Positions 1 through 64,000 of a stretch of 64,000 bases of DNA are shown here, one piece after another. The stretch is from contig CBDBLV010000005.1 of NCBI GenBank assembly GCA_965207225.1, positions 704,001 through 768,000 of the forward strand. Direction: 5' to 3'. A program made the translations under genes and the position numbers. The DNA is from Dehalococcoidia bacterium. GTDB lineage: Bacteria; Chloroflexota; Dehalococcoidia; Plut-88900. How positions within the stretch are numbered: the first letter of the stretch is position 1; the number at the start of each line of letters is the position of its first letter. The notes beneath the pieces are model-generated. The model made no database searches and had not been told where the DNA came from. It was given only the letters and a program-made list of their open reading frames with translations.

Positions 1-1999
1 CGAACGCGTCGACTTCATGGACGTGTCCCCCAAGCAGATCGTAAGCGTGTCCACCTCCCTGATTCCCTTCCTGGAACACGACGATGCCAACCGTGCTCTC
101 ATGGGCTCCAACATGCAAAGGCAGGCCGTCCCCCTCCTCCGCCCCGAGTCCCCCCTTATCGGTACAGGCATGGAGGCCTACGTCGCCAAGGACAGCGGCC
201 AGGTCTGCGTCGCCGCTGCTGATGGCATCGTCGTGTCCGTCTCCGGGGACGCCATCATGGTCAAGGAAGACGAAGGTGGCCTGCGGGAGTACTCACTTCT
301 CAAGTTCATGCGTAGCAACCAGGGCACCTGCATAAACCAGAGGCCCATTGTCCGCAAGGGCGACAAGGTGCGTCGCGGCCAGGTCCTCGCCGATAGCTCG
401 TCCACCGAGAGGGGAGAGCTCGCTCTCGGCCAGAATGTTCTCTGCGCCTTCATGAGTTGGGAGGGCTACAACTACGAAGACGCCATTGTCATCAGCGAAC
501 GAGTCGTCAGGGAGGACAAGTTCACCTCCATCCATATTGAAAAGCACGAAGTAGAGGCCCGGGACACCAAGCTCGGCCCCGAGGAGATTACCCAGGACAT
601 ACCCAACGTGGGTGAAGAAAGCCTCGCCGACCTCGACGAGGAAGGCATCATTAGGATCGGTGCCGTGGTCGGCCCCGGCGACATCCTGGTCGGCAAAATC
701 ACCCCCAAGGGTGAGACCGAGCTCACCGCCGAAGAAAAACTCCTCCGTGCAATCTTCGGCGAAAAGGCACGGGAGGTGAAGGACACCTGCCTCCGTGTCC
801 CCCACGGCGAACAGGGCAAAGTCATCGACGTTAAGAAATTTACCCGCGACGATAAAGACGAGCTGGCGCCCGGCGTTAACCAGATGGTTCGAGTCTGGGT
901 AGCCCACACCCGGAAGATCGCAGAGGGCGACAAAATGGCCGGACGCCACGGCAATAAGGGCGTCATAGCCGTCATCCTCCCCGAAGAAGAAATGCCCTTC
1001 CTCCCCGATGGCACCCCCATCGATATCGTCCTCAACCCCATCGGTGTCCCCTCCCGGATGAACCTCGGCCAGATCTTGGAGACCCACCTCGGTCTCGCCG
1101 CCCAGGCCCTCGGCTTCAAGGTCACCACACCTGTCTTCGACGGCGCCAGCGACACCTCAATCGAAGATGCCCTCTCCAAGATGTGGATCATCGACCGCGC
1201 TGAATCCTCCCTCTCCCATCCCGGAAACGGTGCCGGCCCCCAGAACGGACAGGTAGCTATCGATTGGCTGAATCAGAAAGGTTTCGACGGAGCTCAGGTC
1301 ATGGGCGATGACAGCCCTGGCTTGCCCAGAGAGGTCTGCTTGAAGCTCTGGTTCGAGGAACTGGGTGTCGATGTTTCGAACGCCGGCCCCGACGAGCTCA
1401 ATTCCAGGCTCACCCAGGCCATCTCCGACCAGGACCTCATACCCCCCTTCTTCGGCAAGACCCTCCTCCGGGACGGCCGCACCGGCGAACCCTTCGACCA
1501 GCCAATAACCGTTGGGCCCATCTACATGATGAAGCTTATACACCTGGTCGAGGACAAGATCCATGCCCGGTCCACGGGGCCCTACTCCCTCATCACCCAG
1601 CAGCCCCTAGGTGGTAAGGCCCAGTTCGGTGGACAGCGCTTCGGAGAGATGGAGGTGTGGGCCCTGGAGGCCTACAGCGCCGCCCATCTTCTCCAGGAAA
1701 TGCTGACCGTCAAGTCCGACGACGTTGCAGGTCGCGTCAAAACTTACGAATCCATAGTCAAGGGCGAGGACGTATTCCAGCCCGGCGTCCCCGAGTCCTT
1801 CAGGGTCCTCCAGAAAGAACTCCAGAGCCTTGGCCTCTCCGTCGAGCTCCTCAGCGAAGAAACCGAGGACTCCCTCCTCGATGACGGCCTGGACGAGTCC
1901 GAGGATGGCCTGTCCGGAGAGTTGGACATCATGGCCCAGCTCGGTCCCGATCCCGACGAATCAGACGCCGAACAGTCCGAACAAGAAGAGGTGTTATAG
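1..1999 (+). CDS. rpoB: DNA-directed RNA polymerase subunit beta, C-terminal part (5' end outside window)
   Basis: Motifs [42 protein letters not shown]; the frame is open from base 2. Confidence 0.99.
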
Positions 2000-2002
2000 C
2001 CC

Positions 2003-6277
<4,275 letters not shown>

Positions 6278-7219
6278 ATGACAACAGCCGTAAAGAGGGA
6301 CCTTTCGGTCAACCTCGCTCCTCTGCATCCCGGCGGGCTGGTGATAACCAACCCCGTTATCGGTGCGTCGGGGACCGTTGCCTACGGCAAGGAGTTAGGA
6401 CAGGTCTCGGACCTTTCTCGGATTGGTGCCATAGTCTGCAAGGGCATCACCCGACGCCCCCGCCTCGGCAACCCCCAACCCCGCCTCGCCGAGACCGCAT
6501 CGGGCCTCCTTAATACCATCGGCCTTCAGAATGTCGGAGCAGAGGCCGCCGCAGAGGATCTCGCTCCTATCTGGGCAACCTGGCCCATAAAAGTCATCGC
6601 CAACATCTCTGGCGAGACCGCCGCCGAGTTCGGTGAAATCGCCCGCATCCTGGACGGCCGACCCGGCATCAGCGCCCTGGAAGTGAACATAGGCTGCCCC
6701 AACGTGGAACGCGGAGGTCTGGAATTCGGCGTCGACGCCCTTGCCGCCGCCCGAGTCACCCAAACCGTCAAAAAGTCCTCCTCCCTTCCCGTAATGGTCA
6801 AGCTGACCCCCAACGTCACCGATATCACTCAAATCTGCAGGGCCGTCGTAGACAGTGGCGCCGACTGCATCTCGCTTGTGAACACCTTTGTGGGCCTCTC
6901 CATAGACGTCCCCAGGCGCAGACCCGCCTTGAGCACGGTGACCGGCGGCCTATCGGGGCCCGCCATCAAGCCCTTGGCCCTTGCCATGGTCTACAAGGCT
7001 GCGGGCGCAGTGGACGTTCCCGTTATTGGAATGGGCGGCATCGCCAATGCCCAGGACGCCCTGGAGTTCATCATGGCAGGAGCAATGGCCGTGCAGGTCG
7101 GCACCGCCAATTTCACGAACCCCACGGCCTGCATCGAAGTCGCCGACGGCATCCGCAAGTTCATGGAGCGGGAAGGATTGGACATCCTCTCCACCATCGT
7201 TGGAGCCGCGAGGGTCTAG
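6278..7219 (+). CDS. pyrD: Dihydroorotate dehydrogenase, class 1B catalytic subunit
   Basis: GNPQPRLAET, N-x-IGLQN, EVNIGCPN (catalytic Cys), VKLTPNVT, GGLSGPAIKP. Confidence 0.95.
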   Translation: MTTAVKRDLSVNLAPLHPGGLVITNPVIGASGTVAYGKELGQVSDLSRIGAIVCKGITRRPRLGNPQPRLAETASGLLNTIGLQNVGAEAAAEDLAPIWATWPIKVIANISGETAAEFGEIARILDGRPGISALEVNIGCPNVERGGLEFGVDALAAARVTQTVKKSSSLPVMVKLTPNVTDITQICRAVVDSGADCISLVNTFVGLSIDVPRRRPALSTVTGGLSGPAIKPLALAMVYKAAGAVDVPVIGMGGIANAQDALEFIMAGAMAVQVGTANFTNPTACIEVADGIRKFMEREGLDILSTIVGAARV

Positions 7220-7340
7220 ACTTCTCAGTCCCGAAACGGCCTTTATCTCCCATGGCTTTGTGATAGAATTATTGACACTTTCATGTTGAATACCCGGCTC
7301 TCGACTCATTCCGACTGAAAGGCTTCAAGGAGGGGCAAAG

Positions 7341-8222
7341 ATGGACAAGGGGACTTGGAAAGTTAAGGCAGGGCTCGCCCAGATGCTCAAGGGTGGCGTT
7401 ATCATGGATGTCGTCACTCCCGAGCAGGCGAAAATCGCCGAGGACGCCGGCGCATGTGCCGTTATGGCTCTCGAACGGGTCCCCGCCGACATCCGGAAGG
7501 ACGGCGGCGTCGCTAGGATGTCGGACCCCAGGATAATCAAGGACATCAAGGATGCTGTAACTATCCCAGTCATGGCCAAGTGCCGTATCGGCCACTTCGC
7601 CGAAGCCCAGGTCCTTGAAGCCATCGCCATCGACTATATCGACGAGTCTGAAGTCCTCACCCCCGCCGATGAGAAGCACCACGTCTGGAAGCACAACTTC
7701 CGCGTCCCCTTCGTCTGCGGCTGCCGTAACCTCGGCGAGGCCCTTCGCCGCATCGACGAAGGCGCCGCCATGATCAGGACCAAGGGTGAGGCCGGCACCG
7801 GTGACATCGTAGAGGCGGTCAAACACCTCCGTTCCGTCCTAGGCGGCATTGACCAACTACGTGAACTGGACGATGACCAGCTCACCGTTGCCGCCGAGGA
7901 GATGCGTGCCTCCCGAGAACTTGTCGCCGAGGTCCGGGAAACCGGCAAGCTCCCCGTCGTCAACTTCTGCGCCGGTGGTGTCGCCACCCCCGCCGATGCC
8001 GCCCTCGTAATGCAGCTCGGTGCAGAAGGCGTCTTCGTCGGCTCCGGTATCTTCAAGTCGGAAGACCCCGCCCCTCGCGCCAGGGCCATTGTCGAAGCCA
8101 CCACTCACTACCAGGACCCCGATATCGTAGCCCGCGTCTCCGAAGGCCTCGGCGAACCCATGAGGGGAATGTCCGCCAAAGACCTCCCCCCCGAGGCTCT
8201 CCTGGCTTCCAGGGGCTGGTAG
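7341..8222 (+). CDS. pdxS: Pyridoxal 5'-phosphate synthase lyase subunit
   Basis: [36 protein letters not shown]-terminal RGW; SD AGGAGG upstream. Confidence 0.98.
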
Positions 8223-8246
8223 CCACACGGAGGTGTTCCTTCTCGT

Positions 8247-8822
8247 ATGGAGAAGGTAGGAGTCCTGGCTATCCAGGGAGACTTCGCCGAGCACTGTAAG
8301 ATTTTCAGGGACTTGGGTGTCCAGGCCCCCGAAATCCGGTTGCCCGACCAGCTTGACGATGTCGATGCCCTCGTCATCCCCGGCGGTGAAAGCACCACCA
8401 TCACCAAGCTCATGGATATCTATGGCTTGGTGGACCCAATCAAGCGGTTCGTACGGTCGGGCAGACCGCTGTGGGGCACCTGCGCTGGTATGATCGTCTC
8501 CTCCCGCCACGTCGTCGGAGATGTCTTGGTACCTATGGACCTCATAGACCTGGACGTCAGGAGAAACGCCTTTGGCTCCCAGATCGACAGCTTCGAAGCA
8601 GACTTGCCCGTACCTGCCATCGGAGACCCTCCCTTCCACGCCGTTTTCATCCGCGCCCCGTGGATCGAAAGAATGGGCCCTGATGTCGAGCTTATCTCCA
8701 GTCTGAATGATGGCACTCCCGTCGCAGCTCGCCAGGACAACGTCATGGTTACCTCCTTCCACCCTGAACTCACTGAAGACACCCGGTTCCACAACATGTT
8801 CCTGCAAATGGGCCAAGGTTGA
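8247..8822 (+). CDS. pdxT: Pyridoxal 5'-phosphate synthase glutaminase subunit
   Basis: GVLAIQG, PGGESTT, GTCAG, RNAFGSQ, FIRAP, SFHPE triad motifs; follows pdxS. Confidence 0.97.
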   Translation: MEKVGVLAIQGDFAEHCKIFRDLGVQAPEIRLPDQLDDVDALVIPGGESTTITKLMDIYGLVDPIKRFVRSGRPLWGTCAGMIVSSRHVVGDVLVPMDLIDLDVRRNAFGSQIDSFEADLPVPAIGDPPFHAVFIRAPWIERMGPDVELISSLNDGTPVAARQDNVMVTSFHPELTEDTRFHNMFLQMGQG

Positions 8823-8873
8823 AGGGAGCTTCTCAGCGCGAGAGCACTCAGAATACCGTCGATTCCGGGGAAG

Positions 8874-9809
8874 ATGATAAGGACTTTCAACCCGTTCGAT
8901 CTCATCAGGCTGGCTATCTCCGGCATTGGTAACCTGCAGAATCTGGCCAAGCCTCACAGGGAGTTGGATCCTGTCCGGTTTCGGGTTATGGACCTTGTTT
9001 CCATCAAGCCGCTGCTGGGATTGGCGCCTCGCAGATATGCCTATGTGCAGACTAGAGGATTGAAGATAAGGGGAGTCGCCCTCGCTCAACACCTGAGGGG
9101 CTCTACGATCTGGGAGGTCATCATCCTCGCCGCCCCCCCCGACTCCCGAAACTCCATAATGGATCTGCTCAACGGCCTGACACTGGGCGCAGGGCAGAAA
9201 GGCGTAGACCGCCTTTTCTTGAGAATTGTGGGCGCCAGCCCTTGCCGTGACGGCGTTAGCGCCGCTGGATTCTCATTCTACCTCCAGGAATACCTATACC
9301 GGCGTAACATCCGGAACACCTCCTCCACCGAGCCTGGCGTTCCCGGCCTTGCATTGCAGCCCGTGACCAGGGGCAATGAATTCAGCGTCTACCAGATCTA
9401 CAACGCCGTCTTTCCCTATCATGTTCGCGAGGTCGAGGGACAGACCCTGGAGTACTGGAAACAGACCCGAGACCGCAATTGGCAAGGTCGCAATGCTGGC
9501 CAGTTCCTGGTCCTCCACCATGGTCAGGTCGTCGGCTGGGTCGGCACCCGGGAGCAGGGACGGTTTGGCTATTTCAATGTCATGATAAGGCCCGGGTCTC
9601 CGGTCTCCTTCGAAGATGTGCTGCCCATGGTCGAAAGCCGCCTGTCCCACTTGGACACCTTGTTATGCCTCGCCTCGGAATTCGCAAACTCCTTGATGGT
9701 CGCTATGGAGGCTCGCGGCTATACTTTAGTTGAGGAGTACTCTAGGGCCGTGCGACGAGTCACCGCCCGGATTAAGAGGCCGTCCCTGGTCCCTATAGGT
9801 GCCGAATAG
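8874..9809 (+). CDS. Hypothetical protein, probable degenerate tandem GNAT-fold
   Basis: 311-aa co-oriented ORF with two halves ending in GF/GY-like motifs (SAAGF, EARGY), as in GNAT repeats; weak signal. Confidence 0.55.
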   Translation: MIRTFNPFDLIRLAISGIGNLQNLAKPHRELDPVRFRVMDLVSIKPLLGLAPRRYAYVQTRGLKIRGVALAQHLRGSTIWEVIILAAPPDSRNSIMDLLNGLTLGAGQKGVDRLFLRIVGASPCRDGVSAAGFSFYLQEYLYRRNIRNTSSTEPGVPGLALQPVTRGNEFSVYQIYNAVFPYHVREVEGQTLEYWKQTRDRNWQGRNAGQFLVLHHGQVVGWVGTREQGRFGYFNVMIRPGSPVSFEDVLPMVESRLSHLDTLLCLASEFANSLMVAMEARGYTLVEEYSRAVRRVTARIKRPSLVPIGAE

Positions 9810-9822
9810 CAAACACTAAGGG

Positions 9823-11382
9823 ATGACTGTGCTAGACAAGCAAATCACCGATGACCTGGAAGCGCTGCTTGAAGCCCTTCCCCCCCACCTCCAGCGACCC
9901 CTCCGGCTAAGGCCCGACTCCAAAGACCTCTTGGAAGTGGTTATGGACCTGGGTCGCAAACCGGAGGCTCGTTTCCCCACCGGTGAGGTCTGCCTCTGCG
10001 ACTCTGAGGTCTCGGATGACGACCTTGACTACGTCGTCCAGCGCATCGGCAGCTTCGGTGATGACAACCGCGCCGGCATCGAAAGGACCCTCCACCGCAT
10101 CTCCGCCCTCAGAAACCGCAAGGGCAAGATAGTGGGCCTTACCTGCCGGGTCGGCAGAGCCGTATACGGCACGATTACCATCATCGAAGACCTGGTCAAA
10201 TCTGGGAAGAGCATTCTTCTCCTTGGAAGGCCCGGCGTCGGCAAGACTACCATGCTTCGCGAAGTCGCCCGGGTCCTCGCCGACGGCATGCGTAAACGCG
10301 TCGTCATCGTCGACACCTCCAACGAGATCGCCGGAGACGGTGACATTCCCCATCCTGCCATCGGCCGCGCCCGACGCCTCCAGGTTCCCACCCCCACCCT
10401 CCAGCACGCCGTCATGATCGAAGCGGTGGAAAACCACATGCCCCAGGTCATCATCATTGACGAAATCGGCACCGAGCTTGAGGCCACAGCCGCCCGAACT
10501 ATAGGAGAACGGGGAGTCCAGCTTGTGGCCACCGCCCATGGCAACAACCTCGACAACCTCATCCTGAACCCGACCCTCTCTGACCTCATCGGTGGCATCC
10601 AGTCCGTGACCCTCGGCGATGACGAAGCCCGCCGCAGAGGGACTCAGAAGTCCATCTTGGAACGCAAAGCCCCCCCGACCTTCGACATTATCGTCGAAAT
10701 CCAAAGTTGGGAAAAAGTCGCCGTCCACCCTGATGTTGCCGCCACCGTAGACTCCACCCTCCGCCAACGGCCCGCCGCCCCCGAAGAACGTTGGCTTGAA
10801 GAAGACGGGGCCGTCGGCAAGAAAGCCGCCGTCCGCGCCGAAGCCCCTGCCCCCTCCCAGTCCCCCGAACGAAAGCCTAGGGCCCTCGCCGGAATCTCTC
10901 GCATTTATTCCTTTGGCGTCAATCGCGGACGTCTGGAAAGCGTCATTAAGAAGCTCAAGCTACCCGTAAGCTTGGTGGAGGGCTTCCGTGACGCTGATGT
11001 TGTGATAACCACTAAGACCTACTACCGCAAGAGGCCCCAGGCCCTCAGAGCCGCCGAGGCTGAGGGTGTCCCCATCTTCGTATTGCGCCGCAGCAGCGTC
11101 ACCCAGATTGAACAATACCTGATGTCCGTATTCGGCCTCGAAAAGCAGGGAGACGGAATCAATGCCGCTATCAGGGAGGCAGAGGACGCGGTCCGAATGA
11201 TCGAGACCGGAGAGGAGACCGTGGCCCTCAGCCCCCAGAGTAGCTTCATCCGCCGCCTACAGCATCAGACCGCCGAGCGCTCCAATCTCTCATCCTACAG
11301 CGTTGGCACTGACCCTTGGCGCCACGTCAACATCTCTCGATCCGGCAGCGTGCCGTCCAGGAGAAACCCGGCCCCCTATTAG
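9823..11382 (+). CDS. Ycf45/SpoIIIAA-like AAA ATPase with C-terminal R3H domain
   Basis: Walker [17 protein letters not shown], Walker B IIIDEIG, ATAHG; R3H motif RRLQH near the C-terminus. Confidence 0.9.
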
Positions 11383-11399
11383 GCAGGCTGTCACATCTA

Positions 11400-12137
11400 A
11401 TGAGACTGTTCATCTCTTTCGAAGGGGGGGAAGCCACGGGCAAGTCGCTTCAAGCGCGACTGCTTCTTGGCCGCCTCCAGCGCATGGGATACAAGTGCTT
11501 CGCTGCCAGCGAGCCCGGAGGGACGCGGCTCGGCGAGTTTTTGAGGCCATTTATCAAGGGCGAGACAAGCCTTACTCCCGTCTCGGAACTGTTCTTGTTC
11601 TCCGCCTCTAGGGCTCAATTGGTTCACACTCACATCGAACCGAAGTTGCAGGAAGGGACCATCGTTATAGTTGACCGCTACATTGATTCCACCTTGGCCT
11701 ATCAGGGTTACGGATATGAGGACACCAGGGGTCGTCCCACACTCGAACAGATCCAGGCAATGAACGCTATCGCTGCCAAGCACATCATGCCTGACCTTAC
11801 CATCCTGCTTGACATGGACCCTGGTGAAGCCCTGTCCCGGAGGATGCTTCAACTCTCCTTTGGTAGTGGCGAAGAACCGGCCATGACCAAACCGCGGATA
11901 TATGACGAAGGGCAGAGCAAATTCGAAAACAAGGCAATGGCGTTTCACAAAAGAGTCCGCGATGGCTACCTGAGGCTGGCAAGGAGAGAGCCTGAAAGAT
12001 GGTTCGTCATTGATGCCCGTCAATCGATAGACGCCATTGAGATGACTATTTGGAACAAGGTAAAGCTTCTGATAGATGACAAAACCACAGACGAGCGCGA
12101 AAGCCAGAAAAATCTGGAGAATAGAAGGCTAATCTGA
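11400..12137 (+). CDS. tmk: Thymidylate kinase (start moved to ATG 11400)
   Basis: FISFEGGEATGKS P-loop, EPGGT, DRYIDSTLAYQG, PDLTILLD. Confidence 0.95.
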   Translation: MRLFISFEGGEATGKSLQARLLLGRLQRMGYKCFAASEPGGTRLGEFLRPFIKGETSLTPVSELFLFSASRAQLVHTHIEPKLQEGTIVIVDRYIDSTLAYQGYGYEDTRGRPTLEQIQAMNAIAAKHIMPDLTILLDMDPGEALSRRMLQLSFGSGEEPAMTKPRIYDEGQSKFENKAMAFHKRVRDGYLRLARREPERWFVIDARQSIDAIEMTIWNKVKLLIDDKTTDERESQKNLENRRLI

Positions 12138-12196
12138 GCCCTGGCAATAGACCAAGAAAAAAAGCGGCCAGGATCGATTCACCTCGGATTCGTTCC

Positions 12197-12439
12197 TTGG
12201 GCCCCTTCCTTCACCCCAATTTTGAACTCGCCATCTGGGCCCTCGCCGGCCTTGTGATAGGTGTCGCCCTCGGCGTTACAACTGTCGTTGCTATCATCAT
12301 TACAGTTCTCGTACTCGCAGCCATCGCCCGACTCTACTTCGAAAGGACCGAGAGAAGCATCCGACCAAGCATTGGCATGGTCCCCGTCTTCATCGGCTGC
12401 TACGGCATCGGCCTGTTCATCAAGGCCCTGATTAGCTGA
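12197..12439 (+). CDS. Small hypothetical membrane protein
   Basis: 80 aa, 2-3 hydrophobic segments, host-like codon usage, TTG start. Confidence 0.55.
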   Translation: MGPFLHPNFELAIWALAGLVIGVALGVTTVVAIIITVLVLAAIARLYFERTERSIRPSIGMVPVFIGCYGIGLFIKALIS

Positions 12440-12480
12440 CTATTCCCGGAGCGCCCGGCCTCATCAATGCTCCTCTTTCC

Positions 12481-12510
12481 TTGACGTTCAACCCTCCTCA
12501 TTGGTATATT
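12481..12510 (+). promoter_or_regulatory. sigma70-type promoter of the nuo operon
   Basis: TTGACG-N18-TATATT with TGn extended -10, ~125 nt before nuoA. Confidence 0.6.
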
Positions 12511-12637
12511 TCAGACCGATTCCGCTTCTCGTACGGACGGTTTATCTGCCCCGGGCTGACACCTCTGGAAACGGCTCTGAGCGCGAGGAAATGACACCGA
12601 CTCCCGCTCCCGGGCCCTCGATACCGAAATAAGGCAA

Positions 12638-13006
12638 GTGCCGGAACAATACTCCCTCGAATACACCGCAGTCCTCATCGCCGTTATAGCAGGGACTTTG
12701 ATGGTGCTATTCGGTTTCCTCGCCTCCATGCTTCTCTCCCCGAAGAGCAAGTCCGAGGCCAAGGACACCCCCTACGAATGCGGCATTCCCCCCGTTGGCC
12801 GCTTCTGGTCCCAGATCCACATCCGCTACTACATCTTCGCCATCCTCTTCCTAATCTTCGATGTCGAGGCCGCCTTCCTCTTTCCTTGGGCGGTCATCTT
12901 CAAGACTAACGGCCCCATCATCTTCTACGAAATGATGCTCTTCATCGCCATCTTGCTCTTTGGCCTGCTATATAGCTGGCGCAAGGGGATGCTCCGATGG
13001 AAGTAA
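12638..13006 (+). CDS. nuoA: NADH-quinone oxidoreductase subunit A
   Basis: PYECG, FLIFDVE, FPWAV, WRKG. Confidence 0.97.
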
Positions 13007-13515
13007 CCCCCGGCGCCCGACGCAACTGGCCCGGGAAGAGCCTTTTCAAGTCCGCCGCGCCCGGCGTGATCACCGCCAAGGCCGACCAGATCTTCGCTAT
13101 GGCCCGTAAATCCTCCCTCTGGCCCCTGCAGTTCGGCCTCGCCTGCTGCGCCATCGAAATGATAAGCACCTTCATGTCCCACCATGACCTGGACAGGTTC
13201 GGCATAGTCCCGTGGCCCTCCCCTAGGCAATCGGACCTCATGATCGTTGCCGGCACCGTAGTCAAGAAGATGGAAGACCCCATCAAGCTCCTCTACGAAC
13301 AGATGCCCTCCCCGAAATGGGTCATTGCCATGGGTAGCTGCGCCAGTGCTGGGGGCCCTTACCAGAAGTCCTACTCCGTCGTAATGGGCGTAGACAAGAT
13401 CATCCCTGTGGATGTCTATGTCCCCGGCTGTCCCCCTCGCCCCGAGGCCCTTATGGACGGCATCATCAAACTCCAGGAAAAGATCATGCGTGAACGTGGG
13501 GAGGCCGGGACTTAG
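12997..13515 (+). CDS. nuoB: NADH-quinone oxidoreductase subunit B
   Basis: [29 protein letters not shown]. Confidence 0.97.
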
Positions 13516-13517
13516 CA

Positions 13518-14036
13518 ATGCCGCCGAAAGGCAAAAAGGGTCCCCCACCTCCTCCCCCAGACCCTAGGGCGCTCGCAATCTTGGAGCTTCTGAAAGAAGT
13601 CTTTCCCGAGTCGGAGCCCGTCCTCAACCTCAACCAGGTCGAAATGCCCATTGCCCCCAACGATGCCGGACGCATCTGCCTTGCCGCTAAGCAAGACCCG
13701 AGGCTTAGCTTCGACCTTCTCGGTTGCCAGTCCCTCGTCGAATACGACGAGACCTTTCAGACTGTGTACCACCTGTATTCCACGGCCCTGAAGCACAGCG
13801 CTGTATTCAAAGCCGACGCCCGCAAAGACAACCCCATATTCGACTCAGTATCCTCGGTATGGCGTGCTGCCGAATGGTTCGAACGCGAAAACGCTGAGCT
13901 TTTCGGCGTTGTCTATACCGGCCACCCCGACCCCCGACCCCTCCTCCTCTGGGAAGGCTTCGAAGGATTTCCCGGCCGCAAGGAATACCCCTTCTCCGAA
14001 ATCCAGATCCCCGACGACATCAAGGTGCCACAGTGA
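13518..14036 (+). CDS. nuoC: NADH-quinone oxidoreductase subunit C
   Basis: WFERENAELFG, GHPDPRPLL, FPGRKEYP; position in operon. Confidence 0.93.
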   Translation: MPPKGKKGPPPPPPDPRALAILELLKEVFPESEPVLNLNQVEMPIAPNDAGRICLAAKQDPRLSFDLLGCQSLVEYDETFQTVYHLYSTALKHSAVFKADARKDNPIFDSVSSVWRAAEWFERENAELFGVVYTGHPDPRPLLLWEGFEGFPGRKEYPFSEIQIPDDIKVPQ

Positions 14037-15145
14037 CCATCGACCAATCCCTCGACACCGTCGACATGATGCTCAACATGGGGCCCCAGCACCCCAGCAC
14101 CCATGGTGTCTTCCGCATGGTCCTCACCGTCGACGGAGAGAACATCGTCGACGTCCAACCCCATATAGGCTATCTCCACCGGGGCTCGGAAAAGCTCTGC
14201 GAGGCTGAGGACTACCGCCAGATAGTCGACCTCTTCGACAGACTCGACTACGTATCCTCCTTCAACAACGAGCTCCCTTACGTCATGGCCGTCGAAAAAC
14301 TGATGGGACTTGAAGTCCCCGAACGTGCCCAGTACATCCGCCTCGTAATGTGCGAACTGAATCGCATAGCCAGCCACCTCCTCTTCTACGGCGCCTTCGG
14401 CGCTGACTGCGGAGCCGTCACCCCCTTCCTCTATGGCTTCCGCGAGCGCGAGCAGATGCAGTCCCTCTTCGAGTCCGTCAGCGGCGCCCGGATGATGCAC
14501 GGCTACTTCCGTGTCGGCGGCGTTTTCCGAGATCTCCCAGATGACTTTAACCAGCGCCTTGACTCCCTCCTCCCCATGCTCGAAAAAGGCATCACCGAGT
14601 GCGAAGCCCTCCTCTCCAAGAACGAGCTTTTCCTTGAACGCACCCTCGGCGTAGGCGTCATTGACGCAGAGACCGCCATCGACTTTGGCGTCACAGGCCC
14701 CAACCTCCGTGCCTCCGGCTCGACCTACGATCTGCGCAAAGACGACCCCTACCTCATGTACCCCGACTTCGACTTCAACGTCCCTATAGGCGCCTCCGGA
14801 GACTGCTTCGACCGCTACATGGTCCGCATGGAGGAAATGTGGGAGTCCCTCAAGATAGTTAAGCAGGCCGTGGCCCGGATACCCCGGGGGCCCATCATGG
14901 CCAAGACCCCCCGCACCCTCCGTCCCCCCAAGGGAGACGTCTACGTCCGCACGGAAAACCCCCGAGGTGAGATGGGCGTCTACCTTGTCAGCGACGGCAA
15001 GGACAAGCCCCACCGCATAAAGATGAGGACCCCTTCCTTCTGCAACCTTGTAGCCCTTCGGCACATGCTCATCGGCTCCTACGTCGCCGACGCTGTGGTC
15101 ATCCTCGGCTCCATAGACATTGTCTTGGGAGACGTTGACCGTTGA
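14033..15145 (+). CDS. nuoD: NADH-quinone oxidoreductase subunit D
   Basis: NMGPQHPSTHGV, GYLHRG, DRLDY, ENPRGE, DIVLGDVDR; no hydrogenase CxxC motifs. Confidence 0.97.
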   Translation: MTIDQSLDTVDMMLNMGPQHPSTHGVFRMVLTVDGENIVDVQPHIGYLHRGSEKLCEAEDYRQIVDLFDRLDYVSSFNNELPYVMAVEKLMGLEVPERAQYIRLVMCELNRIASHLLFYGAFGADCGAVTPFLYGFREREQMQSLFESVSGARMMHGYFRVGGVFRDLPDDFNQRLDSLLPMLEKGITECEALLSKNELFLERTLGVGVIDAETAIDFGVTGPNLRASGSTYDLRKDDPYLMYPDFDFNVPIGASGDCFDRYMVRMEEMWESLKIVKQAVARIPRGPIMAKTPRTLRPPKGDVYVRTENPRGEMGVYLVSDGKDKPHRIKMRTPSFCNLVALRHMLIGSYVADAVVILGSIDIVLGDVDR

Positions 15146-16233
15146 GTTGGCAGGACGTGCTCTTCACCATACTCAAGGTACTGGCCGTCATCGGCCTGAT
15201 AACAGTCGTAGTCCTCGCTTTGACCTACCTTGAACGCAAGGCCTTGGGCCGCATCCAGATGCGCATGGGCCCCATGCGCACCGGCTTCCACGGCATATTC
15301 CAACCTATCGCCGACGCCCTCAAGCTCCTCCTCAAGGAAGACGTCACCCCCTCCGTCCGAGACAAGTCAGCCTTCTGGATCGCTCCCCTCATCGTCTTCG
15401 TCCCCGCCTTCATCCTCTGGATTACCATCCCCTTCACCGAAGACCTCGTTGTCCGTAACCTTGAATATGGCATCTTCTACATCATCGCCGTAAGCGTCGT
15501 TGCCATAGTCGGCATCCTCATGGCCAGCTGGGGCTCCAACAACAAGTACGCCCTCCTCGGCGGCGCCCGAGCCGCCGCCCAGCTCATCAGCTACGAACTA
15601 CCCATTATTCTCGTCATCCTCGCCGTCGTCATGCTCGCCGGTACCCTGGACATGAGGGAGATTGTCCACGCCCAGGGCAGCTACCCCTACATCTACCTAC
15701 AGCCCCTTGGCCTTGTCATCTTCCTGGTAGCCGGCCTCGCAGAGCTGGGACGCACCCCCTTCGACATCCCCACCGCCGAGTCTGAAATCGTCGGTGGCCC
15801 CTACGTCGAGTACAGCGGCATGCACTGGTCCATGTTCTTCCTCGCCGAGTACGCCAACACCTTCGCCATCGGGGCCTTGGGAACCGTCCTCTTCCTCGGC
15901 GGCTGGAGCGGTCCCCTTCTCCCGGGCGTCATCTGGTTCGCCATCAAGACTACAGCGATAATCATGGCCATCTTCTGGCTCCGCGCCACCCTCCCCAGGT
16001 TCAGGATCGACCAGCTGATGACCATCTGCTGGCAGTTTCTCATCCCCCTCACCTTCGTCAATATCCTGCTCACCGGCATTTACGCCTTCTACGGTTGGCC
16101 GTCCTGGACCATGTTCCTGATGTCCATAGCCCTGCTGGTCGTTAGCGGCGGCGTAGTCAGGCTGCGGCAGAGGGCCCGTACCGCCAAGTTCGAAGAGGCC
16201 CTCAGAGCCCGCAGGGAGAAGCTCGCGACATGA
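15142..16233 (+). CDS. nuoH: NADH-quinone oxidoreductase subunit H
   Basis: ERK..GRIQ.R.GP, QPIADALKLLLKE, NKYALLG, ISYE, RTPFD. Confidence 0.97.
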   Translation: MSWQDVLFTILKVLAVIGLITVVVLALTYLERKALGRIQMRMGPMRTGFHGIFQPIADALKLLLKEDVTPSVRDKSAFWIAPLIVFVPAFILWITIPFTEDLVVRNLEYGIFYIIAVSVVAIVGILMASWGSNNKYALLGGARAAAQLISYELPIILVILAVVMLAGTLDMREIVHAQGSYPYIYLQPLGLVIFLVAGLAELGRTPFDIPTAESEIVGGPYVEYSGMHWSMFFLAEYANTFAIGALGTVLFLGGWSGPLLPGVIWFAIKTTAIIMAIFWLRATLPRFRIDQLMTICWQFLIPLTFVNILLTGIYAFYGWPSWTMFLMSIALLVVSGGVVRLRQRARTAKFEEALRARREKLAT

Positions 16234-16721
16234 TAGGTGTATTCAAGGGCCTCGCCACCACCATCAAGACCATGATCAGACGACCCGTCACCGCTCAATA
16301 TCCTGATGAGCATCTCCCCGTCTCCGACCGCTTCATGGGCTTCCCGGGCCTCCTCTGGGACGAGGAAATTGGCGAGTCCAAGTGCGTCGGCTGCCAGGTC
16401 TGCGCCCGATACTGCCCCACCGACTGTATGTACGTAACCATGAAGCCCAACGAGAACTTCGCCGCGGGCACAAGCAAGCGTAAGAAGATGGTCGATGACT
16501 TCATGCTCGACATGTCCCGCTGCATCATCTGCGGGATATGCGTTGAGGTCTGCAACTTCGACGCCATAGTCATGACCCAGGAGCACGAGATCGGTCAGTA
16601 CGGCCGCCGGGGCCTCTGGGCCGACCTCGACGCCCTCCACGCCCTCGGCAATGCCTATGAAAAAGAACACGGCCCCGCCTACCCAGACTCCGAAGTAGAC
16701 CCGGAGGCCGACGAGGAATAG
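16230..16721 (+). CDS. nuoI: NADH-quinone oxidoreductase subunit I
   Basis: Two CxxCxxCxxxC ferredoxin motifs; TAQYP. Confidence 0.96.
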   Translation: MIGVFKGLATTIKTMIRRPVTAQYPDEHLPVSDRFMGFPGLLWDEEIGESKCVGCQVCARYCPTDCMYVTMKPNENFAAGTSKRKKMVDDFMLDMSRCIICGICVEVCNFDAIVMTQEHEIGQYGRRGLWADLDALHALGNAYEKEHGPAYPDSEVDPEADEE

Positions 16722-17218
16722 TGACTACCGTACTCGTCTTCTTCTTCATCCTCGCCGCCATGACCATGATCGGTGCCATCGGTACCGTCACCGCCCGCAA
16801 CGTCGTCCACGCCGCCCTTTTCCTCATCCTTTCCCTTCTAGCGGTCGCCGGTCTGTTCGTCCTTCTCCTCGCCGAGTTCCTCGCCATCGTGCAGGTCCTT
16901 ATCTACGGCGGCGCAATCACCATCCTCCTCCTCTTCGCCCTCATGCTCACCCGCGCCCGGGAGTCCGCCCTAAGGCTCGACAACAACCAGCGAGTCCTCG
17001 CCTTCCTCGCTACCGGAGCCCTATTCGCCGCGCTCACCGTCATCTTCCTCCTGTCCGACTGGCCCGACCCCATCCAGGACCCCCAGCGCCCCGGCTTCAC
17101 CGGCATTGCTGAGGTCCTCTTTCAGCAGTGGGCCATCCCCTTCGAGGTCGCCTCCCTCGTCCTCCTGATCGCCCTAATAGGAGCCATAGTCATCTCCCGC
17201 CCCGGCCCCGAGGAGTAG
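16721..17218 (+). CDS. nuoJ: NADH-quinone oxidoreductase subunit J
   Basis: AEFLAIVQVLIYGGAI, PFEVASLVLL. Confidence 0.95.
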   Translation: MTTVLVFFFILAAMTMIGAIGTVTARNVVHAALFLILSLLAVAGLFVLLLAEFLAIVQVLIYGGAITILLLFALMLTRARESALRLDNNQRVLAFLATGALFAALTVIFLLSDWPDPIQDPQRPGFTGIAEVLFQQWAIPFEVASLVLLIALIGAIVISRPGPEE

Positions 17219-17230
17219 GAACCCGAACCC

Positions 17231-17551
17231 TTGATTGCCATCGAGTATTACCTTGTCCTGGGCGCTGCCCTCTTTGCCGTCGGCGTCTATGGAGTCCTCG
17301 TGCGCCGGAATGCCGTCCTCATCCTCATGTCCATAGAGCTCATGCTCCAGGCCGTCAACATCAACCTCCTCGCCTTTTCCACCTACCTAATCCCCCGAGG
17401 AGATACCGAACGACACCTCGGTTTCATATTCGCAATCTTCGTCATCACCATCGCCGCCGCCGAGGTCGGGCTGGCCCTTGGTATCGTCCTCCGAATCTAC
17501 AGGAACCGATCCTCCGTCAACGTCGACGAGCTAAACCGAATGAAATGGTGA
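17231..17551 (+). CDS. nuoK: NADH-quinone oxidoreductase subunit K
   Basis: RRN, MSIELML, AAAEVGL. Confidence 0.96.
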   Translation: MIAIEYYLVLGAALFAVGVYGVLVRRNAVLILMSIELMLQAVNINLLAFSTYLIPRGDTERHLGFIFAIFVITIAAAEVGLALGIVLRIYRNRSSVNVDELNRMKW

Positions 17552-17561
17552 CCTCAACTTT

Positions 17562-19472
17562 ATGAGCGACGCAGGAATGATCGGACTGCAGTGGGCCTGG
17601 CTGGCCCCCGCAGCCTGTATCGGAGCCTTTGGCATCCTCGCCCTGTCGGCTCTATTGCGACGTTCCCTACCGAGTAGCGGAGTCCTCCTTGCCGTCTGTG
17701 CCATCGGCTTCTCCTTCGTCCTCTTCTGGTTCCTCCTCAACTCCCTAATCAACGGCGCCGAACGCGACTTCACCGTCTCGTGGTTCGACGCCGGAGGCGG
17801 CGCCTTCAACCTCGGCCTCACCCTTGACCCCGTTGCAATGGTGATGATGGGCGTCATCACCTTCGTATCCCTGCTGGTCCAGATTTACTCCCTCGGCTAC
17901 ATGCGCGGCCAGCCCCGACTCGCCTGGTACTTCGCCGTTCACTCCCTCTTCGCCGCATCCATGCTGGGCCTTGTCCTTACCAACAGCCTCCTTGTCCTCT
18001 ACATAGGCTGGGAGTTGGTCGGAATCTGTTCGTACCTGCTCATCGGCTTCTGGTACGAACGCCGCTCCGCCGCCGAGGCCGCCAAGAAAGCCTTCATCAC
18101 CACCCGTATCGGTGATGTAGGCCTGCTAGTCGGCATCCTGCTCCTGTACTACAAGTTGGACACTTTCCATATCCCCGATATCCTCAGCGCGGTCGAAGCT
18201 GGAGCGCTGAGCGATGGTGTGATGACCCTCAGCGCAATCCTCATCTTCCTCGGTGCTATGGGTAAGTCGGCCCAGTTCCCCCTCCACGTCTGGCTCCCCG
18301 ACGCCATGGAAGGCCCCACCCCCGTCAGCGCCCTCATCCACGCCGCCACAATGGTCGTCGCCGGTGTCTATCTCGTCGCCCGCATGCTCCCCCTCTTTGA
18401 AGCGACTCCCGCCGCCAGCGAGCTCGTCATCGCCATAGGCTTGGTCACCGCCGTCATGGGCGCCACCATGGCCCTGACCTCCAACGACCTAAAACGCGTC
18501 CTGGCCTACTCTACCGTCAGTCAGATTGGCTTCATGATATTGGCCTTGGGCCACGGGGCTCTCGCCGCCGCCATGTTCCACCTGGCCACCCACGCCCTCT
18601 TCAAGGCCCTCCTCTTCCTCGGAGCCGGCAACGTCCTCCACGCCGTCGGTGAACACTCAGACGTAGACATCCGACGCCTCGGCGGCCTCCGCTCCCGCAT
18701 GCCCGTAACCACCGTTGTGTTCATTATCGCCGCCCTCGCCCTCTCTGGTATCCCGCCCCTCAGCGGCTTCTGGAGCAAGGACGAGATACTCCAGGCCATC
18801 TGGAACTACGGCAATCCTGCCACCCTTGTCATCACCATTGCGGCCTTCTTCCTCAGCGCCCTCTACATGACCCGGCTCGTCTGGCTCGTATTCTTCGGTA
18901 ACCTCAAACCCGAGAACCAGTCCGCCCATGAGGCTCCGGCCGTAATGACCAGCCCCATTGCCCTTCTCGGTATTCTAACCCTCGTCTTTGGGTTCACTGC
19001 CCCCGACTGGCTGGACAACGTCTTCGGCCTCCCAGGCGAGGCCACAGGCTTCGCCAGCTTCGTCCTGGACAAGGCCGACAGCTTCCACGAGCACGTCGTA
19101 CTCGCTGCCATATCCTCGGTAGTCGCTCTCCTTGGCATTGCAACAGGTCTCGCCCTGTACAGGCAAGGCATGAAACTACCTGACACCGCAGACCGAGTCC
19201 TCGCCCCCGTCCGGACCCTCGCCACCAACAAGTACTACCTTGACGACGCCTACCAGTGCGCAATTGACCGCGTAGTCTTGGCCACAGGTGCCGCCACGGC
19301 CTGGTTCGACCGCTACGTCGTCAACGATACCGGCGTTGATGGCTCAGGCAAGATCACCGCCCTCGCAAGCCGGGTTCTGCGCCGACACCAGACGGGCCAG
19401 GTCTCCAACTACGTTCTCGTGATTTCTGCAGGCACCCTGATATTTGTGGTGGCCATCACATTGGCCGCATAG
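17562..19472 (+). CDS. nuoL: NADH-quinone oxidoreductase subunit L
   Basis: WELVG, SYLLIGFW, GKSAQFPLHVWLPDAMEGPTPVSALIHAATMV. Confidence 0.97.
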   Translation: MSDAGMIGLQWAWLAPAACIGAFGILALSALLRRSLPSSGVLLAVCAIGFSFVLFWFLLNSLINGAERDFTVSWFDAGGGAFNLGLTLDPVAMVMMGVITFVSLLVQIYSLGYMRGQPRLAWYFAVHSLFAASMLGLVLTNSLLVLYIGWELVGICSYLLIGFWYERRSAAEAAKKAFITTRIGDVGLLVGILLLYYKLDTFHIPDILSAVEAGALSDGVMTLSAILIFLGAMGKSAQFPLHVWLPDAMEGPTPVSALIHAATMVVAGVYLVARMLPLFEATPAASELVIAIGLVTAVMGATMALTSNDLKRVLAYSTVSQIGFMILALGHGALAAAMFHLATHALFKALLFLGAGNVLHAVGEHSDVDIRRLGGLRSRMPVTTVVFIIAALALSGIPPLSGFWSKDEILQAIWNYGNPATLVITIAAFFLSALYMTRLVWLVFFGNLKPENQSAHEAPAVMTSPIALLGILTLVFGFTAPDWLDNVFGLPGEATGFASFVLDKADSFHEHVVLAAISSVVALLGIATGLALYRQGMKLPDTADRVLAPVRTLATNKYYLDDAYQCAIDRVVLATGAATAWFDRYVVNDTGVDGSGKITALASRVLRRHQTGQVSNYVLVISAGTLIFVVAITLAA

Positions 19473-19482
19473 GGAGACTCAA

Positions 19483-20955
19483 CTGGACGGCAACATCCTC
19501 ATAGTCCTCCTCTTCCTCCCCGCTGCAGGCGGCGTTCTCGCCGTCCTCATCCCCGAGAACAAGCGCGAGTGGATGAAATACTCCATGGCCGCCATCGCCG
19601 CCGTGACTCTCGCCCTTTCCATCTACCTATTCGTCGCCTACGACAACAACCTCGGCGGCTACCAGTTCGAGACCGAGAAGTACAACTGGCTCCCGGGCCT
19701 CGGCGTTACCTTTCACTTGGCAATGGACGGCATTGCCGCCCCCATGGTTCTCCTCACCGGCATCGTCATGGTTACTGCCGTATTCATGGCCTGGAACACC
19801 GCCCCCCGGGCCAAGGACTTCTTTGCCCTCTTCATGGCCCTGGTCTGTGGTGTATACGGCGTATTCCTCTCCCTGGACCTCTTCTTCCTGTTCTTCTTCT
19901 ACGAACTTGCAGTGGTTCCCATGTATCTTCTCATCGGCGTGTGGGGCAGCACCCGGAAGGAATACGGCGCTCTCAAACTCGTCGTCTACCTGGTAGCCAG
20001 TAGTGTCCTGGTATGGGTGGGGCTAATTGCAATTTACGTCCATGCAGACCTTGGGACGTTCAACTTGTTGGAACTCGAACAGGCCGGTTACAGCGCCACC
20101 TTCCAGCGTGTCGTGTTCCCACTATTGATGTTTGGCTTCGGCGTCCTCGCAGGCCTGTGGCCCTTCCACACCTGGTCCCCCGATGGCCACGTCGCTGCCC
20201 CGACCTCCGTCAGCATGCTCCACGCTGGCGTCCTTATGAAGCTCGGGGCCTTCGGCATCATCCGCGTCGGCCTGGACCTCCTCCCCGAAGGCGCGCAGGA
20301 CTGGCAACTGGTGTTGGTCATTCTGGCCACGGTTAACGTCGTATATGGGGCAATGTCGGCCCTCGCCCAGCGAGACCTGAAGTTCGTCATCGGCTATTCC
20401 AGCGTTAGCCACATGGGATACGTCCTTCTGGGCATCGCGACCCTGCATCCCCAGGGCCTTACCGGAGCCGTCTACCAGATGTTCTCCCACGGCATAATGA
20501 CGGCCCTCTTCTTCGCCCTGGTTGGCGTCGTCTACGACCGCGCCCACACCCGAGACATCTCCGTCTTCCAGGGTCTCTCCAAGCGCATGGGCGTTACCGC
20601 ATCCTTCTTCGCCGTAGCCGGACTTGCTTCCCTTGGTCTCCCAGGCCTCAGCGGATTCATCGCCGAGTTCCTCGTATTCGTGGGCCTCTTCAAGACCTAT
20701 CCCGTAGTGGCCGTCTTCGGCATCATCGGCGCCGCAATCACCGCCGTCTACATCCTGCGCCTCATCGCCAAGGTTTTCTTCGGCCCCCTCGACCCCCGCT
20801 GGGAATCCCTCCCCGACGCCTCCCCTCTGGAAAAAGCCTCCATGCTCTCCCTCGTCGCCGTCCTCATATTCGGCGGCGTCTATCCCCAGCCCTTCACCCG
20901 GATCATCGACCAGGGCATCGGCCCCATCCTCGATAGAGTAGCCGCAGTAGCATGA
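19483..20955 (+). CDS. nuoM: NADH-quinone oxidoreductase subunit M (probable CTG start at 19483)
   Basis: FYEL..VPMY, PFHTWSPDGHVAAP, LMKLGAFG, YSSVSHMG; SD GGGAG 6 nt before the in-frame CTG. Confidence 0.95.
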   Translation: MDGNILIVLLFLPAAGGVLAVLIPENKREWMKYSMAAIAAVTLALSIYLFVAYDNNLGGYQFETEKYNWLPGLGVTFHLAMDGIAAPMVLLTGIVMVTAVFMAWNTAPRAKDFFALFMALVCGVYGVFLSLDLFFLFFFYELAVVPMYLLIGVWGSTRKEYGALKLVVYLVASSVLVWVGLIAIYVHADLGTFNLLELEQAGYSATFQRVVFPLLMFGFGVLAGLWPFHTWSPDGHVAAPTSVSMLHAGVLMKLGAFGIIRVGLDLLPEGAQDWQLVLVILATVNVVYGAMSALAQRDLKFVIGYSSVSHMGYVLLGIATLHPQGLTGAVYQMFSHGIMTALFFALVGVVYDRAHTRDISVFQGLSKRMGVTASFFAVAGLASLGLPGLSGFIAEFLVFVGLFKTYPVVAVFGIIGAAITAVYILRLIAKVFFGPLDPRWESLPDASPLEKASMLSLVAVLIFGGVYPQPFTRIIDQGIGPILDRVAAVA

Positions 20956-22388
20956 ACGTCGACTTCGCACTTCTCGTCCCCGAGTTCCTTCTGGTCGGGC
21001 TTGCCTTCGTCCTCTTCACCGTCGACCTCTTCATCCCCAACGACAAGAAGGGCATCCTTCCCTATCTCGCCGTTGCCGGACTCCTTGCCACGGCCGGGTC
21101 TGCCTTCACCCTCCTCGGCAACGAAGGCTCGCTATACGCCAATATCTACGTCGTAGATAAGTACGCTATCTTCTTCAAAGTATTCCTGCCCATAGTCGGT
21201 GTGGTCATGGTCATCGCCTCCCGAGAGTTCGTCAAAAAGCACTTGGAGAATCCGGGAGAGTTCTACAGCCTCATCATGGTCTCCGTGCTGGGCATGATGC
21301 TGATGGTCTCCGCCAACGAGCTTCTCACCGCCTACATTTCCCTGGAGCTCCTCAGCTTCTGCCTCTACATCATGGCTGCCTACGCCAAGCGGGAGGCCCG
21401 CTCCAACGAGGCCGGAGTCAAATACATCCTCATCGGGGCCTTCTCCTCGGGCGTCTTGCTATACGGTATGAGCCTCATCTACGGCGCCCTGGGCACGACC
21501 ACCTTCGAAGGCATGGCCGACGCCCTCCGCGCAGGCGAGCACCTGGAGTTCGCCTTCCTAACCGGCCTGGTCCTGCTCATAGCCGGCTTCGGTTTCAAGG
21601 TCGTCGCCGTACCCTTCCACATGTGGGCCCCCGACGTCTACGAAGGCGCCCCCCTCCCCGTGACGGCCTACCTGTCCGTCGCTTCCAAGGCCGCCAGCTT
21701 CGCACTCCTGCTGCGCCTCTTCGCCGTCGCCTTCGAACCCGTCATCGACGATTGGAAGCCCATTGTTGCCGCCATAGCCGCTGTGACCATGACCGTCGGT
21801 AACGTAGTGGCGATCTCCCAGAAGAACATAAAGCGACTGCTGGCCTACTCCAGCATCGGCCACGCCGGGTTCCTGCTAGTCGGCATAGCTGCACTCTCCG
21901 AAATGGCCTCCACCGCCCTCGTTCTCTACCTCGTCGGCTACGCCGCTACTACCTTTGTCGCCTTCATCTGCGTCATCATCTATTTCAACCTCACCGGCCA
22001 CGAGAAAATCGAGGAATACGCTGGCCTCGCGAAGCGTTCACCCGTCCTGGCCCTCGCCCTGACAATAAGCCTCTTCTCCCTGGCTGGCCTGCCCTTCTTC
22101 GCCGGATTCACCATAAAGTTCTACATCTTTGCTGCCGCCGCCAAAGAAGACCTTATCTGGCTCGTCGCCATCGCCGTGGTCAACAGCCTCATCTCCGTCT
22201 ACTACTACCTCATGGTCATACGCCAGATGTACATCAAACCCGCCCCCGAGGGCTCAAAATCCCTCACCATGCCGAAGATAACCGGTTCAGCCCTCCTCAT
22301 CCTTGTCGGCGTCGTCTTCCTCATCGGAATCTTCCCCCAGTCCATCACCGGCCTCATAGAGAAAGCAACACCCGCCCTGTTTGGGTAA
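20952..22388 (+). CDS. nuoN: NADH-quinone oxidoreductase subunit N
   Basis: EAGVKY, GFKVVAVPFHMWAPDVYEGAP, KRLLAYSSI. Confidence 0.97.
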   Translation: MNVDFALLVPEFLLVGLAFVLFTVDLFIPNDKKGILPYLAVAGLLATAGSAFTLLGNEGSLYANIYVVDKYAIFFKVFLPIVGVVMVIASREFVKKHLENPGEFYSLIMVSVLGMMLMVSANELLTAYISLELLSFCLYIMAAYAKREARSNEAGVKYILIGAFSSGVLLYGMSLIYGALGTTTFEGMADALRAGEHLEFAFLTGLVLLIAGFGFKVVAVPFHMWAPDVYEGAPLPVTAYLSVASKAASFALLLRLFAVAFEPVIDDWKPIVAAIAAVTMTVGNVVAISQKNIKRLLAYSSIGHAGFLLVGIAALSEMASTALVLYLVGYAATTFVAFICVIIYFNLTGHEKIEEYAGLAKRSPVLALALTISLFSLAGLPFFAGFTIKFYIFAAAAKEDLIWLVAIAVVNSLISVYYYLMVIRQMYIKPAPEGSKSLTMPKITGSALLILVGVVFLIGIFPQSITGLIEKATPALFG

Positions 22389-22506
22389 GAAACTGATCTC
22401 AGAAGCCAGTAGTTCATACCCATACCCGCTTGACCCCCTCCCCACCCCCCAGTAACATTCCCACCGACCCTTATTTCTTTTCGCATCTCTTTGGAGGATA
22501 CACGTA

Positions 22507-23997
22507 ATGGCCCAGTCTCAATCTGCCCTGCTCGAAGTCAAGCAGTACTACGGCAGGGTGCAGAACTATATCGACGGTTCATGGACCGACTCTTCCACCG
22601 CAAACTGGCTGGACGTCCAGGAACCGGCCAGCGGCAGAGTAATCGCCGAAGTCCCCTTATCCACCACCTCAGAGGTGAACGCCGCAGTCGCTGCTGCACA
22701 ATCCGCCTTCTGGTCCTGGCGCGAGACCCCTCCCCCCGACCGCGTGCAGCGACTCTGGGCCTACAAGAACCTCATGGAGGAGAACCGGGAGGAGCTTGCC
22801 CGCATAGTCAGCCAGGAGAACGGCAAGTCTATCGGCGACGCCCGCGGCGAGGTCCGTCGGGCCATCCAGAATGTTGAGGTTCCCGCTGGTATTAACTCCC
22901 TCATGATGGGCTACAACCTCGAAGATATAGCCCGTAGCATCGACGAAGACTGCGTCCGGCAGCCCCTCGGCGTATGTGCCGGCATTGTTCCCTTCAACTT
23001 CCCCGCCATGGTTTCCCACTGGTTCCTTCCCTATGCCGTCGCCTGCGGCAACACCTATGTCCTCAAGCCCTCGGAGCAGGTGCCTCTGAGCATGTCCTTC
23101 TGCTTCGACCTGATGGACAAAGCGGGCTTTCCCAATGGCGTGGTGAACTTGGTGCATGGCGCCAAGGAAGCCGTCGACGCCCTCCTAGATAACCCCGACG
23201 TCCGCGCTATCTCCTTCGTCGGCTCAACCGCTATCGCCAGGTACGTCTACCAGCGGGCCACTGCCAATGGCAAGCGGGCCCAGTGCCAGGGTGGCGCCAA
23301 GAACTTCATGGTCGCCATGCCAGACGCCGACGTAGACAAGACCATAGACAACATGATCGGCTCCCTCTACGGCGGCGCCGGCCAGCGATGCCTTGCCGGT
23401 TCGGTCGTCCTTGCAGTCGGTGACGCCTACCAGCCCATCAAGGACAAGCTCATGGAAGCCGCTACAGCGATTAAGGTTGGCAACCCCTTGGACGAATCAA
23501 CGGACATGGGTCCGGTGATTAGCGAGAAACATCGCGAGAAAGTGGTGGGGTACATAGACCAGGGTGTCAAGGAGGGTGCGAAACTGATTCTTGATGGGCG
23601 TGATGTGTCCGTGGAGGGCTTCCCGGAAGGCGCTTTCGTAGGCCCGACTATCTTCGACGAGGTCGACCCCGAAATGACCATCGCCCAGGAGGAGATCTTC
23701 GGCCCCGTCGCTTCCATCGTCCAGGTCGACGACCTCGAACAGGCCATGGACATAATTGAGTCAAACCGCTACGGCAATGCCGCCAGCATCTTCACCTCCA
23801 GCGGCCGCTCCGCCCGGGACTTCAAGCACCGGGTACGCGCAGGTAACATCGGCATCAACGTGGGTGTCGCCGCCCCCATGGCCTTCTTCCCATTCAGTGG
23901 CATGAAGGAGTCCTTCTTCGGTGACCTCCACGGCCAGGGCCGTGATGCCATAGACTTCTTCACCGAAAAGAAGGTCGTAATCACCCGCTGGTTCTAA
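22507..23997 (+). CDS. mmsA: CoA-acylating methylmalonate-semialdehyde dehydrogenase
   Basis: PFNFPAM, KPSEQVP, SFVGST, GGAKN, AGQRCLA, EEIFGP, GDLHGQG, C-terminal TRWF. Confidence 0.92.
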   Translation: MAQSQSALLEVKQYYGRVQNYIDGSWTDSSTANWLDVQEPASGRVIAEVPLSTTSEVNAAVAAAQSAFWSWRETPPPDRVQRLWAYKNLMEENREELARIVSQENGKSIGDARGEVRRAIQNVEVPAGINSLMMGYNLEDIARSIDEDCVRQPLGVCAGIVPFNFPAMVSHWFLPYAVACGNTYVLKPSEQVPLSMSFCFDLMDKAGFPNGVVNLVHGAKEAVDALLDNPDVRAISFVGSTAIARYVYQRATANGKRAQCQGGAKNFMVAMPDADVDKTIDNMIGSLYGGAGQRCLAGSVVLAVGDAYQPIKDKLMEAATAIKVGNPLDESTDMGPVISEKHREKVVGYIDQGVKEGAKLILDGRDVSVEGFPEGAFVGPTIFDEVDPEMTIAQEEIFGPVASIVQVDDLEQAMDIIESNRYGNAASIFTSSGRSARDFKHRVRAGNIGINVGVAAPMAFFPFSGMKESFFGDLHGQGRDAIDFFTEKKVVITRWF

Positions 23998-24082
23998 GCA
24001 GCCGTCGTCTTGCTCTAGCTTTGAAAGAGAACGGTCTCAGCGCCTGACGCCGATCCCGTCTCTCATCATCTGAATGTGGCCT

Positions 24083-24562
24083 CTATCCGACCACTGGGCT
24101 CAGAGCAGGCTTCACGACCGGTACATCCTCGACCACCAATGACCGCCCCACAACCTTGAGAGCCTTTTCCAATTGGGAAAGGTGTGTACGATACAGCGGG
24201 TCTAACAGTTTTCGCGTAGCTTCCTCCGTGAACCCCAGCCTTTCCGCAAGTGCTTTCCTGCTGATTCCATGCTCCTTCATGGCCGCATTGATGGCGAGTT
24301 TAGCAGCTGCCAATGGCGGTACCGAGATCATTATCTGGCTGTCGGTAGGGGGGCTGGGGGTGGGGATGTAACCCTGTTCGGTGCAGTAGTCGGAAATACA
24401 CAGCCACAGCACATCCTCAGCCATCTCCACCGCCTCTTCCCAGGACCAGCCGCATGTTATAGCTTCGGGTAAATCGGGGAATGTCACGTTGTAGGCTTCT
24501 CTTCCCGTTTCCTGTCGTTCCTCTTCGTCAAGGACTATATTGCAGGGATACACGAATCTCAT
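24083..24562 (-). CDS. hicB: HicB-family antitoxin with C-terminal HTH
   Basis: VTFPDLPEAITCG..EEAVEMAED..IPTPS (HicB N-domain) plus HTH (RKALAERLG..RKLLDP). Confidence 0.9.
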   Translation of the reverse strand: MRFVYPCNIVLDEEERQETGREAYNVTFPDLPEAITCGWSWEEAVEMAEDVLWLCISDYCTEQGYIPTPSPPTDSQIMISVPPLAAAKLAINAAMKEHGISRKALAERLGFTEEATRKLLDPLYRTHLSQLEKALKVVGRSLVVEDVPVVKPALSPVVG

Positions 24563-24565
24563 CAG

Positions 24566-24771
24566 TCAAAACTCCCTACGGTTGATGCCAAGTTGCCTGA
24601 ACATATCCACCAGCGTACCTGGAGCGATCTCCCCATATGGTAATGCGTAAATCTACTGCCAACTATGAGTTTAATGTGACTACCCTTGCCGCTTTTGGTA
24701 TCAAGAACGAAGTCTAAACGATTCTTCCGTGCGTATCTCCTGGCCCATCTCAAAAATTCTCTATGAGTCAC
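24566..24771 (-). pseudogene. hicA: HicA-family toxin with a 1-nt frameshift near 24645
   Basis: N-half has GKGSH; the HicA-like tail LPYGEIAPGTLVDMFRQLGINRREF* lies in a shifted frame ending at 24566, 3 nt before the hicB ATG. Confidence 0.8.
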
Positions 24772-24920
24772 TCTAGAATGTTATCATGTAGTTGCTATAA
24801 GTGCTACAAAATAATCATTACATAAGAGATCATTGCGTCCTGCCCCGGGTCAATTGGCAACATTATGACGTTCCATCAAGTGTGATACCCCCACCCCCAT
24901 CCTAACACACCCCTCCCCCC

Positions 24921-24949
24921 ACCAATTTCCATTGTTGGTACAATGGCCC
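24921..24949 (+). promoter_or_regulatory. Extended -10 promoter, BVMO copy 1
   Basis: TGGTACAATGGCCC; the same element lies upstream of BVMO copy 2. Confidence 0.6.
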
Positions 24950-25008
24950 TGGCCCGAGGTTCTAGTGTGGGGTTCAGTTTCCACGATTAGACTTGCAGAG
25001 GGAATCAC

Positions 25009-26679
25009 ATGGCTAGCTTGAACAACACCCCCGATTTCGACGCGGTAGTAATCGGGGCCGGGTTCTCGGGGATGGGGATGCTCCGACGCCTCAGGGATGA
25101 CATGGGAATGTCTGTCCAGGTCTATGAGACAGCCACCGGAGTCGGAGGAACGTGGTACTGGAACCGGTATCCCGGGGCCCGTTGTGACTCAGAAAGCTAC
25201 ACCTACTGCTTCACCTTCTCTAAAGAGCTGCTCCAGGAATGGAGTTGGAGTGGCAGATACCCCGAACAGCCCGAGATCCTGACCTACCTCAATTACGTCG
25301 CAGACCGCTTTGACCTCCGCCGAAATATCAAGTTCAACACTAAGGTTACCTCCGCAACATTCCTTGAAGACAGGAATTTATGGGAGATTGAGACTGACCA
25401 GGGCGACAAAGTCACCGCCCGGTACTTCATAACGGGCATAGGGTGCATATCTACCGGCAACATCCCCAAGATAAAGGGTCTCGACTCCTTCGAAGGAGAC
25501 TGGTATCACACTGGCAACTGGCCTCACCATCCGGTCGATTTCTCCGACAAGCGAGTTGCCGTGATAGGCACCGGCTCCAGTGGTGTGCAGTCAATACCCG
25601 TGATAGCCGAACAGGCGGGCCACCTCACCGTATTCCAACGCACACCCCAATTCACTGTTCCCGCCCGGCACGGTGCCATAGACCGTAAGTTTATCGAGGA
25701 AGAGGTTAAGCCCAACTACGACGCCATCATCGAACGAGGAAAATGGACCAACGGCGGATCACCCATGACACCCGACTCCGGCTCCGCCTTGTCCCTTACC
25801 GAAGAGGAGCGCAACAGAGTATTCGAGAAATTCTGGGCCATAGGTGGCAACCACTTCATCTATGGCTCATTCGACGACATCCATAGCGACAGAGATGCTA
25901 ACGACATCGTCGCCGACTTCATCCGCTCCAAGATTCGTGAGACGGTTAAGGACCCCGAGACCGCTCAGAAACTCCTCCCCCTTGACCACCCTTACGGATC
26001 GAAGCGGGCTCTCATGGACACCAACTACTTCGAAACTTACAACCGGGACAACGTCGACCTCGTGGACCTGCGCCAGACCCCTATCGAGGAGATAACCCCA
26101 ACAGGCATACGGACGTCGGAACAGGAATTCGACTTCGATATCATCGTCTTCGCCACCGGCTTCGACGCCATGACTGGCACCTTCATGAAAATCGACATCC
26201 GGGGACGCAACGGCCTGACCCTTCGCGAAAAATGGGCCGAGGGCCCGAAAACATACCTTGGTTTACAGGTGGCAGGCTTCCCCAATATGTTCATGCTCAC
26301 GGGCCCCGGCAGCCCCTCCGTACTCTGCAATATGCCGGTATGCATTGAGCAGCACATAGACTGGACCGGAGACTTCATAGGCTGGATGCGGGAACATAAT
26401 CTGGATACCGCGGAAGCCACCCCCCTGGCCGAGGAAGAATGGGGCGCTCACGTCAATGAGGAGGCCGAAAAGACTCTCTTTGTCTATGCCAACTCCTGGT
26501 ACCTGGGGGCCAACATACCCGGAAAGCCCCGCGTGTTCATGCCCTACGCAGGTGGGCAAGGCAAATACCGCAAGAAATGCAACGAGGTGGCGCAAAACGG
26601 TTATGACGGATTCGTGCTCGGGCCAGCTGCGGGACAAGATCGACCCCTTCACGAAAAAGAGACGGTGATAACGGGATGA
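25009..26679 (+). CDS. Type I Baeyer-Villiger monooxygenase (copy 1)
   Basis: GAGFSG, GGTWYWNRYPGARCD, FxGxxxHxxxW (FEGDWYHTGNW), GTGSSG, ATGFD. Confidence 0.95.
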   Translation: MASLNNTPDFDAVVIGAGFSGMGMLRRLRDDMGMSVQVYETATGVGGTWYWNRYPGARCDSESYTYCFTFSKELLQEWSWSGRYPEQPEILTYLNYVADRFDLRRNIKFNTKVTSATFLEDRNLWEIETDQGDKVTARYFITGIGCISTGNIPKIKGLDSFEGDWYHTGNWPHHPVDFSDKRVAVIGTGSSGVQSIPVIAEQAGHLTVFQRTPQFTVPARHGAIDRKFIEEEVKPNYDAIIERGKWTNGGSPMTPDSGSALSLTEEERNRVFEKFWAIGGNHFIYGSFDDIHSDRDANDIVADFIRSKIRETVKDPETAQKLLPLDHPYGSKRALMDTNYFETYNRDNVDLVDLRQTPIEEITPTGIRTSEQEFDFDIIVFATGFDAMTGTFMKIDIRGRNGLTLREKWAEGPKTYLGLQVAGFPNMFMLTGPGSPSVLCNMPVCIEQHIDWTGDFIGWMREHNLDTAEATPLAEEEWGAHVNEEAEKTLFVYANSWYLGANIPGKPRVFMPYAGGQGKYRKKCNEVAQNGYDGFVLGPAAGQDRPLHEKETVITG

Positions 26680-26783
26680 ATCGGGTTTCCTAAACCGTCC
26701 TCACCCCGAATCTCCGTCGAGCAACTACGGGAGAGTCCAACTCTCCCATATTTGTTGTCATCGAAGCCAAGCGTATACACCCG

Positions 26784-26811
26784 ACCAAATCCTTTGCTGG
26801 TACAATGGCCC
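26784..26811 (+). promoter_or_regulatory. Extended -10 promoter, BVMO copy 2
   Basis: ACCAAATCCTTTGCTGGTACAATGGCCC, near-identical to the copy 1 upstream element. Confidence 0.6.
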
Positions 26812-26871
26812 GTGTCCCGGAGATGTGTAGCCGGGAGCGGATCGAAGATGCTGAGTCGCAGGGGGAGTCGT

Positions 26872-28518
26872 ATGACGAGCTTTGACAATGGTGGCGATTT
26901 TGACGTAGTTGTGATCGGTGCTGGGTTCTCGGGATTGGGGATGCTGCGACGGCTCAGGGACGAGTCAGGCATGTCCGTCCAGATTTACGAAGCGGGTACC
27001 GGCGTCGGCGGCACCTGGTACTGGAACCGTTATCCAGGCGCCCGCTGCGACTCCGAAAGTTACACATATTGCTTCACCTTCTCCAAAGAGCTCCTCCACG
27101 ATTGGCAATGGAGCGGAAAGTACCCGGAGCAGCCCGAAATCCTCACTTACCTCAACCACGTCGCCGACCGCTTTGACCTCCGGCGTAACATCCAGTTCGA
27201 GACCCGCGTCACCTCCGCAACTTTTTTGGAGGACAGAAACCTCTGGCAGATAGAGACCGACCGGGGAGATAAAGTCACCGCCCGATACTTCATCACCGGT
27301 ATCGGCTGCATTTCCACGGGCAACATCCCCAAGATCAAGGGCCTCGACTCCTTCGAAGGCAACTGGTATCACACTGGCGGCTGGCCCCACCATCCCGTCG
27401 ACTTCACCGGCAAGCGTGTAGCAGTCATTGGCACCGGGTCCAGCGGTGTCCAGTCAATCCCCGTCATTGCCGCTCAGGCTAAGCACCTCACCGTGTTCCA
27501 GCGCACCCCCCAGTTCACCGTCCCCGCCCGACACGCTTCCATCGACACCCGCTTCATCGAAGAGGAGGTCAAACCCCACTACGATGAGATCATCGAGAGA
27601 ATGAAGTGGGCCCACGGTGGCACTCCCCAGATACCCATGGGTCGTTCCGCGTTGAATTTCTCGGAAGAAGATCGACGGGCTATCTACGAAAAGGCTTGGG
27701 CCGCCGGCGGTAACGACTTCGTCTACGGCTCCTTCGGCGATGTCATGACCAACAAGGACGCCAACGACACGGCATCCGATTTTATCCGCTCCAAGATCAG
27801 GGAAACGGTGAACGACCCCGAGACCGTTGAAAAGCTCCTGCCCCTGGACCACCCCTACGGCTCCAAGCGCGCCCTCATGGACACCAACTACTTCGAGACC
27901 TACAACCGCGACAACGTCTACCTCGTCGACCTCCGCCGGACCCCCATTCAGGAAATCACCCCCAGGGGCATACGCACCTCCGAGAAGGAGTTTGAGTTCG
28001 ACGCCATAGTCTTTGCCACCGGCTTCGACGCCATGACCGGCACCTTCATGAAGATCGACATCCAGGGCCGAGACGGCATCACCCTCAAAGACAAATGGGC
28101 CGAGGGCCCGAAGACTTACCTCGGTCTCCAGGTCGCCGGGTTCCCCAACATGTTCATGCTCACCGGCCCCGGCAGCCCCTCCGTGCTCACCAACATGCCC
28201 GTCGCCATCGAGCAGCACATTGAATGGGTCGCCGACTTCATAGACTGGATGCGAGACAGAGACCTCGAGACCGCAGAACCCGATCCCCAGGCAGAAAAGG
28301 ACTGGGATGTCCACGTCCAGGAGGAAGCCAACAAGACCCTCTATATGCAAGCCAACTCCTGGTACCTCGGCGCCAACATTCCCGGCAAGCCCCGTGTCTT
28401 CATGCCTTATACCGGTGGCATGGGAACCTACCGCAAACGCTGCAACGAGATCGCCGAGAACGGCTACGAGGGGTTCATCCTCGATGCAGTGCCGACCAAA
28501 AGTGCAGCTGTTGGATAG
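26872..28518 (+). CDS. Type I Baeyer-Villiger monooxygenase (copy 2; start moved to ATG 26872)
   Basis: Same fingerprints (FEGNWYHTGGW); collinear with copy 1; SD GGGGAG before MTSFD. Confidence 0.95.
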   Translation: MTSFDNGGDFDVVVIGAGFSGLGMLRRLRDESGMSVQIYEAGTGVGGTWYWNRYPGARCDSESYTYCFTFSKELLHDWQWSGKYPEQPEILTYLNHVADRFDLRRNIQFETRVTSATFLEDRNLWQIETDRGDKVTARYFITGIGCISTGNIPKIKGLDSFEGNWYHTGGWPHHPVDFTGKRVAVIGTGSSGVQSIPVIAAQAKHLTVFQRTPQFTVPARHASIDTRFIEEEVKPHYDEIIERMKWAHGGTPQIPMGRSALNFSEEDRRAIYEKAWAAGGNDFVYGSFGDVMTNKDANDTASDFIRSKIRETVNDPETVEKLLPLDHPYGSKRALMDTNYFETYNRDNVYLVDLRRTPIQEITPRGIRTSEKEFEFDAIVFATGFDAMTGTFMKIDIQGRDGITLKDKWAEGPKTYLGLQVAGFPNMFMLTGPGSPSVLTNMPVAIEQHIEWVADFIDWMRDRDLETAEPDPQAEKDWDVHVQEEANKTLYMQANSWYLGANIPGKPRVFMPYTGGMGTYRKRCNEIAENGYEGFILDAVPTKSAAVG

Positions 28519-28690
28519 CGCTCAGTGAAAGAGCGCGAGTTCAGAAATCAGGAGCTCGGGGGCCGACACCCCGCCGCCTGCACCTGCGCTAGCTGCACCC
28601 GACGCCGACTCCAAAAAATCGAAAGTGGCGGCAACCCACTGAAGAAAGTCCTGGACTTCCTGCTCCGCAGGCGCGGATAATGCCCGGCCC

Positions 28691-29605
28691 ATGAACGACA
28701 CTGTCATCCAGACCAGAGACCTCACCAAGGCCTACGGCTCCATAGTCGCCGTCAACAAGCTCTCCATGGAAGTGCCCCGAGGCCGTATCTTTGGCCTCCT
28801 GGGCCCCAACGGCTCCGGCAAGACCACAACCCTCAGCATCCTCCTCGGCCTCACCAGCCAGACCTCCGGCAGTTTCAACCTCTTCAATGATAGTGCCACC
28901 CATACTGATGCCCTCCACCGCATCGGCGCAATCGTCGAGACCCCCGCCTTCTACCCCTACCTGTCCGGCCGCAACAACCTGGCCTACTTCCAGGCCATCT
29001 CTGCTAAGGGCGACCGCCAAGAGCTAGACCGGCTCCTCGACACCGTCGGCCTTGGCACCCGCGCCAACGATAAATTCCACACCTACTCCCTCGGCATGAA
29101 GCAGCGCCTCGGCCTAGCCTACGCCCTCCTCGGTGACCCCGAGGTCCTCATCCTGGACGAACCCACCAACGGCATGGACCCCGCAGGCATGGCGGAAATC
29201 CGTGACCTCATCCGCCGGCTCGGCACTGGTGGCCGCACCGTCCTCCTCTCCAGCCACCTCCTCCACGAAGTCGAGGCCGTCTGCGACAGCGTTGCAATCC
29301 TCTCCAAGGGCAAGCTCATCGCCCAGGGAGACGTTTCCGAGCTGCTCAGCGCAGGCGCTCAGGTCCAGTTCCGCACCACCGATGACGCTAAGGCCAAAGA
29401 AGTGCTTTCAGCAGTGGACTGGATCAAGGGGCTTGAAGAAGAAGAGGGCTACCTGGTAGCCAACGCCCCTAGCGAACGATCGGGAGAGCTGACCGCAGCC
29501 CTCAGCGGTACGGGCGTATACGTCACCGAGATGCGACCCCGCTCCAAGACCCTCGAACAATACTTCCTCGAAGTCACCGGCGAGACGGACGGAGAGCTGT
29601 CTTGA
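28691..29605 (+). CDS. ABC exporter ATP-binding protein (BcrA-like)
   Basis: GPNGSGKT, YSLGMKQR, LDEPTNGMDP, SSHLL. Confidence 0.93.
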   Translation: MNDTVIQTRDLTKAYGSIVAVNKLSMEVPRGRIFGLLGPNGSGKTTTLSILLGLTSQTSGSFNLFNDSATHTDALHRIGAIVETPAFYPYLSGRNNLAYFQAISAKGDRQELDRLLDTVGLGTRANDKFHTYSLGMKQRLGLAYALLGDPEVLILDEPTNGMDPAGMAEIRDLIRRLGTGGRTVLLSSHLLHEVEAVCDSVAILSKGKLIAQGDVSELLSAGAQVQFRTTDDAKAKEVLSAVDWIKGLEEEEGYLVANAPSERSGELTAALSGTGVYVTEMRPRSKTLEQYFLEVTGETDGELS

Positions 29606-30456
29606 TACTCCACCTTCTCTCCCTGATGCGATGGGAGTGGTTCAAACTGCGGCGCAGGTGGATCCCCTGGGTATTGCTCGGGATTTTCGCTGTCTTCACC
29701 CAAATGCTCGTTTGGATAGGCTACCTCGTCTTTCGCTCCGAAGGCGAAGTGGGGGCTCAGGAACTCTTCCTTCTCCCCGGTAGCGTGACCCTCGGCATCG
29801 GCTCCATGTTTGGCATCGCAATAGTTTTGATGGTGACGCTGTCCTCGTCCGTGGTGGGGACCGAGTACGGATGGGGCACTCTGCGCACCGTCATCGCCCG
29901 TGGCCCGGGCCGCTGGCCCTTCCTTCTTGCCAAATTCTGCGTCGTCGCTTTGGCAGGCCTGGCAGCTCTGGTAGTTGTCGCGGTCTTTATCGGAATCGGT
30001 AGCATAGTCACCACGGGCCTCTCGGAGAATAGCAGCGAGTTGACCTCATCCGGAGAGTGGTCTGAGGCTGTCCTTACCATCCTTAAAGCAGCCTACGTGT
30101 TGATTCCCTATGCCTTGCTTGCCGCTGCCCTCACCGTCCTCACCTCTTCGGCGACGGTCGGTCTCGCCATCACCGTGGGATACCACATCGCAGAGCAAAT
30201 CGTTGTGCCAATCCTCATAATCTTTGTGGACGGCTTCGACACCATAGCCGGCTTTACGCTGGGAATAAGCGCCAACACCCTCGTTAGCCAGGGTGGGGCT
30301 CAGGACTTCATATTCCTCGTCACGACCATCGCCGGAGGCGAACTGCCCGGCACCACCCAAGCATTCCTGGTCCTCCTGGCCTACAGCGTAATTTTCGCTG
30401 GCTTGGCTCTCTGGCTATTCCAAAGACGGGACATCACCGGCGCCAAGGGCACCTAG
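29602..30456 (+). CDS. ABC-2 type permease
   Basis: EWFKLRR, EYGWGTLR, FQRRDI; ~6 TM segments; overlaps the ATPase stop. Confidence 0.9.
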   Translation: MILHLLSLMRWEWFKLRRRWIPWVLLGIFAVFTQMLVWIGYLVFRSEGEVGAQELFLLPGSVTLGIGSMFGIAIVLMVTLSSSVVGTEYGWGTLRTVIARGPGRWPFLLAKFCVVALAGLAALVVVAVFIGIGSIVTTGLSENSSELTSSGEWSEAVLTILKAAYVLIPYALLAAALTVLTSSATVGLAITVGYHIAEQIVVPILIIFVDGFDTIAGFTLGISANTLVSQGGAQDFIFLVTTIAGGELPGTTQAFLVLLAYSVIFAGLALWLFQRRDITGAKGT

Positions 30457-30525
30457 CCCCGCCCTATCCCCAATGGAGTTGGGAGGGGCCGCTCATGCTG
30501 AGATCCGTCGAAGTATGAGCGGAAG

Positions 30526-32007
30526 CTAGCCGGCCATTGCGCTCGTAGCCGCCCCCCGCCCCGCTATCCTCCCGAACACCGACCCCGCCATCAGCCCCGA
30601 CCCACCGGCATAGTTGTGGTAAAACAGCCCGCCCACCAGCTCGCCCGCCGCGTACAGGCCGGGGATCGGCGCGTCCTCCGTGTCCAATACCTGCGCCTCC
30701 GGCGAGATCTTCAACCCCCCGAACGTGAACGTAATCCCACAAGTCACTGCATAGCCAACGTAGGGCGGAGAGTCCAGCCTTTGCGCCCAGTTCGACTTCG
30801 GCGGCTCGACTCCAACCGTCCCCTTTCCATCCAGCACCGCCGGATTGAACTCTCCCTCCATCACACAGGAATTGAACTTGCCCACAGTCTCTACAAGGTT
30901 TCCGCCGTTAATCCCCAGGGCCTCGGCCAGCCCCGCAATCGAGTTTGACTCAGCCTTCGTCACCCGGGAGAAATAGTATTCGTCCCTCAGCTTCTCCGAC
31001 ACCTTCGCATCAAAAATCTGGAACGCCGCCCGGTGGGGCTGCTTCAGTATCTCCCGGCCGTACTTGGCATACGTGAAGTTCCGGATGTCCGCGCCCTCGT
31101 CTAGGAAGCGTTTCCCTTCTGTATTCACCACTATCCCCAGCGGGTATGAGTGCTTCTGGAACAGGTCCGCCACGTTCCGGTCCCCGAAAGTCGGGGCATT
31201 CAGGTCCCACGCCACCGCATGACACGAGCTCCAGTGCCCGTAAGGCTGCGCCCCGATATCCAGCGCCATCCGGATCCCGTCCCCCGTGTTAAACCGTGTG
31301 CCCCGTACCTTCGCCAGTTCCCACCCGGGCCCCAGGTACCGGGTCCGCATCTCCGGGTTCGACTCGAAGCCCCCGCACGCCAGCACTACCGCCCCCGCCT
31401 CCATGTCACGCAACCCATCCTCCGTCCGCACCGACACCCCCGTCACCCGACCCGACTCATCCGTCAGCAACCCCCTGACCTTGGCCCCGTACAATACCTC
31501 TACCCCCCTCGCCTCCGCCATATTGAACAGCTCGTCCACCAGCCCCTTTCCTCCCCCCACAGCCTCCGTGATCAGGCCTCCGTAGAATTGCTGCTTCCCC
31601 CCGACCTCGAAAGACTGCCGACCGTACATCAACACGTAACGCAGCCCTTGCTCCCTTATCCAGTGCACCGTCGGGTGGGCCTCCGAGACCAGCGTCTGCA
31701 GTAGGTCCGCATCCGATAGCCCCTCCGTCACCCGCATGATGTCTTCGTACATCCTGGACTGCGGGTAGGACCCTATCTCGATCGACGCAGCTTCCTCGTC
31801 ATTCATCTCGGGAATTAACGCCCTGATGTCCTCCAATCCCTGGTAGGGGAACCGGAACCCGCCGCCCGTGAAATAGGAGTTTCCTCCGCGCAGGTGTTCC
31901 GGGGCCTTTTCCAGCACCAGCACCCGGACTCCCTGCTCCCTCGCCGAAAGCGCGGCGCACAGTGCCGCATTACCCGCTCCAACTACTATTACGTCTGCAT
32001 CTCTCAA
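30526..32007 (-). CDS. FAD-dependent tricarballylate dehydrogenase TcuA-like flavoprotein
   Basis: VGAGNAALCAALSA, RGGNSYFT, GGFESN, RFLDEG, GITFTFGGL, NYAGGSGL. Confidence 0.85.
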   Translation of the reverse strand: MRDADVIVVGAGNAALCAALSAREQGVRVLVLEKAPEHLRGGNSYFTGGGFRFPYQGLEDIRALIPEMNDEEAASIEIGSYPQSRMYEDIMRVTEGLSDADLLQTLVSEAHPTVHWIREQGLRYVLMYGRQSFEVGGKQQFYGGLITEAVGGGKGLVDELFNMAEARGVEVLYGAKVRGLLTDESGRVTGVSVRTEDGLRDMEAGAVVLACGGFESNPEMRTRYLGPGWELAKVRGTRFNTGDGIRMALDIGAQPYGHWSSCHAVAWDLNAPTFGDRNVADLFQKHSYPLGIVVNTEGKRFLDEGADIRNFTYAKYGREILKQPHRAAFQIFDAKVSEKLRDEYYFSRVTKAESNSIAGLAEALGINGGNLVETVGKFNSCVMEGEFNPAVLDGKGTVGVEPPKSNWAQRLDSPPYVGYAVTCGITFTFGGLKISPEAQVLDTEDAPIPGLYAAGELVGGLFYHNYAGGSGLMAGSVFGRIAGRGAATSAMAG

Positions 32008-32084
32008 GCCTTCATCTCCTGCTAACTACTACGCCGCCCCGTGCCCCGGAGCGGCGTAGATTGCGAAACCTCTTGATTGCGGGA

Positions 32085-33254
32085 TTACTGCCTCGGCAGC
32101 CCCAGCCCCCGGGTCGCTATGATGTTCCGCTGGATCTCCGACGTCCCGCTCTGGATAGTGTCGGAGATGCTCTTCAGGTAGTTGTTCTCTATCCAGCCGT
32201 GGGAAGGAGCATTGGCCGACGCCGGCGTAAGCTGGCCGTGCAACCCCAGGATCTGCATGCTCGCCTGCATGATCCGTTGCTCTATCTCCGTCCCGAACGC
32301 CTTGCCCATAGAGGCTTCCTTGTTCGGCACCTCTCCCTTGGACTGTATGTAGGCTATCTGGTAGGAAAGCATGTAGGACAGCTCGACGTTGATCGCCATC
32401 TCCGCTAGCTTGTTGCGCACCACGGGCAGGTCGATGAGGTTCTTGCCGTTGGCCTTCGTCTCACTGGCGAACCTGCGGGTCTCGTCCAGCGCCCGACGCG
32501 CCACCGCCGCATACTCAACTCCCGACCTTTCGAAGTCCAGCAGCGTCATCCCGGCATACCAGCCCCGGTTCACCTCCGCCACCACGTTCCCCTTCGGCAC
32601 CCTGACGTTGTCGAAGAACGTCTCGTTGAAGTGGTGTCCGCCCGTCATGTCCACAATCGGCCTCACCGAGACCCCCGGCGTCTTCATGTCCGCCAGGAAC
32701 ATGGTGATGCCCCTATGCTTGGGAGCTTCCGGGTCCGTGCGGGCCAGCAGGAGGATCCAGTCGGCCACGTGCGCCTGGGATGTCCATATCTTCTGCCCGT
32801 TTATCACCCACTCGTCGCCTTCCAGCACTGCCCGAGTCTGCAGTGACGCCAGGTCAGATCCCGACTCCGGCTCCGAGTAGCCCTGTGCCCACACCACTTC
32901 ACCCCGTGCGATTCCGCCGATGTGCTCCTTCTTCTGTTCCTCCGTTCCGTGCACCATGATGGCCGGCCCGATGTACCCGATGCCCTCACCGTCCCGGCCG
33001 GGGGCGTGAGCGTAGGACCACTCGTCGGTGAAGATCACCTGCTGCATCACCGAGGCGTCGGAGCCGCCATATTCTTTAGGCCAGGAGAGCGCCAGCCAAC
33101 CCTTATCGGCCAGCTTCTTACGCATGCCCATTTCCACGGCATGGGCCTCTTCGCTGCCGGGGACCAGGTCCGGGTCTTCCTTCCATTCCGCCGCAAGGAA
33201 GTCCTTGACCTCCTGCCTGAATGCCTGCTCTTCCGCGGTGAATTGAAATCGCAT
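32085..33254 (-). CDS. Acyl-CoA dehydrogenase (FadE-like)
   Basis: QGYSEPESGSDLASL, NGQKIWTS, FNETFFDNV, GTSEIQR. Confidence 0.93.
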   Translation of the reverse strand: MRFQFTAEEQAFRQEVKDFLAAEWKEDPDLVPGSEEAHAVEMGMRKKLADKGWLALSWPKEYGGSDASVMQQVIFTDEWSYAHAPGRDGEGIGYIGPAIMVHGTEEQKKEHIGGIARGEVVWAQGYSEPESGSDLASLQTRAVLEGDEWVINGQKIWTSQAHVADWILLLARTDPEAPKHRGITMFLADMKTPGVSVRPIVDMTGGHHFNETFFDNVRVPKGNVVAEVNRGWYAGMTLLDFERSGVEYAAVARRALDETRRFASETKANGKNLIDLPVVRNKLAEMAINVELSYMLSYQIAYIQSKGEVPNKEASMGKAFGTEIEQRIMQASMQILGLHGQLTPASANAPSHGWIENNYLKSISDTIQSGTSEIQRNIIATRGLGLPRQ

Positions 33255-33359
33255 CTATATCCTCCTGGCTTTGGGGAACAAGCCCAATCATAGCGGCATG
33301 GGACATACTCGACAAGCCTGGATGTAAGTAGCTTCTAATGCCCACCCCCCGACTCCCCT

Positions 33360-33386
33360 GTCATTCCGATACCCCGCGAGGAATCT
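33360..33386. repeat. GTCATT-type REP-like element
   Basis: GTCATTCCGA...GAGGAATCT imperfect palindrome. Confidence 0.45.
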
Positions 33387-33417
33387 GGGGTGGGGTCCAT
33401 CCCCCCAGTACCAAACT

Positions 33418-33464
33418 AGAGGCAGAGGTTGGCGCTTATGCGCCAACCTCTGCCTCTGTTTTTT
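33418..33464 (+). terminator. Perfect 18-bp inverted repeat followed by a T-tract
   Basis: AGAGGCAGAGGTTGGCGC-TTAT-GCGCCAACCTCTGCCTCT-GTTTTTT. Confidence 0.55.
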
Positions 33465-33518
33465 CTCCCCCTCTCCCTTAATGGCCCTAAGGGAGAGGGG
33501 GACCAAGGGGGTGAGGGT
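33465..33518. repeat. CCCTCTCCC...GGGAGAGGG-type REP-like palindrome
   Basis: TCCCCCTCTCCCTTA-atggccc-TAAGGGAGAGGGGGA followed by GGGGGTGAGGG. Confidence 0.6.
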
Positions 33519-33566
33519 TCCCTTGGAGGGGCCAGGGGGATATCCCCCCAAATGTCACACTACCCC

Positions 33567-33595
33567 TTGACATACAAACATTTGAGCTTTATATT
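33567..33595 (+). promoter_or_regulatory. Near-consensus sigma70 promoter with no downstream CDS
   Basis: TTGACA-N17-TATATT. Confidence 0.7.
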
Positions 33596-33710
33596 TGTTC
33601 TAAGTCTAGACCCGACACCAACCTTAAGGAGGAATCGAAAACTCAGGGGAACAACCCCGGCGCCCGGAGGACTCAACGCCCTAGCCCATCCCAATGCCTC
33701 CCCTCTCCCC

Positions 33711-33742
33711 GTAGGGGGCGACCGGCCAATCGCCCCCCTTAC
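33711..33742. repeat. GTAG-type REP-like palindrome
   Basis: GTAGGGGGCGA-ccggccaa-TCGCCCCCCTTAC. Confidence 0.6.
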
Positions 33743-33856
33743 TAGGAGAGCAGGCTGCGGCACAAGCGACAGTCGCCATCTCCTCCACCCCAATCCCGAT
33801 CCATCACATTCCCCTGTCCCCCAGGCGATGGAAAGACGCCCTGGATAGAAGCCACA

Positions 33857-34102
33857 GCGGACCGGCCATTCCCCCGCCGAGAGATCCTCTCGGTGGCTGG
33901 TTAGCAGCGAGCTTACGCTATATCAAGCTAGGGGTGGGACGGACTGGCTATCCCCGCCCGGGACTGGCTCCCGGAGGTTGGCCCGTAGGCGAGCTTACGC
34001 CATATCAAGCAAGGGGAAAGGCGGGCCGGCTCTACCCCGCCGGGACCGGTTCCCGGGGGTCGGCCTGCCGGCGAGCTTGAGCCATATCAAGCGAGGGGTT
34101 TG
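33857..34102 (+). repeat. Three tandem ~82-bp units with conserved secondary structure (candidate ncRNA)
   Basis: GCGAGCTT-x-GC-Y-ATATCAAGC-N-AGGGG at 33907, 33989 and 34071; 33907-33988 vs 33989-34070 match at 63/82 (hand count); compensatory changes in stems. Confidence 0.85.
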
Positions 34103-34567
34103 CTGGACCACCCAGACCCGAGGGTGCGCGCCATGTAAAGTAACTCCCGGGGGCTACCCGCCGATCACTGGCCCCCACTGCGCCCTTAGGCGCCTGGGAG
34201 CGGGTCAAGGCTCGGATGTCTGCCCGGACAGCCCGTGCTCCCCATCAAGCATAAGGGTGCGGCCGGCTGCAAGTTCCTCCGCCTGCGTGGTGGAGCGGAC
34301 CCTCCATGGCCCCCGACAGCCGGAACACCGCAGAAGAGTGGAGGCCAACGGCTCGCCAGGTGCGTCTTCCATCGCCGCCCCAAAACCCCACCAGACAGAA
34401 CCCAAACCCGAAACCTCACAACCGAATAAAGCCTCGATGCGTCACAACCTACCAAAAGAGTTTAGCCACTCGCACGAATCGCCGACGGGGAGTATCATTC
34501 GCGTTGTACGGGACTCGCTTCTCGTGCATGTGGCCCGCTCTAGCGTGGGAAGGCGTGTGAAACAGAT

Positions 34568-35551
34568 ATGAGCGCCGTCATTATCGATGGCCGCCGGATC
34601 GCCGATAATGTCCGGCTGGGCGTTAAATATGGCGTTCAGGAGCTGAAATCCAAGACGGGGGTCGTGCCGGGCCTCGCTGTGGTCCTTGTTTCCGACGACC
34701 CCGCCTCCAGCAGGTACGTTGCTGCCAAGGAGAGGGCCGCCGAGGAGTCCGGCATCTACTCCCAGACTTTCAAACTCCCCGCCAGCACCTCCGAACCCGA
34801 CCTCCTGGACTTCATCGAACGCCTCAACCACGACGACCGGTTCCACGGCATCCTCATCCAGTTCCCCGTCCCGCACGGCATCGACATGCTCAACGTCATC
34901 AACGCCGTTGACCCCATGAAAGACATCGAGGGCCTTCACCCCCTGGATGTGGGCTGGCTCCTGGCCGGAGAGCCCAGATTCGTGCCCTGCACCCCCGCAG
35001 GCATCCATCGAATGCTGGTCTCCATTGGCCACCACCCGGACGGAAAGCACGTAGTGGTGGTCGGCGGTAGCCTCATCGTCGGCCGACCCCTCGCCGCCCT
35101 TCTTCTCCAGGAAAAGCCCTGGGCCAACGCTACCGTTACCATCTGCCATCTCGGCACCACGGACGTCCCCAGCATCACCCGCATGGCCGACATCCTCGTG
35201 GTCGCTACTGGCAACCCCCAGGGCATAACCGGGGACATGGTCAAGAAGGGCGCAGTTGTAGTGGACGTCGGGATACACGCCATCCCGGACCCGACCAGAA
35301 AGAAAGGCTACCGCATCGTCGGCGACGTGGACTACGACTCCGTGAAGGAGAAGGCCCTTGCCATAACTCCCGTGCCGGGAGGTGTGGGAGTAATGACCGT
35401 CGCTATGCTGATGGTCAACACCCTGAAGGCGGCCAGGCTTTCAGCCGAGCCCGTGCTGCCTCCCTTCAGGATCGAGGACTACATGCACATCCGCCCCAGG
35501 TACGACACCGCCCACACCTACCTGACCTACCGGGACCCTACCAGCCGATAG
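34568..35551 (+). CDS. folD: Methylenetetrahydrofolate dehydrogenase/cyclohydrolase (divergent)
   Basis: IIDG, PGLAVVLV, YxxxK (YVAAK), PCTPAG, NATVTICH, GDVD, TPVPGGVG. Confidence 0.93.
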   Translation: MSAVIIDGRRIADNVRLGVKYGVQELKSKTGVVPGLAVVLVSDDPASSRYVAAKERAAEESGIYSQTFKLPASTSEPDLLDFIERLNHDDRFHGILIQFPVPHGIDMLNVINAVDPMKDIEGLHPLDVGWLLAGEPRFVPCTPAGIHRMLVSIGHHPDGKHVVVVGGSLIVGRPLAALLLQEKPWANATVTICHLGTTDVPSITRMADILVVATGNPQGITGDMVKKGAVVVDVGIHAIPDPTRKKGYRIVGDVDYDSVKEKALAITPVPGGVGVMTVAMLMVNTLKAARLSAEPVLPPFRIEDYMHIRPRYDTAHTYLTYRDPTSR

Positions 35552-37253
35552 CGTACCCGTCCCGACGAGGGTCCGCCGCCCCGAACAGCGCCCCTGTCGC
35601 CGGGTCCCGACGTATCATCACCTCGCTCCCCGACGCACCCCAGTCCCCCAGGATCTCCAGTTCGTGGCCCTTATTCTCCAGCGCCCTTCTAGCTTTCTCC
35701 GGGAACCGGCCCTCCAACTGCAGCCTGTCCCCAAACTCCCTCGGCTCCGTCGACTCCGTATTGTTCTGAAGGTGCCTCCATCTCGGGGCCTCCACCGCCT
35801 CGGACACATTCATTCCGAAGTCCAGGACGTGGGTGATAACCTGCATGTTGGTCTGGACCTGGGTGTCGGCGCCCGGGGTACCGCAGACCAGGACCAGCTC
35901 GCCGTTCGTCATCGCATTCTCCTCCCCCTCGAAAACCATCACCGGATTCATCGTATGCCTCACCCGACGCCCCGGAGTCAGGCAGTTGATGTGGTTGGGG
36001 TCAAGGTGCCAGTAGGTCATCCGGTCGTTGAGCAATATCCCCGTCCCGTCCACCACCACCCCGGACCCGAATGACGTCTGCTGGCTCTGTAGCTGGCTCA
36101 CCGCATTACCCCACCTGTCCACTACCACAAAGCACGTAGTGTCCCCTCCCCTGTCCCTCACCGTGCCTCGTTTTGCCACCTGTCTCTCCTTCGCCGGTCC
36201 GTCCTGATACTTGTACGGGTCCCCAGGAGCGACCTCCCTGTTCACCCTCCTCCGGTCTATGAGTGATGCCCGCTCCCACGCGTACATCTTGGAGAGCAGC
36301 CCTTGAATGGGTATGTCCAGGTAGTCAGGATCGGCAACGTATGCCTCCCTGTCGGCGAAGGCCAGCTTCTTTGCCTCCACCATTACGTGCACGGCCTCGG
36401 GCGTATTGCACCCGAGATCCCGGATGTCCATATGCTCGATGATGTTCAGCTCCTGCAACAGCACGTGTCCGCTGGAGTTCGGCGGCACCTCGAAGACTGT
36501 GTGCCCGTGGTAAGTGGTCGAAATAGGGTCCTGCCACTCCCCGTGAAACCGCCCCAGGTCCTCCAGTGAGAGAAGGCCACCGTTCAACCGGTTGTAGCGG
36601 ACTATGGCCTCGGCTATTTCGCCCCGGTAAAACACGTCCGCCCCGCCGGAGGCTATCAATTCGAAGGTATCAGCCAGGTCTCCCTGGTACAGGACTTCCC
36701 CAGCCTCCAGGGGTCGACCTCCCGGCGCAAATATCTCCTTCGATACCGGGTGGTTACACAGGAACGTATCATCTGCTATATCTTTTGCGAGCTTTCTGCT
36801 AACCGGAAAGCCGTCCCTTGCCAGCCCGACCGCCGGTGCAAATATCTCGGAGATCGGTAGTGACCCGTATCTCTCATGGGCCGCGAGCCAGGCGTCCAGC
36901 AACCCCGGCACCGACACCGATAGAAGCCCCTTCTCAGGGATGCCCGTGTCCGCATACCTCTCCCGAGTCGCCGCTAGGGGCGCGGGCCCCGTGCCGTTCG
37001 CGACCTCTATCTTCCCCAAGTCCCGACGGTAGACCATGATGAAGCCATCTCCCCCTATCCCCGACATCTGTGGCTCTACAACGTTCACCGCGGCGGCCAC
37101 CGCTATCGCCGCGTCAACCGCATTCCCACCCTGTTGCAGTATCGAAATACCCGCTTGTGATGCCAGCGGATGTCCCGAGGCCACCATTCCGTTCCGCCCC
37201 ATGATGTCGGGCCTGTGCGATTCAAACTGTACGCCGTGTGGAGAACTTGGCAT
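35538..37253 (-). CDS. ggt: Gamma-glutamyltransferase
   Basis: GGNAVDAAIA, SGIGGDGF, VPG, PPNSSG, nucleophile DTT, FGSG, HTMNP, GTPGAD, ADPRRDG. Confidence 0.95.
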   Translation of the reverse strand: MPSSPHGVQFESHRPDIMGRNGMVASGHPLASQAGISILQQGGNAVDAAIAVAAAVNVVEPQMSGIGGDGFIMVYRRDLGKIEVANGTGPAPLAATRERYADTGIPEKGLLSVSVPGLLDAWLAAHERYGSLPISEIFAPAVGLARDGFPVSRKLAKDIADDTFLCNHPVSKEIFAPGGRPLEAGEVLYQGDLADTFELIASGGADVFYRGEIAEAIVRYNRLNGGLLSLEDLGRFHGEWQDPISTTYHGHTVFEVPPNSSGHVLLQELNIIEHMDIRDLGCNTPEAVHVMVEAKKLAFADREAYVADPDYLDIPIQGLLSKMYAWERASLIDRRRVNREVAPGDPYKYQDGPAKERQVAKRGTVRDRGGDTTCFVVVDRWGNAVSQLQSQQTSFGSGVVVDGTGILLNDRMTYWHLDPNHINCLTPGRRVRHTMNPVMVFEGEENAMTNGELVLVCGTPGADTQVQTNMQVITHVLDFGMNVSEAVEAPRWRHLQNNTESTEPREFGDRLQLEGRFPEKARRALENKGHELEILGDWGASGSEVMIRRDPATGALFGAADPRRDGYAIGW

Positions 37254-37422
37254 ATCCTGGCCTCCGGGAAGCTAGAGTTGGACTGGATTATAGCGGACGC
37301 TCCCTATTGCGATGCTTTGCCATTCCCTTCCTCAGCCAAGGCCTGACCGATGGATGCAACTATTCCAGTTGACTTGACTGTATCTGACAAAGGGCGCTAT
37401 TGCCCTTTTTTGATAGCCTGTT

Positions 37423-37451
37423 TTGCCCTCTCCATAGCGGAGTTGTATACT
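37423..37451 (+). promoter_or_regulatory. Putative sigma70 promoter of the P450 fusion gene
   Basis: TTGCCC-N17-TATACT; SD GGAGG before ATG 37516. Confidence 0.55.
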
Positions 37452-37515
37452 GAAATTATTGAGACCTATCTAAGGTCGCCTGGAGTGCCTAGTCGATGCT
37501 CGGAGGAACAGATCG

Positions 37516-39540
37516 ATGACCCTGACGAAGGGCACTGAATCCACTGCCCTAAGCTTGCCCGAGGAGCTAATCATCATGCTCCTCAATGAGGAAACCGGCT
37601 ATTTCCACCAGGTGCCGGGCTGGGACTTGAATTGTGCTATCGCCGGCGCCGTAATCGCCGAGCTTTCCCTGCGTTCCCGTATAGACACCGATATGGAGTC
37701 CCTGTACCTCCTGGACGACACCCCTACAGGGGATTCAACCCTCGACCCCATCCTCAAGGAAATTGCTGACGAGCCTGTTCGTCATAACGCCCAGTACTGG
37801 GTCGAGCGCCTGGCTCCTCGCGCCGAATCCATCATAGATCTCACCTTGGACCGCTTGACAGGGCTCAAAATCCTCGAGCACCACGATGGCGAGTTCTGGA
37901 CACTATCTCGTTCTGCCTGGAGCGGCGGGTCACTCAGTGACTCGAGGAACGGCTCCGCCACGGAGTTCGTCAGGACGCGTATTGACAGGATCATCTTCGA
38001 AAACGAACTCCCCGACCCACGCGACATCATCATTATCTGCCTCATCAACACCTGCGACGTTTTCCGCTTCATGTTCCAGCTGGACGAGGAGTCAGAAAAG
38101 CGCATCGGGTTCATATGCAATATGGACTTGATCGCCCAATCAATTGCAACCGCTGTATCCCAAAACTTCGCCGGCCCTTTGTTGAGACGGTCGGCGCTTA
38201 CCAAGGATATCCCGAGAGTATCCCTGCGCAAAATGCTCTTCAATCCGCATCTTCGCAATGGGAACATACCGGCTCTCTTTGCCGACCTCGCCAAGGAGTA
38301 TGGCCCTGTTTTTGAGGTCCGTCCCCCGTTTTCCAAGTCTATGATCTTCCTCGCCGGCCCCGAGACGAATCACTGGGTGCATCGCCGCGGCCGAATGTAC
38401 CTGAGGGCAAGGGACTATTTTGAGGGTCTCGAGAAGGTCTATGGCGCGGCCGGGGTGTTGCCTTCTCTGGACGGCGCCGACCACTTCAGGCTCCGCAAGT
38501 CCTTGTCGTCTGCCTATTCCCGAAAAAGACTGGCAGATCAGATGGACGACCTGTTCGGCCATGCTCGTATGCACATGGCCCAGTGGAAGGTTGGTGAGTC
38601 CTATCCTGCAACCGGCATGAGCCGCTCCATGATAAACGCTCAAATATCACCCCTCCTGATCGGCGTGGAATCCCAAGACCTCATCGACGACTTGCTGAAG
38701 TTCAAAGAACGGGCCCTTGCCGTTCACATCCTGAAAGTTATGCCCAAGTTCATGCTGAAAACTCCCGGCATGAGGCGTCGTGCGAAAAAAATCGAAACCT
38801 TGCTTGAACGCATCCAGCGTGTGCATACCCCGGCTCAGCGAGCCGGGCAACATCGAAACCTTGTGGACGACTATCTGAGCCTCCACGCCAGCGACCCCCA
38901 GTTCGTGCCAGAGTCCAACCTGCGGTTCAATTTCACCGTGGCGCTGGTGGCCAGTGCATACCTTGGCGACGCATTCAGCTTTGCCTTATACGCTATGGCT
39001 TCGCAGCCTGAAATGTACGCGAAAATCCAAGCCGAAGCCGACGCCCTGTTCGACAATGGAGACCCGGGTCCCGATAACTTTGATCCCTCTTCAATCGACG
39101 TCACCCACAGGTTCCTAATGGAATGCCTGCGCATGTATCCCATCGTTCCGATGTCCCTGCGGCACGTGATGAATGCGTGTGTTGTTGAAGATTACGAATT
39201 GCCCGTGGGCTCAAGGGTCGCCATTGCCCAGACGGCCTCCCATTACATGAGCGATATCTTTCCCGACCCCTTCAAGTTCGATATAGACCGCTACCTCCCG
39301 CCGAGAAATGAGCACCGCAGTCCCGGGTACGCACCCTATGGACTCGGAACTCACACCTGCCTCGGATCCCGGTGGATGGAACTGCAGCTTGCCGTTAACG
39401 TCCTCATGGTGGCGCATTACTTTACGCTAAAGGTGTCGCCTCCCAATTTCAAGTTAAGAATCAATCCCTTACCCTCGTTGAAACCCAGCAAGAAGCTGAG
39501 ATTTCTCATTGCAGAGCAGCGGCGAGATTTGAACGTTTAG
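37516..39540 (+). CDS. GPP34 (GOLPH3/Vps74)-domain-cytochrome P450 fusion
   Basis: N-terminal ~215 aa LSLPEELIIMLL..AGAVIAEL..RI..PTGD..LD (GPP34 pattern); C-terminal ExxR (ECLR), FDIDRY and heme motif YGLGTHTCLG. Confidence 0.9.
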   Translation: MTLTKGTESTALSLPEELIIMLLNEETGYFHQVPGWDLNCAIAGAVIAELSLRSRIDTDMESLYLLDDTPTGDSTLDPILKEIADEPVRHNAQYWVERLAPRAESIIDLTLDRLTGLKILEHHDGEFWTLSRSAWSGGSLSDSRNGSATEFVRTRIDRIIFENELPDPRDIIIICLINTCDVFRFMFQLDEESEKRIGFICNMDLIAQSIATAVSQNFAGPLLRRSALTKDIPRVSLRKMLFNPHLRNGNIPALFADLAKEYGPVFEVRPPFSKSMIFLAGPETNHWVHRRGRMYLRARDYFEGLEKVYGAAGVLPSLDGADHFRLRKSLSSAYSRKRLADQMDDLFGHARMHMAQWKVGESYPATGMSRSMINAQISPLLIGVESQDLIDDLLKFKERALAVHILKVMPKFMLKTPGMRRRAKKIETLLERIQRVHTPAQRAGQHRNLVDDYLSLHASDPQFVPESNLRFNFTVALVASAYLGDAFSFALYAMASQPEMYAKIQAEADALFDNGDPGPDNFDPSSIDVTHRFLMECLRMYPIVPMSLRHVMNACVVEDYELPVGSRVAIAQTASHYMSDIFPDPFKFDIDRYLPPRNEHRSPGYAPYGLGTHTCLGSRWMELQLAVNVLMVAHYFTLKVSPPNFKLRINPLPSLKPSKKLRFLIAEQRRDLNV

Positions 39541-39573
39541 GTCACTCTTGCCCGACGTGAGCGAAGGAGGGGC

Positions 39574-40611
39574 CTAAAGGGGTTTGCGGGCCAGGAAGCA
39601 GTACAGCGGTGTGAATACCCCGGCCCTTCCACCTGCGACATAAGCATTCGCGGTCCGATCAAGCAACCTCACCACTTCCGATGACCCTTTTGGGAACATC
39701 CCCAGCGTCTCGGCCACCCTGGACATGGCTATGAATAGCTTACGTCCCAGCGGAATCCTGCGCAGGGCGTTGCCCAGCGTTCCATGCCGATTGTCCATCG
39801 GTTGATACCACGACGTGATTGGACCGTTCCCTTCCACAGCCCGGTCCTTCCCCTCGATAACTTCAAATCCCACCGATTCCAGGTCCCGATTCACCTCTCC
39901 CATAGTCGCTATATCCTTGAGCGCGATGCCACGCATAAGTTCCCTTTTGATGGCCTGGTGCCGGCTGTCTTCGGGGTCGAACCTGTTCGTCATGCACATC
40001 TCCTGGCCCCAGAAGAAGGCCCCGGGCTTCAGCACGCGGTAGATTTCCGCGAATGCCCCTGCCTTGTCCGGCGCATGGCACGTAGATTCAATCGCGTAGC
40101 CCCGGTCGAACGTGTTGTCCGCAATGGCGCCCATGTCCATGAAACTGCATGCAAGGTAGTCAACCATGTGGTCGAGTCCCGCCTCTTGATTCAATGACCT
40201 GGCCTTCTCTAACTGGACTTCGCTTCTATTGATCCCCGTGATCTTCACCCCTGCCTCCCGGGCCACCCGGCGCATAGGACCCCCAATCCCACACCCGACA
40301 TCAATCACGGTCATGCCTTCACGCAGTTCAAGCTTGGCGATCATCAGCCTCTGGTGCCGAATCTTGGATTCCTCCAGGGTTTCGCCGGGAGTTAGGGGGG
40401 CAAAGTGGAGGGACTCGCCCCAACCGAACACCATGAACTCATTGCACAGGTCGTAGTATTCCCTCACGGTTTCGGTGTGGTCGTAGTCTGTCGAGTTGGC
40501 ATTCCTCCCGTCGGCTCTTTTCATCCATCCGTCGAAGTGGTCAACGCGTCGGTGCACGTCCGACCCACGGTACGCGGCCTTCAGCCCACTGGATAGTTTC
40601 CGGAGTTGCAC
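39574..40611 (-). CDS. Sterol 24-C-methyltransferase (Erg6/SMT)-like SAM methyltransferase
   Basis: FGWGESLHF, DVGCGIGGP, YAIESTCHAP, YRVLKPG and Sterol_MT_C-like tail AGG..VFTP..FLARKP. Confidence 0.88.
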   Translation of the reverse strand: MQLRKLSSGLKAAYRGSDVHRRVDHFDGWMKRADGRNANSTDYDHTETVREYYDLCNEFMVFGWGESLHFAPLTPGETLEESKIRHQRLMIAKLELREGMTVIDVGCGIGGPMRRVAREAGVKITGINRSEVQLEKARSLNQEAGLDHMVDYLACSFMDMGAIADNTFDRGYAIESTCHAPDKAGAFAEIYRVLKPGAFFWGQEMCMTNRFDPEDSRHQAIKRELMRGIALKDIATMGEVNRDLESVGFEVIEGKDRAVEGNGPITSWYQPMDNRHGTLGNALRRIPLGRKLFIAMSRVAETLGMFPKGSSEVVRLLDRTANAYVAGGRAGVFTPLYCFLARKPL

Positions 40612-40623
40612 TAGCCTGGTTTC

Positions 40624-43101
40624 CTATGGTGATTCCTGTTCCTGCTCATGCCGCCTGTGGATATCATCTATAGCCACGTCCAGGTCGGTCCACATCCGTT
40701 CCACCATGGAGCGCAGCCGCATGTTCTGGTATGCGCCCCAGACTGTCATGGCCGTCGGCACAACCAGGATCGATACTATCAACGAGTAGACGATGGTTAT
40801 CGCCGCCGTTATCCCGAAGTCCCGAGATGCGTCTAGCGGTGAGAATACCAGCACCCCCAACCCCAGTCCCGTGGTCAGCGCGGATCCCAGCAGCGCCGAC
40901 CCCGTTGTTGCCAGAGTCTTGATAGCCGCCTTCTCCGGGCTCCTCAGCCGTGCGAACTCTTCCCGGTACCGGTGGATTATGTGGATCGTGTAGTCCACCC
41001 CGATCCCGATGGACAGCGCCGTGATGATCGATGTAACCAGTGAGTACGGGATGTCCAGCAGTGCCATGGTGCCCAACACCCAGATCAGGACCAGCACTAT
41101 CGGGCCCACGGCGAATACCGCCAGTATCGGCTGGCGGAGCGTCACCCAGAAGAAGATTCCCAGGACAGCCAGGGCTACCCCGACCGTGGTTGTAATAGCC
41201 TCAGTCTGCCGATTCGTGATCGCATCCGTGACCGTCACGGAGACCAAGCTCAAGGAAGTCGCCGTGATGGCTTCGTCGTCACCCGACCAAAGCTCCTCGA
41301 TCTCATCCTGGAGGATCTTGTTGGCCGCCGGATCGTCGTTGAATGCCGGGAACTGGAATAGCATCGTATCTATGCCATCGGGATTGTCCACCAGCACGTG
41401 TGCCGTAGCAGGGTCCAGCTCCTCCATCCTGTCAATCAACTCTTGCATCTTTACCGGATTCAACTCGAGCCCGGCATCTGCATCCCGATAGAGAGATGCC
41501 AATGTTTCATCGAACTTGTCGCCTGGGGCCCCACTGTCGTGCGTCCAGTCCCTTACCAGCAATTCGTATGAGGAAACTATCGGCCCCGCGGCCGCCTGGG
41601 GTCGACGCCTCTCATCCTCGAAAGCGCGCTCGAGGTCTCGCATGTTCAATAGCGTGCGCGTCTCCGTCGCCTCTGCCTTGACGATCACGCTCACCATCTC
41701 TGTAGATCCCCCCACCGACGCGTCCAGCGTATCCATGTCGGTCCTCAGCTCTCCACCCCTCGGCAGGATGTCCCGAATGCTGAACTCCGACTCGATGTCC
41801 GTGGCCGCAAACCCGAGCCCCACTGTAATCGCCAGCACTACCAGCAGGAATGGAGCGGGCCGCCTAGTTACGTTCCTCCCCAACACCTCAGCCAGTCTCT
41901 CGACCCCCGGAAGCGCCTGGGCAATGGGCCGAGGTGGTTTCAGCGTTCCTCGGGCCTCTCGCCTCCTGTCTATGATCGTCCTGCCTGCCGGGACAAAGGT
42001 AAGCATTACAATCAGGCTTAGCCCCACCCCCAGCCCCCCGATGATCCCGAAGTCTCCTACTATCTCCACCGTCGAGAACAGGCTCACCAGAAGGCTCGCG
42101 ATCGTCGTCACCGCAGCCAGCACCAGCGGCAGAATCACGTTTCGCAGTCCCGTCCGTATCGCAGGCGTCACTGTCAGGCCCGCAGTGCGTTGCTCCCTGT
42201 AGTGCGAAATCATCTGGATCGCGTAGTCAACCGTAAGGCTGATCACGATGATTGGCACCATCGTTGTCAGTGAGTTCGGAGGCCCCGTTGCCCCTAGGGC
42301 ATTTGGCCCGAGCCACCCCTCCGCCCCGACTATCCAGATCAACGCTACCAGGAGGCCTACCAGCGTAAGCAGCAGGTCGGTGATGGTGCGCATGAACAGC
42401 AGGAGCAGCCCCGCAATCAGCAAAAATGCAATCCCAATAAGCGGGAGCATTCCCGTTTCCGTGGCTTCCTTGTATTCGTCTTCGATTATCACTGGGGAGA
42501 GGCTGCTTACCTCCAGGCGCCCTTCGCTCTCTACCGCCAGCTCGTGTATTCTTCGCTCCGCTTCCTCGACCCGCTCGTCCCCCGTGTCCCGAAGCCGGAT
42601 GTTGGCTATCGAGATCTGAGTGCCATCCGTGTCAGTTCCTGTCAATGCCTCCAACGCCCTCTTGATCTCCGGAGGCCCGGTCGCCGCCTCTATTCTGGCT
42701 TCGGTAACTGACTCAAAGTCCTCCACCTGCAGAAGGACCCGTACCAGGTCCGTCGGCGCAATTACTGGGTCGGTCGGCGCTAGCAGCCCCGACACCGCCG
42801 GATCCCCGACCACCTCGTTGATCAGGTCGTCCATCTGGGACAACCCGTCTGGAGTCAGGGTGTCGCCCCGGAAGATCAGCGTCACCACGCTAGTCTCTCC
42901 CGACTCTCCGAACAGTTCGTCAATCTCATTCATCGCCGCGGTTATGGGACTTCCCTTGGGCAGGGTTGCTTCGGTTTCGGGAGGAGGCGCGCGGCGATCC
43001 GCGCCCATCGCCAGCAACACTGTAATGATCAGCAGGATCAATATCGTTATGTATGGACGGGCAGTAATCACCCAGCTAAGCCAACCGAGGATTTTGTTCA
43101 T
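40624..43101 (-). CDS. MMPL/RND-family lipid transporter
   Basis: 825 aa in two repeats (1 TM, large loop, 5 TM); SLTVDYAI and GIGVDYTIH; SALTT. Confidence 0.92.
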   Translation of the reverse strand: MNKILGWLSWVITARPYITILILLIITVLLAMGADRRAPPPETEATLPKGSPITAAMNEIDELFGESGETSVVTLIFRGDTLTPDGLSQMDDLINEVVGDPAVSGLLAPTDPVIAPTDLVRVLLQVEDFESVTEARIEAATGPPEIKRALEALTGTDTDGTQISIANIRLRDTGDERVEEAERRIHELAVESEGRLEVSSLSPVIIEDEYKEATETGMLPLIGIAFLLIAGLLLLFMRTITDLLLTLVGLLVALIWIVGAEGWLGPNALGATGPPNSLTTMVPIIVISLTVDYAIQMISHYREQRTAGLTVTPAIRTGLRNVILPLVLAAVTTIASLLVSLFSTVEIVGDFGIIGGLGVGLSLIVMLTFVPAGRTIIDRRREARGTLKPPRPIAQALPGVERLAEVLGRNVTRRPAPFLLVVLAITVGLGFAATDIESEFSIRDILPRGGELRTDMDTLDASVGGSTEMVSVIVKAEATETRTLLNMRDLERAFEDERRRPQAAAGPIVSSYELLVRDWTHDSGAPGDKFDETLASLYRDADAGLELNPVKMQELIDRMEELDPATAHVLVDNPDGIDTMLFQFPAFNDDPAANKILQDEIEELWSGDDEAITATSLSLVSVTVTDAITNRQTEAITTTVGVALAVLGIFFWVTLRQPILAVFAVGPIVLVLIWVLGTMALLDIPYSLVTSIITALSIGIGVDYTIHIIHRYREEFARLRSPEKAAIKTLATTGSALLGSALTTGLGLGVLVFSPLDASRDFGITAAITIVYSLIVSILVVPTAMTVWGAYQNMRLRSMVERMWTDLDVAIDDIHRRHEQEQESP

Positions 43102-43226
43102 CGTTTACCCTTCCGTATCAGGCGTCCATGGGTTTCGAAACAGCCGTCTTCCGGACCAGTTCATTTGGCCTATCCCTAACGACATCCTTCCACTGCATCT
43201 TCTCTCGAGGTCCGGTCCCAGTCCAA

Positions 43227-44333
43227 CTACGATACTCCCGAATGTACCCTCGCCACGCCTTCGGGCTCGCCTGCCATCGACCCGTTCGATTCGAAGGAGT
43301 CGGCGTAAAACTGCTTGCAGTATTGCCTGAAGGGTATGATCTCCCCATCGGAAAGACATAGGCGCGGCTGGGCCCGGTAGCGCTTACGGCTCCAGATGAC
43401 CACGTCTTGCATCACATCCCCGCGCTGAAATCCCGCAACGAATCTGTTGAATACCGGGGCCCGATATCTCACCGGCAAGAACCCCAGGCCCGCAAACCAC
43501 CGTTTCGGCTTCCTTATCTCCCTTGCCTGGGAGACCAGTGACAGGTCGATCAGCTTGCCGTCCACGGGCGTCGCCAGTATCCACAGGCGCGTATCCACCC
43601 CTATCGACTTCTCTCGGATCTCAACGTACGAATACCCGAGCCCGTATATCTGCGTATTTGCAGATACGTCCAGGGTGACCTCCCCGATCTTCGCCACCCT
43701 GCGCTTACTCCTGAAGTCAAACCGGCTCTCAAGGTAGTGTCTATCCACCAGGAGCTTTCCCACTCTCTTCACATTGCCGTATCCATGTATATAGCGGAGG
43801 TGCGCCAGGTCCACGGAGTTTTCCGTCGTATCCTGCGGATGGCCGGGAAACCGGATTGTCTGGATCTTGGTTCTGGTCCAGCCTGTCTGGTCGGGTTCCT
43901 CTTGTGGAAGGTCCCATTGCGGCCCCCGCCCCCCGATTCCCCACCACCCCAAAATCAGCCCCGCAATCTCTCGCGTCTCGAAAACCCTTAGTTTTGCTGT
44001 TTTCGGCGGCTCGGCGAAGGGGGTAGCAACGCACTGCCCGGCAGCATCAAATTCGAATCCGTGAAACGGGCATACCAGCCGACCCCCGCGCACGCACCCT
44101 CCGGCATCGCTGCCCAGGTACGATCCCAGGTGCGGGCAATACGCCTCGGCCACGCAAACCCGACCCTTATCGCCGCACCAGGCTACAATCTCCTCCCCCA
44201 TCCATGTCCCTTGGAGGAGCTTGGCCTTTTCTATAGCCTTTCGGCTCGCGATGAAATACCAACCCTCCGGGAAGGGAGAGGGGGGTTCGTCCAGCATTGG
44301 TGGCCTGTGTCGGGTCGTTGTCAACCTGCGCAC
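43227..44333 (-). CDS. Rieske non-heme iron oxygenase, Neverland/KshA family
   Basis: FPEGWY, YCPHLG..CPFHG, ENSVDLAHLRYIH, C-terminal D.VIW..K.Y...P.L...DG.I..FRQY.KQFY. Confidence 0.88.
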   Translation of the reverse strand: MRRLTTTRHRPPMLDEPPSPFPEGWYFIASRKAIEKAKLLQGTWMGEEIVAWCGDKGRVCVAEAYCPHLGSYLGSDAGGCVRGGRLVCPFHGFEFDAAGQCVATPFAEPPKTAKLRVFETREIAGLILGWWGIGGRGPQWDLPQEEPDQTGWTRTKIQTIRFPGHPQDTTENSVDLAHLRYIHGYGNVKRVGKLLVDRHYLESRFDFRSKRRVAKIGEVTLDVSANTQIYGLGYSYVEIREKSIGVDTRLWILATPVDGKLIDLSLVSQAREIRKPKRWFAGLGFLPVRYRAPVFNRFVAGFQRGDVMQDVVIWSRKRYRAQPRLCLSDGEIIPFRQYCKQFYADSFESNGSMAGEPEGVARVHSGVS

Positions 44334-44485
44334 CTTGCTTTTACGGTCGAGTTGGCCGTAGCTTTATCCGTCAAGGTTATGTCTTACCTTAGTTGTACTG
44401 TTTGGACAGCGCGAACTCTATCACGCCCAGTTTCAGGCGGGCAATCTCAGGCGCTTATTGGCGTATTCACCAGTGCAGGATCGCA

Positions 44486-45949
44486 TCATGCGAAACCGTA
44501 GGCTTCCTCCGTATCCTCAACGCGCATCAGCAGCGCCGGCAAAATGGAGAACAGCGCAAGGAAACCCGCTATCATGAACAGGTTCTGGAAGACTGTCACA
44601 CCGGCCTCTATCAGGGGTGCTTCCGTCTCCTCGAAGGTTTCACCCAGGGTCACATCCGCAGTGAGCGTGTAGAAACGCTCTATGCCCCACGCCGAAAGGG
44701 CTGCCAGCCCCAACGCCATACCGACCATCCGAGACGCTGTCACCAGCGACGCCGCCGCTCCCCAGTAGTCTCCCGGCGCCGCGCTAAGGGCGCTCACAGT
44801 GATCGGTGGGATTACCAGCCCGAACCCCAGGCCCGTGATTACCAGAGGCGCCGTAAGCCTGAGTTGCTCAACCTGTGTCTCCCAGCCACTCATGAACAGC
44901 AGGCCCGTGCCTATGAATGCCAGGCCGGTAATGCACACCGCGCGCACACCCGTCCACCGCAGGATGTAGCCTCCCACTATTGCTCCCACGGGTATTGCCG
45001 CCGTGAGCCGGAACAGGTGCAGGGCGCTCACCCAGGCCGGTTTCTCCATCACGGTAGCTGCCATCAACGGCACCGCTACCAGGGAGATTATCAGCGCCAC
45101 CCCCACCAGGAACTGGGTCGCATTGGAGGACAGGAAGGCCCGCGAGTTGTACAGAAATGAGGCCAGCAGAGGCTGGGCGGTACGCCTCTCCATCACGATC
45201 AGTATCCCCACCAAAACGACTCCCAGGGCGATCATGAAATACGGGACTATCGACTCCCCGGAAAAGATCGTCCTCTGGGAGAGCGCCAGGCTCAATGTGG
45301 TAAGAGCTCCTCCCAGGATCAGCGCCCCGAGGTAGTCCATTTTCGCCGATGGGTTGGCCCGGTTCTTCAGGATGGCCAATAATGCGATTAGAAAGAAGCT
45401 CTGCGGGATGTCCAGCCAGAATATCCACCTCCACCCGATCCACTCGATAATCCCACCACCATACAAAGGCCCCAGCACCGACCCCGCCTCCGCCGACGCC
45501 GCAACCAGCCCAAGGGCCACCCCTCTCTTCTGCGGCTCGACGGTCCCCACTGCCATCGCGAGCCCTATAGGAACCGTGGCCCCACCCCCCGCCGCCTGCA
45601 GCACCCTCGCCGTTACCACCCACGGAAAGTTCGGCGCCACCGCCACAAGCGCCGACCCTATGGAGAACAATACAAGTGCCGCCTGGAACATCCTCACCCG
45701 ACCATGAACGTCGGAAAGCCGCCCCGCTAGCGGCATTGCTACCGTATAGCTCACCAGGTATGCCGTTACAATCCAGGAGGCCGTGTCCAGGTCCGTAAGC
45801 GGGATCTCCAGGTCCACCATCACACTGGGCAGTGCGGCAACCACTACGGTCTGGTCAAGGGCGGTGGAGAATACCCCCAGGCAGAGGATCCCCAGGATGA
45901 CCGACTGCGAAGAACCAAGGGCCATCAGGCCCGACCTGGCTGACTTCAC
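44486..45949 (-). CDS. 14-TM MFS transporter, P55 (Rv1410c)-like
   Basis: ALDQTVV, WIVTAYL..Y...MPL.GR.SD..GR, RMVGM..G.AALSAWG..RF as recalled for mycobacterial P55. Confidence 0.88.
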   Translation of the reverse strand: MKSARSGLMALGSSQSVILGILCLGVFSTALDQTVVVAALPSVMVDLEIPLTDLDTASWIVTAYLVSYTVAMPLAGRLSDVHGRVRMFQAALVLFSIGSALVAVAPNFPWVVTARVLQAAGGGATVPIGLAMAVGTVEPQKRGVALGLVAASAEAGSVLGPLYGGGIIEWIGWRWIFWLDIPQSFFLIALLAILKNRANPSAKMDYLGALILGGALTTLSLALSQRTIFSGESIVPYFMIALGVVLVGILIVMERRTAQPLLASFLYNSRAFLSSNATQFLVGVALIISLVAVPLMAATVMEKPAWVSALHLFRLTAAIPVGAIVGGYILRWTGVRAVCITGLAFIGTGLLFMSGWETQVEQLRLTAPLVITGLGFGLVIPPITVSALSAAPGDYWGAAASLVTASRMVGMALGLAALSAWGIERFYTLTADVTLGETFEETEAPLIEAGVTVFQNLFMIAGFLALFSILPALLMRVEDTEEAYGFA

Positions 45950-46722
45950 GGCTGCGAAGCTGTCTCCGGGACCTGGATTTCCACCGGCAGGTTGATATCG
46001 CGTATCTTGATCAGGCGGCTTGTTTCGGGGGCGTCGTCCGCGAAGATTTTTCCCAGGATTTGGAATTGTGTGATCGCGTGGTCGGCCTCGCTGAACCAGA
46101 AGCCCAGCCTGAGCTCGTGTCCCGGGTCAACGGAGGTAATCAGTTCCCCCAGGTCCTCTGATAAGGCGTCTCCTTGTACCCGGATGCTCTCTACCCCGCC
46201 AATCGACTCCCTTCCAGTGATCTGCGTGTTCTCCATCGCGGGCAATACTCGGGCCAGGATGGCGCCTATCCCCCCAAAATTGAAGGGCACTTGTTCCAGC
46301 GGAAGAGGTAGCCACGGCGCATCGGCCGAGAATTTGATGAATGAGTCCTCGCCTACCGCCGTCATCTCGATCACAACGAATCCGAAACTGGGATTCTCCA
46401 CGTTCACGTACATCTTGAAGCCGTCCGGCGACTTCACCTCCCCCTCCACGCTCTTCAGGGTCATCCCGAAGAACTCCTGCCCCGACTCCTTCTCATCCAC
46501 CATCTCAAACTTCACCGTTGAAATCGCTGTCAGTTTCTCCTCAGCGCTGGAGACCAGTTCATCAAGGGTGATCTCGGGCATCGGTGTTGCTGTTGGCTCA
46601 ACAGTGGCGGGGGCCTCCGCTTCGGGCTCGGCCCCCGACCCGCACGCCGCCCCCAAAACCAGCAGACCTATCAAGAGAATAGTGACGGCAACCCTTGAAC
46701 GTACAGCCTCGGACAACTTCAT
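45946..46722 (-). CDS. LppX/LprAFG (LprG)-like lipoprotein
   Basis: Signal peptide with lipobox GAAC; beta-rich body, GRESIGGVES, C-terminal INLPVEIQVP; 4-nt overlap with the P55-like MFS. Confidence 0.8.
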   Translation of the reverse strand: MKLSEAVRSRVAVTILLIGLLVLGAACGSGAEPEAEAPATVEPTATPMPEITLDELVSSAEEKLTAISTVKFEMVDEKESGQEFFGMTLKSVEGEVKSPDGFKMYVNVENPSFGFVVIEMTAVGEDSFIKFSADAPWLPLPLEQVPFNFGGIGAILARVLPAMENTQITGRESIGGVESIRVQGDALSEDLGELITSVDPGHELRLGFWFSEADHAITQFQILGKIFADDAPETSRLIKIRDINLPVEIQVPETASQP

Positions 46723-47057
46723 CTGCTGGTCTCCATATAGATTAGCCTTGTAACCACACTAAGGTGCCGTTTCGTAGGTAAAAGGAGGGCGATATCTTTC
46801 AGCGGGATTCGCTGTACCTCCACCCCACCCCCGGGGACATGCCAACCCCACGGCTTTATTGCAGCTTCCACAGCCGCTAAGCGCGTTGGAGATGCCGTTG
46901 TTTGCCGCTTGTCGGTATGCAAAACAGCGTGATTCGTATTCAACGAGAAGCGCAAGCAGACCGGACCACCGCCGAAACAGTATCCAGAACCTGCTTTCTT
47001 GTCAAACTGCCCCGTCGCCTGCCTATCCTTCAGGCATCGTTTCCTGATCTTATCCTG

Positions 47058-47591
47058 CTATTGGGTTTCCTTCGTAATAGCCAAGTCTTCGTTGGATCCG
47101 AAGATGAAACCACCCAGAAAAGGCTCGAAAATACTACGGTATTCCTGGATCTGAGATTCGATGTCCAGCCCTTCTTTATCTTGCACTTCTACTTCAAGAA
47201 CCTGTCCCACGCCATCTACATCATCGAGATTGAAGATGACATTATCTTTGTGCCACAGTTCTCTACGCTTACGCACAATAGCTCGGATTCCCAACGCCGC
47301 TTTCAGAACATCAGACAGTCGAGAGTCGTTGACATTCCACATCTGAAAAGTGCTCGTTCTGGCCCCTTCTTCTTGTCGGTCACAATAGTGGATCAGATGT
47401 CGGCTCCCTTTTTCAGCGCGTAGCTTGAGACGTCGAACCCCTGCCCCATCTTCATGAACTGGTAGGTGATAGAAGTAGTCCACCTGCTCTTTAGTCTCTA
47501 TAAACAGCGCTCCGGACTCCTGGAGAATCCTTCGCACCGGTGCAAAGTCGGGACAATACGCCTTTATTTCTCGATTTGTTCTTGGGGCCAT
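47058..47591 (-). CDS. CYTH-domain (class IV adenylate cyclase-like) protein (start moved to 47591)
   Basis: N.EIKA, QVDYFY, RLKLR, VRKRRELW, LDDVDGVG..LEVEV. Confidence 0.88.
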   Translation of the reverse strand: MAPRTNREIKAYCPDFAPVRRILQESGALFIETKEQVDYFYHLPVHEDGAGVRRLKLRAEKGSRHLIHYCDRQEEGARTSTFQMWNVNDSRLSDVLKAALGIRAIVRKRRELWHKDNVIFNLDDVDGVGQVLEVEVQDKEGLDIESQIQEYRSIFEPFLGGFIFGSNEDLAITKETQ

Positions 47592-47780
47592 GACGCCTTT
47601 TAGTGGATGGTAGATTCTGTGCCATTCTACTCCACTACTTATTGCATACACCGTGTCATCCCAATGCCCCACTAAAGATCTGGGGCGAGGCCTTATCCCC
47701 TTCCCCAATTGCATATCCCCACCATCGGGACTAGACTCATTTCACCATCCAATCCTCCCACGGAAGGCGGATAATCAGCC

Positions 47781-48845
47781 ATGCAGATTCCCTTCGGAGT
47801 CATCGACGCGGACGGCCACATTATTGAAGACCAGGCCAGAATCCGGGACTATATGCCCGAGCCCTACAACGGCTTCCTCATGGACAACCTCCCCGACACC
47901 CAGGGCCGAGTGGGCCATGGCAGCGCCATCACCAACCGCGCTTTCTCCGACTCCACCCTCGGGGGCAGGATGGGCGGTCTGGGCCCAGCCGGCTACCCCT
48001 TCCCCAATGACTGGCTCGACGCCCTGGGCTGGGGCGGCATGGAAATGACCTTCCTTTTCCCCACCGTACTCCTCACTTACGGCACCATCTGGGACCCCGA
48101 CTACCTCAAGGCTCTGACCTACGCCTACAACTGCTGGGTGGCCGACGAATGGCTCAGCGTTAGCCCCAGGCTCAAGGCCGTCTCCCTCGTTCCTCTAACC
48201 GATGTCCAGGCTGGAATCAAGGAGATGCGACGCACTGTCACCGAGTCGGGCTTCTCCGGTGTTATGCTTCCGGCCGTTGGGTTCGGCGGATACGGAGAAA
48301 GCCGCCTCGATCCGTTCTACGAAGAAGCCCAGGCCCTCGGTTGCCTCCTAGCCGTCCACGGCGGCACCTCCGAGTACATGAAGTACACCAAGTTCATCCA
48401 GCGCCACACCACCGCCTTCCCCATCTCCAACATGCTCCAGACCGTCCACATGGTCTACGGTGGCGTCTTCGAAAGGTTCCCGACCCTCAAGGTCGGCTAT
48501 CTCGAAACCGGCTGCACTTGGGTCCCCTTCTTCCTCGACAGGATGGATGAGGAATGGGAAAAACGCGGCTGGCTCGAAACCCCTGACTGCAAGCGCAAAC
48601 CCAGTGAATACCTCAAGAGCGACAGGGTCTGGTACCACGCCGAGCCCAGCGAGTCCCTAGTTCCCCAGGTCGTCGACATCCTCGGCGAAGACACCCTCTT
48701 CTACGCCTCAGACTGGCCCCACTGGGACAACGAATACCCCGAAAGCGTCGAACACTTCTGGACCCGGGAAGACCTCTCAAAAGACGTCAAGCGCAAGATC
48801 CTCCGTGACAACTCCCTAGCCATGTACGGCGTAAACGGCGCCTAG
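47781..48845 (+). CDS. Amidohydrolase_2 family metal-dependent hydrolase/decarboxylase
   Basis: IDADGH, AYNCW, AVH, GGVFERFP.LK..LETG..W, YASDWPH. Confidence 0.9.
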   Translation: MQIPFGVIDADGHIIEDQARIRDYMPEPYNGFLMDNLPDTQGRVGHGSAITNRAFSDSTLGGRMGGLGPAGYPFPNDWLDALGWGGMEMTFLFPTVLLTYGTIWDPDYLKALTYAYNCWVADEWLSVSPRLKAVSLVPLTDVQAGIKEMRRTVTESGFSGVMLPAVGFGGYGESRLDPFYEEAQALGCLLAVHGGTSEYMKYTKFIQRHTTAFPISNMLQTVHMVYGGVFERFPTLKVGYLETGCTWVPFFLDRMDEEWEKRGWLETPDCKRKPSEYLKSDRVWYHAEPSESLVPQVVDILGEDTLFYASDWPHWDNEYPESVEHFWTREDLSKDVKRKILRDNSLAMYGVNGA

Positions 48846-48886
48846 TCCATCTCAAGGGGGAGGGGCATTCCGCTCGCCTGCCTCTG

Positions 48887-48935
48887 GCGGGAGCGGGAGT
48901 CGAAGCCTGTCCTGAGGCTCTCGAAGGGGGTCTCA
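48887..48935. repeat. REP-like element between convergent genes
   Basis: GCCTGTCCTGAG..TCGAAGG core resembles common extragenic repeats. Confidence 0.35.
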
Positions 48936-49044
48936 AGAGCGGAATGGGAGGGGTGCTGAGACACCAGGCTGGGTTAGGCAAAAGCCCCTTGCCGAGAGAA
49001 GGCTAGCCCCTACATCTGGTCTTCCAAGAGGCTGGGAGTTCCAA

Positions 49045-50145
49045 CTACCCTAACTTCTCCAGTACCCACTGGTTGAACTTGTAAGGCAGGTGTTCCTGCT
49101 CGGAGTACACCCCCTGCCTATGTGCCCGAGACCTGATCGCCGACTGCACCTGTTCGCAGATGTCGTAGTCCTGCTTCAGCACTCGGTCCAGGAACCCCAC
49201 TGTATCGCTCGGATCAAACCCCGACGCCTCCACTACTGACTCCTCGAAAAGCCAGTCCACAGTTAGCCGGCTGGTGGTCGCGGTCACGGGCCACTTGTAG
49301 AACACGAATACCTGGTCCGGCAGTAATCCAAAGAATACGTTGGGGTAAATCGTCAGGCTCCGAAACTTGGCCCTATCCTCTTCGGAGAGAGTGCTGAGCA
49401 TCGGCCGGGCCCCGAATCCCGTGTCTGAGTATGTCGTCGCCCCTTCGATGAGTGGCGCTCCGTCCCGAGCCTCTTGCCCTATGACGCCGCTCCTGAATGT
49501 GGGGTGTATCTCGCACAGCTCCGGGTGCACGCCCGGGCAGTGGTAGCACTCAACGTTGTTCTCCAGCACCAGCTTCCAGTTTGCCTGGATCTCGTAGACG
49601 TTCCTATGCCCGATTCTCAAATTTGCCAGGTTGTACTTGGGCAATTTGTCCTCCAGCACTCCCAGATCCGGTTCGAAGGGCTCGGGGTTCTCAGACATAT
49701 TCAGGAATATGAATCCCTCCCACAGCGCGATTGAAACCGGGTAAAGGGATAACGGGTCCCCGTTGAGTGATGGTGGAGCAGCCAGGTTCGGCGTGGCTGC
49801 CAGTTTGCCGTCCAGGTTGTAAGTCCAACCGTGATAGCCACACGAGAAGGCGCTCCCCCTCGCCCGACCCCCCTCATCCGAACACAACCGGTTCCCACGG
49901 TGTCGGCACACGTTATAGAACGCCTTGACCTCCCCCGACTTTGTCCTCACCACTATCACGCCCTGATCCCCGATCTCCCGGACTATGTAGTCGCTGGCAT
50001 TGGAGACCTCCTCCACCCGTCCCACACCCACCCACGAGTCGTAGAATATGCGCTCCTTTTCCTGCTCGAAGATCTCCGGGTCGTAGTAGTAGGCACTCGG
50101 GAGAGTACGGTTCAAACCCGACGTTCCAGTGAGTTCTGCCACCAT
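49045..50145 (-). CDS. Rieske oxygenase alpha subunit, glycine-betaine/stachydrine demethylase-like
   Basis: NVCRHRG..CGYHGWTY, ANWK..LEN..ECYHC..VHP, QD..ICE.VQ. Confidence 0.88.
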   Translation of the reverse strand: MVAELTGTSGLNRTLPSAYYYDPEIFEQEKERIFYDSWVGVGRVEEVSNASDYIVREIGDQGVIVVRTKSGEVKAFYNVCRHRGNRLCSDEGGRARGSAFSCGYHGWTYNLDGKLAATPNLAAPPSLNGDPLSLYPVSIALWEGFIFLNMSENPEPFEPDLGVLEDKLPKYNLANLRIGHRNVYEIQANWKLVLENNVECYHCPGVHPELCEIHPTFRSGVIGQEARDGAPLIEGATTYSDTGFGARPMLSTLSEEDRAKFRSLTIYPNVFFGLLPDQVFVFYKWPVTATTSRLTVDWLFEESVVEASGFDPSDTVGFLDRVLKQDYDICEQVQSAIRSRAHRQGVYSEQEHLPYKFNQWVLEKLG

Positions 50146-50390
50146 GGCGCTGCTCCTGTCTCCAATAGAGCCGGTGCTGCTCGGAAACCGTCCGATTTAC
50201 TCGTCTATACAGAAGCACCCAAGCATTTCAACCTGAACCTGTTCAAGGTTCTGAAAGGGGCTTGGGTGCCTCAATGCGCCTTGTTTAGCTTGCCTGCTAG
50301 TTGTACAGCTAAGATCCCTGTATTCGGGTGGTTACTCCATTGTGCAATACGAACCGACCCCAGGTTTCGGGCAGGTCTCGGGAGCCTCCC

Positions 50391-50618
50391 CTACTCACCC
50401 CAAGGGTTGGGCAAGCCTCTCAGGAGAAACGTACCGACCAGTCCAATCGCCCCGACTAGGACGAGGAAGAAAGCTAGCTCGTTACCGATGCCCGGGTTGC
50501 CAGCCAACAGATTGCCGTTGTCCGGATCGGAATCTACCAGGTATCCGCCGAATGATATAACTGCTCCGGCTATTATCATAATGGCGAACAGCCCCAAAAG
50601 CGCCTGTGAAATTGACAT
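50391..50618 (-). CDS. Small two-TM membrane protein
   Basis: 75 aa with two hydrophobic helices; SD GGGAG; co-oriented with neighbours. Confidence 0.6.
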   Translation of the reverse strand: MSISQALLGLFAIMIIAGAVISFGGYLVDSDPDNGNLLAGNPGIGNELAFFLVLVGAIGLVGTFLLRGLPNPWGE

Positions 50619-50701
50619 CCCGGTTACTCCCCCTGTCTGTTGTGGGAGTTATGGTAAGGCCGACAGACACGGGTGTCAATTCCTCTACGAAAGTGCTCTT
50701 G

Positions 50702-52111
50702 CTATTTGGCAACCGCCGGCCAACGCCTGTCCATCTGGCACCCTTCCAGTGCCTTTGCAATCCTGAGCAGCATGTGCTCCTCGAAGTGTCGCGCCACAAG
50801 CTGTACACCTATCGGCATACCCTCGTTGCTCCAGCCGAATGGCACATTCATCGCCGGAGACCCCGTCAGGTCCCAGGGCACCGTCGCTCGAAGGCTGTGC
50901 CTTGCCCCCATCGTCCTCCCCCCGATCACAAACTCCTCCCGACCTGCCTCGTACGCCGGCATTGGCGCCGTCGGGCACAGGAACAGGTCATACCGCGAGA
51001 AGTATTCCCCTACCTCCCACTTGAGCGACTCCCAGTTAAAGATGGCCTCCAGGTATTCGTCCATCGTCTTGTCGGGTGAGTCGATGTAACGCTTGCGCAG
51101 CAGCGGCGTGAGTTCGCCCTCCCGCCCCCCGACTATGGACATCAAAAGTGGCTTAGCCTCAACCGGGTAGACCACCGACGAGATAACCTGCGCATCATTA
51201 TCCCCCAGCCCCGGGATCTCCACCTGCTCCACATCCAGCCCCAGCCCTGACAGCGCATCCGCCGCATCAGCTACCACCTTCTGAACTTGCTCCTCCACCG
51301 CCGTACCGCCCGTCGAGCTCCAGCCGATCCGCAGCTTGGGCAAAGGGCGATCCAGGTCTGTATAGTCGGGCACCGGTACTGGCGGTGCGTATATGTCCTC
51401 GCCGTCCGGTCCTGCCATAATGCCAAGCTCAAGGGCCACGTCTTGCACGTTTCGCGCCATAGGCCCGACGTGTATCGCTCGGAACAGCGTCTGAGGCACG
51501 ACCCGCGTATACGGCACCCGACCCAGCGTCGGCTTCAGCCCGGCTAGCCCGCAGAAGCTCGAAGGCTGCCGGATCGACCCCCCCAGGTCCGTCCCCACAC
51601 CCAGCGGCGACATACCCGTCGCCAGCGCAGCCCCCTCCCCGCCGCTCGAGCCCCCCGGCGTATACCCGATCTTCCACGGGTTATGCGTCGCCCCGAACAG
51701 CAGGTTGTTCGTCTCCCACCAGAGCGCAAATTCCGGCAGATTGGTCTTTCCAAGCAGGATGCCCCCCGCCCCCTTCAGCCTCCTGTACACCGTCGAATCC
51801 TCTGTCGATATGTTGTCCGCCAGGATCTTGGAACCTTGAGTTGTCCTCAGCCCGGCCACCTCCACGCAGTCCTTCAGCGTGAATGGCACCCCGTGAATGG
51901 CTCCCAACTCTTCTCTCCGCGCTATCGCAGCGTCGGCTTCCCTGGCCTTCTCCAGGGGGTCGGGCGCAAAGGTGACGATAGCGTTGAGTGTCGGGTTCAG
52001 CCTCTCAATACGGTCGAGGTGTGCCTGCACCACCTCCTGCGACGAGAACTTCTTGCTCCGTATTCCTTCCGCCAGCTCCGTTCCCGAAAGCCAGCAAATC
52101 TCCTGTTCCAT
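50702..52111 (-). CDS. Amidase-signature family hydrolase (start moved to 52111)
   Basis: GVPFTLKD, GKTNLPEF, GGSSGG, GTDLGGSIR; SD GAGGAG. Confidence 0.93.
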   Translation of the reverse strand: MEQEICWLSGTELAEGIRSKKFSSQEVVQAHLDRIERLNPTLNAIVTFAPDPLEKAREADAAIARREELGAIHGVPFTLKDCVEVAGLRTTQGSKILADNISTEDSTVYRRLKGAGGILLGKTNLPEFALWWETNNLLFGATHNPWKIGYTPGGSSGGEGAALATGMSPLGVGTDLGGSIRQPSSFCGLAGLKPTLGRVPYTRVVPQTLFRAIHVGPMARNVQDVALELGIMAGPDGEDIYAPPVPVPDYTDLDRPLPKLRIGWSSTGGTAVEEQVQKVVADAADALSGLGLDVEQVEIPGLGDNDAQVISSVVYPVEAKPLLMSIVGGREGELTPLLRKRYIDSPDKTMDEYLEAIFNWESLKWEVGEYFSRYDLFLCPTAPMPAYEAGREEFVIGGRTMGARHSLRATVPWDLTGSPAMNVPFGWSNEGMPIGVQLVARHFEEHMLLRIAKALEGCQMDRRWPAVAK

Positions 52112-52127
52112 CTCCAAAACTCCTCTG

Positions 52128-53345
52128 CTAATGCAACGCCGCCGAAGAAGCCGCCCCCTTCTCATTCACCAGCCGACCATCCCGGAACCTGTCTAACGAG
52201 AACGGCTTGATCAAGTCAGGCGCCTCCCCCGTATCGATTAGCTCCGCCATCATCTTCCCCGATATCGGCGCTGCCTTGAACCCGTACGTCCCCCACCCAC
52301 AGTTAAGCAGGAACCCCTCCAGCCCCGACACCTTCCCCATGATCGGAGCATAGTCCGGTGTCATGTCGCATATCCCCGTCCACTGCCTCAGGATGTTTAT
52401 GTTCTTCAGGAACGGGAACAGCCTCAACGCTCCTGCTGATAGCTCCTCGATCATCGGGAACGTCGATTTGTACGAGTAGCTCGTGTAGTGGTCCACCGCC
52501 CCGCCGATCACCAGCTCCCCCCTGTCTGTCTGGTAGACATAAACATGGAAATTCGTCGATGACACCCCGATGTCCAGCAACGGCTTCAGAGGCTCCGTCA
52601 CCATCGCCTGCAGAGGGTGCGTCACCATCGGCAGGTCAAGCCCGACCATCGCCGCCACACTCGAGGCCCATGCCGCCGTGCAGTTCACCACCATATCCGT
52701 CTGAATCGTTCCCCGGTTTGTCCGTACACCCGTCACCCGACCATTGCTCCGGTTAATAGCGGTGATCTCGGTAAACGGGTGAATCTCCGCACCCTTGCGG
52801 TCGGCGCCCCGGGCGTAGGCCCAGATAACGGCGTCGTGCCGGATCACCCCGCCGGGCGGATGGAATAGACCAGCCAGTACCGGAAGGTCCTTCCCCTCCC
52901 GCATGTCTAACAGGGGAGCTAGTTCTCGAATCCCGTCCAGCCCGACAATCCTGCTGTCCACCCCTAATGCCGCATTAGCATCCGCCCGAAGCCTCAGCGC
53001 ATACACCGACGACTCCGTGTGCGCCAGCTCCAGCCGACCCATCTGGCTGAACAGCAGGTTGTACCCCAGCTCCTGCGACAGGTCTTCATACATCTTCACG
53101 CTTTCGTTGAAGAACGGAATGCCCTCGGGGGTTACGTAGTTGGCCCGGATAATCGCCGTGGACCGAGCGCTCGCCCCTCCCCCCAGGTACCCCTTATCCA
53201 GCACTGCAACGTTGGTGATCCCCTTCTGCCCCAGGTAGTAGGCAATGGCCAGCCCGTGCACCCCCGCCCCGGCTATTACGATGTCATAGCTCTTCTTGAG
53301 GGGCTCGTCCCTCCACATCCGCTCTTTCTTGAACAGCTGGAACAT
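52128..53345 (-). CDS. soxB: Sarcosine oxidase beta / N-methylglutamate dehydrogenase MgdA-like (start 53345)
   Basis: GAGVHGLA, R.T.IIRANY, RHDAV.WAYA, PLQAMVTEP, GWGTYGFKA.P; TAATG coupling with the upstream gene. Confidence 0.9.
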   Translation of the reverse strand: MFQLFKKERMWRDEPLKKSYDIVIAGAGVHGLAIAYYLGQKGITNVAVLDKGYLGGGASARSTAIIRANYVTPEGIPFFNESVKMYEDLSQELGYNLLFSQMGRLELAHTESSVYALRLRADANAALGVDSRIVGLDGIRELAPLLDMREGKDLPVLAGLFHPPGGVIRHDAVIWAYARGADRKGAEIHPFTEITAINRSNGRVTGVRTNRGTIQTDMVVNCTAAWASSVAAMVGLDLPMVTHPLQAMVTEPLKPLLDIGVSSTNFHVYVYQTDRGELVIGGAVDHYTSYSYKSTFPMIEELSAGALRLFPFLKNINILRQWTGICDMTPDYAPIMGKVSGLEGFLLNCGWGTYGFKAAPISGKMMAELIDTGEAPDLIKPFSLDRFRDGRLVNEKGAASSAALH

Positions 53346-54541
53346 TACAGTGGAACCACCCTCAGGCTCCGCTCCTGCGCCGTAAGCGACTCCCAACCCG
53401 TCTCCGTGACCAGTACCGTCTCGCTGAACCCCACCCCCCGCTGCCCCGGAACATGAATAGTCAAAGGAGTGTGAAACACCATGCCCGGCTGCAGCGGCTC
53501 GTCAACGCCCTCGGCTATGAAAATCAGGTCTTCGCCCCAGATCGACGGCACCCCAATCCCGACCGAATACCCGAAGTTCTCGATGAAGAACGCCTCCTCC
53601 GTAACCGGCCCGACCGCCTTCTTGGCCTCCATCGCCACGTCGTGGGCCGTGCGTTCAGGCTTGATGTTGGATGTCAGCACATCGAAGGTCCGAAGCATGG
53701 CGTCGGCCATCCTCTTCGTCAGGTCATCGGGCTCTCCGAAGGTCGCCGTTCGCATCATCAGGGCGTCGTAGCGCTTGTAGGAAGCCCCGAGTTCCATGTA
53801 GATGACATCACCTGGCGCAATCGGGTGCCGGGCGTGGAAAGAGTGGTGAAACCCCGACCTGTAGCCGGTCATGATGTTTTGCCACTTCGTGAAATACTCG
53901 CTGCCGGCTCGGATCATCACCTCGTGGCACGCCGCCGAAAGATCGTTGTCCGTCTTGCCCGGCCCTATCTCCGCCATCGCAGCCTCCACCCCGAGCACCG
54001 TCAGCCGACCAGCCTCCCGAATGTATTCTATCTCCGCCGCCGACTTGCTCTTCCGGACCTCGTACACCAAACGGGAAGCATCTACAAGCGAGGCATTAGG
54101 CAGCATCTCCGTCAGCCTGCGGTGCTGGTTTACGTGCAGCCCCGACACCCCGGTCTCCACGCCAATGGCCTTACTCCCCAGCCCTCTACTCTTCACGATC
54201 TCCGATAGCAGATCCATCGCCCGCGCCGCATCGTAGTAGTGGTAAAGCTCGACGTCCCTCACCCACCCAGTGGCGAACACCGCGCCCAGTTCCACGTCCG
54301 CTATGTGGATTGCCGGGTCTCCATCCATTGGAAGCACCAGGCAGGCATACCGGTTCGGAATTATTGTGTTGTATCCCGTCAGGTAGTACAGGTTAGGAAG
54401 ATGCGTGACCAGAAGGACATCGATTCCCCCATCACCCATCAGCTTGCGTACCTTGGCTATGCGCCCCTGGAACTCCTCCTCGGGAAAGGGAAGCTCAGAG
54501 GGTGTCGGGTTTTCTTGTAGGAATTTTAGTGGGTCCATCAA
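53345..54541 (-). CDS. M24 pita-bread hydrolase, EutD/DoeA/creatinase-like
   Basis: Creatinase_N-like start (LPFPEEEF..RI..V, NLYYLTGY); ELGASYKRY, GYSVGIG.P..WGE, GMVFH, SETVLVTETG. Confidence 0.85.
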   Translation of the reverse strand: MMDPLKFLQENPTPSELPFPEEEFQGRIAKVRKLMGDGGIDVLLVTHLPNLYYLTGYNTIIPNRYACLVLPMDGDPAIHIADVELGAVFATGWVRDVELYHYYDAARAMDLLSEIVKSRGLGSKAIGVETGVSGLHVNQHRRLTEMLPNASLVDASRLVYEVRKSKSAAEIEYIREAGRLTVLGVEAAMAEIGPGKTDNDLSAACHEVMIRAGSEYFTKWQNIMTGYRSGFHHSFHARHPIAPGDVIYMELGASYKRYDALMMRTATFGEPDDLTKRMADAMLRTFDVLTSNIKPERTAHDVAMEAKKAVGPVTEEAFFIENFGYSVGIGVPSIWGEDLIFIAEGVDEPLQPGMVFHTPLTIHVPGQRGVGFSETVLVTETGWESLTAQERSLRVVPL

Positions 54542-54550
54542 TTGGCCTCG

Positions 54551-55294
54551 CTACCAGGGTATCCCCGGGCTGTCTCCCGAGATCCGTTCAAATGCCTCGA
54601 CCCCGACCGGCCCCACCCCCACGCCCTTCCCACCATGCACCATCGCCTCCCACATGTACTCTCCGTAGTCCCGGGTCACGTACAACTGGTAACCGTACTC
54701 CCCCGACACATCACCGCGAACTATCAGCGAATGCACCTCGGCCGTCTTGACCTGAGCGCAGGCTCCATCAAGAAATCGATCGGGGTCCAGGTCCAACTCA
54801 ACTATCCTGGCGAGGGCGTCTCCCACCTTTGGCCCGACCACCCCAATCCCCGCCCACGCCGATGTCAGATCAATCATGTACGCACAACTGGCCAGTTGCT
54901 CTTCCAAAGCCTCCGCCACCGACTCCCGTGCCCCAGGAGAAGTGAACACCATTGCCTCGTCGTACGTCAGTCCCGCTACAGTCACGGACTCCCGACTGTC
55001 CTCACTGGCCGTCGGGCTTGGACACCTTACCGCCTTGCCCACGACGAGGGGTTCCGGCAATGACAGTGCTTGGGCCACTCCGGCCAGCACGTCGGCGCCC
55101 TGGAATGACAGTTTGCCTACCGGGCTGATATCGAAAATGCCCCCGCCTCCTTTCACCCTCGCAACTTCTTCATCAACAGCAGTGTACCGACCCGGGAGTT
55201 TCCATCCGTCCCTGTAGATAAACTCGGCCCCCAGGTCTCGGTGAGCGCCGTGCATGGCCGTCAGCTTTGCAATCGCCGTTGTCATCGATTTCAT
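54551..55294 (-). CDS. soxG: Sarcosine oxidase gamma / MgdD-like (GcvT folate-binding fold)
   Basis: DISPVGK, DLTSA...I.V.GP, LDL, R.YGEYMW; position in operon. Confidence 0.75.
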   Translation of the reverse strand: MKSMTTAIAKLTAMHGAHRDLGAEFIYRDGWKLPGRYTAVDEEVARVKGGGGIFDISPVGKLSFQGADVLAGVAQALSLPEPLVVGKAVRCPSPTASEDSRESVTVAGLTYDEAMVFTSPGARESVAEALEEQLASCAYMIDLTSAWAGIGVVGPKVGDALARIVELDLDPDRFLDGACAQVKTAEVHSLIVRGDVSGEYGYQLYVTRDYGEYMWEAMVHGGKGVGVGPVGVEAFERISGDSPGIPW

Positions 55295-55304
55295 CTACCC
55301 CTGC

Positions 55305-58256
55305 CTACTCCCTCAGGTGAACGCCTTCCGGATCATAGACAGGCGCATGCCGGACGCGAGCCCAGGCCACCCCGCCCGGCGCCCGGATCTCGATAAGCTG
55401 CCCATCAGCGGCCAATCGGTCGGGCACCCATGCCAACCCGAAGCCCTTGCCAATCGAAGGGCTGAACCGGGAGCTCGTGACTTTACCCACCGGCCACCCG
55501 TGCTCCAGCACCGGAGTCCCGTCCTCCGGCACAGCCCCGTTCTCCATCACGAATCCCACCATCCGGTTCCGGTACCCCCGCTCCGACACTTGCCTTAGCG
55601 CCTCCCGCCCTATGAAGTCCCCCTTCTCAAACTTGACCGCCCACTCAAGGTCGGACTCCAGCGGGTTCGACATCACGTCGGTATCCTGGCCCGGAATCAG
55701 GTGCTTCTTCTCCAGCCTGAGCACCCGCTGCGCCTCCACACCGAACGGCGCTATCCCGAACTCCGCCCCGGCCTCCATGATCGACTCCCAAACGTGTTCA
55801 CCATATTCTGCGGGGAAGTGCAGCTCCCACCCCGCCTCCCCCACAAACCCGACTCGCAGGAACAGCGCCGGCACCCCCGCCACCTCCCCCCGGGCGCTGC
55901 GCATATACCTGAACTTGTCCTTGGAGAGGTCAACCTCAGTAAGCTTTTGCAGTGTCTCCCGCGCCTTTGGCCCCGCCACGTTCACCGCACCGAATCCAGG
56001 CGTCACGTTCGCTACGTAAGCGCACATGTCGGTGCCGACTGTCCACCACCGGAACCACTCCTCAACAAGGTCAATGTTCCCCGTACCCGTGGTGACGTAG
56101 TAATGGTCGTCCGCCAGCCGGGTCACAGTGCCGTCGTCCATGATGATCCCGCTGTCGGAGCAGATTACCCCATACCTGATCCTGCCCACCCCGAGATTCG
56201 AGAAGTAGTGCGTGTACACCCTGTCCAGCAGCGCCGGTGCATCCTTCCCCACCACGTCCAGCTTTCCCAATGTGCTCACGTCAATGATACCGACCCGGGT
56301 GCGTACCGCTTCTATCTCATCAATCGGGTCTCCGTAGGAGTGTGGCCTCTTCCACTGCCCGACCTCCGCCATCTTCCCCCCGGCCCTCACGTGAGCGTGA
56401 TGTATAGGGGTCATCCTGAACGGCATGTGGCCCGGCCCTGCAATCGCTCCCAGTGGCGTCGGGTGGAAGGGCGGTCGGGGCGTAGTCCCCCCCACCGCAT
56501 CCAACCCCAGACCCGTCGATTCTGAAATCAGGTACGTGTAGCTCTTATGGCACATCTTCCCTTGGCACGGCCCCATCGAGACTGTGCTGTACCGCTTCAG
56601 CGACTGTACGTCGGCGAATCCTTCGTCGATCGCCTGGCGTACGTCCTTCTCGGTCACGTCTTCGCACAGGCACACGAATCTCTTGGCCCGCCCGAACCTC
56701 TTGCCCACCGTGCTGCGGAACGGAGAAGAAGACATCTCTCCTCTGTGCACCGACTCAGCCAGGGTAAGTTGAGATGCCAGGTCCTCCAGGTTGTCCTCGC
56801 CACCACCCGCCCCCGACGCCGCAGCCGCCTTCAGCCCCGCTATCCTGCCCTGTAGGAGGTGCACCTCCACGTCTTGGAAGCCCGTCACGTCGCCCGCCGC
56901 ATATACGGAGTCCGACAGCTGCGAAGGGACCATGGCGCCTAGCACTTCGTCATAAGTCAACTTGGCGTCAGCTTGTGAGAGAAGCGCAGTAACCGGCTCG
57001 GGGTTGGGCGCCAGGCACAGGAAGTCACAGTCAACGCTCCTCTGGGCCCCCTCCCGCGTGCTTTCCAGCAGCACCGACTTCAACCTCTTGCCGCCTTCCG
57101 CCTTGACTACCTTCCACCCCTGGAGCAGCGTCACGTTCCGTTCCCTGAAGTCCTCTGCAAAGGGACAATTGTGACGCATCCGGGAGTCGACCACTATATG
57201 AGCACCTACTCCCGCATTCAGCAGCTGCGCCGCTGCCCTCAAACCGTCATCGCAGTTGGTGAATATCACCCCTCGGTTGCCGGGACTCACACCATACAGA
57301 TTCACCAGCCTCAGGGCTCCACTGCTGAGCATGACCCCCGGCAAATCATTATTCGGGAACACTGGCGGCGACTCCTGGGCCCCCGTCGCCACCACTACCT
57401 GGTCGGCCCTCAGCTTCACAATCCTCTCACCCTGGTGAACGGTGATCATGTTTCCCTGGTACAGGGCCATCGCCGACGCCCCCGTATACACCCGGATCCA
57501 CCCCGAAGCTTCCACCAACTCGGCAAGATACCTAGCCATCTGGTACCCGAGAGCTGCATAGTCCTCTTCTCCCCCATCCCCCTGCCCCTCCCCAAACCTC
57601 ATCAATGCATCCGGCACCGTGTGCGGCAAAGTTTCATATCTCAGGTGCCCCCCAAGCGCCTCCCCTTCATCGATTAGCGTCACCCGGGCCCCGGCGCCCG
57701 CCGCCGCAAGCGCAGTGCTCATCCCCGCAGGCCCTCCCCCGACCACCGCCACGTCAGTGTACGCATTCACGTGCTCGTACTCGGTGTCCGGCACCCGGCT
57801 CGCGTCCACAGTCCCCAGCCCCGCCACCCGACGAATTACCGGCTCGGCCAGGTGCCACGCTGCCTTGGGCCTGACAAGCGTCTTGTAGTAGAACCCGACC
57901 GGCATCAGCCGATCGAAATGCTGCAGGGCTGATAGGGCGTCGTTCTCTACCGAGGGCCACGCGTTCTGCCCCGTGACCCTTTCGGCATCCGCCGCAGCGC
58001 ACACGCACGCCCTCACATTGGGCGTGCCGTCCACGTTCATCATGCAGTTCGGGCACCGACCCGATACGCACAACAGACCCCTCGGCCTGTGGTACTTGAA
58101 GCTCCGCCCGAAGATGTCTATGCCCGACGCGTACATCGCCGAGGCAACCGTGTCCCCCTTGAAACCCGGGATCCGCCTGCCCTCATACTCGAAACTTATC
58201 GGCTTAGACCGGTCTATGATCTGGGATGGATGGGGCGGAAGCCTTCGCTCTGCCAT
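55305..58256 (-). CDS. soxA: Sarcosine oxidase alpha / MgdC-like (start 58256)
   Basis: GDTVASA, RSFKYHRPRG, GFYYKT, GGGPAG, CLCEDV, MGPCQG, DVSTLGK, LRLEK. Confidence 0.93.
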   Translation of the reverse strand: MAERRLPPHPSQIIDRSKPISFEYEGRRIPGFKGDTVASAMYASGIDIFGRSFKYHRPRGLLCVSGRCPNCMMNVDGTPNVRACVCAAADAERVTGQNAWPSVENDALSALQHFDRLMPVGFYYKTLVRPKAAWHLAEPVIRRVAGLGTVDASRVPDTEYEHVNAYTDVAVVGGGPAGMSTALAAAGAGARVTLIDEGEALGGHLRYETLPHTVPDALMRFGEGQGDGGEEDYAALGYQMARYLAELVEASGWIRVYTGASAMALYQGNMITVHQGERIVKLRADQVVVATGAQESPPVFPNNDLPGVMLSSGALRLVNLYGVSPGNRGVIFTNCDDGLRAAAQLLNAGVGAHIVVDSRMRHNCPFAEDFRERNVTLLQGWKVVKAEGGKRLKSVLLESTREGAQRSVDCDFLCLAPNPEPVTALLSQADAKLTYDEVLGAMVPSQLSDSVYAAGDVTGFQDVEVHLLQGRIAGLKAAAASGAGGGEDNLEDLASQLTLAESVHRGEMSSSPFRSTVGKRFGRAKRFVCLCEDVTEKDVRQAIDEGFADVQSLKRYSTVSMGPCQGKMCHKSYTYLISESTGLGLDAVGGTTPRPPFHPTPLGAIAGPGHMPFRMTPIHHAHVRAGGKMAEVGQWKRPHSYGDPIDEIEAVRTRVGIIDVSTLGKLDVVGKDAPALLDRVYTHYFSNLGVGRIRYGVICSDSGIIMDDGTVTRLADDHYYVTTGTGNIDLVEEWFRWWTVGTDMCAYVANVTPGFGAVNVAGPKARETLQKLTEVDLSKDKFRYMRSARGEVAGVPALFLRVGFVGEAGWELHFPAEYGEHVWESIMEAGAEFGIAPFGVEAQRVLRLEKKHLIPGQDTDVMSNPLESDLEWAVKFEKGDFIGREALRQVSERGYRNRMVGFVMENGAVPEDGTPVLEHGWPVGKVTSSRFSPSIGKGFGLAWVPDRLAADGQLIEIRAPGGVAWARVRHAPVYDPEGVHLRE

Positions 58257-58257
58257 T

Positions 58258-58542
58258 TCAGCCCCTCTCCCCTGAGGATTGCACGGGCCCCTCACCCGGC
58301 CAGAACGTCGCCGACACGCTGTTGTTCAGGGTGTTCCGCTCTGCCTGGAACCACCGTCGGCACCCGTACTTGTGGTACCACCACTCCCGCTGCAACCCAG
58401 CCACGTTCTTACGCACGTAGAAATACGCCGACCAAGTCTCCTCGGAGTCCCCCGGCGAGGGGCGAGCCGTAACCTCGCCCCCGTATCGGAAGTCGTTGAC
58501 GGAACGGGAGCCGCAGTTTGGGCAGTTCAGCAGGAAGGACAT
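58258..58542 (-). CDS. soxD: Sarcosine oxidase delta / MgdB-like
   Basis: CPNCG.R...F.YGG, EWWYH..GC..WF...RNT. Confidence 0.93.
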   Translation of the reverse strand: MSFLLNCPNCGSRSVNDFRYGGEVTARPSPGDSEETWSAYFYVRKNVAGLQREWWYHKYGCRRWFQAERNTLNNSVSATFWPGEGPVQSSGERG

Positions 58543-58636
58543 ATCAGCACCCGCGACTGACCACTGCCCGTGAACAGGTTGGAGGATTCGATGGGATGAA
58601 GGCGTTAAGGCTCAACAGACCGGATCGACCGGGCCC

Positions 58637-59995
58637 CTAGAACATCGTGAGGTACCGGTCCACCTCCCATTGGCTCACCTGCCGGTGGTAGTCGGCCCAC
58701 TCCGCCTCTTTCACCTTTACAAACTCGTCGTAGATAGGCCCGAGCGCCGCCTGCACGACCTCGTCGTTCTTGAGCTCGTTGAGGGCCTCGGGAAGGCTCT
58801 GGGGTAATACCCGGATCCCGCGTCTCTGAATTTCTTCCATCCCAAGGGCGTAGGTGTTCTCAAAGTTGGCCTTGCCAGGGTCTATCTCGTTCTTCACCCC
58901 GTCCATCCCCGCCGACACATATGCCGTGAAAGCCAAATACGGGTTGCACCCCGAGGACATCGTCCGGTCCTCCAGGTGCCCGGGGCCCGCTGTCCGTATC
59001 ATCTGCGTCCGGTTGTTATCTCCGTACGAAATGAACGCCGGCGTCCACGTGAACCCCGACCTCGATCCCGTCAGCGCCGACCCCATCTGTAGCCGCTTGT
59101 AGCAGTTCACAGTAGGTGAGTTGATCGCACACAGCGCCGGCGCATGCTTCAGAATCCCCCCGATGAAGTGGTAGGCCATCTTGGAGAGCCCTAGACCCTG
59201 CTCATCATCGTGGTCTATCAACACATTCTCCCCAGACTTCGCATCAGCAACGTGGAAGTGGATGTGTCCCCCGCTCCCCGTCCTGTCCGCAAACGGCTTG
59301 GGCATGTGTGTTGCAATCGCCCCGTGCTTCCGGGCCACCTGGCTCGTCATCATCTTGAAGAACGTGTAACGGTCTGCGGTGGTGAGGGCGTCGGCGTAGT
59401 CGAAGTTGATTTCGTATTGCCCGCTCCCGTCCTCGTGGTCCGACTGATAAACACCGTATCCCAGTCCGTTTAGCCCCGCGGTCATCTCCTTCAGGTATCC
59501 GAGTACCCCCGAAATCCCCTTGTAGTCGTAGCAAGGCTTCTCTAGGTTGTCCACGTTCGCCGGGTCGAAGATGCGTATCGAGCCGTCCTCATTTTTCAGT
59601 ACTAGGAAGTGCTCGGGCTCAATCCCGACATTAAACACATACCCCTGGTTCCGCAGTTCACCCAGCACCTTCTTCATGTGCTGCCGGGGGCAATACGGGT
59701 GGGGCTCTCCATCCACAAATAGATCGGAGGCAAACCGAGCAGTTTCCCCATCCCAGGGCAGTCGCGTGTAGCTGTCTAGGTCAATGCGGGCCAGCATGTC
59801 GTGATCGTTTGGCCCCTGCCCCATCCCGTGCAGCGACCCCCCCGCAAACCCCGCCCCCTCATCAATCACGTCGTCAAAACTGGACGCGGGCACCAGCTTC
59901 ACCTTCGCCGCCCCGTGAATGTCGACGAACTGCGTCAGGATGTACTTGATCCCATCCCGGGTCATCTGCTCGCGTATCTGCTCTCTGTTGGCCAT
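58637..59995 (-). CDS. gmaS: Gamma-glutamylmethylamide synthetase (type III glutamine synthetase-like)
   Basis: AKVKLVP, GAGFAG, KPCYD, YQSDHED, MPKPF..RTGSG, YGDNNRT; adjacent to mgsABC. Confidence 0.9.
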   Translation of the reverse strand: MANREQIREQMTRDGIKYILTQFVDIHGAAKVKLVPASSFDDVIDEGAGFAGGSLHGMGQGPNDHDMLARIDLDSYTRLPWDGETARFASDLFVDGEPHPYCPRQHMKKVLGELRNQGYVFNVGIEPEHFLVLKNEDGSIRIFDPANVDNLEKPCYDYKGISGVLGYLKEMTAGLNGLGYGVYQSDHEDGSGQYEINFDYADALTTADRYTFFKMMTSQVARKHGAIATHMPKPFADRTGSGGHIHFHVADAKSGENVLIDHDDEQGLGLSKMAYHFIGGILKHAPALCAINSPTVNCYKRLQMGSALTGSRSGFTWTPAFISYGDNNRTQMIRTAGPGHLEDRTMSSGCNPYLAFTAYVSAGMDGVKNEIDPGKANFENTYALGMEEIQRRGIRVLPQSLPEALNELKNDEVVQAALGPIYDEFVKVKEAEWADYHRQVSQWEVDRYLTMF

Positions 59996-60042
59996 CCTTA
60001 GCTCCGGTTTGGGTTCTGGAAATATGCTCGTGGTGAGAAAGA

Positions 60043-61347
60043 TTAGTCGAAGCCGAACACCTTGTCCGTCCCGACCAGCGGGATCCGCGCCATCGCCGAC
60101 GCCTCGATGGTCAGCGCCGCCATGTCTTCGGGCTCCAGGCTGTGTACGTCGCTCTTGCCCAGCGACCGCGTGATCAGCGCCAGCTCCATCGTCATCGCGT
60201 TCAGGAAATTCGCCACCCGTGCCCCGGCCTCATCAGGGTCCAGCCGTTTCATCAGCTCCGTGTCCTGGGTTGCTATGCCCACCGGGCACTTGCCCGTCTG
60301 GCAGTGGTGGCACATCCCCGCCGGCACCCCGACTTCCTCTTCGAAGTTCGCCTCTGGAATGTCCCGGTTGCAGTTCAACGCTATCAGTGCCGCAATTCCG
60401 ATCGCTACCGCATCCGCCCCTAAGGCCAGCGCCTTCGCCACGTCCACCCCGCTCCTGATCCCACCCGACGCTATCAACGCCACCTTCCCGTACATCCCGA
60501 TCTCTCGCAAAGCCTCCCTGGCCAGCACAATCGCCGGCACCGTCGGAATTCCCGAGTGGTCCAGCAATATCTCCGACGACGCCCCCGTCCCTGCCAGCAT
60601 GCTGTCGATGACTATCGCATCAGCCCCGGCCTTGGCCGCCAGCTTGACGTCATCCTTCACCCGACAGGCCCCCAGCTTCACGGTGACCGGGACCCGCCAG
60701 TCGGTTGCTTCCCGCAGCTGCTCGATCTTGATCGGCAGGTCATCGGGCCCGAGCCAGTCCGGGTGCCGGGTCGGCGACCGCTGGTCGATCCCCGTGGGGA
60801 GGTCCCGCATCTCCGCGATATGGTCCAGCACCTTGACGCCCATCAGCATCCCGCCCGTGCCGGGCTTTGCACCCTGGCCCACGCATATCTCTATGCAGTC
60901 GGCCATCATGATGTGATGAGGGTTCACGCCGTACCGGCTGGGCAGTATCTGGTATATCAGCTTCTCGGAAGCTTCCCGCTCGGCCATCAGCATTCCACCG
61001 TCGCCCGTGCACGTTGCCGTCCCCACCTCCGACGCACCCTTCCCCAGCGCAATCTTGGCGTTGCGGGAAAGGGCGCCATAGCTCATGCCCGTGATGTATA
61101 TGGGAGTCTCCAGCACCAGGGGATTCTTGGCGTTGCCCTCACCGATGACTACCTGTGTGCTGCACTTCTCCTTATATCCTTCCAGCGGGATCCTGGTCAG
61201 ACCCGTGGAGAGAAACGTCAAATCATCGAAATGAGTGACTTTTTGGAAGGAAGAAAAGCCCCGTATCCGGTAGCGGCCAAGGTCAGCCTTGGCGTGGATG
61301 TCTTCCATCACCCAGGGGGAATAAATCTGGCTGCTGTTCATCACCAT
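60043..61347 (-). CDS. mgsC: N-methylglutamate synthase FMN subunit (GlxD)
   Basis: MSYGALS, GDGGM, GQGAKPG.GG.L.G.K, DQRS..RHPDW.GPDDL, CHHCQTGKC. Confidence 0.92.
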   Translation of the reverse strand: MVMNSSQIYSPWVMEDIHAKADLGRYRIRGFSSFQKVTHFDDLTFLSTGLTRIPLEGYKEKCSTQVVIGEGNAKNPLVLETPIYITGMSYGALSRNAKIALGKGASEVGTATCTGDGGMLMAEREASEKLIYQILPSRYGVNPHHIMMADCIEICVGQGAKPGTGGMLMGVKVLDHIAEMRDLPTGIDQRSPTRHPDWLGPDDLPIKIEQLREATDWRVPVTVKLGACRVKDDVKLAAKAGADAIVIDSMLAGTGASSEILLDHSGIPTVPAIVLAREALREIGMYGKVALIASGGIRSGVDVAKALALGADAVAIGIAALIALNCNRDIPEANFEEEVGVPAGMCHHCQTGKCPVGIATQDTELMKRLDPDEAGARVANFLNAMTMELALITRSLGKSDVHSLEPEDMAALTIEASAMARIPLVGTDKVFGFD

Positions 61348-61357
61348 GGCTGTATCC

Positions 61358-62041
61358 TTAGACCACCCTCTTTTCGAAGCGCTCTAGGGCGTCGAAATGG
61401 TACAACTTCTTCGCCGAGACCACTTTCTTGAACTGGAACCGCTCCGTGATCCCGAAGCTTTCCAGAGTTTCCCACACCCGCAGAAGCTCGTCCTCGGAAG
61501 GCGTTTCTTCCTTCGCGTCGCTCCCTAATGACCCGATATTACCTGCCACGTAGATCTCTCCCTCGTACATCGAGTCCCCCACAGCATCCCCGACGTCGCC
61601 GCAGATGATTATCCGACCCTTCTGCATCATGTAGCCGGTCAGGAATCCCGAGTTGCCCCGGATTATCAGGTCCCCGCCCTTCATCGATATCCCCGCCCTC
61701 GCACCTGCATCCCCACCCACGAACAGCTCACCACCCCGCAAAGTCGCCCCCACCGATGCCCCGGCGTTCCTGGTCAGGGTGATTCGCCCGCTCATCATGT
61801 TTTCGCCCAGGGCCCAGCCCGCGTTTCCGTTGATGGTCACGTCGGGACCGTCCAGCAGGCTGGCGCACAGGTACCCCACGCTCCCGTCGACGGTTATCTT
61901 GCAGTCCTGCAGCACCCCGATTACCAGGTTGTGCCGGGCCTGCGGGTCTAGGATTCGCACTTCCTGCCCTTCCTTGACCAGCTCCTTCACCCGGGTGTTG
62001 ATCTCCCGGATCGTCATGTCTCTTGCGTTTATATCAGCCAA
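61358..62041 (-). CDS. mgsB: N-methylglutamate synthase GXGXG subunit (GlxC)
   Basis: GSVGY, GNAG..ENMMSG, GDAGAR.GISMKG, GDSMYE, SLGSD. Confidence 0.9.
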   Translation of the reverse strand: MADINARDMTIREINTRVKELVKEGQEVRILDPQARHNLVIGVLQDCKITVDGSVGYLCASLLDGPDVTINGNAGWALGENMMSGRITLTRNAGASVGATLRGGELFVGGDAGARAGISMKGGDLIIRGNSGFLTGYMMQKGRIIICGDVGDAVGDSMYEGEIYVAGNIGSLGSDAKEETPSEDELLRVWETLESFGITERFQFKKVVSAKKLYHFDALERFEKRVV

Positions 62042-62943
62042 GTCATTACCTCGTTCTGCTGAGGCTCGACCCGCTCTATCTCCTCATCGAACACCGACCT
62101 CAACGCCACTTCCTCAGACGCCAGCGCAACCACATCGTCCGTTTCCATCAGCACCAGAGGCTTCAGCGCCAACGGGTCCTTCGCCGACCCCATCCCCTGG
62201 TCAGTCGAAACCAGGTAGGTGAAGGAGCCGTCCAGGTCGTCCAGCGAGTCGAAGAGGGCGTCTTCCAGGCCCGCGCCCTGGGCCAGCTTCTCCGCAAGGT
62301 ACACTGCGATTAGCTCCGAGTCGTTCTCAGTCTGAAAGCGGTGTCCCCGGTCCTCGTACTGCCGCTTCATCTTGTGGTAGTTGGTCAGCTGTCCGTTGTG
62401 TACCACGGTCACGTCGGGAAACGGATATGCCCAGAAGGGGTGGGAGTGGGTGATGTCCACCCGACTCTCCGTCGCCAGCCTCACATGCCCGATCCCGTGG
62501 GTCCCCTTCATCGTCCCAATGCCGTGCTTGTCGTCCAGCTCCAGACCCGTACCCACGTCCTTCACAACTTCAGAGTTCTGGCCGATACTGTGAATTGTCA
62601 CCCCGGGAAGTTCGTAAAGCGCGGCCGCTAGGACGTTGACGTCACCTTCGTAGTTGACGTTCAGGCGCAGGAATTCTTCCGTAGACTGCCGGTTCTTCAC
62701 CACCCCGCCCTTTGCAATCACCGACTCCTCCACCGCCCTGAATCGCGCCCGGTAGTCGTCCTCGGGGTCCGACCAGATCCTGACTATCAGGTCCGACTTT
62801 GAGTCTTCCCCCGCAACCGTAATACCCGTCGAGTCAATGCCCCGGTGCTTCATCGCGTCCAGCATCCTCACCAGCTCTTCGCCTATCGGCGCCAGCCCCG
62901 AGGCTCCCGCATGCTTGTGCATTATTCCACTTATACCGCACAT
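62029..62943 (-). CDS. mgsA: N-methylglutamate synthase class II amidotransferase subunit (GlxB)
   Basis: MCGI, HRG.DS.G, GHVRLATES, HPF, VHNG, ENDSE. Confidence 0.92.
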   Translation of the reverse strand: MCGISGIMHKHAGASGLAPIGEELVRMLDAMKHRGIDSTGITVAGEDSKSDLIVRIWSDPEDDYRARFRAVEESVIAKGGVVKNRQSTEEFLRLNVNYEGDVNVLAAALYELPGVTIHSIGQNSEVVKDVGTGLELDDKHGIGTMKGTHGIGHVRLATESRVDITHSHPFWAYPFPDVTVVHNGQLTNYHKMKRQYEDRGHRFQTENDSELIAVYLAEKLAQGAGLEDALFDSLDDLDGSFTYLVSTDQGMGSAKDPLALKPLVLMETDDVVALASEEVALRSVFDEEIERVEPQQNEVMTWLI

Positions 62944-63024
62944 CTCTTATCTTCTCCCGGGCGCGGTGTCGTGGGAGTTCACACCGGCGTTACATTGAAA
63001 TTCGTGCCACCCCGACAACGCGTC

Positions 63025-63053
63025 ATTATATATGTGGGAAAATTGGCGGGCAA
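63025..63053 (-). promoter_or_regulatory. sigma70 promoter of the mgs-gmaS operon
   Basis: Minus strand TTGCCC-N17-TATAAT, ~80 nt before mgsA. Confidence 0.65.
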
Positions 63054-63077
63054 GGAAAAAGCGGCCCGTGCTTGGCC

Positions 63078-63599
63078 CTACACCCTCTTGGAAGGCCTCT
63101 CAAACACCCTGAACTCCACGTCAATCGAAGTAGGGTGCAGCGTCAGCATCGCCACCGACCCCGGCATCATGAAGTCCGGGTACCCGGGCCCCGGATTCAC
63201 GATAAGCGTGTTATCGACATAATGCTCGACCCGCTCGTGTGTGTGTCCGTACAGGATGATGTCCTGCCGCCCCAGCTCTTCCAGTATCCGCTCCTCGATC
63301 CCGTCCGGCTCCATCCCCCACCACGGGTGAATAACCCCTAGCGTCCACTGCCCGATCGCAAAAAACTGCTTGTCTGGCAATATCCTCCGCGTCTCGTCCT
63401 TGTCCGTATTCCCGAACACCCCTACAAACTTCGGGTGGTCGTCAATCAACTGGTGGACCAGGGTCGGACCCGTAAAATCCCCACTGTGCACAATCCAGTC
63501 GGCTTCCTTCAGAGCCTCCTGGACAACCGGATGAAGCTCGCCCTTCTCCCGAACATGAGTGTCCGAGAAATGAAGCAACTTTATTGGACTGTGCGGCAT
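63078..63599 (-). CDS. YfcE-like metallophosphoesterase
   Basis: SDTH, HSGD, GNTD, GHTH, NPG. Confidence 0.9.
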   Translation of the reverse strand: MPHSPIKLLHFSDTHVREKGELHPVVQEALKEADWIVHSGDFTGPTLVHQLIDDHPKFVGVFGNTDKDETRRILPDKQFFAIGQWTLGVIHPWWGMEPDGIEERILEELGRQDIILYGHTHERVEHYVDNTLIVNPGPGYPDFMMPGSVAMLTLHPTSIDVEFRVFERPSKRV

Positions 63600-63621
63600 A
63601 AAACTAGTATAGCCTGTCGCT

Positions 63622-63792
63622 TCAAGAACCAGCGGTTCCAGGCGCCAGCGCCGACGCCAAAACCCGCTCCAGAAAAGCCATCTGCGCCGGCGTAAACGGC
63701 ACCAGCCTCGGTGACGGACACGCGTCCAGCGCTTCCTTCATCGCCGTACTCACCCGAGCCTTTATCTCTTCGCTTGCGGATTCTGCACTCAA
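63622..63792 (-). CDS. Small hypothetical protein (56 aa, absent from the ORF track)
   Basis: SD AAGGAG, 7 nt, TTG; MSAESASEEIKARVSTAMKEALDACPSPRLVPFTPAQMAFLERVLASALAPGTAGS*; fills the gap between co-oriented genes. Confidence 0.55.
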   Translation of the reverse strand: MSAESASEEIKARVSTAMKEALDACPSPRLVPFTPAQMAFLERVLASALAPGTAGS

Positions 63793-63812
63793 CACCCGAC
63801 TCCTTGCTTAAC

Positions 63813-64000
63813 CTACCTGCAATCTTCGATTGGCACTTCAATCTGTCGATCCCGGTACATCGGGATCGCCGACACGTAGTCCTCGTCTTCTCCCGCTCTC
63901 TGCATCCCAGGCGGCAGGTCCCCGACCACCGCACCGGGCACCCCCATCACCACCTTCCTGTCTTCCACCTCCGCCTTCGGCGCTACCACCGACCCCGCTG
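63813..64000 (-). CDS. Gamma-carbonic-anhydrase/hexapeptide-repeat protein, C-terminal fragment
   Basis: Manual translation AGSVVAPKAEVEDRKVVMGVPGAVVG...*; 5' part outside window. Confidence 0.7.
   Translation of the reverse strand, partial: AGSVVAPKAEVEDRKVVMGVPGAVVGDLPPGMQRAGEDEDYVSAIPMYRDRQIEVPIEDCR

Follow-up and report, generated by a model that had tools for sequence, protein, structure and literature searches.

The intergenic region upstream of folD

The window is a 64,000-nt stretch of a Dehalococcoidia genome (G000), and the feature under study lies in an intergenic gap of about 1.3 kb between a divergent 389-codon open reading frame (32085-33254, minus strand) and folD (34568-35551, plus strand), which encodes methylene-tetrahydrofolate dehydrogenase/cyclohydrolase (Pfam PF02882 and PF00763). 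A minus-strand promoter-like site at 33287-33315 (TTGTCG, 17 nt, TATGAT; 9/12) faces the divergent frame. Every genome of the genus also encodes a second FolD paralogue, 56-59% identical to the FolD of the window (C5:1413629-1414510 in G000).

Two dispersed repeats lie on the plus strand of this gap. R0 (33359-33400) is a short palindromic repeat of the TCATTCC..GGAATCC type with many copies in the genome; its motif also flanks other elements of the kind described here, and at this locus it forms the left edge of a block that is missing from the empty folD sites of other genomes. R0-type sequences, TCATTCC(C)G..(C)GGAATCC(A)TCCC, were also seen to gather in element-bearing intergenic regions, for example at C2:275619, C3:162253 and C5:104905 of G000. 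The dispersed repeat R1 (33403-33525) has two hairpins and gives more than 100 BLAST matches in the genome, and homology to the window locus continues through it in at least 13 copies of the element. Its first hairpin and T-run resemble an intrinsic terminator (33417-33458; 19 pairs, then TTTTTT) that faces the element promoter from upstream. This is the only plus-strand terminator-like site in the window, and the same scan of the window found none between the element promoter and folD. Elsewhere the repeat often sits directly upstream of element promoters, and it also sits directly after some element tails.

The sequence-only reading had noted an orphan promoter upstream of the units. Such a promoter is present at 33567-33595, of sigma-70 type and on the plus strand, with the sequence TTGACA-17-TATATT and 11 of 12 consensus matches (shuffled sequences gave 0.3 sites), and transcription would start from it near 33602. 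The predicted RNA begins with a 5' domain (33602-33823) that is conserved in 45 nhmmer matches in the genome. It opens with AAGGAGG (33626-33632), invariant and paired by RNAalifold with a CU-rich strand further downstream; the 5'-domain pairs in the RNAalifold alignment are 58-62 with 336-340 and 125-129 with 307-311. The 5' strand of a closing helix (GGCGAUGGAAAGACGCCCUGG...AGCC; 33824-33853) follows, with 25 RNAalifold pairs to 34350-34376 that are pairable in all 15 full elements.

Within this helix lie three plus-strand units, at 33857-33938, 33939-34020 and 34021-34102, which score 88.6, 91.8 and 89.8 bits, respectively, with a covariance model of the unit. In unit 1 the outer stem P1 pairs 33857-33867 with 33895-33905, and it is accompanied by the hairpin P2 (CCGAGA/UCUCGG), a GCG..CGC hairpin and the sequence AUAUCAAGC-N-AGGGG. 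Unit 3 is missing from two-unit copies, including the orthologous folD-upstream copies of G008 and G005. Conserved insert-domain helices occupy 34103-34235 on the 3' side of the units and include a covarying hairpin (GCGCC/GGCGC, AUGCC/GGCAU or GCGCAA/UUGCG) with changes on both sides at alignment pairs 725-739, 726-738 and 729-736. A degenerate fourth unit end had been proposed near this point. It is indeed present, as ATCAAGC..AAGGG at 34244-34257 followed by a P1-like strand, and belongs to a degenerate unit-like module (34236-34333, plus strand) in which AUCAAGC..AAGGG precedes a P1-like helix (GCGGCCGGCUGC/CAGCCGG..CCGC) around a hairpin. Alignment columns 807-817 pair with 865-879 in this module, and its inner hairpin, 821-824 with 845-848, covaries.

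The 3' strand of the closing helix (GGCU..CCAGGUGCGUCUUCCAUCGCC; 34350-34376), defined by RNAalifold and by comparison between subfamilies, leads into a C/A-rich, G-poor tail (34377-34429) that is predicted to be unpaired, ends in CACAACCGAAUA and is matched 32 times in the genome by nhmmer. Next comes a post-tail module some 40 nt long (34430-34467), common to many copies, which forms the right end of the inserted block and stops where homology to empty sites resumes. Immediately beyond it lies the native folD promoter (34468-34498, plus strand; CTCGCA-18-TATCAT, which scores under the cut-off of our consensus promoter scan), found in the same place in the six genomes whose folD site has no element. 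Like all the features from R0 onward, folD is on the plus strand and is thus co-oriented with the element.

The 82-nt unit and the RNA that encloses it

Tandem Repeats Finder placed 2.4 copies of an 82-nt period at 33907-34099, with 80% matches, in agreement with the tandem units of about 82 nt described earlier, and alignment of the units from 33857, 33939 and 34021 reproduced the stems of that description. Both proposed covarying helices, the outer stem and the 6-bp hairpin, were supported on 60 distinct units of the genus. P1 (11 bp) was paired in 93.2% of cells, with changes on both sides in 6 of its 11 pairs, and P2 (6 bp) in 98.6%, with one covarying pair (A-U in 39 units and G-C in 20). 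Stem registers that were slid along the alignment gave only 29-44% paired cells. The stem covariation score was 0.241 against 0.193 in shuffles and was reached by none of 500, a result that overstates significance because the counted units are paralogues and orthologues and not independent events.

Strand could be read from the same pairs. G-U or U-G pairs make up 152 of the 660 P1 cells (summed from the per-pair table of the 60 units), and on the other strand each of these would be an A-C mismatch. Since these pairs fit the plus strand only, the RNA is read from the plus strand, as had been claimed. P1 pairing within each unit gave 19 mismatches, compared with 28 for the register in which the 3' strand of one unit pairs with the 5' strand of the next; this mildly favors the intra-unit register, and alternative conformers may also form. 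Folding energies were ordinary relative to shuffled sequences both for single units (z = -1.07, 0.03 and -0.77) and for the whole array (z = -1.47).

A protein-coding origin was considered and rejected. The array carries a 240-codon open frame that is not conserved: of 15 copies, nine have stops in all three frames. Nine translated stop-to-stop frames matched nothing credible in Pfam or PHROGs, and an origin from a terminase gene accordingly found no support in this subfamily. The units are tandem duplicates of one folded, non-coding RNA module.

The most conserved part of the unit is not its stems but its single-stranded 3' half, GCGAGCUUACGCYAUAUCAAGCNAGGGG, which hardly varies even between species that share only 83-86% identity in FolD. 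Neither the GCUU/AAGC hairpin first proposed for this region nor its GCG/CGC alternative shows any variation. Of 59 units, 52 have a canonical pair flanking GCG..CGC (A-U in 30 and G-C in 22), and the other 7 have U-C there; this split tracks unit type and may reflect a single event. The candidate pseudoknot has a similar character, with a CCCC/GGGG core that is invariant in the units. A compensatory swap had been claimed next to this core, but the pair in question is canonical in only 29 of 58 units, and in 9 of 35 in fixed columns, and therefore the swap does not generalize.

The array had also been taken for a stand-alone multimeric RNA. Comparison of copies gave a different picture, in which a long-range helix encloses the units, and they form part of the insert domain of a much larger RNA, about 830 nt long (about 33602-34429). 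RNAalifold analysis of 15 full copies from six genomes, all of the unit-bearing subfamily (subfamily I), gave 136 pairs, of which 13 have changed on both sides; these counts, like those for the units, rest on related copies. The 25-bp closing helix (33824-33853 with 34350-34376) encloses the units, and its inner part shows compensating differences between subfamilies (AGACGC/GCGUCU in place of GGUCC/GGACC). Thus, of the structured RNA originally suggested, the covarying stems, the plus strand and the promoter behind them stand; the self-contained array does not, and the riboswitch and the HDV-like fold are unsupported.

Distribution, mobility and gene context of the element

The segment 33560-34430 recurs within the same genome, with one copy 88% identical over 885 nt and four further copies that contain units, and it recurs in all eight other genomes of the genus. 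It was absent from the genomes examined of three other genera of the family. Profile searches with nhmmer gave 45 matches to the 5' part and 32 to the 3' part in this genome, which pair into 31 elements spanning 369-821 nt; this number is a lower bound, as joining 5' and 3' parts in this way overlooked at least one further copy. All of these elements share a common plan. Each has a consensus promoter of one of three sequence types, always with TTGAC in the -35 box, then AAGGAGGAAC close to the start and a 5' domain some 200 nt long, followed by the strand GGCGAUGGA... with its complement ...UCCAUCGCC much further downstream, and a C/A-rich tail that ends in CACAAC(U/C)GAA(U/C)A. The insert between the complementary strands measures 250-450 nt and falls into about seven unrelated subfamilies, and promoter types and inserts combine as a mosaic across copies. 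Unit motifs were confined to subfamily I, represented by five copies in this genome. One further element (C4:403834-404566) shares the 3' half of the insert and has no units, which indicates that the units are a module within a mosaic insert.

A covariance model of the unit (model R1, distinct from the repeat of that name) was built from the 35-unit alignment A2. It found 91 units in eight of the nine genomes of the genus (G004 has no units), grouped in every case as arrays of two or three, and none in 145 genomes of the class from 109 other genera. The more distant species (G001, G002, G003 and G006) have only two-unit arrays, and so two units are probably the older state. Additionally, an exact-pattern scan of one genome per species (185,579 species) returned 26 stretches, 22 of them in the 'MAG: Dehalococcoidia bacterium' records of the genus. 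The remaining four were single matches that score 22-27 bits with the unit model, and three matches in JGI metagenome contigs score 21-22.5 bits; since about four chance matches are expected for the 19-base pattern, we take both sets as chance. Among public sequencing runs that contain the stretch, the DNA runs are sponge and marine metagenomes. The element family is specific to one genus of sponge-associated Dehalococcoidia, with about 30 copies per genome.

Orthologous loci differ in whether they carry the element. FolD orthologues are encoded in all nine genomes, and a unit-bearing element precedes folD in G000 (three units), G008 (two) and G005 (two). The element is absent from this site in G007, G001, G002, G003, G004 and G006, where the intergenic gap is about 130-200 nt. 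The inserted block, consisting of R0, R1, the promoter, the RNA and the post-tail module, runs from about 33324/33359 to 34467 and stops exactly at the native folD promoter, which the empty sites also have. Similarly, ribF is preceded by an element in eight of the nine genomes, ending just before a retained native promoter. Because the native promoters of folD and ribF are kept, the leader is not needed for expression of either gene. The insert at ribF bears units only in G000, indicating that inserts are exchanged at one locus or that the site has been hit repeatedly. Genes of the same family (ribF, the uvrA family and Glu/Gln-tRNA ligase; loci L127-L135, L068, L086 and L025) were also seen to bear different insert subfamilies between species. 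Such differences suggest that gene conversion acts between copies, or that the same promoter has received insertions more than once.

Inspection by eye of the folD junctions showed no target-site duplication and no terminal inverted repeat. Genes of the IS110 type (PF01548) and the TnpB type (PF07282) had no match in this genome, which at 92% completeness leaves their absence unproven. The genome contains four reverse-transcriptase (RVT_1) genes (C2:158087-158773, C5:1548409-1549095, C5:1553608-1554405 and C5:1671488-1672288), which lie in open frames of 586-652 codons; two of the four have identical scores.

Neighboring genes were called with a home-made caller based on codon usage. Among elements with a called neighbor, 28 of 30 are co-oriented with the downstream gene, whose start lies 42-552 nt past the tail with one exception at 2620 nt, and the upstream gene is divergent in 20 of 31 cases. 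The 28 genes that follow elements in this genome include uvrA, rpsO, katG, def, lgt, recA, gyrB, a Glu/Gln-tRNA ligase, rpoB, folD, speH, leuS, ribF, moaA, peptidases, amidohydrolases and a transporter. The unit-bearing elements precede folD, speH, ribF, an S58 peptidase gene and an MFS transporter gene, and at least 14 Pfam families lie behind 26 unit-bearing copies elsewhere in the genus. Genes as unrelated as these argue against a gene-specific switch.

Transcription past the tail was considered from terminator-like and promoter-like sites. A lenient script marked 11 of 30 tail-to-gene gaps as terminator-like, about five of which are strong hairpins of the R1-repeat type. Most copies with short gaps have no such hairpin after the tail. 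The five unit-bearing copies of this genome belong to the majority of copies, which lack a terminator ahead of a co-oriented gene at a distance of 42-181 nt. Since a strong hairpin of this type follows about five of the 31 elements, some copies may make a free-standing RNA. Among the 31 elements, nine are followed by a sigma-70-like promoter site no more than 130 nt past the tail (0.4 in shuffles), and five of these sites lie at +41 or +42.

Two sponge metatranscriptome runs from two studies contain contigs with insert-domain copies of relatives, about 89% identical. One of the runs has a 515-nt contig (depth 24) that spans 33818-34330 and shows 54 differences, as well as a 429-nt contig in which 33894-34141 is replaced by 174 different letters. 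Neither run had coverage on the flank at folD, from which nothing follows, since the copies in these runs belong to relatives with other flanks. These contigs are a weak hint of expression, as they represent relatives' copies and may reflect DNA carry-over, and their ends probably mark assembly breaks at shared repeats and not the ends of an RNA.

Explanations for the element and comparison with known classes

The reading that we consider probable is that the units are a duplicated structural or recognition module in a mobile cassette made of a promoter and a structured leader RNA. Each unit has an 11-bp stem whose internal loop is C-rich, together with a 6-bp hairpin, a shorter hairpin of GCG/CGC and the nearly invariant AUAUCAAGC-N-AGGGG. 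The cassette consists of a strong sigma-70-type promoter, often with a terminator-like repeat upstream of it, an RNA of 0.5-0.8 kb and the post-tail module of about 40 nt. In the RNA a long helix closes off a variable insert, with a 5' domain before it and a C/A-rich tail after it. The cassette lies directly upstream of the host gene's own promoter and in the orientation of the gene. At folD, transcription from 33567-33595 would run through the RNA and into the gene, with no terminator between, to give a second transcript with a long leader. We infer that the element is transcribed with read-through downstream, and that the units serve as repeated recognition or architectural modules, so that going from two units to three would add one such site. 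The genome encodes RNase III and the closing helix looks like a substrate for it; speculatively, cleavage there may free the insert domain.

An alternative that we find possible but doubtful is a family of free-standing large non-coding RNA genes in the manner of OLE, ROOL or GOLLD, each making a stable RNA of 0.5-0.8 kb that is possibly cleaved out at the closing helix. The position upstream of genes would then be a tolerated insertion, and the units would be architectural parts. The promoter carried by every copy, the strong terminator-like hairpins after about five of 31 copies, the native promoters retained downstream and the presence of RNase III all suit this explanation, as do metatranscriptome contigs that cover about 33818-34330, roughly the helix-enclosed domain. 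Most copies, however, including the five unit-bearing ones of this genome, lack a terminator before a co-oriented gene that lies at 42-181 nt, and the contig ends are probably assembly breaks at shared repeats. The covariation data fit a free RNA and a leader equally. An improbable explanation is that the element is selfish, non-autonomous mobile DNA whose RNA features matter little to the cell, with units that are functionless duplications from replication slippage. It would account for presence and absence at orthologous loci, for the mosaic of promoter types and inserts, for dozens of copies in one genus only and for the variation between two and three units. Yet compensatory and G-U changes specific to one strand keep the stems paired, a sign of selection acting on the RNA; species with FolD proteins only 83-86% identical share a nearly invariant 3' half of the unit; and a transposase, terminal inverted repeat or target duplication was not found.

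The explanation first offered for the array, tandem self-cleaving ribozymes or aptamers with an H-type pseudoknot that give 82-nt products or switch cooperatively, now appears highly improbable. It draws on the compact module with its conserved core GCGAGCUUACGCYAUAUCAAGCNAGGGG, on the possible CCCC/GGGG pseudoknot and on the tandem arrangement, and with no match to a known family a new class could be imagined. Against this, the downstream genes have no common theme, only 29 of 58 units have a canonical pair where the pseudoknot would be extended, a larger domain closed by a helix encloses the array, arrays never exceed three units, and no HDV-like or other ribozyme model appeared at E up to 10. 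A bolder reading, unlikely as we see it, would make the element a new modular class of RNA: a constant scaffold of 5' domain, RNase III-type closing helix and C/A-rich tail, delivered beside host promoters by a promoter-homing mechanism, that displays exchangeable structured inserts. Subfamily I would then carry a multivalent array, two or three copies of a new pseudoknotted 82-nt motif that binds a cellular factor or ligand, and would place expression of many housekeeping genes under one signal in sponge symbionts.

The promoter-and-leader reading which we prefer would have consequences beyond this locus. A mobile promoter with a long structured leader before rpoB, gyrB, recA and folD could rewire expression genome-wide, and the element would add a large RNA architecture, supported by covariation and with no Rfam counterpart, from an uncultured sponge-associated lineage. 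The unit-bearing subfamily I, its variation between two and three units and the exchange of inserts at orthologous loci are new here. This unit polymorphism and the single-locus exchange provide natural variants for probing the role of the insert domain.

Known RNA classes were compared with the element. Rfam gave nothing at gathering score in the whole window, consistent with the view that the family was not a recognized one. A cmscan search of 33000-35000 at E up to 10 listed only weak miRNA-type noise on the upstream hairpins, with neither an HDV-like family nor Chloroflexi-1, and the likeness to HDV-type ribozymes therefore found no support. The proposed riboswitch fared no better: at least 14 Pfam families lie downstream, with no single pathway or transporter class among them, and the arrangement does not resemble an expression platform, as about 250 nt of conserved helices follow the units within the closing helix and no terminator precedes folD. 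A sponge for CsrA-type proteins is likewise unlikely, as the 92%-complete genome has no match to CsrA (PF02599) and the unit loops have no conserved GGA. ARAGORN found no tRNA or tmRNA. Several other candidates were rejected. A type III toxin-antitoxin system (ToxI-like) does not agree with downstream genes that are housekeeping or metabolic, none of them an endoribonuclease toxin; a CRISPR array does not agree with conservation of the whole 82-nt unit between copies and no unique spacers; and a guide or bridge RNA of IS200/IS605 or IS110 elements does not agree with a 92%-complete genome in which no TnpB/IscB or IS110-type recombinase was found.

Pneumococcal BOX elements are modular, MITE-like dispersed repeats composed of boxA, a variable number of boxB modules and boxC. 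Like BOX and other MITE-like repeats, the present element has conserved ends, an internal tandem module of variable number and many intergenic copies, lacks a protein gene and can fold. In contrast to BOX, it is much larger, carries its own consensus promoter, is strongly biased in orientation toward the downstream gene and has an internal unit of 82 nt with covarying helices, and no terminal inverted repeats were seen. OLE, ROOL, GOLLD and HEARO (the IscB omega-RNA) are large orphan bacterial non-coding RNAs, all represented in Rfam, and HEARO is multi-copy. The element resembles them in its length of several hundred nucleotides, its intricate fold, its support from covariation and a function that for such RNAs is unclear or only recently found. 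It differs from them in having no Rfam match, about 30 copies per genome with different inserts, a position beside promoters and no IscB/TnpB-type gene found.

The closest published parallel found is that of putative mobile promoters ('Promoter reuse in prokaryotes', PMC3575422), in which upstream regions that carry a promoter and are highly similar to one another recur before unrelated genes of one genome. The present element shares this reuse; it differs in adding a structured RNA of 0.5-0.8 kb, whose scaffold is conserved and whose inserts can be exchanged, and in being inserted upstream of a retained native promoter with no replacement of it. A search of the full-text literature for a published description of the element itself found none, although the broad terms used make this weak evidence that it is unpublished.

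In rRNA processing stalks, a long helix of 5' and 3' sequences encloses a structured RNA within a longer transcript and is cut by RNase III. The closing helix resembles such a stalk, and the parallel goes no further than resemblance, with RNase III cleavage of the element a matter of speculation. An origin as an rRNA leader was rejected, as the element found 2 kb upstream of the 16S gene belongs to subfamily II and is an ordinary copy before a gene for a 488-aa protein. The single 16S gene (C4:510741-512337) and the single 23S gene (C5:49658-52796) of G000 lie on different contigs and are thus unlinked.

Follow-up and report, generated by a model that had tools for sequence, protein, structure and literature searches.

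The gene at 37516..39540 (+) of the window (the whole analysed stretch of 64,000 nucleotides) codes for a protein of 674 aa in which a GPP34 domain is joined to a cytochrome P450. We consider it likely, with a probability of about 0.6, that this P450 is one of several enzymes in a recurrent cassette for lipid tailoring and export which acts on a host-acquired sterol-like lipid in sponge-associated bacteria. The link to sterols is suggested by the gene context, namely a KshA-like Rieske oxygenase, a sterol-sensing domain, a lipoprotein with the LprG/LppX fold and an enzyme of the sterol-methyltransferase type (SMT).

According to this proposal, a sterol-like lipid would be taken up from outside, most likely from the host, after which the P450 and the Rieske enzyme would oxidise it. 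The oxidised lipid would then be methylated by the SMT-type enzyme and the pumps would receive the product. The fusion protein itself would be a cytoplasmic haem-thiolate P450 from a derived clade of the GPP34_L family, in which the I-helix was rebuilt once. A first-pass annotation of the same DNA had pictured a membrane-targeted desaturase or an otherwise atypical P450. Its domain assignment, its atypical I-helix and a plausible connection to sterols are retained here. The sterol link drawn from the P450 itself and the analogy with C22-desaturases are not supported, and a membrane targeting through PI4P is doubtful.

The fusion gene and its P450 domain

The fusion gene is a single open reading frame which begins with ATG and is not interrupted, just as first annotated. 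The Pfam scan recovered both of the domains that had been proposed for it, GPP34 at residues 14-214 (PF05719; 37555..38157 (+); E 9.2e-26, 91.6 bits vs. a cut-off of 29.1, covering profile positions 1-198 of 201) and P450 at residues 247-660 (PF00067; 38254..39495 (+); E 3.3e-36, 125.5 bits vs. a cut-off of 22.8). The best 120 homologues listed are 648-690 aa long and 72-100% identical. The fusion is not a chance product of the reading frame, because these homologues are full-length and carry both PF05719 and PF00067 in 120 of 120 cases. In species-representative genomes, 204 relatives were found.

This architecture is not novel. It is that of the already published GPP34_L family of sponge symbionts (Ferreira et al., Microbiome 2025;13:4; PMC11706023), and the ORF taken alone is one more member of that family. 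In the passages of PMC11706023 that deal with it, GPP34_L has a length of about 675 aa with GPP34 followed by P450, is reported from sponge symbionts only, and is expressed in sponge metatranscriptomes. By their record titles, the relatives of the present ORF also belong to the bacterial groups named in those passages (Dehalococcoidia, Acidimicrobiia, Latescibacterota, and Nitrospira bins), and several of them are sponge-type bins. That the fusions are "highly mobile between phyla" is unsupported in a tree of 74 fusions, where a branch with SH-aLRT 96 sets the Chloroflexota copies apart from all others and 7 changes of phylum label are required, against a minimum of 4.

Apart from the I-helix motif treated below, the hallmarks of a P450 are present. 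The Cys-ligand loop FxxGxxxCxG reads YGLGTHTCLG and has normal length; it contains the haem thiolate ligand Cys615 (codon at 39358..39360 (+)). The ExxR motif is E536-C-L-R539 (39121..39132 (+)), and a PERF-like motif is found as DIDRY (FDIDRY). C615, E536, and R539 show no variation among 49 fusions.

By sequence and by fold, the P450 domain is equally near to CYP51, CYP184A1, and BM3, with 15-20% identity and, for its AF2 model (pLDDT 88.9), Foldseek TM values of 0.77-0.84. Of the solved structures, CYP51 from Methylococcus capsulatus (PDB 6mcw/7jj1) scores best by sequence (E 5.2e-19, 71 bits, TM 0.82), but the identity is only about 19%, CYP184A1 and BM3 match equally, and the I-helix sequence AGHHTS of CYP51 is absent here. 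Bacterial ERG11 homologues from published sterol gene clusters show about 31% identity to the yeast enzyme, at an E-value of about 1e-70 (PMC10070321). A CYP51 orthologue was rejected as an assignment, the best match being on par with CYP102 and CYP184 and below orthologue-level similarity. No NCBIfam equivalog came near its cut-off for this P450 (the best was pentalenene oxygenase with 67.7 bits vs. 800), and the ESM Atlas returned generic "cytochrome P450" clusters only. The P450 sequence itself thus appears to carry no substrate signal. The idea of a sterol P450 remains plausible through the neighbouring genes; it draws nothing from the P450, which is no nearer to CYP51 than to fatty-acid P450s.

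The neighbouring operon and its recurrence

Next to the fusion gene lies an operon on the opposite strand. In the direction toward the fusion it codes for an LprG-like lipoprotein, an MFS transporter, a KshA-like Rieske oxygenase, an RND transporter with a sterol-sensing domain (SSD), and a divergent SMT. The fusion gene is convergent on this operon and is not co-transcribed with it; 33 nt separate the stop codons of the fusion and the SMT gene. A promoter and terminator scan of 37000-47300 was uninformative (4 and 9 sites vs. 4.7 and 7.6 expected).

The SMT-type enzyme (345 aa; 39574..40611 (-)) matches Sterol_MT_C (PF08498, 58.6 bits, cut-off 21.7) and Methyltransf_11 (PF08241, 66.9 bits). 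Its Region II (DVGCGIGGP) fits DxGxGxxGP, and its Region I (GWGESLHF) departs from GWGxxFHF in having Leu89 for Phe. Among the matches listed, Leu89 occurs in 120 of 120 homologues and Ser86 in 25 of 120. A homologue search with the SMT yielded uninformative names only. All functional SMTs examined by Brown and Welander carry GWGxxFHF (preprint 10.64898/2025.12.19.695621). The SMT of the cassette may act on something other than a sterol.

The MMPL/HAE3-type RND transporter (825 aa; 40624..43101 (-)) was identified by PF03176 (149.9 bits) and its sterol-sensing domain by PF12349 (49.8 bits). All of its NCBIfam scores are below the cut-offs (HAE3 221.8 bits with a cut-off of 351.9, HpnN 104.9, BstA 22.1). 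The Rieske oxygenase (368 aa; 43227..44333 (-)) carries Rieske and KshA_C domains (86 bits), and its nearest relative in the PDB is KshA (4qdc, E 2e-23). Its assignment as SdmA was rejected (NF052579, 33.1 bits vs. a cut-off of 600, with the Rieske domain alone covered). The MFS transporter (487 aa; 44486..45949 (-)) is of the DHA2/EmrB type (MFS_1 146.8 bits; efflux_EmrB 182.3 bits, below the cut-off). Its start is overlapped for 4 nt by the lipoprotein gene (258 aa; 45946..46722 (-)), the product of which has a signal sequence with LGAAC. The AF2 model of the lipoprotein (pLDDT 80.2) is matched in Foldseek by LprG (3mha, E 1.7e-12, TM 0.78) and also by LprF and LppX. According to PDB titles, the known cargo of LprG-type carriers consists of glycolipids and triacylglycerides, and sterols are not among it. 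No gene for a redox partner was found in the cassette.

Mycobacterial LprG/LppX lipid carriers work together with MFS (P55) and MmpL pumps. The present operon resembles this system in combining an LprG-fold lipoprotein, a translationally coupled MFS transporter, and an MMPL-type RND transporter. It differs in belonging to another phylum and in joining the pumps to oxygenases and a methyltransferase.

The neighbourhood recurs in other genomes. Within 10 kb on either side of 77 related loci, tblastn detected the Rieske oxygenase at 66, the RND transporter at 53, the SMT at 39, and the MFS transporter and the lipoprotein at 24 loci each, compared to 3 of 77 for each of two control flanks (GGT and FolD). 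At least one of four partner families is present at 74 of the 77 loci, and at least two at 63. Unbiased clustering of the ORFs at the related loci yielded the same families and, in addition, an FAD amine-oxidase-like gene at 42 loci. A 73%-identical copy of the latter is encoded elsewhere in the present genome (contig C1, 197243-198595), and this flavin enzyme probably belongs to the same module.

In a sample of 401 genomes from the phylum, the two-domain fusion occurs in 30, and 27 of these also have the SMT, which is at most 5 kb away in 20. All 32 SMT-bearing genomes are within the 61 that have a GPP34/P450 relative; the SMT was found in none of the 340 genomes without such a relative, and Sterol_MT_C in none of 14 control genomes. 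Acidimicrobiia genomes with a fusion have the SMT elsewhere (5 of 5 tested). These co-occurrence counts overstate independence because related genomes are kin.

Genes for a de novo sterol route were not found in the genome. The fusion P450 is the only P450 that was detected, so there is no CYP51 among the genes found, and the search for squalene epoxidase gave no PF08491 match. The best and only cyclase (257.7 bits vs. the cut-off of 851 for oxidosqualene cyclase, OSC, TIGR03463; motif DIDDAA) is of the squalene-hopene type. Completeness of the genome is 92.3% and contamination 8.3%, and for this reason OSC absence is to be read as "not found". None of the 401 genomes of the phylum sample exceeds the OSC cut-off. 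As neither an oxidosqualene cyclase nor a squalene epoxidase nor a second P450 was found, the substrate is probably a sterol-like lipid that is imported.

Bacterial SMT clusters, including those from uncultured sponge-associated bacteria, have been described by Brown et al. (Nat Commun 2023; PMC10070321), together with the idea that sterol side chains, possibly those of host-acquired sterols, are alkylated by bacteria (PMC10070321; 10.64898/2025.12.19.695621). The present cassette shares with these clusters a gene with Methyltransf_11 and Sterol_MT_C domains in uncultured sponge-associated bacteria. The published clusters, however, are de novo clusters with ERG1/ERG7, ERG11 (about 31% identity), ERG24, and SdmA (44-47%), none of which was found here, and the SMT of the cassette belongs to a divergent Leu89 subclass. 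The terms "P450", "GPP34", "Rieske", and "Golgi" are absent from the texts of these papers and from three supplements. No paper linking GPP34_L with bacterial sterol methyltransferases was found in the literature searched. Should host sterols be tailored by the cassette in bacteria unable to make them, GPP34_L would gain a testable biochemical role. Bacterial SMTs are already discussed in print as complicating the sponge biomarker record (PMC10070321; 10.64898/2025.12.19.695621), and more organisms would then be able to shape "sponge" sterol profiles.

It is possible, though clearly less probable, that the cassette tailors and exports a non-sterol lipid (fatty-acid-derived, polyprenoid, hopanoid-like, or a glycolipid) and that the SMT, SSD, and KshA_C labels mislead. 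Among the best fold matches of the P450 are CYP184A1, which binds oleic acid, and BM3, a fatty-acid hydroxylase; the SMT is devoid of the Phe89 of all functional SMTs, LprG and LppX carry glycolipids or triacylglycerides, the RND transporter is MMPL/HAE3-like, and the genome has a squalene-hopene-type cyclase. Against such a substrate stand the specificity of Sterol_MT_C, as seen in the control genomes and in those without a GPP34/P450 relative, and KshA as the nearest solved relative of the Rieske oxygenase. The sponge-only distribution given in passages of PMC11706023 fits a host-derived substrate. Hopanoids are not the general substrate, since 14 of the 30 fusion genomes are without any cyclase match.

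The GPP34 domain

Eukaryotic GOLPH3 and Vps74 bind PtdIns4P, and the pocket of human GOLPH3 consists of W81, R90, R171, and R174 (Wood et al., 2009; PMC2806290). Profile alignment relates the GPP34 domain of the fusion to GOLPH3 (3kn1, E 1.7e-8) and Vps74 (E 1.1e-7). In the alignment with GOLPH3, which is remote (37 bits; anchored by LVELKILE vs. LVEKGVLT), R90 is replaced by A43 (family consensus Val), R171 by E104 (near-invariant), and R174 by I107; W81 aligns to V33 with W36 nearby and is ambiguous. The pocket arginines are thus not conserved, and three of the four pocket residues are missing. This makes a membrane targeting via PI4P doubtful. The 10-residue loop before alpha6 of GOLPH3 is also absent. 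A projecting beta-hairpin is needed in this family for oligomerisation and for binding to membranes; as a possible counterpart, the AF2 model pairs the strands 120-123 and 127-130, and residues 136-149 after them form a loop of low confidence.

Passages of PMC11706023 treat GPP34_L as characteristic of sponge symbiosis and suggest, speculatively, a role in host manipulation. The model put forward there differs from ours: the symbiont would secrete GPP34 proteins, the long form included, as effectors that bind PtdIns4P of the host and stop phagosomes from maturing, with some kind of help from the P450. It can appeal to a family that, according to these passages, is restricted to sponge symbionts and expressed in sponge metatranscriptomes, and to the PtdIns4P binding of the eukaryotic homologues. 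We nevertheless regard it as improbable. The loss of three of the four pocket residues argues against a PI4P effector, and the short GPP34 protein of the same genome is also without equivalents of R90 and R171. Hydropathy revealed neither a signal peptide nor a membrane anchor in the fusion, a P450 requires haem and cytoplasmic electron donors, and what is conserved around the gene are metabolic enzymes and lipid pumps. The words "sterol", "binding pocket", and "signal peptide" are absent from the main text of PMC11706023, and its passages on flanking genes concern the short GPP34 form. The passages considered hold no I-helix analysis, check of pocket residues, or flanking-gene analysis of the long form.

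In the proposed cassette, the GPP34 domain would more probably be a built-in accessory of the P450, for docking to a membrane, a lipid, or a partner, than a secreted PtdIns4P binder. Complex prediction for GPP34 (1-232) and P450 (240-674) was uninformative (scores of 0.00 and 0.00 vs. a mark of 0.32, with controls not folded).

The rebuilt I-helix

The I-helix comprises residues 466-495 of the model (DSSP helix H466-495; 38911..39000 (+)), and residues 473-492 read FTVALVASAYLGDAFSFALY. It had been noticed from the outset that the acid-alcohol pair of (A/G)Gx(D/E)T is missing, and the alignments confirm this. The helix aligns as VASA-YLGD, with one residue deleted compared to AGxDT. In the rebuilt oxygen-activation motif V478-A-S-A-Y482-L-G-D485 (38947..38970 (+)), Tyr482 stands where the catalytic Thr would align, and no acid is left.

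The deletion state is found in 16 of 49 aligned fusions, and two members of the deletion clade have Asn in the Thr column. Thr is kept in 29 of the 33 non-deletion fusions, mostly as AG(L/I)(D/E)T, and 20 of the 22 nearest unfused P450 relatives are canonical (AGxDT). In a tree of 71 rows that was built without the motif columns, a branch with SH-aLRT 100 separates the 18 rows in the deletion state from the rest, and a single change suffices. The rebuilt I-helix is a derived state which arose once.

With this helix, plain hydroxylation is less likely than desaturation or another non-standard oxidation, which we would favour as the reaction of the P450. CYP74 allene oxide synthase, CYP8A1, and CYP5A1 have no catalytic Thr and handle O2 in an unusual way, and EryF uses substrate-assisted activation. 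The loss of the acid-alcohol pair is common to these enzymes and the fusion, and the Asn of the two deletion-clade members is as in CYP74 and CYP8A1. As points of difference, the haem-ligand loop of the fusion is normal in length, and no result points to a peroxide substrate.

The first-pass annotation had likened the I-helix to that of sterol C22-desaturases. The CYP710A signature is F(L/M)F(A/S)QDA(S/T)(S/T)S, in which, according to the relevant passage of PMC9368853, the acid is kept, Thr is replaced by Ala, and no indel occurs. The "GDA" of the fusion lies 3-4 residues (about one turn) beyond the Thr column in the family alignment. The analogy fails because the motif and the "QDA" of CYP710 are not in register. 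As far as signatures alone can be compared, the fusion and CYP710A/CYP61, which that source treats as P450s of sterol side-chain chemistry, share the missing Thr, but CYP710A retains the acid and the helix length, whereas the fusion has a deletion and Tyr. Neither CYP710 nor CYP61 appeared among the solved structures that were matched. A CYP710/CYP61-type C22-desaturase that is membrane-anchored through GPP34 is therefore hardly to be expected, even though the SMT neighbour would suit late side-chain chemistry. Sterol P450s are also no closer to the fusion than fatty-acid P450s.

Breakdown of host sterols for carbon, started by the P450 in a CYP125-like role and the KshA-like oxygenase, is the least credible reading: it could draw on KshA as the nearest solved Rieske relative and on BVMO-like and acyl-CoA dehydrogenase genes within 12 kb, but neither a methyltransferase nor export pumps belong to a catabolic route, the more distant flanks do not recur together with the fusion (see GGT and FolD above), and a nearby FAD_binding_2 gene considered as KstD proved to be TcuA (578 bits vs. 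a cut-off of 369).

Returning to the tailoring of an imported lipid, a more far-reaching version of it is speculative and, taken as a whole, rather unlikely. The deletion clade would be non-hydroxylases, which by desaturation or a peroxide-type rearrangement create on a host sterol the olefin or other functional group needed by the SMT. The bacteria, themselves incapable of sterol synthesis, would then make unusual alkylated "sponge" sterols out of host sterols and export them, and the AGxDT sister clade would hydroxylate for acylation or sulfation. If this were true, the "symbiosis factor" would be recast as sterol chemistry, and a bacterial route would be added to the debate on sponge biomarkers. 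If the cassette has the proposed role, the P450 clades with canonical and rebuilt I-helix would also be a natural pair for the study of re-engineered oxygen activation.

At the loci of the canonical clade, which number just 3-4, none of the cassette partners was found. An Acyl_transf_3 gene is present at 3 of them, and genes for a sulfotransferase and an FGE-sulfatase at 1. When a single member of this clade (P0140) was used as a query against metagenome contigs, 8 loci were obtained, with 1 full-length fusion among them. In a genome which has both fusion types (G310), the SMT adjoins the deletion-type copy.

The fusion gene and its family

The gene at 37516..39540 (+) is an uninterrupted ORF of 674 aa with an ATG start. 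As the first-pass annotation had stated, it joins a GPP34 domain (PF05719, residues 14-214, 91.6 bits vs. a Pfam cut-off of 29.1) to a P450 (PF00067, residues 247-660, 125.5 bits vs. 22.8). No P450 equivalog in NCBIfam comes near its cut-off (top: pentalenene oxygenase, 67.7 bits vs. 800). Of 8000 candidate proteins in a homologue search, 2049 were significant; the best 120 of these 2049 are 648-690 aa long, share 72-100% identity, and all carry both domains. On sequence grounds, this is a genuine gene and a chance ORF is excluded. An exhaustive search of cluster representatives gave 17548 matches at E<=0.001, 410 of them at E<=1e-30. The matches include many full-length fusions (655-690 aa, identity as low as 26%) as well as P450s without GPP34, about 440-500 aa long, at ~30% identity.

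The architecture is not new and has been published as GPP34_L (Ferreira et al. 2025, PMC11706023). According to that paper, 656 of 663 long GPP34 proteins have it, and sponge symbionts are its only reported source. We consider it likely, with a probability of roughly 0.6, that the fusion is a cytoplasmic oxygenase of a cassette for tailoring and export of host-sterol-like lipids, from a clade in which the oxygen-activation helix was rebuilt once. The earlier interpretation is partly borne out: the P450 is atypical and a link to sterols is probable, but the enzyme is not CYP710-like, is probably not targeted through PI4P, and is not a new fusion.

The cassette converging on the fusion

A minus-strand operon points at the fusion, the stop codons of the facing genes being 33 nt apart. 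It encodes a methyltransferase with Sterol_MT_C according to Pfam (SMT, 39574..40611, -), an MMPL/HAE3 RND pump with domain matches including a sterol-sensing domain (40624..43101, -), a Rieske protein with KshA_C (43227..44333, -; nearest solved relative KshA, E 2e-23), a DHA2-type MFS protein (44486..45949, -) and an LprG/LprF/LppX-like lipoprotein of 258 aa (45946..46722, -; signal sequence ending LGAAC), the gene of which overlaps the MFS start by 4 nt. The lipoprotein model (pLDDT 80.2) matches the fold of the lipid carriers LprG, LprF and LppX (E 1.7e-12, TM up to 0.79). Identity of the Rieske protein with SdmA was ruled out (33.1 bits vs. a cut-off of 600).

From 204 relatives in species-representative genomes, the best 80 yielded 77 loci with +-10 kb flanks (Dehalococcoidia/Chloroflexota 39, Acidimicrobiia 31, Latescibacterota 2, a gammaproteobacterium 1, and 4 without assignment). 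Scored by tblastn with at least 50% coverage, Rieske is present at 66, RND at 53, SMT at 39, MFS at 24 and the lipoprotein at 24 loci; GGT and FolD, control flanks of the window, are each found at 3/77. Of the 77 loci, 74 have one or more of the four main partners and 63 at least two. Unbiased clustering of 1271 ORFs recovers the same partner families and adds FAD amine-oxidase-like (42 loci), Amidohydro_2 (18), FMO-like (13) and second unfused P450 proteins (12). The FAD gene of the window's genome is unlinked (C1:197243-198595, 73% identity). An Amidohydro_2 gene lies two genes past the operon (47781-48845, +) and may be a peripheral cassette member.

Linkage of SMT to the fusion depends on phylum: it is near the fusion in 34/39 Chloroflexota loci vs. 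1/31 Acidimicrobiia loci. Each of the five Acidimicrobiia fusion genomes examined has an SMT somewhere, in three of them 17-20 kb from the fusion. A sample of 401 genomes of the window's phylum contains 61 with a family relative and 30 with the two-domain fusion. SMT is found in 32 genomes, all inside these 61, and in 0/340 of the remainder; it is present in 27/30 fusion genomes and at most 5 kb from the fusion in 20. Because the surveyed genomes are kin, these co-occurrence counts overstate independence; the tallies take in G038, G344, G145, G173 and G272 (unpublished) as negatives only. Genome G310 has both fusion types, with an intact and with a shortened I-helix, and its shortened copy adjoins SMT.

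On Sterol_MT_C, SMTs beside the fusion reach 53-65 bits and unlinked paralogues 77-94 bits. According to passages of a preprint (10.64898/2025.12.19.695621), all functional SMTs have GWGxxFHF (Region I) and DxGxGxxGP (Region II). In the cassette SMT, Region II is intact and Region I reads GW(G/S)ESLHF; among the homologues listed, Leu89 occurs in 120/120 and Ser86 in 25/120. By these motifs, the cassette SMT is a divergent subclass. Eight of ten sponge-symbiont SMTs, not necessarily of the Leu89 subclass, methylated desmosterol according to the text of PMC10070321. In genome G294, three Sterol_MT_C matches, one a 60-aa fragment, lie within ~10 kb of the fusion (C1:1370798-1381083), which suggests local SMT duplication and decay.

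The window's genome (92.3% complete, 8.3% contamination) yields no match to squalene epoxidase and no second P450. Its single cyclase reaches 257.7 bits vs. an oxidosqualene-cyclase (OSC) cut-off of 851. This squalene-hopene-type enzyme, encoded at about 510400-514300 of C5, has 490 bits on SQHop_cyclase_C and carries DIDDAA, and its gene overlaps one like a squalene/phytoene synthase; we take DxDD vs. VxDCTA to distinguish the cyclase types. The genome probably makes hopanoids, not sterols. The OSC cut-off is exceeded in 0/401 phylum genomes (closest G348, 745 bits) and 14/30 fusion genomes have no cyclase match at E<=1e-30, so that neither endogenous sterols nor hopanoids can be the general substrate. 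The clusters of Brown (PMC10070321) differ from this cassette in containing ERG1/ERG7, ERG11 (about 31% identity), ERG24 and SdmA (44-47% identity); "P450", "Rieske", "Golgi" and "erg5" are absent from the text and three text supplements of that paper.

The P450 domain tells little about the substrate, as far as sequence and model comparisons go. The top solved sequence relative is a Methylococcus-type CYP51 (E 5.2e-19, 71 bits), followed by CYP102-like, CYP184A1, CYP120 and CYP46A1. With the AlphaFold model (pLDDT 88.9, pTM 0.85), Foldseek ranks CYP184A1, P450 BM3 and CYP51 alike (TM 0.77-0.84, 15-20% identity); a structure entry records CYP184A1 with oleic acid, and ESM Atlas matches are generic P450 clusters. 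Tailoring of another lipid class is a possible but considerably less probable reading, with this indifferent P450 domain on one side and the Sterol_MT_C, sterol-sensing and KshA_C domains of the partners on the other.

The GPP34 domain and the rebuilt I-helix

Ferreira et al. proposed that GPP34 acts as an effector which is secreted, binds PtdIns4P and blocks phagosome maturation; the flanking-gene passages of PMC11706023 deal with the short GPP34 form, and "sterol", "binding pocket" and "signal peptide" are absent from its main text. A profile of 21 N-domains does align to GOLPH3 (E 1.7e-8) and Vps74. Of the PtdIns4P pocket of GOLPH3 (W81, R90, R171 and R174 in the text of Wood et al. 2009, PMC2806290), R90 maps to A43 (consensus Val), R171 to near-invariant E104, and R174 to I107; W81 aligns to V33, with W36 close by. 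A ten-residue loop ahead of alpha6 is missing. Hydropathy reveals no N-terminal signal or anchor in the fusion, its most hydrophobic 19-mers lying in the I-helix and in a core helix of GPP34. The fusion is probably not PI4P-targeted, and we regard the effector model as improbable here. Rare GPP34-Rieske fusions mentioned in PMC11706023, together with the Rieske partner at most loci, hint at an accessory role of the GPP34 domain in the pathway's oxygenases. A stand-alone short GPP34 (216-229 aa, 155 bits; C5:309631-310224 (-) of the window's genome, L128:7587-8237 in the fetched locus) lacks the R90 and R171 equivalents and keeps that of R174; its neighbours are unrelated (peptidase M28, solute-binding protein, aminotransferase) and include no P450.

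Across 49 aligned full-length fusions, E536 and R539 (ExxR) never vary, nor does the ligand Cys615, and DIDRY is almost invariant. The I-helix (466-495 in the model) has a one-residue deletion in 16/49, including the window's fusion, with the motif A-S-(A/V)-Y-L-G-D or near variants; Thr is retained in the corresponding column by 29 of the remaining 33, mostly as AG(L/I)(D/E)T. Between this column and the conserved SFxLY the alignment is free of indels, which places Tyr482 at the Thr position and leaves the helix without the acid; this bears out the atypical I-helix noticed initially. The helix is canonical in 20/22 of the nearest unfused P450 relatives. In a tree of 71 P450 domains (IQ-TREE quick, LG+G4, motif columns removed, no outgroup), the 18 deletion-state rows (Tyr 15, Asn 2, Arg 1 in the Thr column) are separated from all others by a single branch (SH-aLRT 100), and a single change suffices. 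The tree being unrooted, AGxDT is taken as ancestral because it is the general P450 state and that of the unfused relatives.

An analogy to sterol C22-desaturases had been drawn. The QDA signature behind it is in print: the text of PMC9368853 gives F(L/M)F(A/S)QDA(S/T)(S/T)S for CYP710A, with acid and helix length both kept. The window's "GDA" lies about one turn past the Thr column and resembles the signature without sharing its position. A C22-desaturase proper is quite unlikely. Catabolism, with the KshA relative on one side and a methyltransferase and export pumps on the other, is the least credible reading.

In the tree of 71 domains, unfused P450s nest within the canonical (AGxDT) fusion clade. 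Six genomes of one genus (~6 Mb; G223, G189, G144, G099, G048, G060) have an unfused P450 of 456-469 aa with 39-41% identity to the canonical fusion's P450 domain; its surroundings at L125 and L126 are unrelated (alpha-amylase, transposase).

Canonical fusions, transfer and further genes of the window

None of the few canonical-clade loci covered (L122, L123, L124 (fragmentary) and L086) contains the cassette partners. In three Chloroflexota genomes, Acyl_transf_3, a membrane O-acyltransferase, adjoins the canonical fusion (L122:12025-13206, L123:3328-4509, L124:8138-9262); on one metagenome contig, a sulfotransferase lies upstream and two FGE-sulfatase genes downstream (L086:3168-4199 and 6366-8765). 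These three to four loci fit a canonical clade that hydroxylates and then decorates the hydroxyl, and a deletion clade with other chemistry.

When 74 fusions are placed in a tree, one branch (SH-aLRT 96) splits those of Chloroflexota from the rest, and 7 changes of phylum label are required vs. a minimum of 4. Between-phylum transfers look few, and "rampant mobility" finds no support in this tree. Cross-phylum identity of 60-72%, together with a G+C dip (0.55-0.58 across 37-40.5 kb vs. 0.60-0.63 in the flanks), still suggests a horizontal origin of the fusion.

Two tandem FMO/Baeyer-Villiger-type monooxygenase genes lie at 25009-28518 (+), the first scoring 268 bits with the PtlE model (cut-off 1100). 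The FAD_binding_2 protein at 30526-32007 (-), considered as a ketosteroid dehydrogenase, is TcuA tricarballylate dehydrogenase (578 bits vs. 369). An amidase, a DAO-type oxidase, a creatinase/prolidase-like peptidase, GCV_T and a 996-aa sarcosine-oxidase-alpha-like protein are encoded at 50702-58295 (-), a probable cluster for methylated-amine or creatine-type catabolism.

Follow-up and report, generated by a model that had tools for sequence, protein, structure and literature searches.

Sterol genes of sponge symbionts, and the fusion protein considered here, have been described separately. In the main text of Brown (2023; PMC10070321), eight of ten sponge-symbiont sterol C-24 methyltransferases (SMTs) are reported to methylate desmosterol in vitro, clustering of SMT genes with sdmA-like Rieske genes is noted, and methylation of host sterols is raised for a Chlamydiae MAG. 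Sponge symbionts of many phyla are rich in sterol-pathway homologues, SMT and ERG24 among them, which have been horizontally transferred; in Ircinia symbionts some stand in a cluster of ERG24, CYP51 and LSS (Kelly, 2022; PMC9531527). The fusion of a GOLPH3-like GPP34 domain to a cytochrome P450, called GPP34_L, has been reported only from sponge symbionts, including 80% of 75 sponge Dehalococcoidia genomes (Table 1 of that paper), with a single origin and spread across phyla (Ferreira, 2025; PMC11706023). The words “sterol”, “lipid” and “methyltransferase” are absent from the main text of that study, and flanking genes are given for the short GPP34 form only. Outside sponges, the available text of PMC8787468 describes Stmp1 (CBU1206) and CBU1158 of Coxiella burnetii, which has no sterol pathway, as ERG4/ERG24-family enzymes acting on host sterols, and the loss of Stmp1 as altering the fate of the vacuole.

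We have analyzed a stretch of 64,000 nucleotides (the window) from a Dehalococcoidia bacterium, in which a first-pass annotation had recognized six contiguous genes of sterol or lipid handling. All six are present, their coordinates agreeing exactly with the open reading frames in the sequence. The fusion, 674 amino acids long and of GPP34_L architecture, lies on the plus strand at 37516..39540 (Pfam GPP34 91.6 bits, p450 125.5 bits). The minus strand carries a homologue of the Erg6/SMT family (39574..40611, 345 aa; Sterol_MT_C 58.6 bits against a cut-off of 21.7, with class I methyltransferase domains), an RND transporter of the HAE3/MMPL type with about 12 hydrophobic segments (40624..43101, 825 aa; MMPL 149.9 bits, Sterol-sensing 49.8 bits), a Rieske non-heme-iron oxygenase with a KshA-type C-terminal domain (43227..44333, 368 aa; Rieske 57 bits, KshA_C 86 bits), a P55-like MFS transporter (44486..45949, 487 aa; MFS_1 146.8 bits), and its partner, a lipoprotein of LprG/LppX fold (45946..46722, 258 aa).

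A run labelled “sponge metagenome” contains contigs covering the stretch with 95–98% identity, and both the architecture and the taxa are those of the sponge-restricted GPP34_L (Ferreira, 2025; PMC11706023); the sponge-symbiont setting proposed at first thus fits. What is new here is that the GPP34-P450 fusion sits in a conserved module of sterol-type enzymes and pumps. The first-pass annotation knew of no description of such a module, which is right for this link, not found in the published text examined, and too broad otherwise, since earlier papers already treat the SMTs and how they cluster with sdmA-like genes, as well as the fusion and the enrichment of sterol genes in sponge symbionts. 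The main text of Brown (2023; PMC10070321) includes no P450, transporter or GPP34, and a similar cluster may stand in its Fig. 3 or supplements.

The six genes co-occur far beyond chance. With the fusion alone as seed, 80 loci were retrieved, from at least seven bacterial phyla according to their titles, and neighbors were counted within 10 kb. SMT and Rieske genes are each found at 65 of the 80 loci, the RND pump at 54, a flavoprotein at 44, MFS and LprG genes at 20 each, and an AcrB-type pump at 14, and gene order differs among them. In diderm phyla the RND pump is replaced by a tripartite AcrB/HlyD/OEP pump. The grouping is more than chance: four of the eight further genomes in this genus have it too, and its core is found again in other phyla; the sterol reading, which the first-pass annotation had made dependent on co-occurrence elsewhere, thus stands on this point.

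The module also proved larger than six genes, as two further members sit elsewhere in the organism’s own genome (G000): the FAD amine-oxidase-like flavoprotein (C1:197243-198598, unlinked to the window) and an ERG4/ERG24-type sterol reductase (C5:170009-171070). Among 41 genomes, our own and 40 relatives, the intact fusion, intact Rieske gene, flavoprotein and ERG4/ERG24 gene occur in the same seven (G000, G001, G005, G007, G008, G016 and G032) and in none of the remaining 34. As related genomes are not independent, this pattern reduces to about three lineages and some losses, and genes may be missing from MAGs, G000 itself being 92.3% complete with 8.33% contamination. Four genomes of the same genus hold broken or truncated remnants of fusion, Rieske or RND genes, and are without flavoprotein and reductase. 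The SMT is often alone (G002–G004, G006, G010, G016, G032 and several long metagenome loci), and since it persists after the decay of fusion and Rieske genes, its tie to both is not obligatory. Between Dehalococcoidia and five other phyla the fusion is 68–73% identical, against 52–58% for the main segments of RpoC, and phylum labels are intermixed in the fusion gene tree; both observations speak for horizontal transfer.

The SMT carries FGWGESLHF, IDVGCGIGGP and IESTCHAP, which are the published SMT Regions I–III; according to the TwSMT1 paper, the IE[A/S]TCHAP region is potentially unique to sterol methyltransferases. It shares family (methyltransferase plus Sterol_MT_C) and habitat with the SMTs in the main text of Brown (2023; PMC10070321), and relatives 69–75% identical to it sit on contigs whose metagenome prefix is also that of an SMT tested there. 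The reductase scores 131.8 bits on the ERG4_ERG24 model; 40 of the 50 carrier genomes have a counterpart, and none of 14 control genomes gives a match. The module form is a lower-scoring paralogue (104–138 bits) than the cyclase-adjacent ERG24, which scores 237–244 bits in G032 and G059, where it lies beside a squalene epoxidase-oxidosqualene cyclase (SE-OSC) fusion in clusters of the type described by Kelly (2022; PMC9531527). That type contains a cyclase and CYP51, whereas here the cyclase is missing and the P450 is another one.

The Rieske protein shares with the sterol oxygenases KshA, SdmA and probably Neverland the cluster ligands (CPH...CPFH), the mononuclear-iron motif (DLAHLRYIH) and the KshA_C domain. 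It is an orthologue of neither KshA, whose structures align (86 bits) only with its N-terminal half, residues 17–184, nor SdmA, on whose model it scores 33.1 bits against a cut-off of 600. By superfamily the flavoprotein is of amine-oxidase/CrtI type, and its best match is LkcE (97 bits). In the P450 part of the fusion the heme cysteine is kept and the usual I-helix threonine is absent; G-D-A-F in the I-helix and the cysteine ligand are invariant in 81 aligned members of the family. The closest solved structures are CYP51 (71 bits, with a five-residue gap at the I-helix) and CYP46A1, and the protein is not a CYP51. GOLPH3/Vps74 are homologues of the GPP34 domain, and in a weak alignment (E 1.3e-4) Ala43 and Pro34 stand opposite R90 and W81, residues with functional roles in GOLPH3. 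An N-terminal hydrophobic or signal-like segment was not found in the fusion, nor was a conserved ferredoxin or reductase partner near the module. P450, Rieske protein and flavoprotein all appear to be without a close characterized relative.

Both transport systems are assigned at family level. On NCBIfam models the RND pump scores below every cut-off: HAE3 221.8 bits (351.9), HpnN 104.9 (751.85) and BstA 22.1 (1400). Its Sterol-sensing match carries little weight because such matches are common among RND proteins. The MFS protein resembles the DHA2/EmrB type (efflux_EmrB 182.3 bits, cut-off 230.2). In the LprG-P55 operon of Mycobacterium tuberculosis (Rv1411c-Rv1410c) the lipoprotein gene directly precedes and overlaps a gene for an MFS protein of this type; here too the lprG-like gene is upstream, with an overlap of 4 bp. 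The AlphaFold model of the lipoprotein (pLDDT 79.2) matches M. tuberculosis LprG in Foldseek with E 1.9e-12 and a TM score of 0.81 on the target, and the LprG, LprF and LppX structures with E from 1.9e-12 to 1.4e-9, whereas sequence identity is about 15%, the LppX_LprAFG score (22.7 bits) is under the cut-off of 24 and the phylum is another. Cys27 is invariant in 16 homologues, and a hydrophobic segment spans residues 5–33 at the N terminus.

We consider the chance slightly better than even that this is a module which has spread horizontally among sponge-associated bacteria, alters exogenous sterols, probably those of the host, and transports them through the envelope. As predicted from the gene families, SMT, ERG4/ERG24, KshA_C and a P450 nearest CYP51 and CYP46A1 speak for sterols, and the source is most likely the host or its food rather than the bacterium’s own synthesis. 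The Coxiella reductases may be a precedent by analogy, although that intracellular pathogen has just one or two orphan enzymes, without methyltransferase, oxygenases or dedicated pumps (available text of PMC8787468), whereas this module is multi-enzyme and belongs to extracellular or phagocytosed sponge symbionts. The general reading of the first-pass annotation gains from the phyletic pattern that the ERG4/ERG24 homologue shares with the module, and from the failure to find an oxidosqualene cyclase or squalene epoxidase in G000. Its ergosterol-like product (delta-7, delta-22) is conjecture, as the Rieske protein is not a KshA or SdmA orthologue and the P450 not a CYP51.

The module had been described as lacking a cyclase, which holds for the window and for sterol cyclases. 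A squalene-hopene cyclase is present about 192 kb upstream (C5:511889-512845), next to hpnD, scoring 835.9 bits on TIGR01507 and 257.8 on the OSC model. The organism thus probably makes squalene and hopanoids, which counts against the sterol reading. SMT-like enzymes of Botryococcus methylate squalene, and a non-sterol bacterial lipid (squalene, hopanoids, carotenoids or another isoprenoid) might be methylated by the SMT-like enzyme and placed in the envelope by the pumps; the HpnN match and the superfamily of the flavoprotein are consistent with this. We regard it as unlikely. The HpnN score is far under its cut-off, the SMT retains the IE[A/S]TCHAP region, ERG4/ERG24 co-occurs with the module, and hopanoids cannot be the general substrate, since no cyclase of any kind is found in 26 of 50 carriers, and squalene and oxidosqualene cyclases are absent from G016 (100% complete), which has the module.

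KshA-type Rieske enzymes initiate the degradation of steroid rings, and the oxygenases and flavoprotein might attack sterols or oxysterols of the host, opening or inactivating them for expulsion by the pumps. Besides the KshA_C domain, the linked efflux-type transporters favor such detoxification or catabolism, as does the lowering of vacuolar cholesterol and 25-hydroxycholesterol by Stmp1 (available text of PMC8787468). It appears quite improbable, given that SMT and ERG4/ERG24 reductase are tailoring enzymes of biosynthetic type, that no acyl-CoA or meta-cleavage genes were found conserved with the module, and that the FAD gene upstream (30526-32007) is TcuA (578 bits) and not KstD.

There is a slim chance that the module forms the last part of de novo sterol synthesis, with rings from an unrecognized cyclase or another member of the consortium. 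Sponge-symbiont SMT clusters have been so read (Brown, 2023, main text, where an OSC accompanies 13 of 24 SMTs; PMC10070321; Kelly, 2022; PMC9531527), and in three of 50 carriers and the relative G032 squalene-epoxidase/OSC genes stand next to an ERG24. Against it, no OSC was found in our genome, an OSC-like match is absent in 47 of the 50 carriers, many carriers being single-contig chromosomes according to their titles, and the search of G000 found no squalene epoxidase, no FA_hydroxylase and no second P450, CYP51 included (E<=1e-5). Slimmer still is the chance that the neighbors of the fusion are functionally unrelated to it and that it acts as Ferreira (2025; PMC11706023) proposed, as an effector which is secreted, binds PI4P of the host and blocks the maturation of the phagosome. 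Its GOLPH3/Vps74 homology, its restriction to sponge symbionts in that study and its expression in A. aerophoba metatranscriptomes favor this reading; against it stand its cross-phylum linkage and common phyletic pattern with SMT, Rieske, flavoprotein and pump genes, the missing signal-like segment and the apparent replacement of R90 and W81. The two ideas could be combined, with sterol editing as the means of evasion.

If host sterols are edited, they would enter the bacterial membrane by partitioning, and the GPP34 domain would hold the otherwise soluble P450 at that membrane. P450, Rieske oxygenase and flavoprotein would oxidize the ring or the side chain or introduce double bonds there, and one of them may supply the delta-24 double bond needed by the SMT. 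Methylation at C-24 by the SMT would follow, the reductase would saturate the 24(28) or a ring double bond, and the RND pump and the LprG-like/MFS pair would carry substrate or product outward. If true, editing of this kind would bear on the question of who makes “sponge” sterol biomarkers.

The six genes stand exactly where the first-pass annotation had placed them, and each family is backed by Pfam and NCBIfam. On the plus strand is a 674-aa protein in which a GPP34 domain is fused to a P450 (37516-39540; hereafter the fusion, and genomes that hold it carriers). The others lie on the minus strand: a 345-aa methyltransferase with Sterol_MT_C, the sterol methyltransferase or SMT (39574-40611; 58.6 bits, cut-off 21.7); an 825-aa MMPL/HAE3-type RND protein (40624-43101); a 368-aa Rieske protein with KshA_C (43227-44333); a 487-aa MFS_1 transporter (44486-45949), for which the DHA2/EmrB model gave 182.3 bits, below its cut-off of 230.2; and a 258-aa LprG-like lipoprotein (45946-46722), scored by Pfam LppX_LprAFG at 22.7 bits, below the cut-off of 24. 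The genome (G000) comprises 4.03 Mb in 5 contigs, with a completeness of 92.3% and a contamination of 8.33%, and the window spans G000:C5:704001-768000. The flanking genes in the window, namely rpoB/C, nuo, folD, gamma-glutamyl transpeptidase and genes for sarcosine oxidase and methylamine, are of chromosomal type. A steroid-degradation context was dropped, since the upstream FAD_binding_2 gene (30526-32007) is TcuA at 578 bits and not KstD.

Elsewhere in the window, a long minus-strand run (50702-62943) includes an amidase, a DAO-type oxidase, a creatinase-like M24 peptidase, GCV_T proteins, a 996-aa sarcosine-oxidase-alpha-like protein, a glutamine-synthetase-like gene and three glutamate-synthase-like pieces (Glu_synthase, GXGXG, GATase); the run resembles an island for methylamine/N-methylglutamate and sarcosine or creatine utilisation. 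GC falls to 0.53 within 24001-26000, and a HicB-like antitoxin gene and two neighbouring FMO/Baeyer-Villiger-type monooxygenase genes (25009-26679 and 26752-28518) lie within 24001-28518.

The proposal that the genes would also occur together in other genomes was borne out, both among relatives and across phyla. In a set of 41 genomes, G000 and 40 relatives, full-length SMT orthologues (66-96% identity) are present in 12 (G000-G008, G010, G016 and G032). When the 12 loci around them were fetched, the six-gene block was found to be syntenic in four relatives (G008, G005, G007 and G001), and SMT lay in unrelated contexts in the others. An intact fusion together with an intact Rieske gene occurs in 7 of the 41 genomes (G000, G001, G005, G007, G008, G016 and G032), which are not independent but represent about three lineages, with losses within one genus. 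Four members of that genus, G002, G003, G004 and G006, have only fragments of the fusion and Rieske genes or copies with internal stops (G002:C1:417636-422589; G003:C7:943119-948236; G004:C7:655967-659288; G006:C1:1374481-1375176), with a broken RND gene, too, in G003 and G004. In these lineages the module seems to be in decay; single stops could be explained by assembly errors, truncations could not. The same four genomes carry an intact SMT elsewhere, beside sarcosine oxidase genes.

Across phyla, the best 80 of 192 relatives of the fusion (one genome per species; 67-100% identity) were considered. By record label these loci belong to Dehalococcoidia/Chloroflexota (56), Gemmatimonadota (4), Latescibacterota (3), Thermodesulfobacteriota/Syntrophobacterales (3), Acidimicrobiia (2), Pseudomonadota (2, including 'Candidatus Poriferihabitaceae') and Nitrospirales (1), and 9 have no phylum label. 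The core is linked in most of them: by tblastn with the window proteins (coverage at least 0.5, E<=1e-10, within 10 kb of the fusion), SMT and Rieske were each found near the fusion in 65 of the 80 loci, RND in 54, and MFS and the LprG-like gene in 20 each; the counts for the other window genes, tested as flanks, are 0-9. Because gene order varies between lineages, the linkage is not merely the shared ancestry of one arrangement. At one locus, L060, a distance of 2.8 kb separates two copies of the fusion gene.

Clustering of the ORFs in these 80 loci added one member to the module: 44 of them encode a 462-aa FAD protein (Amino_oxidase family), whose best solved relative is LkcE (97 bits). In G000 this flavoprotein is unlinked (G000:C1:197243-198598; 74.5% identical to the copy at locus L082), as is an ERG4/ERG24 homologue (G000:C5:170009-171070; 131.8 bits, cut-off 27) with 5 hydrophobic segments, as befits a multi-spanning membrane protein. 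Both genes occur in exactly the seven relatives-set genomes with intact fusion and Rieske genes and in none of the other 34; they were not found in the decaying G002, G003, G004 and G006. ERG4_ERG24 Pfam matches were obtained in 40 of 50 carrier genomes searched and in 0 of 14 control genomes; a search for 3Beta_HSD was uninformative, with matches in all 14 controls. A DDE transposase lies about 2 kb from the flavoprotein gene (L110, 6594-8051, on G000:C1) and a serine recombinase about 4 kb from the reductase gene (L156, 2351-3931, on G000:C5), which fits mobile origins for the two. No ferredoxin or reductase family that could be a redox partner emerged from clustered ORFs of at least 55 aa outside the known genes of the 80 loci, where the most widespread family reached 11 loci at most.

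The SMT carries all three signature regions as well as Sterol_MT_C. Region I, the aromatic motif of YEYGWG..FHF type, reads FMVFGWGESLHF, as judged by eye against C. albicans ERG6 in a bioRxiv preprint. Region II is IDVGCGIGGP in translation, against the consensus LD(A/V)GCG(V/I)GGP, and Region III is IESTCHAP, a single Ala-to-Ser change from IEATCHAP, which is reported to be absent from other methyltransferases (PMC5595292). Methyltransf_11 (66.9 bits) points to the class I SAM-binding motif. Methylation of a delta-24 sterol is a putative activity, by analogy with the SMTs of sponge symbionts, of which 8 of 10 were active (Brown 2023; PMC10070321). A homologue search gave no link to characterised SMTs: the 120 matches listed were all close relatives, and the few with source names were called only 'class I SAM-dependent methyltransferase'. 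A Brown-tested contig, JGIcombinedJ30088_10000835, was not among the returns of a metagenome scan with the SMT, which did find two other contigs of the same prefix (L135 and L149). The scan yielded 41 loci, many short, with the fusion adjacent in 19 (15 at 61% identity or more) and Rieske in 11; at several long loci SMT stands alone. Its distribution is therefore wider and partly independent, and SMT can work without the rest of the module. A second paralogue, about 39-42% identical, lies beside the module or another Rieske gene in several genomes (L023 9509-11490 on G032:C4, L042, L051, L052, L053, L089 and L091).

The Rieske protein has CPH...CPFH and DLAHLRYIH, in keeping with the CxH...CxxH and iron-motif forms of such proteins, and KshA_C scores 86 bits against a cut-off of 23.3. 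Full-length orthology to KshA was rejected, as KshA structures align to residues 17-184 alone, and so was orthology to SdmA (NF052579, 33.1 bits, cut-off 600). The ESM Atlas returned generic Rieske/KshA_C clusters and, at rank 18, one 'cholesterol 7-desaturase family' cluster, which serves only as a lead.

The fusion, with its N-terminal GPP34 and C-terminal P450 domains (Pfam), has the GPP34_L architecture of sponge symbionts. The solved structures nearest to the P450 are CYP51 (71 bits) and CYP46A1 (59 bits). Its I-helix reads LGDAF, lacks the usual Thr and aligns to CYP51 with a 5-residue gap (...LGDAFSF vs ...AGHHTSSGTTAW); all 81 aligned sequences conserve G-D-A-F and the heme Cys. The P450 is thus not assigned to CYP51: the Cys ligand is kept, but the CYP51 I-helix signature is missing and the best CYP51 match has merely 71 bits. 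The C-22 desaturases CYP710 and CYP61 have D-A instead of D-T in the I-helix, and the P450 here likewise has D-A. No N-terminal hydrophobic segment was found in the fusion. In GOLPH3, the PI4P pocket is made of basic and aromatic residues, W81, R90, R171 and R174; in a weak alignment (E 1.3e-4), whose second half is unreliable, the GPP34 domain has Ala43 opposite R90 and Pro34 opposite W81. A stand-alone short GPP34 gene of about 229 aa (G000:C5:309637-310236) is 38% identical to the N-terminal domain of the fusion, and such genes occur in 13 of the 41 genomes: 11 of 12 of the same family (all except G009), G016 and G037. Of 663 multi-domain GPP34 proteins, 656 share the GPP34-P450 architecture, and all of these come from sponge symbionts; expression of the gene in A. 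aerophoba is also reported (Ferreira 2025; PMC11706023).

In mycobacteria, the pair of LprG and an MFS transporter forms a lipid exporter. A PDB sequence search with the lipoprotein gave no match at E<=1, and its identity was settled by fold: Foldseek pairs an AlphaFold model (16 homologues, pLDDT 79.2) with LprG, LprF and LppX of M. tuberculosis (E 1.9e-12 to 1.4e-9), LprG 3mha giving E 1.9e-12 and a TM of 0.81. The lipobox-candidate Cys27 is invariant among the 16 homologues, and the lipoprotein and MFS genes share 4 bp of overlap. Despite the sub-cut-off Pfam score, the predicted fold, the lipobox Cys and the adjacent MFS gene place the protein with the LprG/LppX lipoproteins. Assignment of the RND protein to HpnN, BstA or HAE3 was rejected, all scores being below cut-off (104.9 vs 751.85; 22.1 vs 1400; 221.8 vs 351.9). 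An AcrB-type pump is present in 14 of the 80 fusion loci, which have no HAE3-type RND match, and HlyD-type and OEP-type partners in 11 loci each. Module versions of diderm phyla have OEP (TolC-like) and HlyD-type genes ahead of the AcrB-type pump (L047:3920-5506; L083:5599-6816) and a 270-aa TPR protein between SMT and Rieske (L078:7132-7944 and 9 similar loci). An outward route for the product is suggested by the efflux-type pumps, the LprG/MFS pair and the tripartite diderm pumps.

The system had been described as lacking a cyclase. This holds for sterol synthesis, no cyclase of that kind having been found in G000, but not for triterpenes as a whole, because a squalene-hopene cyclase is present (C5:511889-512845, about 192 kb upstream of the window, next to hpnD). 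It is the only triterpene cyclase of G000, and its 679-aa ORF scores 835.9 bits on TIGR01507 and 257.8 on the OSC model (cut-off 851). Its locus (L001, G000:C5:510389-514345) also holds an HpnD-type presqualene diphosphate synthase, and the organism is probably a hopanoid producer. In this 92.3% complete genome, neither squalene epoxidase nor FA_hydroxylase was found, and tblastn at E<=1e-5 gave no match to a second P450 domain; de novo sterol synthesis, which needs OSC, squalene epoxidase and CYP51, was accordingly rejected for G000.

Cyclases were then surveyed in 50 of the 80 carrier genomes, chosen mostly for long or single contigs. In agreement with G000, 47 had no OSC-like match. At least one SQHop_cyclase match was obtained in 24, and in 23 of these a hopene-cyclase-like one (423-493 bits) is among the matches; 26 gave none at E<=1e-20. 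A match of 184-195 bits was confined to G044, G059 and G090, the first two also having a hopene-cyclase-like one; these three cyclases are OSC-like by NCBIfam (TIGR03463 720-728 bits vs 262-286 on the hopene model), and their genes are fused or adjacent to squalene epoxidase. Carriers with squalene epoxidase and OSC, few in number, may also make sterols de novo. Squalene-epoxidase/OSC fusion proteins of 1114-1263 aa occur at G032:C4:449119-454957 (L114), G059:C55:36162-42000 (L112), L113 and L111; in G044 the two genes are adjacent and not fused. Directly upstream of the squalene-epoxidase/OSC fusion gene in G032 and G059 is a second, higher-scoring ERG24 (237-244 bits), an arrangement that is the cluster type of Kelly 2022 (PMC9531527).

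Hopanoids were considered as an alternative substrate, and this possibility is ranked low because there are carriers without any cyclase. G016, which is 100% complete, has SMT, fusion, Rieske, RND, flavoprotein and reductase and no cyclase, so that neither hopanoids nor sterols made by the cell itself can be the general substrate. Sterols from outside the cell are the most economical one, since three points come together: characterised members of the SMT and ERG4/ERG24 families act on sterols, the KshA_C Rieske and CYP51-like P450 families have sterol-active members, and a sterol cyclase was not found in 47 of 50 carriers. SMTs require a delta-24 double bond in their substrate. One of the oxidative enzymes may supply this bond from saturated host sterols, and the reductase may then saturate the 24(28) bond.

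The fusions of G000 and of genomes of Latescibacterota, Gemmatimonadota, Acidimicrobiia, Nitrospirales and Gammaproteobacteria are 68-73% identical, and the main RpoC segments of the same genome pairs 52-58%. In a FastTree tree of 81 fusions, a quick method with midpoint rooting, the Chloroflexota label changes 5 times and those of Gemmatimonadota and Latescibacterota 3 times each; one clade of Thermodesulfobacteriota and one of Acidimicrobiia fall among Chloroflexota rows. Contigs of a run labelled 'sponge metagenome' cover 37516-39775 (44 differences) and 41056-46722 (288 differences). The 'Plut_' isolates of loci L053 and L063 have names that differ from those of sponge MAGs; if their host is not a sponge, the phrase 'exclusive to sponge symbionts' may be too narrow (Ferreira 2025; PMC11706023).

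Bacterial symbionts of sponges have been shown to possess functional SMTs, in some cases clustered with sdmA/sdmB homologues, and methylation of host sterols by a Chlamydiae SMT has been proposed (Brown 2023; PMC10070321). SMT, ERG24, CYP51, LSS and FDFT1 are enriched and transferred in Ircinia symbionts (Kelly 2022; PMC9531527). The GPP34-P450 fusion is known as a sponge-symbiosis marker, in a paper whose main text does not contain 'sterol', 'lipid' or 'methyltransferase' (Ferreira 2025; PMC11706023). The closest functional precedent is Coxiella, whose orphan homologues of delta-24 and delta-7 sterol reductases act on sterols of the host, with an effect on the fate of the vacuole (PMC8787468). 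In the parts of the literature examined, no statement was found that the fusion, the KshA-like Rieske, the LkcE-like flavoprotein, the ERG4/24 paralogue, SMT and the dedicated pumps form one module, or that it occurs mostly in genomes in which no OSC was found.

A wider reading, which we put forward tentatively and think rather unlikely to hold in all its parts, is that gene transfer has equipped sponge symbionts of seven phyla or more with a full set of tools for modifying host sterols. The GOLPH3-like domain would tether the P450 to membranes; host sterols would be methylated, desaturated and reduced at the symbiont surface and the products exported; and the altered sterol make-up of the bacterial envelope or of the phagosome would allow escape from digestion. 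Some of the unconventional 'sponge' sterols (24-alkyl, with extra double bonds) that serve as animal biomarkers would then in fact be made by the symbionts, and the published 'GPP34 symbiosis factor' would be a sterol enzyme and not a PI4P decoy.

Two literatures meet here, one on bacterial SMTs and the 24-isopropylcholestane biomarker of the 'first animals', the other on GPP34-P450, the gene with the highest specificity for sponge symbiosis. Should the module act as an editor of host sterols, both describe one system. Side-chain alkylation of sponge sterols need not then stem from sponge genes or from bacteria with a full pathway, and, as a consequence for biomarkers, conclusions based on how many SMT copies there are, or on whether OSC is present, would carry less weight. 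The module defines five enzyme families with putative reactions, a P450 without the I-helix Thr, a new clade of KshA-like Rieske proteins, an LkcE-like flavoprotein, an ERG4/24 paralogue and SMT, and it would provide a concrete biochemical route for the persistence of symbionts in a phagocytic host, parallel to that of the Coxiella sterol reductases.

Follow-up and report, generated by a model that had tools for sequence, protein, structure and literature searches.

The window analysed here, a stretch of 64,000 nucleotides from a Dehalococcoidia bacterium, carries a gene for a divergent member of the sterol methyltransferase (SMT) family, together with genes for a transporter, a Rieske oxygenase and a GPP34-cytochrome P450 fusion (Table 1). 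The open reading frame listing places the methyltransferase gene exactly at the bounds given in the table and, since its close, full-length homologues are all about 345 aa long and align with 100% coverage, its start and length are sound. In addition to the C-terminal Sterol_MT_C domain, which was found as a single copy in a genome-wide profile scan (62.1 bits), the protein matches the class I methyltransferase profiles Methyltransf_11 (66.9 bits), Methyltransf_25, Methyltransf_31 and CMAS (67.2 bits, a partial match that spans positions 6-217, or 212 of the 273 profile positions). The sequence-only reading of this DNA had called the protein a eukaryote-type sterol methyltransferase and named the Sterol_MT_C profile as a check. 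The match to PF08498 at 58.6 bits, together with a position nested within the SMT family in two trees, bears out the family assignment; the protein is not, however, a one-off eukaryote-type enzyme that has lost a Tyr-Glu pair, but a member of a large bacterial clade.

Table 1 Features of the methyltransferase gene and its neighbours, with positions in the window
Feature	Position	Strand	Description
Divergent SMT-family SAM-dependent methyltransferase, ORF	39574..40611	(-)	345 aa; GTG start; class I; predicted C-methyltransferase activity
Sterol_MT_C domain	39580..39765	(-)	Residues 283-344; Pfam PF08498, E 6.6e-16, 58.6 bits against a cut-off of 21.7
Region I, acceptor-binding motif, EFMVFGWGESLHF	40402..40440	(-)	GWG, H and F kept; Y81 to M, E82 to V, Y83 to F, F89 to L (yeast numbering)
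Region II, SAM-binding DxGxGxxGP	40276..40302	(-)	DVGCGIGGP, intact; D104, G106, G108, G111 and P112 are invariant columns
Region III, FDRGYAIEST	40081..40110	(-)	Glu equivalent to yeast E195 kept; clade-specific R170 and G171 after a conserved Asp
Region IV, KPGAFFWGQEMCM	39991..40029	(-)	G217 equivalent kept; Y223 to Q, W225 to M; ends GQEM
MMPL-type RND transporter with sterol-sensing domain	40624..43101	(-)	825 aa; same strand as the methyltransferase, 12 bp upstream of it
Rieske oxygenase with KshA_C catalytic domain	43227..44333	(-)	368 aa; upstream of the transporter, same strand; Pfam Rieske 57 bits, KshA_C 86 bits
GPP34-cytochrome P450 fusion	37516..39540	(+)	674 aa; stop codon 33 bp from that of the methyltransferase, the two genes being convergent

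Yeast numbering was assigned by anchoring motifs on an alignment of family members rather than by alignment with ERG6 itself, with the motif numbering taken from a preprint (10.64898/2025.12.19.695621), and the coordinates of Region III were computed from residue numbers. Region I of the methyltransferase does not match the motif (F)YE(Y/F/W)GWGxxFHF, reading FMVFGWGESLHF instead, and Region IV has Q-E-M in place of Y-E-W after the KPGG turn. At the aligned positions, 99 canonical SMT-family representatives have Y (90%), E (83%), F (92%), Y (70%) and W (86%), whereas the 121 members of the methyltransferase's own clade have M (99%), V (93%), L (100%), Q (100%) and M (100%). Regions I and IV therefore depart from the standard motif in a way that is real and lies beyond chance, and the loss of Tyr-Glu and the GQEM ending, both of which had been read from the letters at the outset, are confirmed by direct translation as well as by the frequencies in the two groups.

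The substitutions that set the clade apart, at 22 positions, are concentrated in the acceptor regions: they include E58, M60, V61 and L68 in Region I, R170 and G171 in Region III, Q203 and M205 in Region IV, and L225, M226 and I229 near position 249, which is itself Ile in the methyltransferase. A further 42 positions, including the SAM motif, H69 and E175, are conserved alike in the clade and in canonical SMTs. The preprint (10.64898/2025.12.19.695621) gives 25 residues as conserved in all SMTs that are active on desmosterol or 24-methylenecholesterol, and by motif-anchored mapping 23 of these are kept in the methyltransferase, the exceptions being T78 (N57 here) and F89 (L68). The same text describes mutagenesis that ties Regions I and IV to sterol binding. 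Because the altered residues lie in these sterol-binding-linked regions and are fixed across the clade under purifying selection (dN/dS 0.13-0.19 for the methyltransferase against six orthologues), they argue for a different acceptor or product, as the sequence-only reading had suggested.

The clade is tight and conserved, with 65-96% identity across phyla, and the source names of its members span Dehalococcoidia/Chloroflexota, Rhodothermaceae/Bacteroidetes, Nitrospira and Gemmatimonadota. Overall identity of the methyltransferase to canonical family members is 30-44%. In both trees (FastTree, 117 rows; IQ-TREE, 40 rows), for which one non-SMT methyltransferase from the same genome was the outgroup, the clade sits inside the SMT family on a long stem with a support of 100, and its sister and nearest canonical neighbours are SMT paralogues from Dehalococcoidia that have the canonical motif. 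Among 121 relatives retrieved with a homologue from another phylum (P0271), 113 have WGQEM or WGQDM. The changes in Regions I and IV are the mark of a conserved clade and not a private mutation. Two genomes (G032 and G059) have kept a clade member beside a canonical-motif SMT paralogue, with only 39-43% identity between the two, which argues for a separate job. Searches of the literature on sterol methyltransferase in Chloroflexi found no account of the clade, those joining SAR202 and sterol found none of any methyltransferase, and those on squalene methyltransferase turned up Botryococcus alone. In three spreadsheet supplements of PMC10070321, the clade motifs and the names Chloroflexi and Dehalococcoidia had 0 matches.

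Like the bacterial SMTs described by Brown et al. 2023 (PMC10070321) and in the preprint (10.64898/2025.12.19.695621), which are in part sponge-associated, the window protein is bacterial and has the same family membership and domain pair. It differs from them by Y81M, E82V, F89L, Y223Q, W225M, T78N and Ile 249, and neither a sterol biosynthesis cluster nor an oxidosqualene cyclase (OSC) was found in its genome. Contig 10000835 in the supplement of PMC10070321 encodes two proteins homologous to ERG6, at 35% and 42% identity, along with homologues of OSC, ERG11, ERG24 and sdmA. With yeast ERG6 and plant SMT1 and SMT2 the protein shares DxGxGxxGP, the GWG..HF core, the Region III Glu, the Region IV Gly, the C-terminal domain and presumably the same carbocation chemistry, but it is about 30-35% identical to eukaryote-length representatives and has the pocket aromatics replaced.

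The genes around the methyltransferase form a recurrent cassette, in which a KshA-like Rieske gene, an MMPL transporter with a sterol-sensing domain and the methyltransferase follow one another and face the GPP34-P450 fusion. The fusion (GPP34, 91.6 bits, residues 14-214; p450, 125.5 bits, residues 247-660) is the most constant partner, being present in 67 of 81 loci and both adjacent and convergent in 59, and its nearest PDB entries are the CYP51 structures 7jj1, 6mi0 and 6mcw (E about 5e-19). The transporter is found in 62 of the 81 loci, in 55 directly upstream of the methyltransferase. Its Pfam matches are to MMPL (149.9 bits), Sterol-sensing (49.8) and Patched (29.8), and its nearest PDB entries are MmpL4/3/5, Patched and HpnN. 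It thus resembles the RND transporters HpnN (hopanoid) and BstA (sterol) in being MMPL/HAE3-like and in having a sterol-sensing domain and a weak similarity to HpnN, but falls far under the equivalog cut-offs of both (104.9 bits against 751.85 for HpnN, 22.1 against 1400 for BstA), and HAE3 itself, at 221.8 bits, is also matched under its cut-off. The KshA-like Rieske gene occurs in 50 of the 81 loci; the nearest PDB entry of the window's copy is the 3-ketosteroid 9alpha-hydroxylase 4qdc (E 2e-23), and its assignment as SdmA was rejected (33 bits against a cut-off of 600). Often the cassette also holds a flavoenzyme of the amine oxidase family, nearest to LkcE and to a fatty-acid isomerase-like amine oxidase. 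HpnE was rejected for this flavoenzyme (22.6 bits against 283), and the true hpnE genes lie elsewhere. Reductases of the ERG4/ERG24 family are present in 7 of 83 loci, and a KshA_C Rieske gene adjoins the canonical SMT paralogue of G032. The view that the neighbourhood is not conserved, which came from 12 close-relative orthologue loci of which only 4 share the arrangement of Rieske, MMPL and methyltransferase genes with the P450, was overturned by the 81-locus set. A promoter and terminator scan of positions 37200-44700 gave 3 and 6 sites against 2.8 and 5.0 expected from shuffles, and so nothing usable.

The window's genome is 92.3% complete and encodes a single cyclase of the DxDD type, which matches the squalene-hopene cyclase equivalog at 835.9 bits; an HpnD gene adjoins it (286.9 bits against a cut-off of 278.6), and the genome has two SQS_PSY genes. 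Squalene epoxidase (PF08491) had no match in this 92.3%-complete genome, nor was an OSC found there, the SE-OSC fusion of the relative G032 matching only the DxDD cyclase at 28% identity. Because neither an OSC nor a squalene epoxidase was found, the methyltransferase is not expected to act as a C-24 methylase in sterol synthesis de novo by this cell. Among the other carriers, the 80 genomes that hold loci L029-L108 were sampled. Of these, 76 have SQS_PSY (48 of 50 and 28 of 30), 59 a cyclase of any kind and 4 an OSC-like protein, while 17 have SQS_PSY and no cyclase; two closed genomes among those lacking a cyclase have hpnC-hpnD-hpnE operons at or above the model cut-offs, with one HpnD at 277.3 against 278.6. 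Across 61 relatives from the same class, SQS_PSY occurs in 13 of 13 carriers against 12 of 48 non-carriers, an association confounded by relatedness and lifestyle, as the carriers are mostly Dehalococcoidia and at least 7 of the 80 genomes are the same as in the sample of relatives; an OSC-like protein occurs in 1 of these 13 carriers. Squalene is therefore the one endogenous triterpenoid common to carriers with an OSC, carriers with a squalene-hopene cyclase and carriers with no cyclase, and the high conservation of the enzyme argues for a single common acceptor. A hopanoid as the sole acceptor was rejected, since 21 of the 80 carriers showed no cyclase and 8 of the 9 cyclase-less carriers that were cross-tabulated keep the cassette.

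Two further observations on gene content were counted against squalene as the acceptor. Within 10 kb of the methyltransferase, a squalene-synthesis or cyclase gene is absent in 82 of 83 loci. Four carriers (G105, G107, G116 and G138) have no SQS_PSY match, and of these at least G107 has the full cassette.

Our first choice of acceptor, held tentatively and at somewhat less than even chance, is squalene or a squalene-derived lipid made by the cell itself, such as the isopropenyl end of hopene, which would undergo C-methylation like that carried out by the triterpene methyltransferases (TMTs) of Botryococcus. The protein would be an active, divergent SMT that uses SAM to methylate an isolated C=C at the terminus of an isoprenoid chain through SMT-type carbocation chemistry, with subsequent loss of a proton. 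Its SAM site is intact, as are the counterparts of yeast H90 (His) and E195 (Glu), and its acceptor pocket has been rebuilt by the exchange of four aromatics and one acidic residue for Met, Val, Leu and Gln. In the proposed pathway, the enzyme would supply the methylation step of a cassette common to sponge-associated bacteria of several phyla, and the lipid, be it squalene-like or sterol-like, is probably methylated by the enzyme, oxidised by the partner enzymes (GPP34-P450, the KshA-like Rieske protein and often the flavoenzyme) and then exported by the RND lipid transporter. The parallel in Botryococcus braunii is one of function: as described in PMC3533583 and PMC5978867, TMT-1, -2 and -3 are SMT-like proteins whose sterol-binding regions are variant and which methylate linear C30 triterpenes at their ends, the products being further oxidised and exported to the matrix, much as a cassette of methylase, oxygenases and exporter might do. 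The TMTs, which we compare by their description, are eukaryotic algal enzymes, whereas the window protein is bacterial; squalene is predicted to be available in the window's cell too, given its HpnD and two SQS_PSY genes. Cyclopropanation or an unusual alkylation of a sterol is possible; the genome data agree no less with an acceptor that is a triterpenoid but not a sterol, squalene for instance.

The similarities of the partner genes to steroid-related proteins count against a squalene acceptor. The Rieske protein resembles KshA, the P450 resembles CYP51, the transporter has a sterol-sensing domain and 7 of the 83 loci have ERG4/ERG24 reductases; such partners would suit a polycyclic acceptor that resembles a sterol equally well or better. 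With the KshA_C Rieske gene of G032, this makes five sterol-like families in or near the cassette. The enzyme might methylate a sterol side chain at a non-standard substrate or position, such as C-26/27 of a delta-25(27) sterol, or a bulkier 24-alkyl sterol, with the sterol coming from the sponge host for genomes such as the window's or, in the few carriers with an OSC, from the cell itself, and the cassette oxidising and moving the product. We regard this as possible rather than probable. Membership of the SMT family by domain and by two trees agrees with it, as do two sources, in which C-26 sterol methyltransferases are explicitly still undiscovered (PMC10070321) and inactive SMT homologues "may require different sterol substrates" (10.64898/2025.12.19.695621). 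A host-derived substrate is a natural alternative because the GPP34-P450 architecture is reported from sponge symbionts alone, to which its publication as GPP34_L described it as exclusive (Ferreira et al. 2025, PMC11706023). In runs labelled sponge metagenome, 43% and 21% of sampled words were found, along with contigs of relatives whose DNA is 94-98% identical; the sequence also turned up in runs with the labels marine metagenome and metagenome. On the other hand, with an OSC-like protein in so few carriers (4 of 80, and 1 of 13 among the relatives), most would have to import the sterol, and RND pumps are typically exporters; the retention of squalene synthesis genes in 76 of 80 carriers would be left unexplained. 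The residues themselves also speak against it: T78 and F89, which the preprint lists as shared by every SMT found active on desmosterol or 24-methylenecholesterol, are replaced, and known specificity switches such as Y81F are smaller changes than the loss of four aromatics from the pocket.

An acceptor outside the triterpenoids, such as an unsaturated fatty acyl chain like those that cyclopropane or mycolic acid synthases modify, a polyprenyl or quinone tail or a small molecule of the sponge environment, is improbable in our estimate. Several similarities point that way: the partial CMAS match; the best solved relatives, which are small-molecule methyltransferases (3bus and MitM); the top NCBIfam matches, to sarcosine/dimethylglycine N-methyltransferase and next to cyclopropane fatty acid synthases; and the flavoenzyme partner nearest to LkcE and the fatty-acid isomerase-like amine oxidase. 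A P450, a methyltransferase and an efflux pump together also look like a xenobiotic-handling unit, and with such an acceptor the cassette might serve detoxification and efflux. However, the NCBIfam scores are far under their cut-offs (78.5 against 550 for the N-methyltransferase; among CMAS family models, CfaB 58.4 against 650 and mycolic_MTase 44.3 against 390), the solved relatives cover the Rossmann core only (residues 47-199), and the protein has the SMT-specific C-terminal domain and lies inside the SMT tree.

That the protein is an ordinary sterol C-24 methyltransferase of the ERG6/SMT1 kind, in which the motif differences merely shift the product mix, is very unlikely. The Sterol_MT_C domain, the 30-44% identity to canonical members and the retention of H90, E195, GWG and the SAM motif would all allow it, as would Ile at position 249, with which mutants of one bacterial SMT still carry out single methylation according to the preprint (10.64898/2025.12.19.695621). 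Against it stand the lack of any OSC or squalene epoxidase found in the window's genome, the 22 fixed clade-specific changes in acceptor regions, the replacement of 2 of the 25 residues that every SMT active on standard sterols shares, and the maintenance of the clade beside canonical paralogues in G032 and G059 at 39-43% identity. Least credible of all is a loss of methyl transfer that would leave a lipid-binding or regulatory subunit of the cassette, since the full SAM-binding motif and the His and Glu of the catalytic region are invariant in the clade, dN/dS is 0.13-0.19 with 65-96% identity across phyla, and the substitutions are coordinated and conserved, not degenerate.

What stands out is a very common and strongly conserved SMT-family clade with a rebuilt pocket, which travels in several phyla with oxygenases and a lipid pump. 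Methylation of squalene or a hopanoid, if true, would be a new bacterial lipid modification, and methylation of a sterol at a new position, if true, would bear directly on the 26-methyl biomarker problem; in any case, matches to Sterol_MT_C in a metagenome should not all be counted as an ability to make 24-alkyl sterols. Steranes with alkylated side chains are interpreted as early animal and algal fossils, and the living makers and enzymes of the parent lipids are contested, as set out in PMC10070321. In its widest form, which we consider speculative and rather unlikely, the clade would be the missing "non-C-24" alkylating enzyme of sponge holobionts, either the first bacterial squalene/hopene C-methyltransferase or the long-sought terminal (C-26/27) sterol methyltransferase. 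It would have been spread by transfer among symbionts of many phyla along with the P450, Rieske protein and exporter, the exported methylated triterpenoids would add to the unusual lipids of sponges that serve as Neoproterozoic "sponge biomarkers", and the GPP34-P450 fusion would be recast from a symbiosis factor to a lipid-tailoring enzyme.

Either reading of the acceptor would join two separately published signatures of sponge symbionts, the bacterial SMT homologues and the GPP34-P450 fusions, into one pathway. The neighbour at 37516-39540 has exactly the GPP34 plus P450 architecture of GPP34_L, in which GPP34 was interpreted as a PI4P-binding factor that modulates phagocytosis (PMC11706023); the words methyltransferase, sterol, squalene and MMPL are not found in the main text of that paper. 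The fusion is linked here to an SMT-family methylase and to a lipid pump, which suggests instead that it has a role in the tailoring of lipids. The trio of methyltransferase, GPP34-P450 and RND genes is also found on metagenome contigs from other phyla (L115 and L116), where an AcrB-type pump with an HlyD-family partner stands in for the MMPL transporter beside the related methyltransferase.

Translation of the divergent methyltransferase gene gives EFMVFGWGESLHF, DVGCGIGGP and KPGAFFWGQEMCM, exactly the motifs that the sequence-only reading had quoted, and the predicted protein combines a class I methyltransferase core with a Sterol_MT_C domain (Pfam; residues 283-344, 58.6 bits against a cut-off of 21.7), the match by which its proposed sterol methyltransferase (SMT) ancestry could be checked. 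A whole-genome scan found no second copy of this domain in the window's genome. The nearest database relatives are of equal length and match over full coverage, NCBIfam models give only sub-threshold matches (e.g. sarcosine/dimethylglycine N-methyltransferase, 78.5 bits against a cut-off of 550), and solved structures match the Rossmann core only (top, 3bus, residues 47-199). Of 4405 candidates in a word-indexed protein search, 1797 reached E <= 0.001; the top 120 are 76-95% identical to the query and all carry Sterol_MT_C. Among 50%-identity representatives there were 269 matches at E <= 1e-30. The query group forms a clade on a long stem (FastTree, 117 rows; length 0.67, support 100) nested inside the SMT family, beside Dehalococcoidia paralogues with an ordinary FYEYGWG..FHF motif, and IQ-TREE agrees (40 rows; stem 0.93, support 100), so that both trees bear out the family membership first claimed from the sequence.

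We then compared alignment columns between 121 clade members and 99 canonical representatives, the latter restricted to rows of 300-450 aa and cleared of 21 representatives that were fragments or clade members. Both sets conserve 42 positions, including the SAM motif, H69 and E175, and 22 are fixed differently in the clade (H45, E58, M60, V61, L68, L73, Q87, M90, I91, V116, E119, V122, S156, R170, G171, Q203, M205, L225, M226, I229, M272 and A300), R170 and G171 lying in Region III. In yeast numbering, obtained without an ERG6 alignment by anchoring on 84GWGxxFHF91, 125DxGxGxxGP133, E195 and G217 as given in the excerpted text of the Brown & Welander preprint (10.64898/2025.12.19.695621), the differences include Y81M, E82V, F89L, Y223Q, W225M and Ile at 249. 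Judged from these columns, the altered motifs are a signature of the whole clade and no private change of the query; the earlier observation holds, and its interpretation finds support in part, as to the SMT family and the altered acceptor motifs. The same preprint lists 25 residues conserved throughout the SMTs that act on desmosterol or 24-methylenecholesterol, of which the query keeps 23 by motif anchoring (T78 is N, F89 is L). Because of these retained residues, and because dN/dS against six orthologues is 0.13-0.19, indicating purifying selection, the methyltransferase appears to be a working enzyme whose cofactor site is intact and whose acceptor pocket has been rebuilt.

The methylase gene is one member of a conserved cassette that also encodes oxygenases and an exporter, summarised in the table.

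Positions in the window, and recurrence of ORF clusters over 81 loci (the window and 80 others, nine loci ending early at contig ends), of the methyltransferase and its cassette partners
Feature	Position	Strand	Arrangement in the window	Loci (of 81)
GPP34-P450 fusion	37516-39540	+	convergent with methyltransferase	67 (adjacent and convergent in 59)
Divergent SMT-family methyltransferase	39574-40611	-	345 aa, GTG start, real ORF	79
MMPL/SSD transporter	40624-43101	-	12 bp from methyltransferase, same strand	62 (directly upstream in 55)
Rieske/KshA_C oxygenase	43227-44333	-	same strand as methyltransferase	50
Amine-oxidase-family flavoenzyme				37
None of the four partners (GPP34-P450, MMPL, Rieske/KshA_C, flavoenzyme)				12

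Among solved structures the partners have only distant relatives: the Rieske protein comes closest to KshA (2e-23), the P450 to CYP51 (about 5e-19), the pump to MmpL/Patched/HpnN and the flavoenzyme to LkcE. In the window's genome the flavoenzyme orthologue, 76% identical to the cassette copy of locus L034, lies on another contig (G000:C1:197237-198595; L111:9241-10599, -), some 2 kb away from a gene for a DDE transposase, a setting that points to a split of the cassette by rearrangement. By eye, the P450 part of the fusion seemingly misses the I-helix acid-alcohol pair, reading ..AYLGDAFS.., and has the Cys-ligand motif FGxGxHxCxG. One predicted database product (P0308, 477 aa) contains both the C-terminal portion of a KshA_C Rieske oxygenase and a complete methyltransferase of the clade; it either reflects a genuine fusion or results from a gene call reading through from a Rieske gene immediately upstream. 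Upstream of the window's Rieske gene (44486-46722, -) lie genes for an MFS transporter and for a protein of 258 aa that matches no Pfam family; as each recurs in 21 of the 81 loci, they are a lineage-specific extension and not core parts. Further out (25009-28518, 30526-33254 and 49045-58295) are two FMO/Baeyer-Villiger-type monooxygenases, an FAD_binding_2 flavoprotein beside an acyl-CoA dehydrogenase, a ring-hydroxylating Rieske oxygenase and a sarcosine-oxidase-like gene set, oxidative gene content of the kind described for SAR202 in an excerpt of PMC5395668; none of these oxidative neighbours recurs with the methyltransferase across the 81 loci.

The cassette also has a link to sponges. 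Extracts of Ferreira et al. 2025 (PMC11706023) report the GPP34-P450 architecture in 656 of 663 long GPP34 proteins, solely from sponge symbionts across many phyla, and the words methyltransferase, sterol, squalene and MMPL are absent from the main text. Runs labelled sponge metagenome contain 43% and 21% of sampled words of 37516-44333, one such run yielding contigs 98% (37516-39775) and 94% (41056-44333) identical to the window, and runs labelled marine metagenome and metagenome contain the region as well. In two runs (X18 and X13), contigs at >=90% identity are far more numerous on 39568-41163 (methyltransferase and MMPL 3' end) than on the flanks, with summed word depths, which cannot rank genes, of up to 923 against about 10-90; this pile-up agrees with conservation of the gene in many members of the community.

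The host genome is bacterial (4.03 Mb in five contigs, 92.3% complete, 8.3% contaminated) and carries rpoBC and a nuo operon; source names of related loci are Dehalococcoidia, Chloroflexota and SAR202 cluster bacterium. Its single triterpenoid cyclase has a DxDD motif, exceeds the 431.1-bit cut-off of the squalene-hopene cyclase equivalog with 835.9 bits and adjoins an HpnD gene (286.9 bits against 278.6). No squalene epoxidase (SE) domain was found in this 92.3% complete assembly, and a search for oxidosqualene cyclase (OSC) with the SE-OSC fusion of a class relative (G032) matched only the DxDD cyclase, at 28% identity. The methyltransferase is therefore no part of a de novo sterol pathway in this genome.

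Full-length orthologues (67-96% identity) occur in 13 of 61 genomes of the class, and SQS_PSY genes in all 13 carriers versus 12 of 48 non-carriers. Ten of the 13 have a cyclase; none was found in G016 (100% complete) or G059 (96%, one contig), and only G032 has an OSC, a 1263-aa SE-OSC fusion. At L109:120-7958 the fusion clusters with an ERG4/ERG24 reductase, a P450, a Rieske/VanA_C oxygenase and an epimerase-family gene, apparently forming a full gene set for de novo sterol synthesis. G032 and G059 also hold a second, canonical-motif SMT (39-43% identical to the query), and since both types occur in these genomes they are distinct, coexisting paralogues. The canonical copy of G032 adjoins a KshA_C Rieske gene; that of G059 (FYEYGWGRSFHF; L027:9008-10144) sits in a genome that has an hpnC-hpnD-hpnE operon and in which no cyclase of any kind was found, a canonical SMT with no evident sterol source. 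In a larger set, the best 80 of 290 matches in species-representative genomes, SQS_PSY genes are near-universal (76/80; 48/50 plus 28/30), 59 carriers have some cyclase-type match (41/50 plus 18/30) and four encode an OSC-like protein with 60-68% identity to the fusion of G032. Cyclase matches are absent from 21, of which 17 have SQS_PSY and four (G105, G107, G116 and G138) lack both; since at least seven of the 80 also belong to the 61-genome sample and all carriers are related, the figures are tallies rather than independent trials. Two cyclase-less closed genomes carry hpnC-hpnD-hpnE operons at or above equivalog cut-offs (one HpnD just short, at 277.3 against 278.6). Within 10 kb of the methyltransferase, squalene-synthesis, cyclase or OSC genes occur in only one of 83 loci (an HpnD-like gene, L105), and ERG4/ERG24-family reductase genes in seven.

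Taken as a candidate pathway, the enzyme would add a methyl group from SAM to a terminal isoprenoid double bond, and the product would then be oxidised and exported. For the acceptor we tentatively rank squalene or a squalene-derived lipid first, because among triterpenoids made by the cell itself it alone is shared by carriers with an OSC, with an SHC or with no cyclase, and because a methyltransferase so conserved probably sees one substrate; by analogy, squalene is methylated in Botryococcus by SMT-like enzymes whose sterol-binding regions are variant (PMC3533583), which would be consistent with this choice. Close behind comes a sterol methylated at a non-standard site, host-derived or self-made in the few OSC carriers, a possible and only slightly less favoured acceptor that agrees with the steroid flavour of the partner enzymes, the ERG4/ERG24 neighbours, the tie to sponges and the statement, in the excerpted text of Brown et al. 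2023 (PMC10070321), that C-26 sterol methyltransferases are still unknown. In that study an Aplysina aerophoba contig has two ERG6 homologues beside OSC, ERG11, ERG24 and sdmA homologues, and the Figure 3 legend notes that some cluster SMTs did not methylate. A non-triterpenoid acceptor seems unlikely, a textbook C-24 SMT with these pocket changes distinctly more so, and a non-catalytic role for a protein with an intact SAM site is barely credible. To the substrate question, which is experimentally easy, we add here the squalene-synthesis, cyclase and OSC gene-content counts, the cyclase-less carriers with hpnCDE, the specificity positions and the alternative of squalene or an activity like that of the Botryococcus triterpene methyltransferases (TMT).

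The clade extends to other phyla. A metagenome scan with sister sequences found two contigs (L115 and L116) with a 68%-identical methyltransferase (..WSWGESLHF.., ..GQEMCLT) preceded by an AcrB-type pump with an HlyD-family protein, and a 676-aa GPP34-P450 6-7 kb away. Its 120 listed relatives are 72-97% identical to it, with source names including Rhodothermaceae, Bacteroidetes, Nitrospira sp. (twice) and Gemmatimonadota. Against all 121 members of this other-phylum set the window protein shows 65-75% identity, which puts it about as near to them as to certain members of its own genus (77%), a genus that falls in three separate places in the IQ-TREE phylogeny. In a genome of the same genus (G007; L017 against window 32085-50145), flanking genes are 91-98% identical (MMPL 91%, P450 93%, GGT 91%, FolD 94%), versus just 77% for the methyltransferase and 84% for the Rieske gene. 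Together, the split genus and this local drop in identity suggest that the methyltransferase has been exchanged between lineages, apparently through recombination or transfer that replaced one allele with another.
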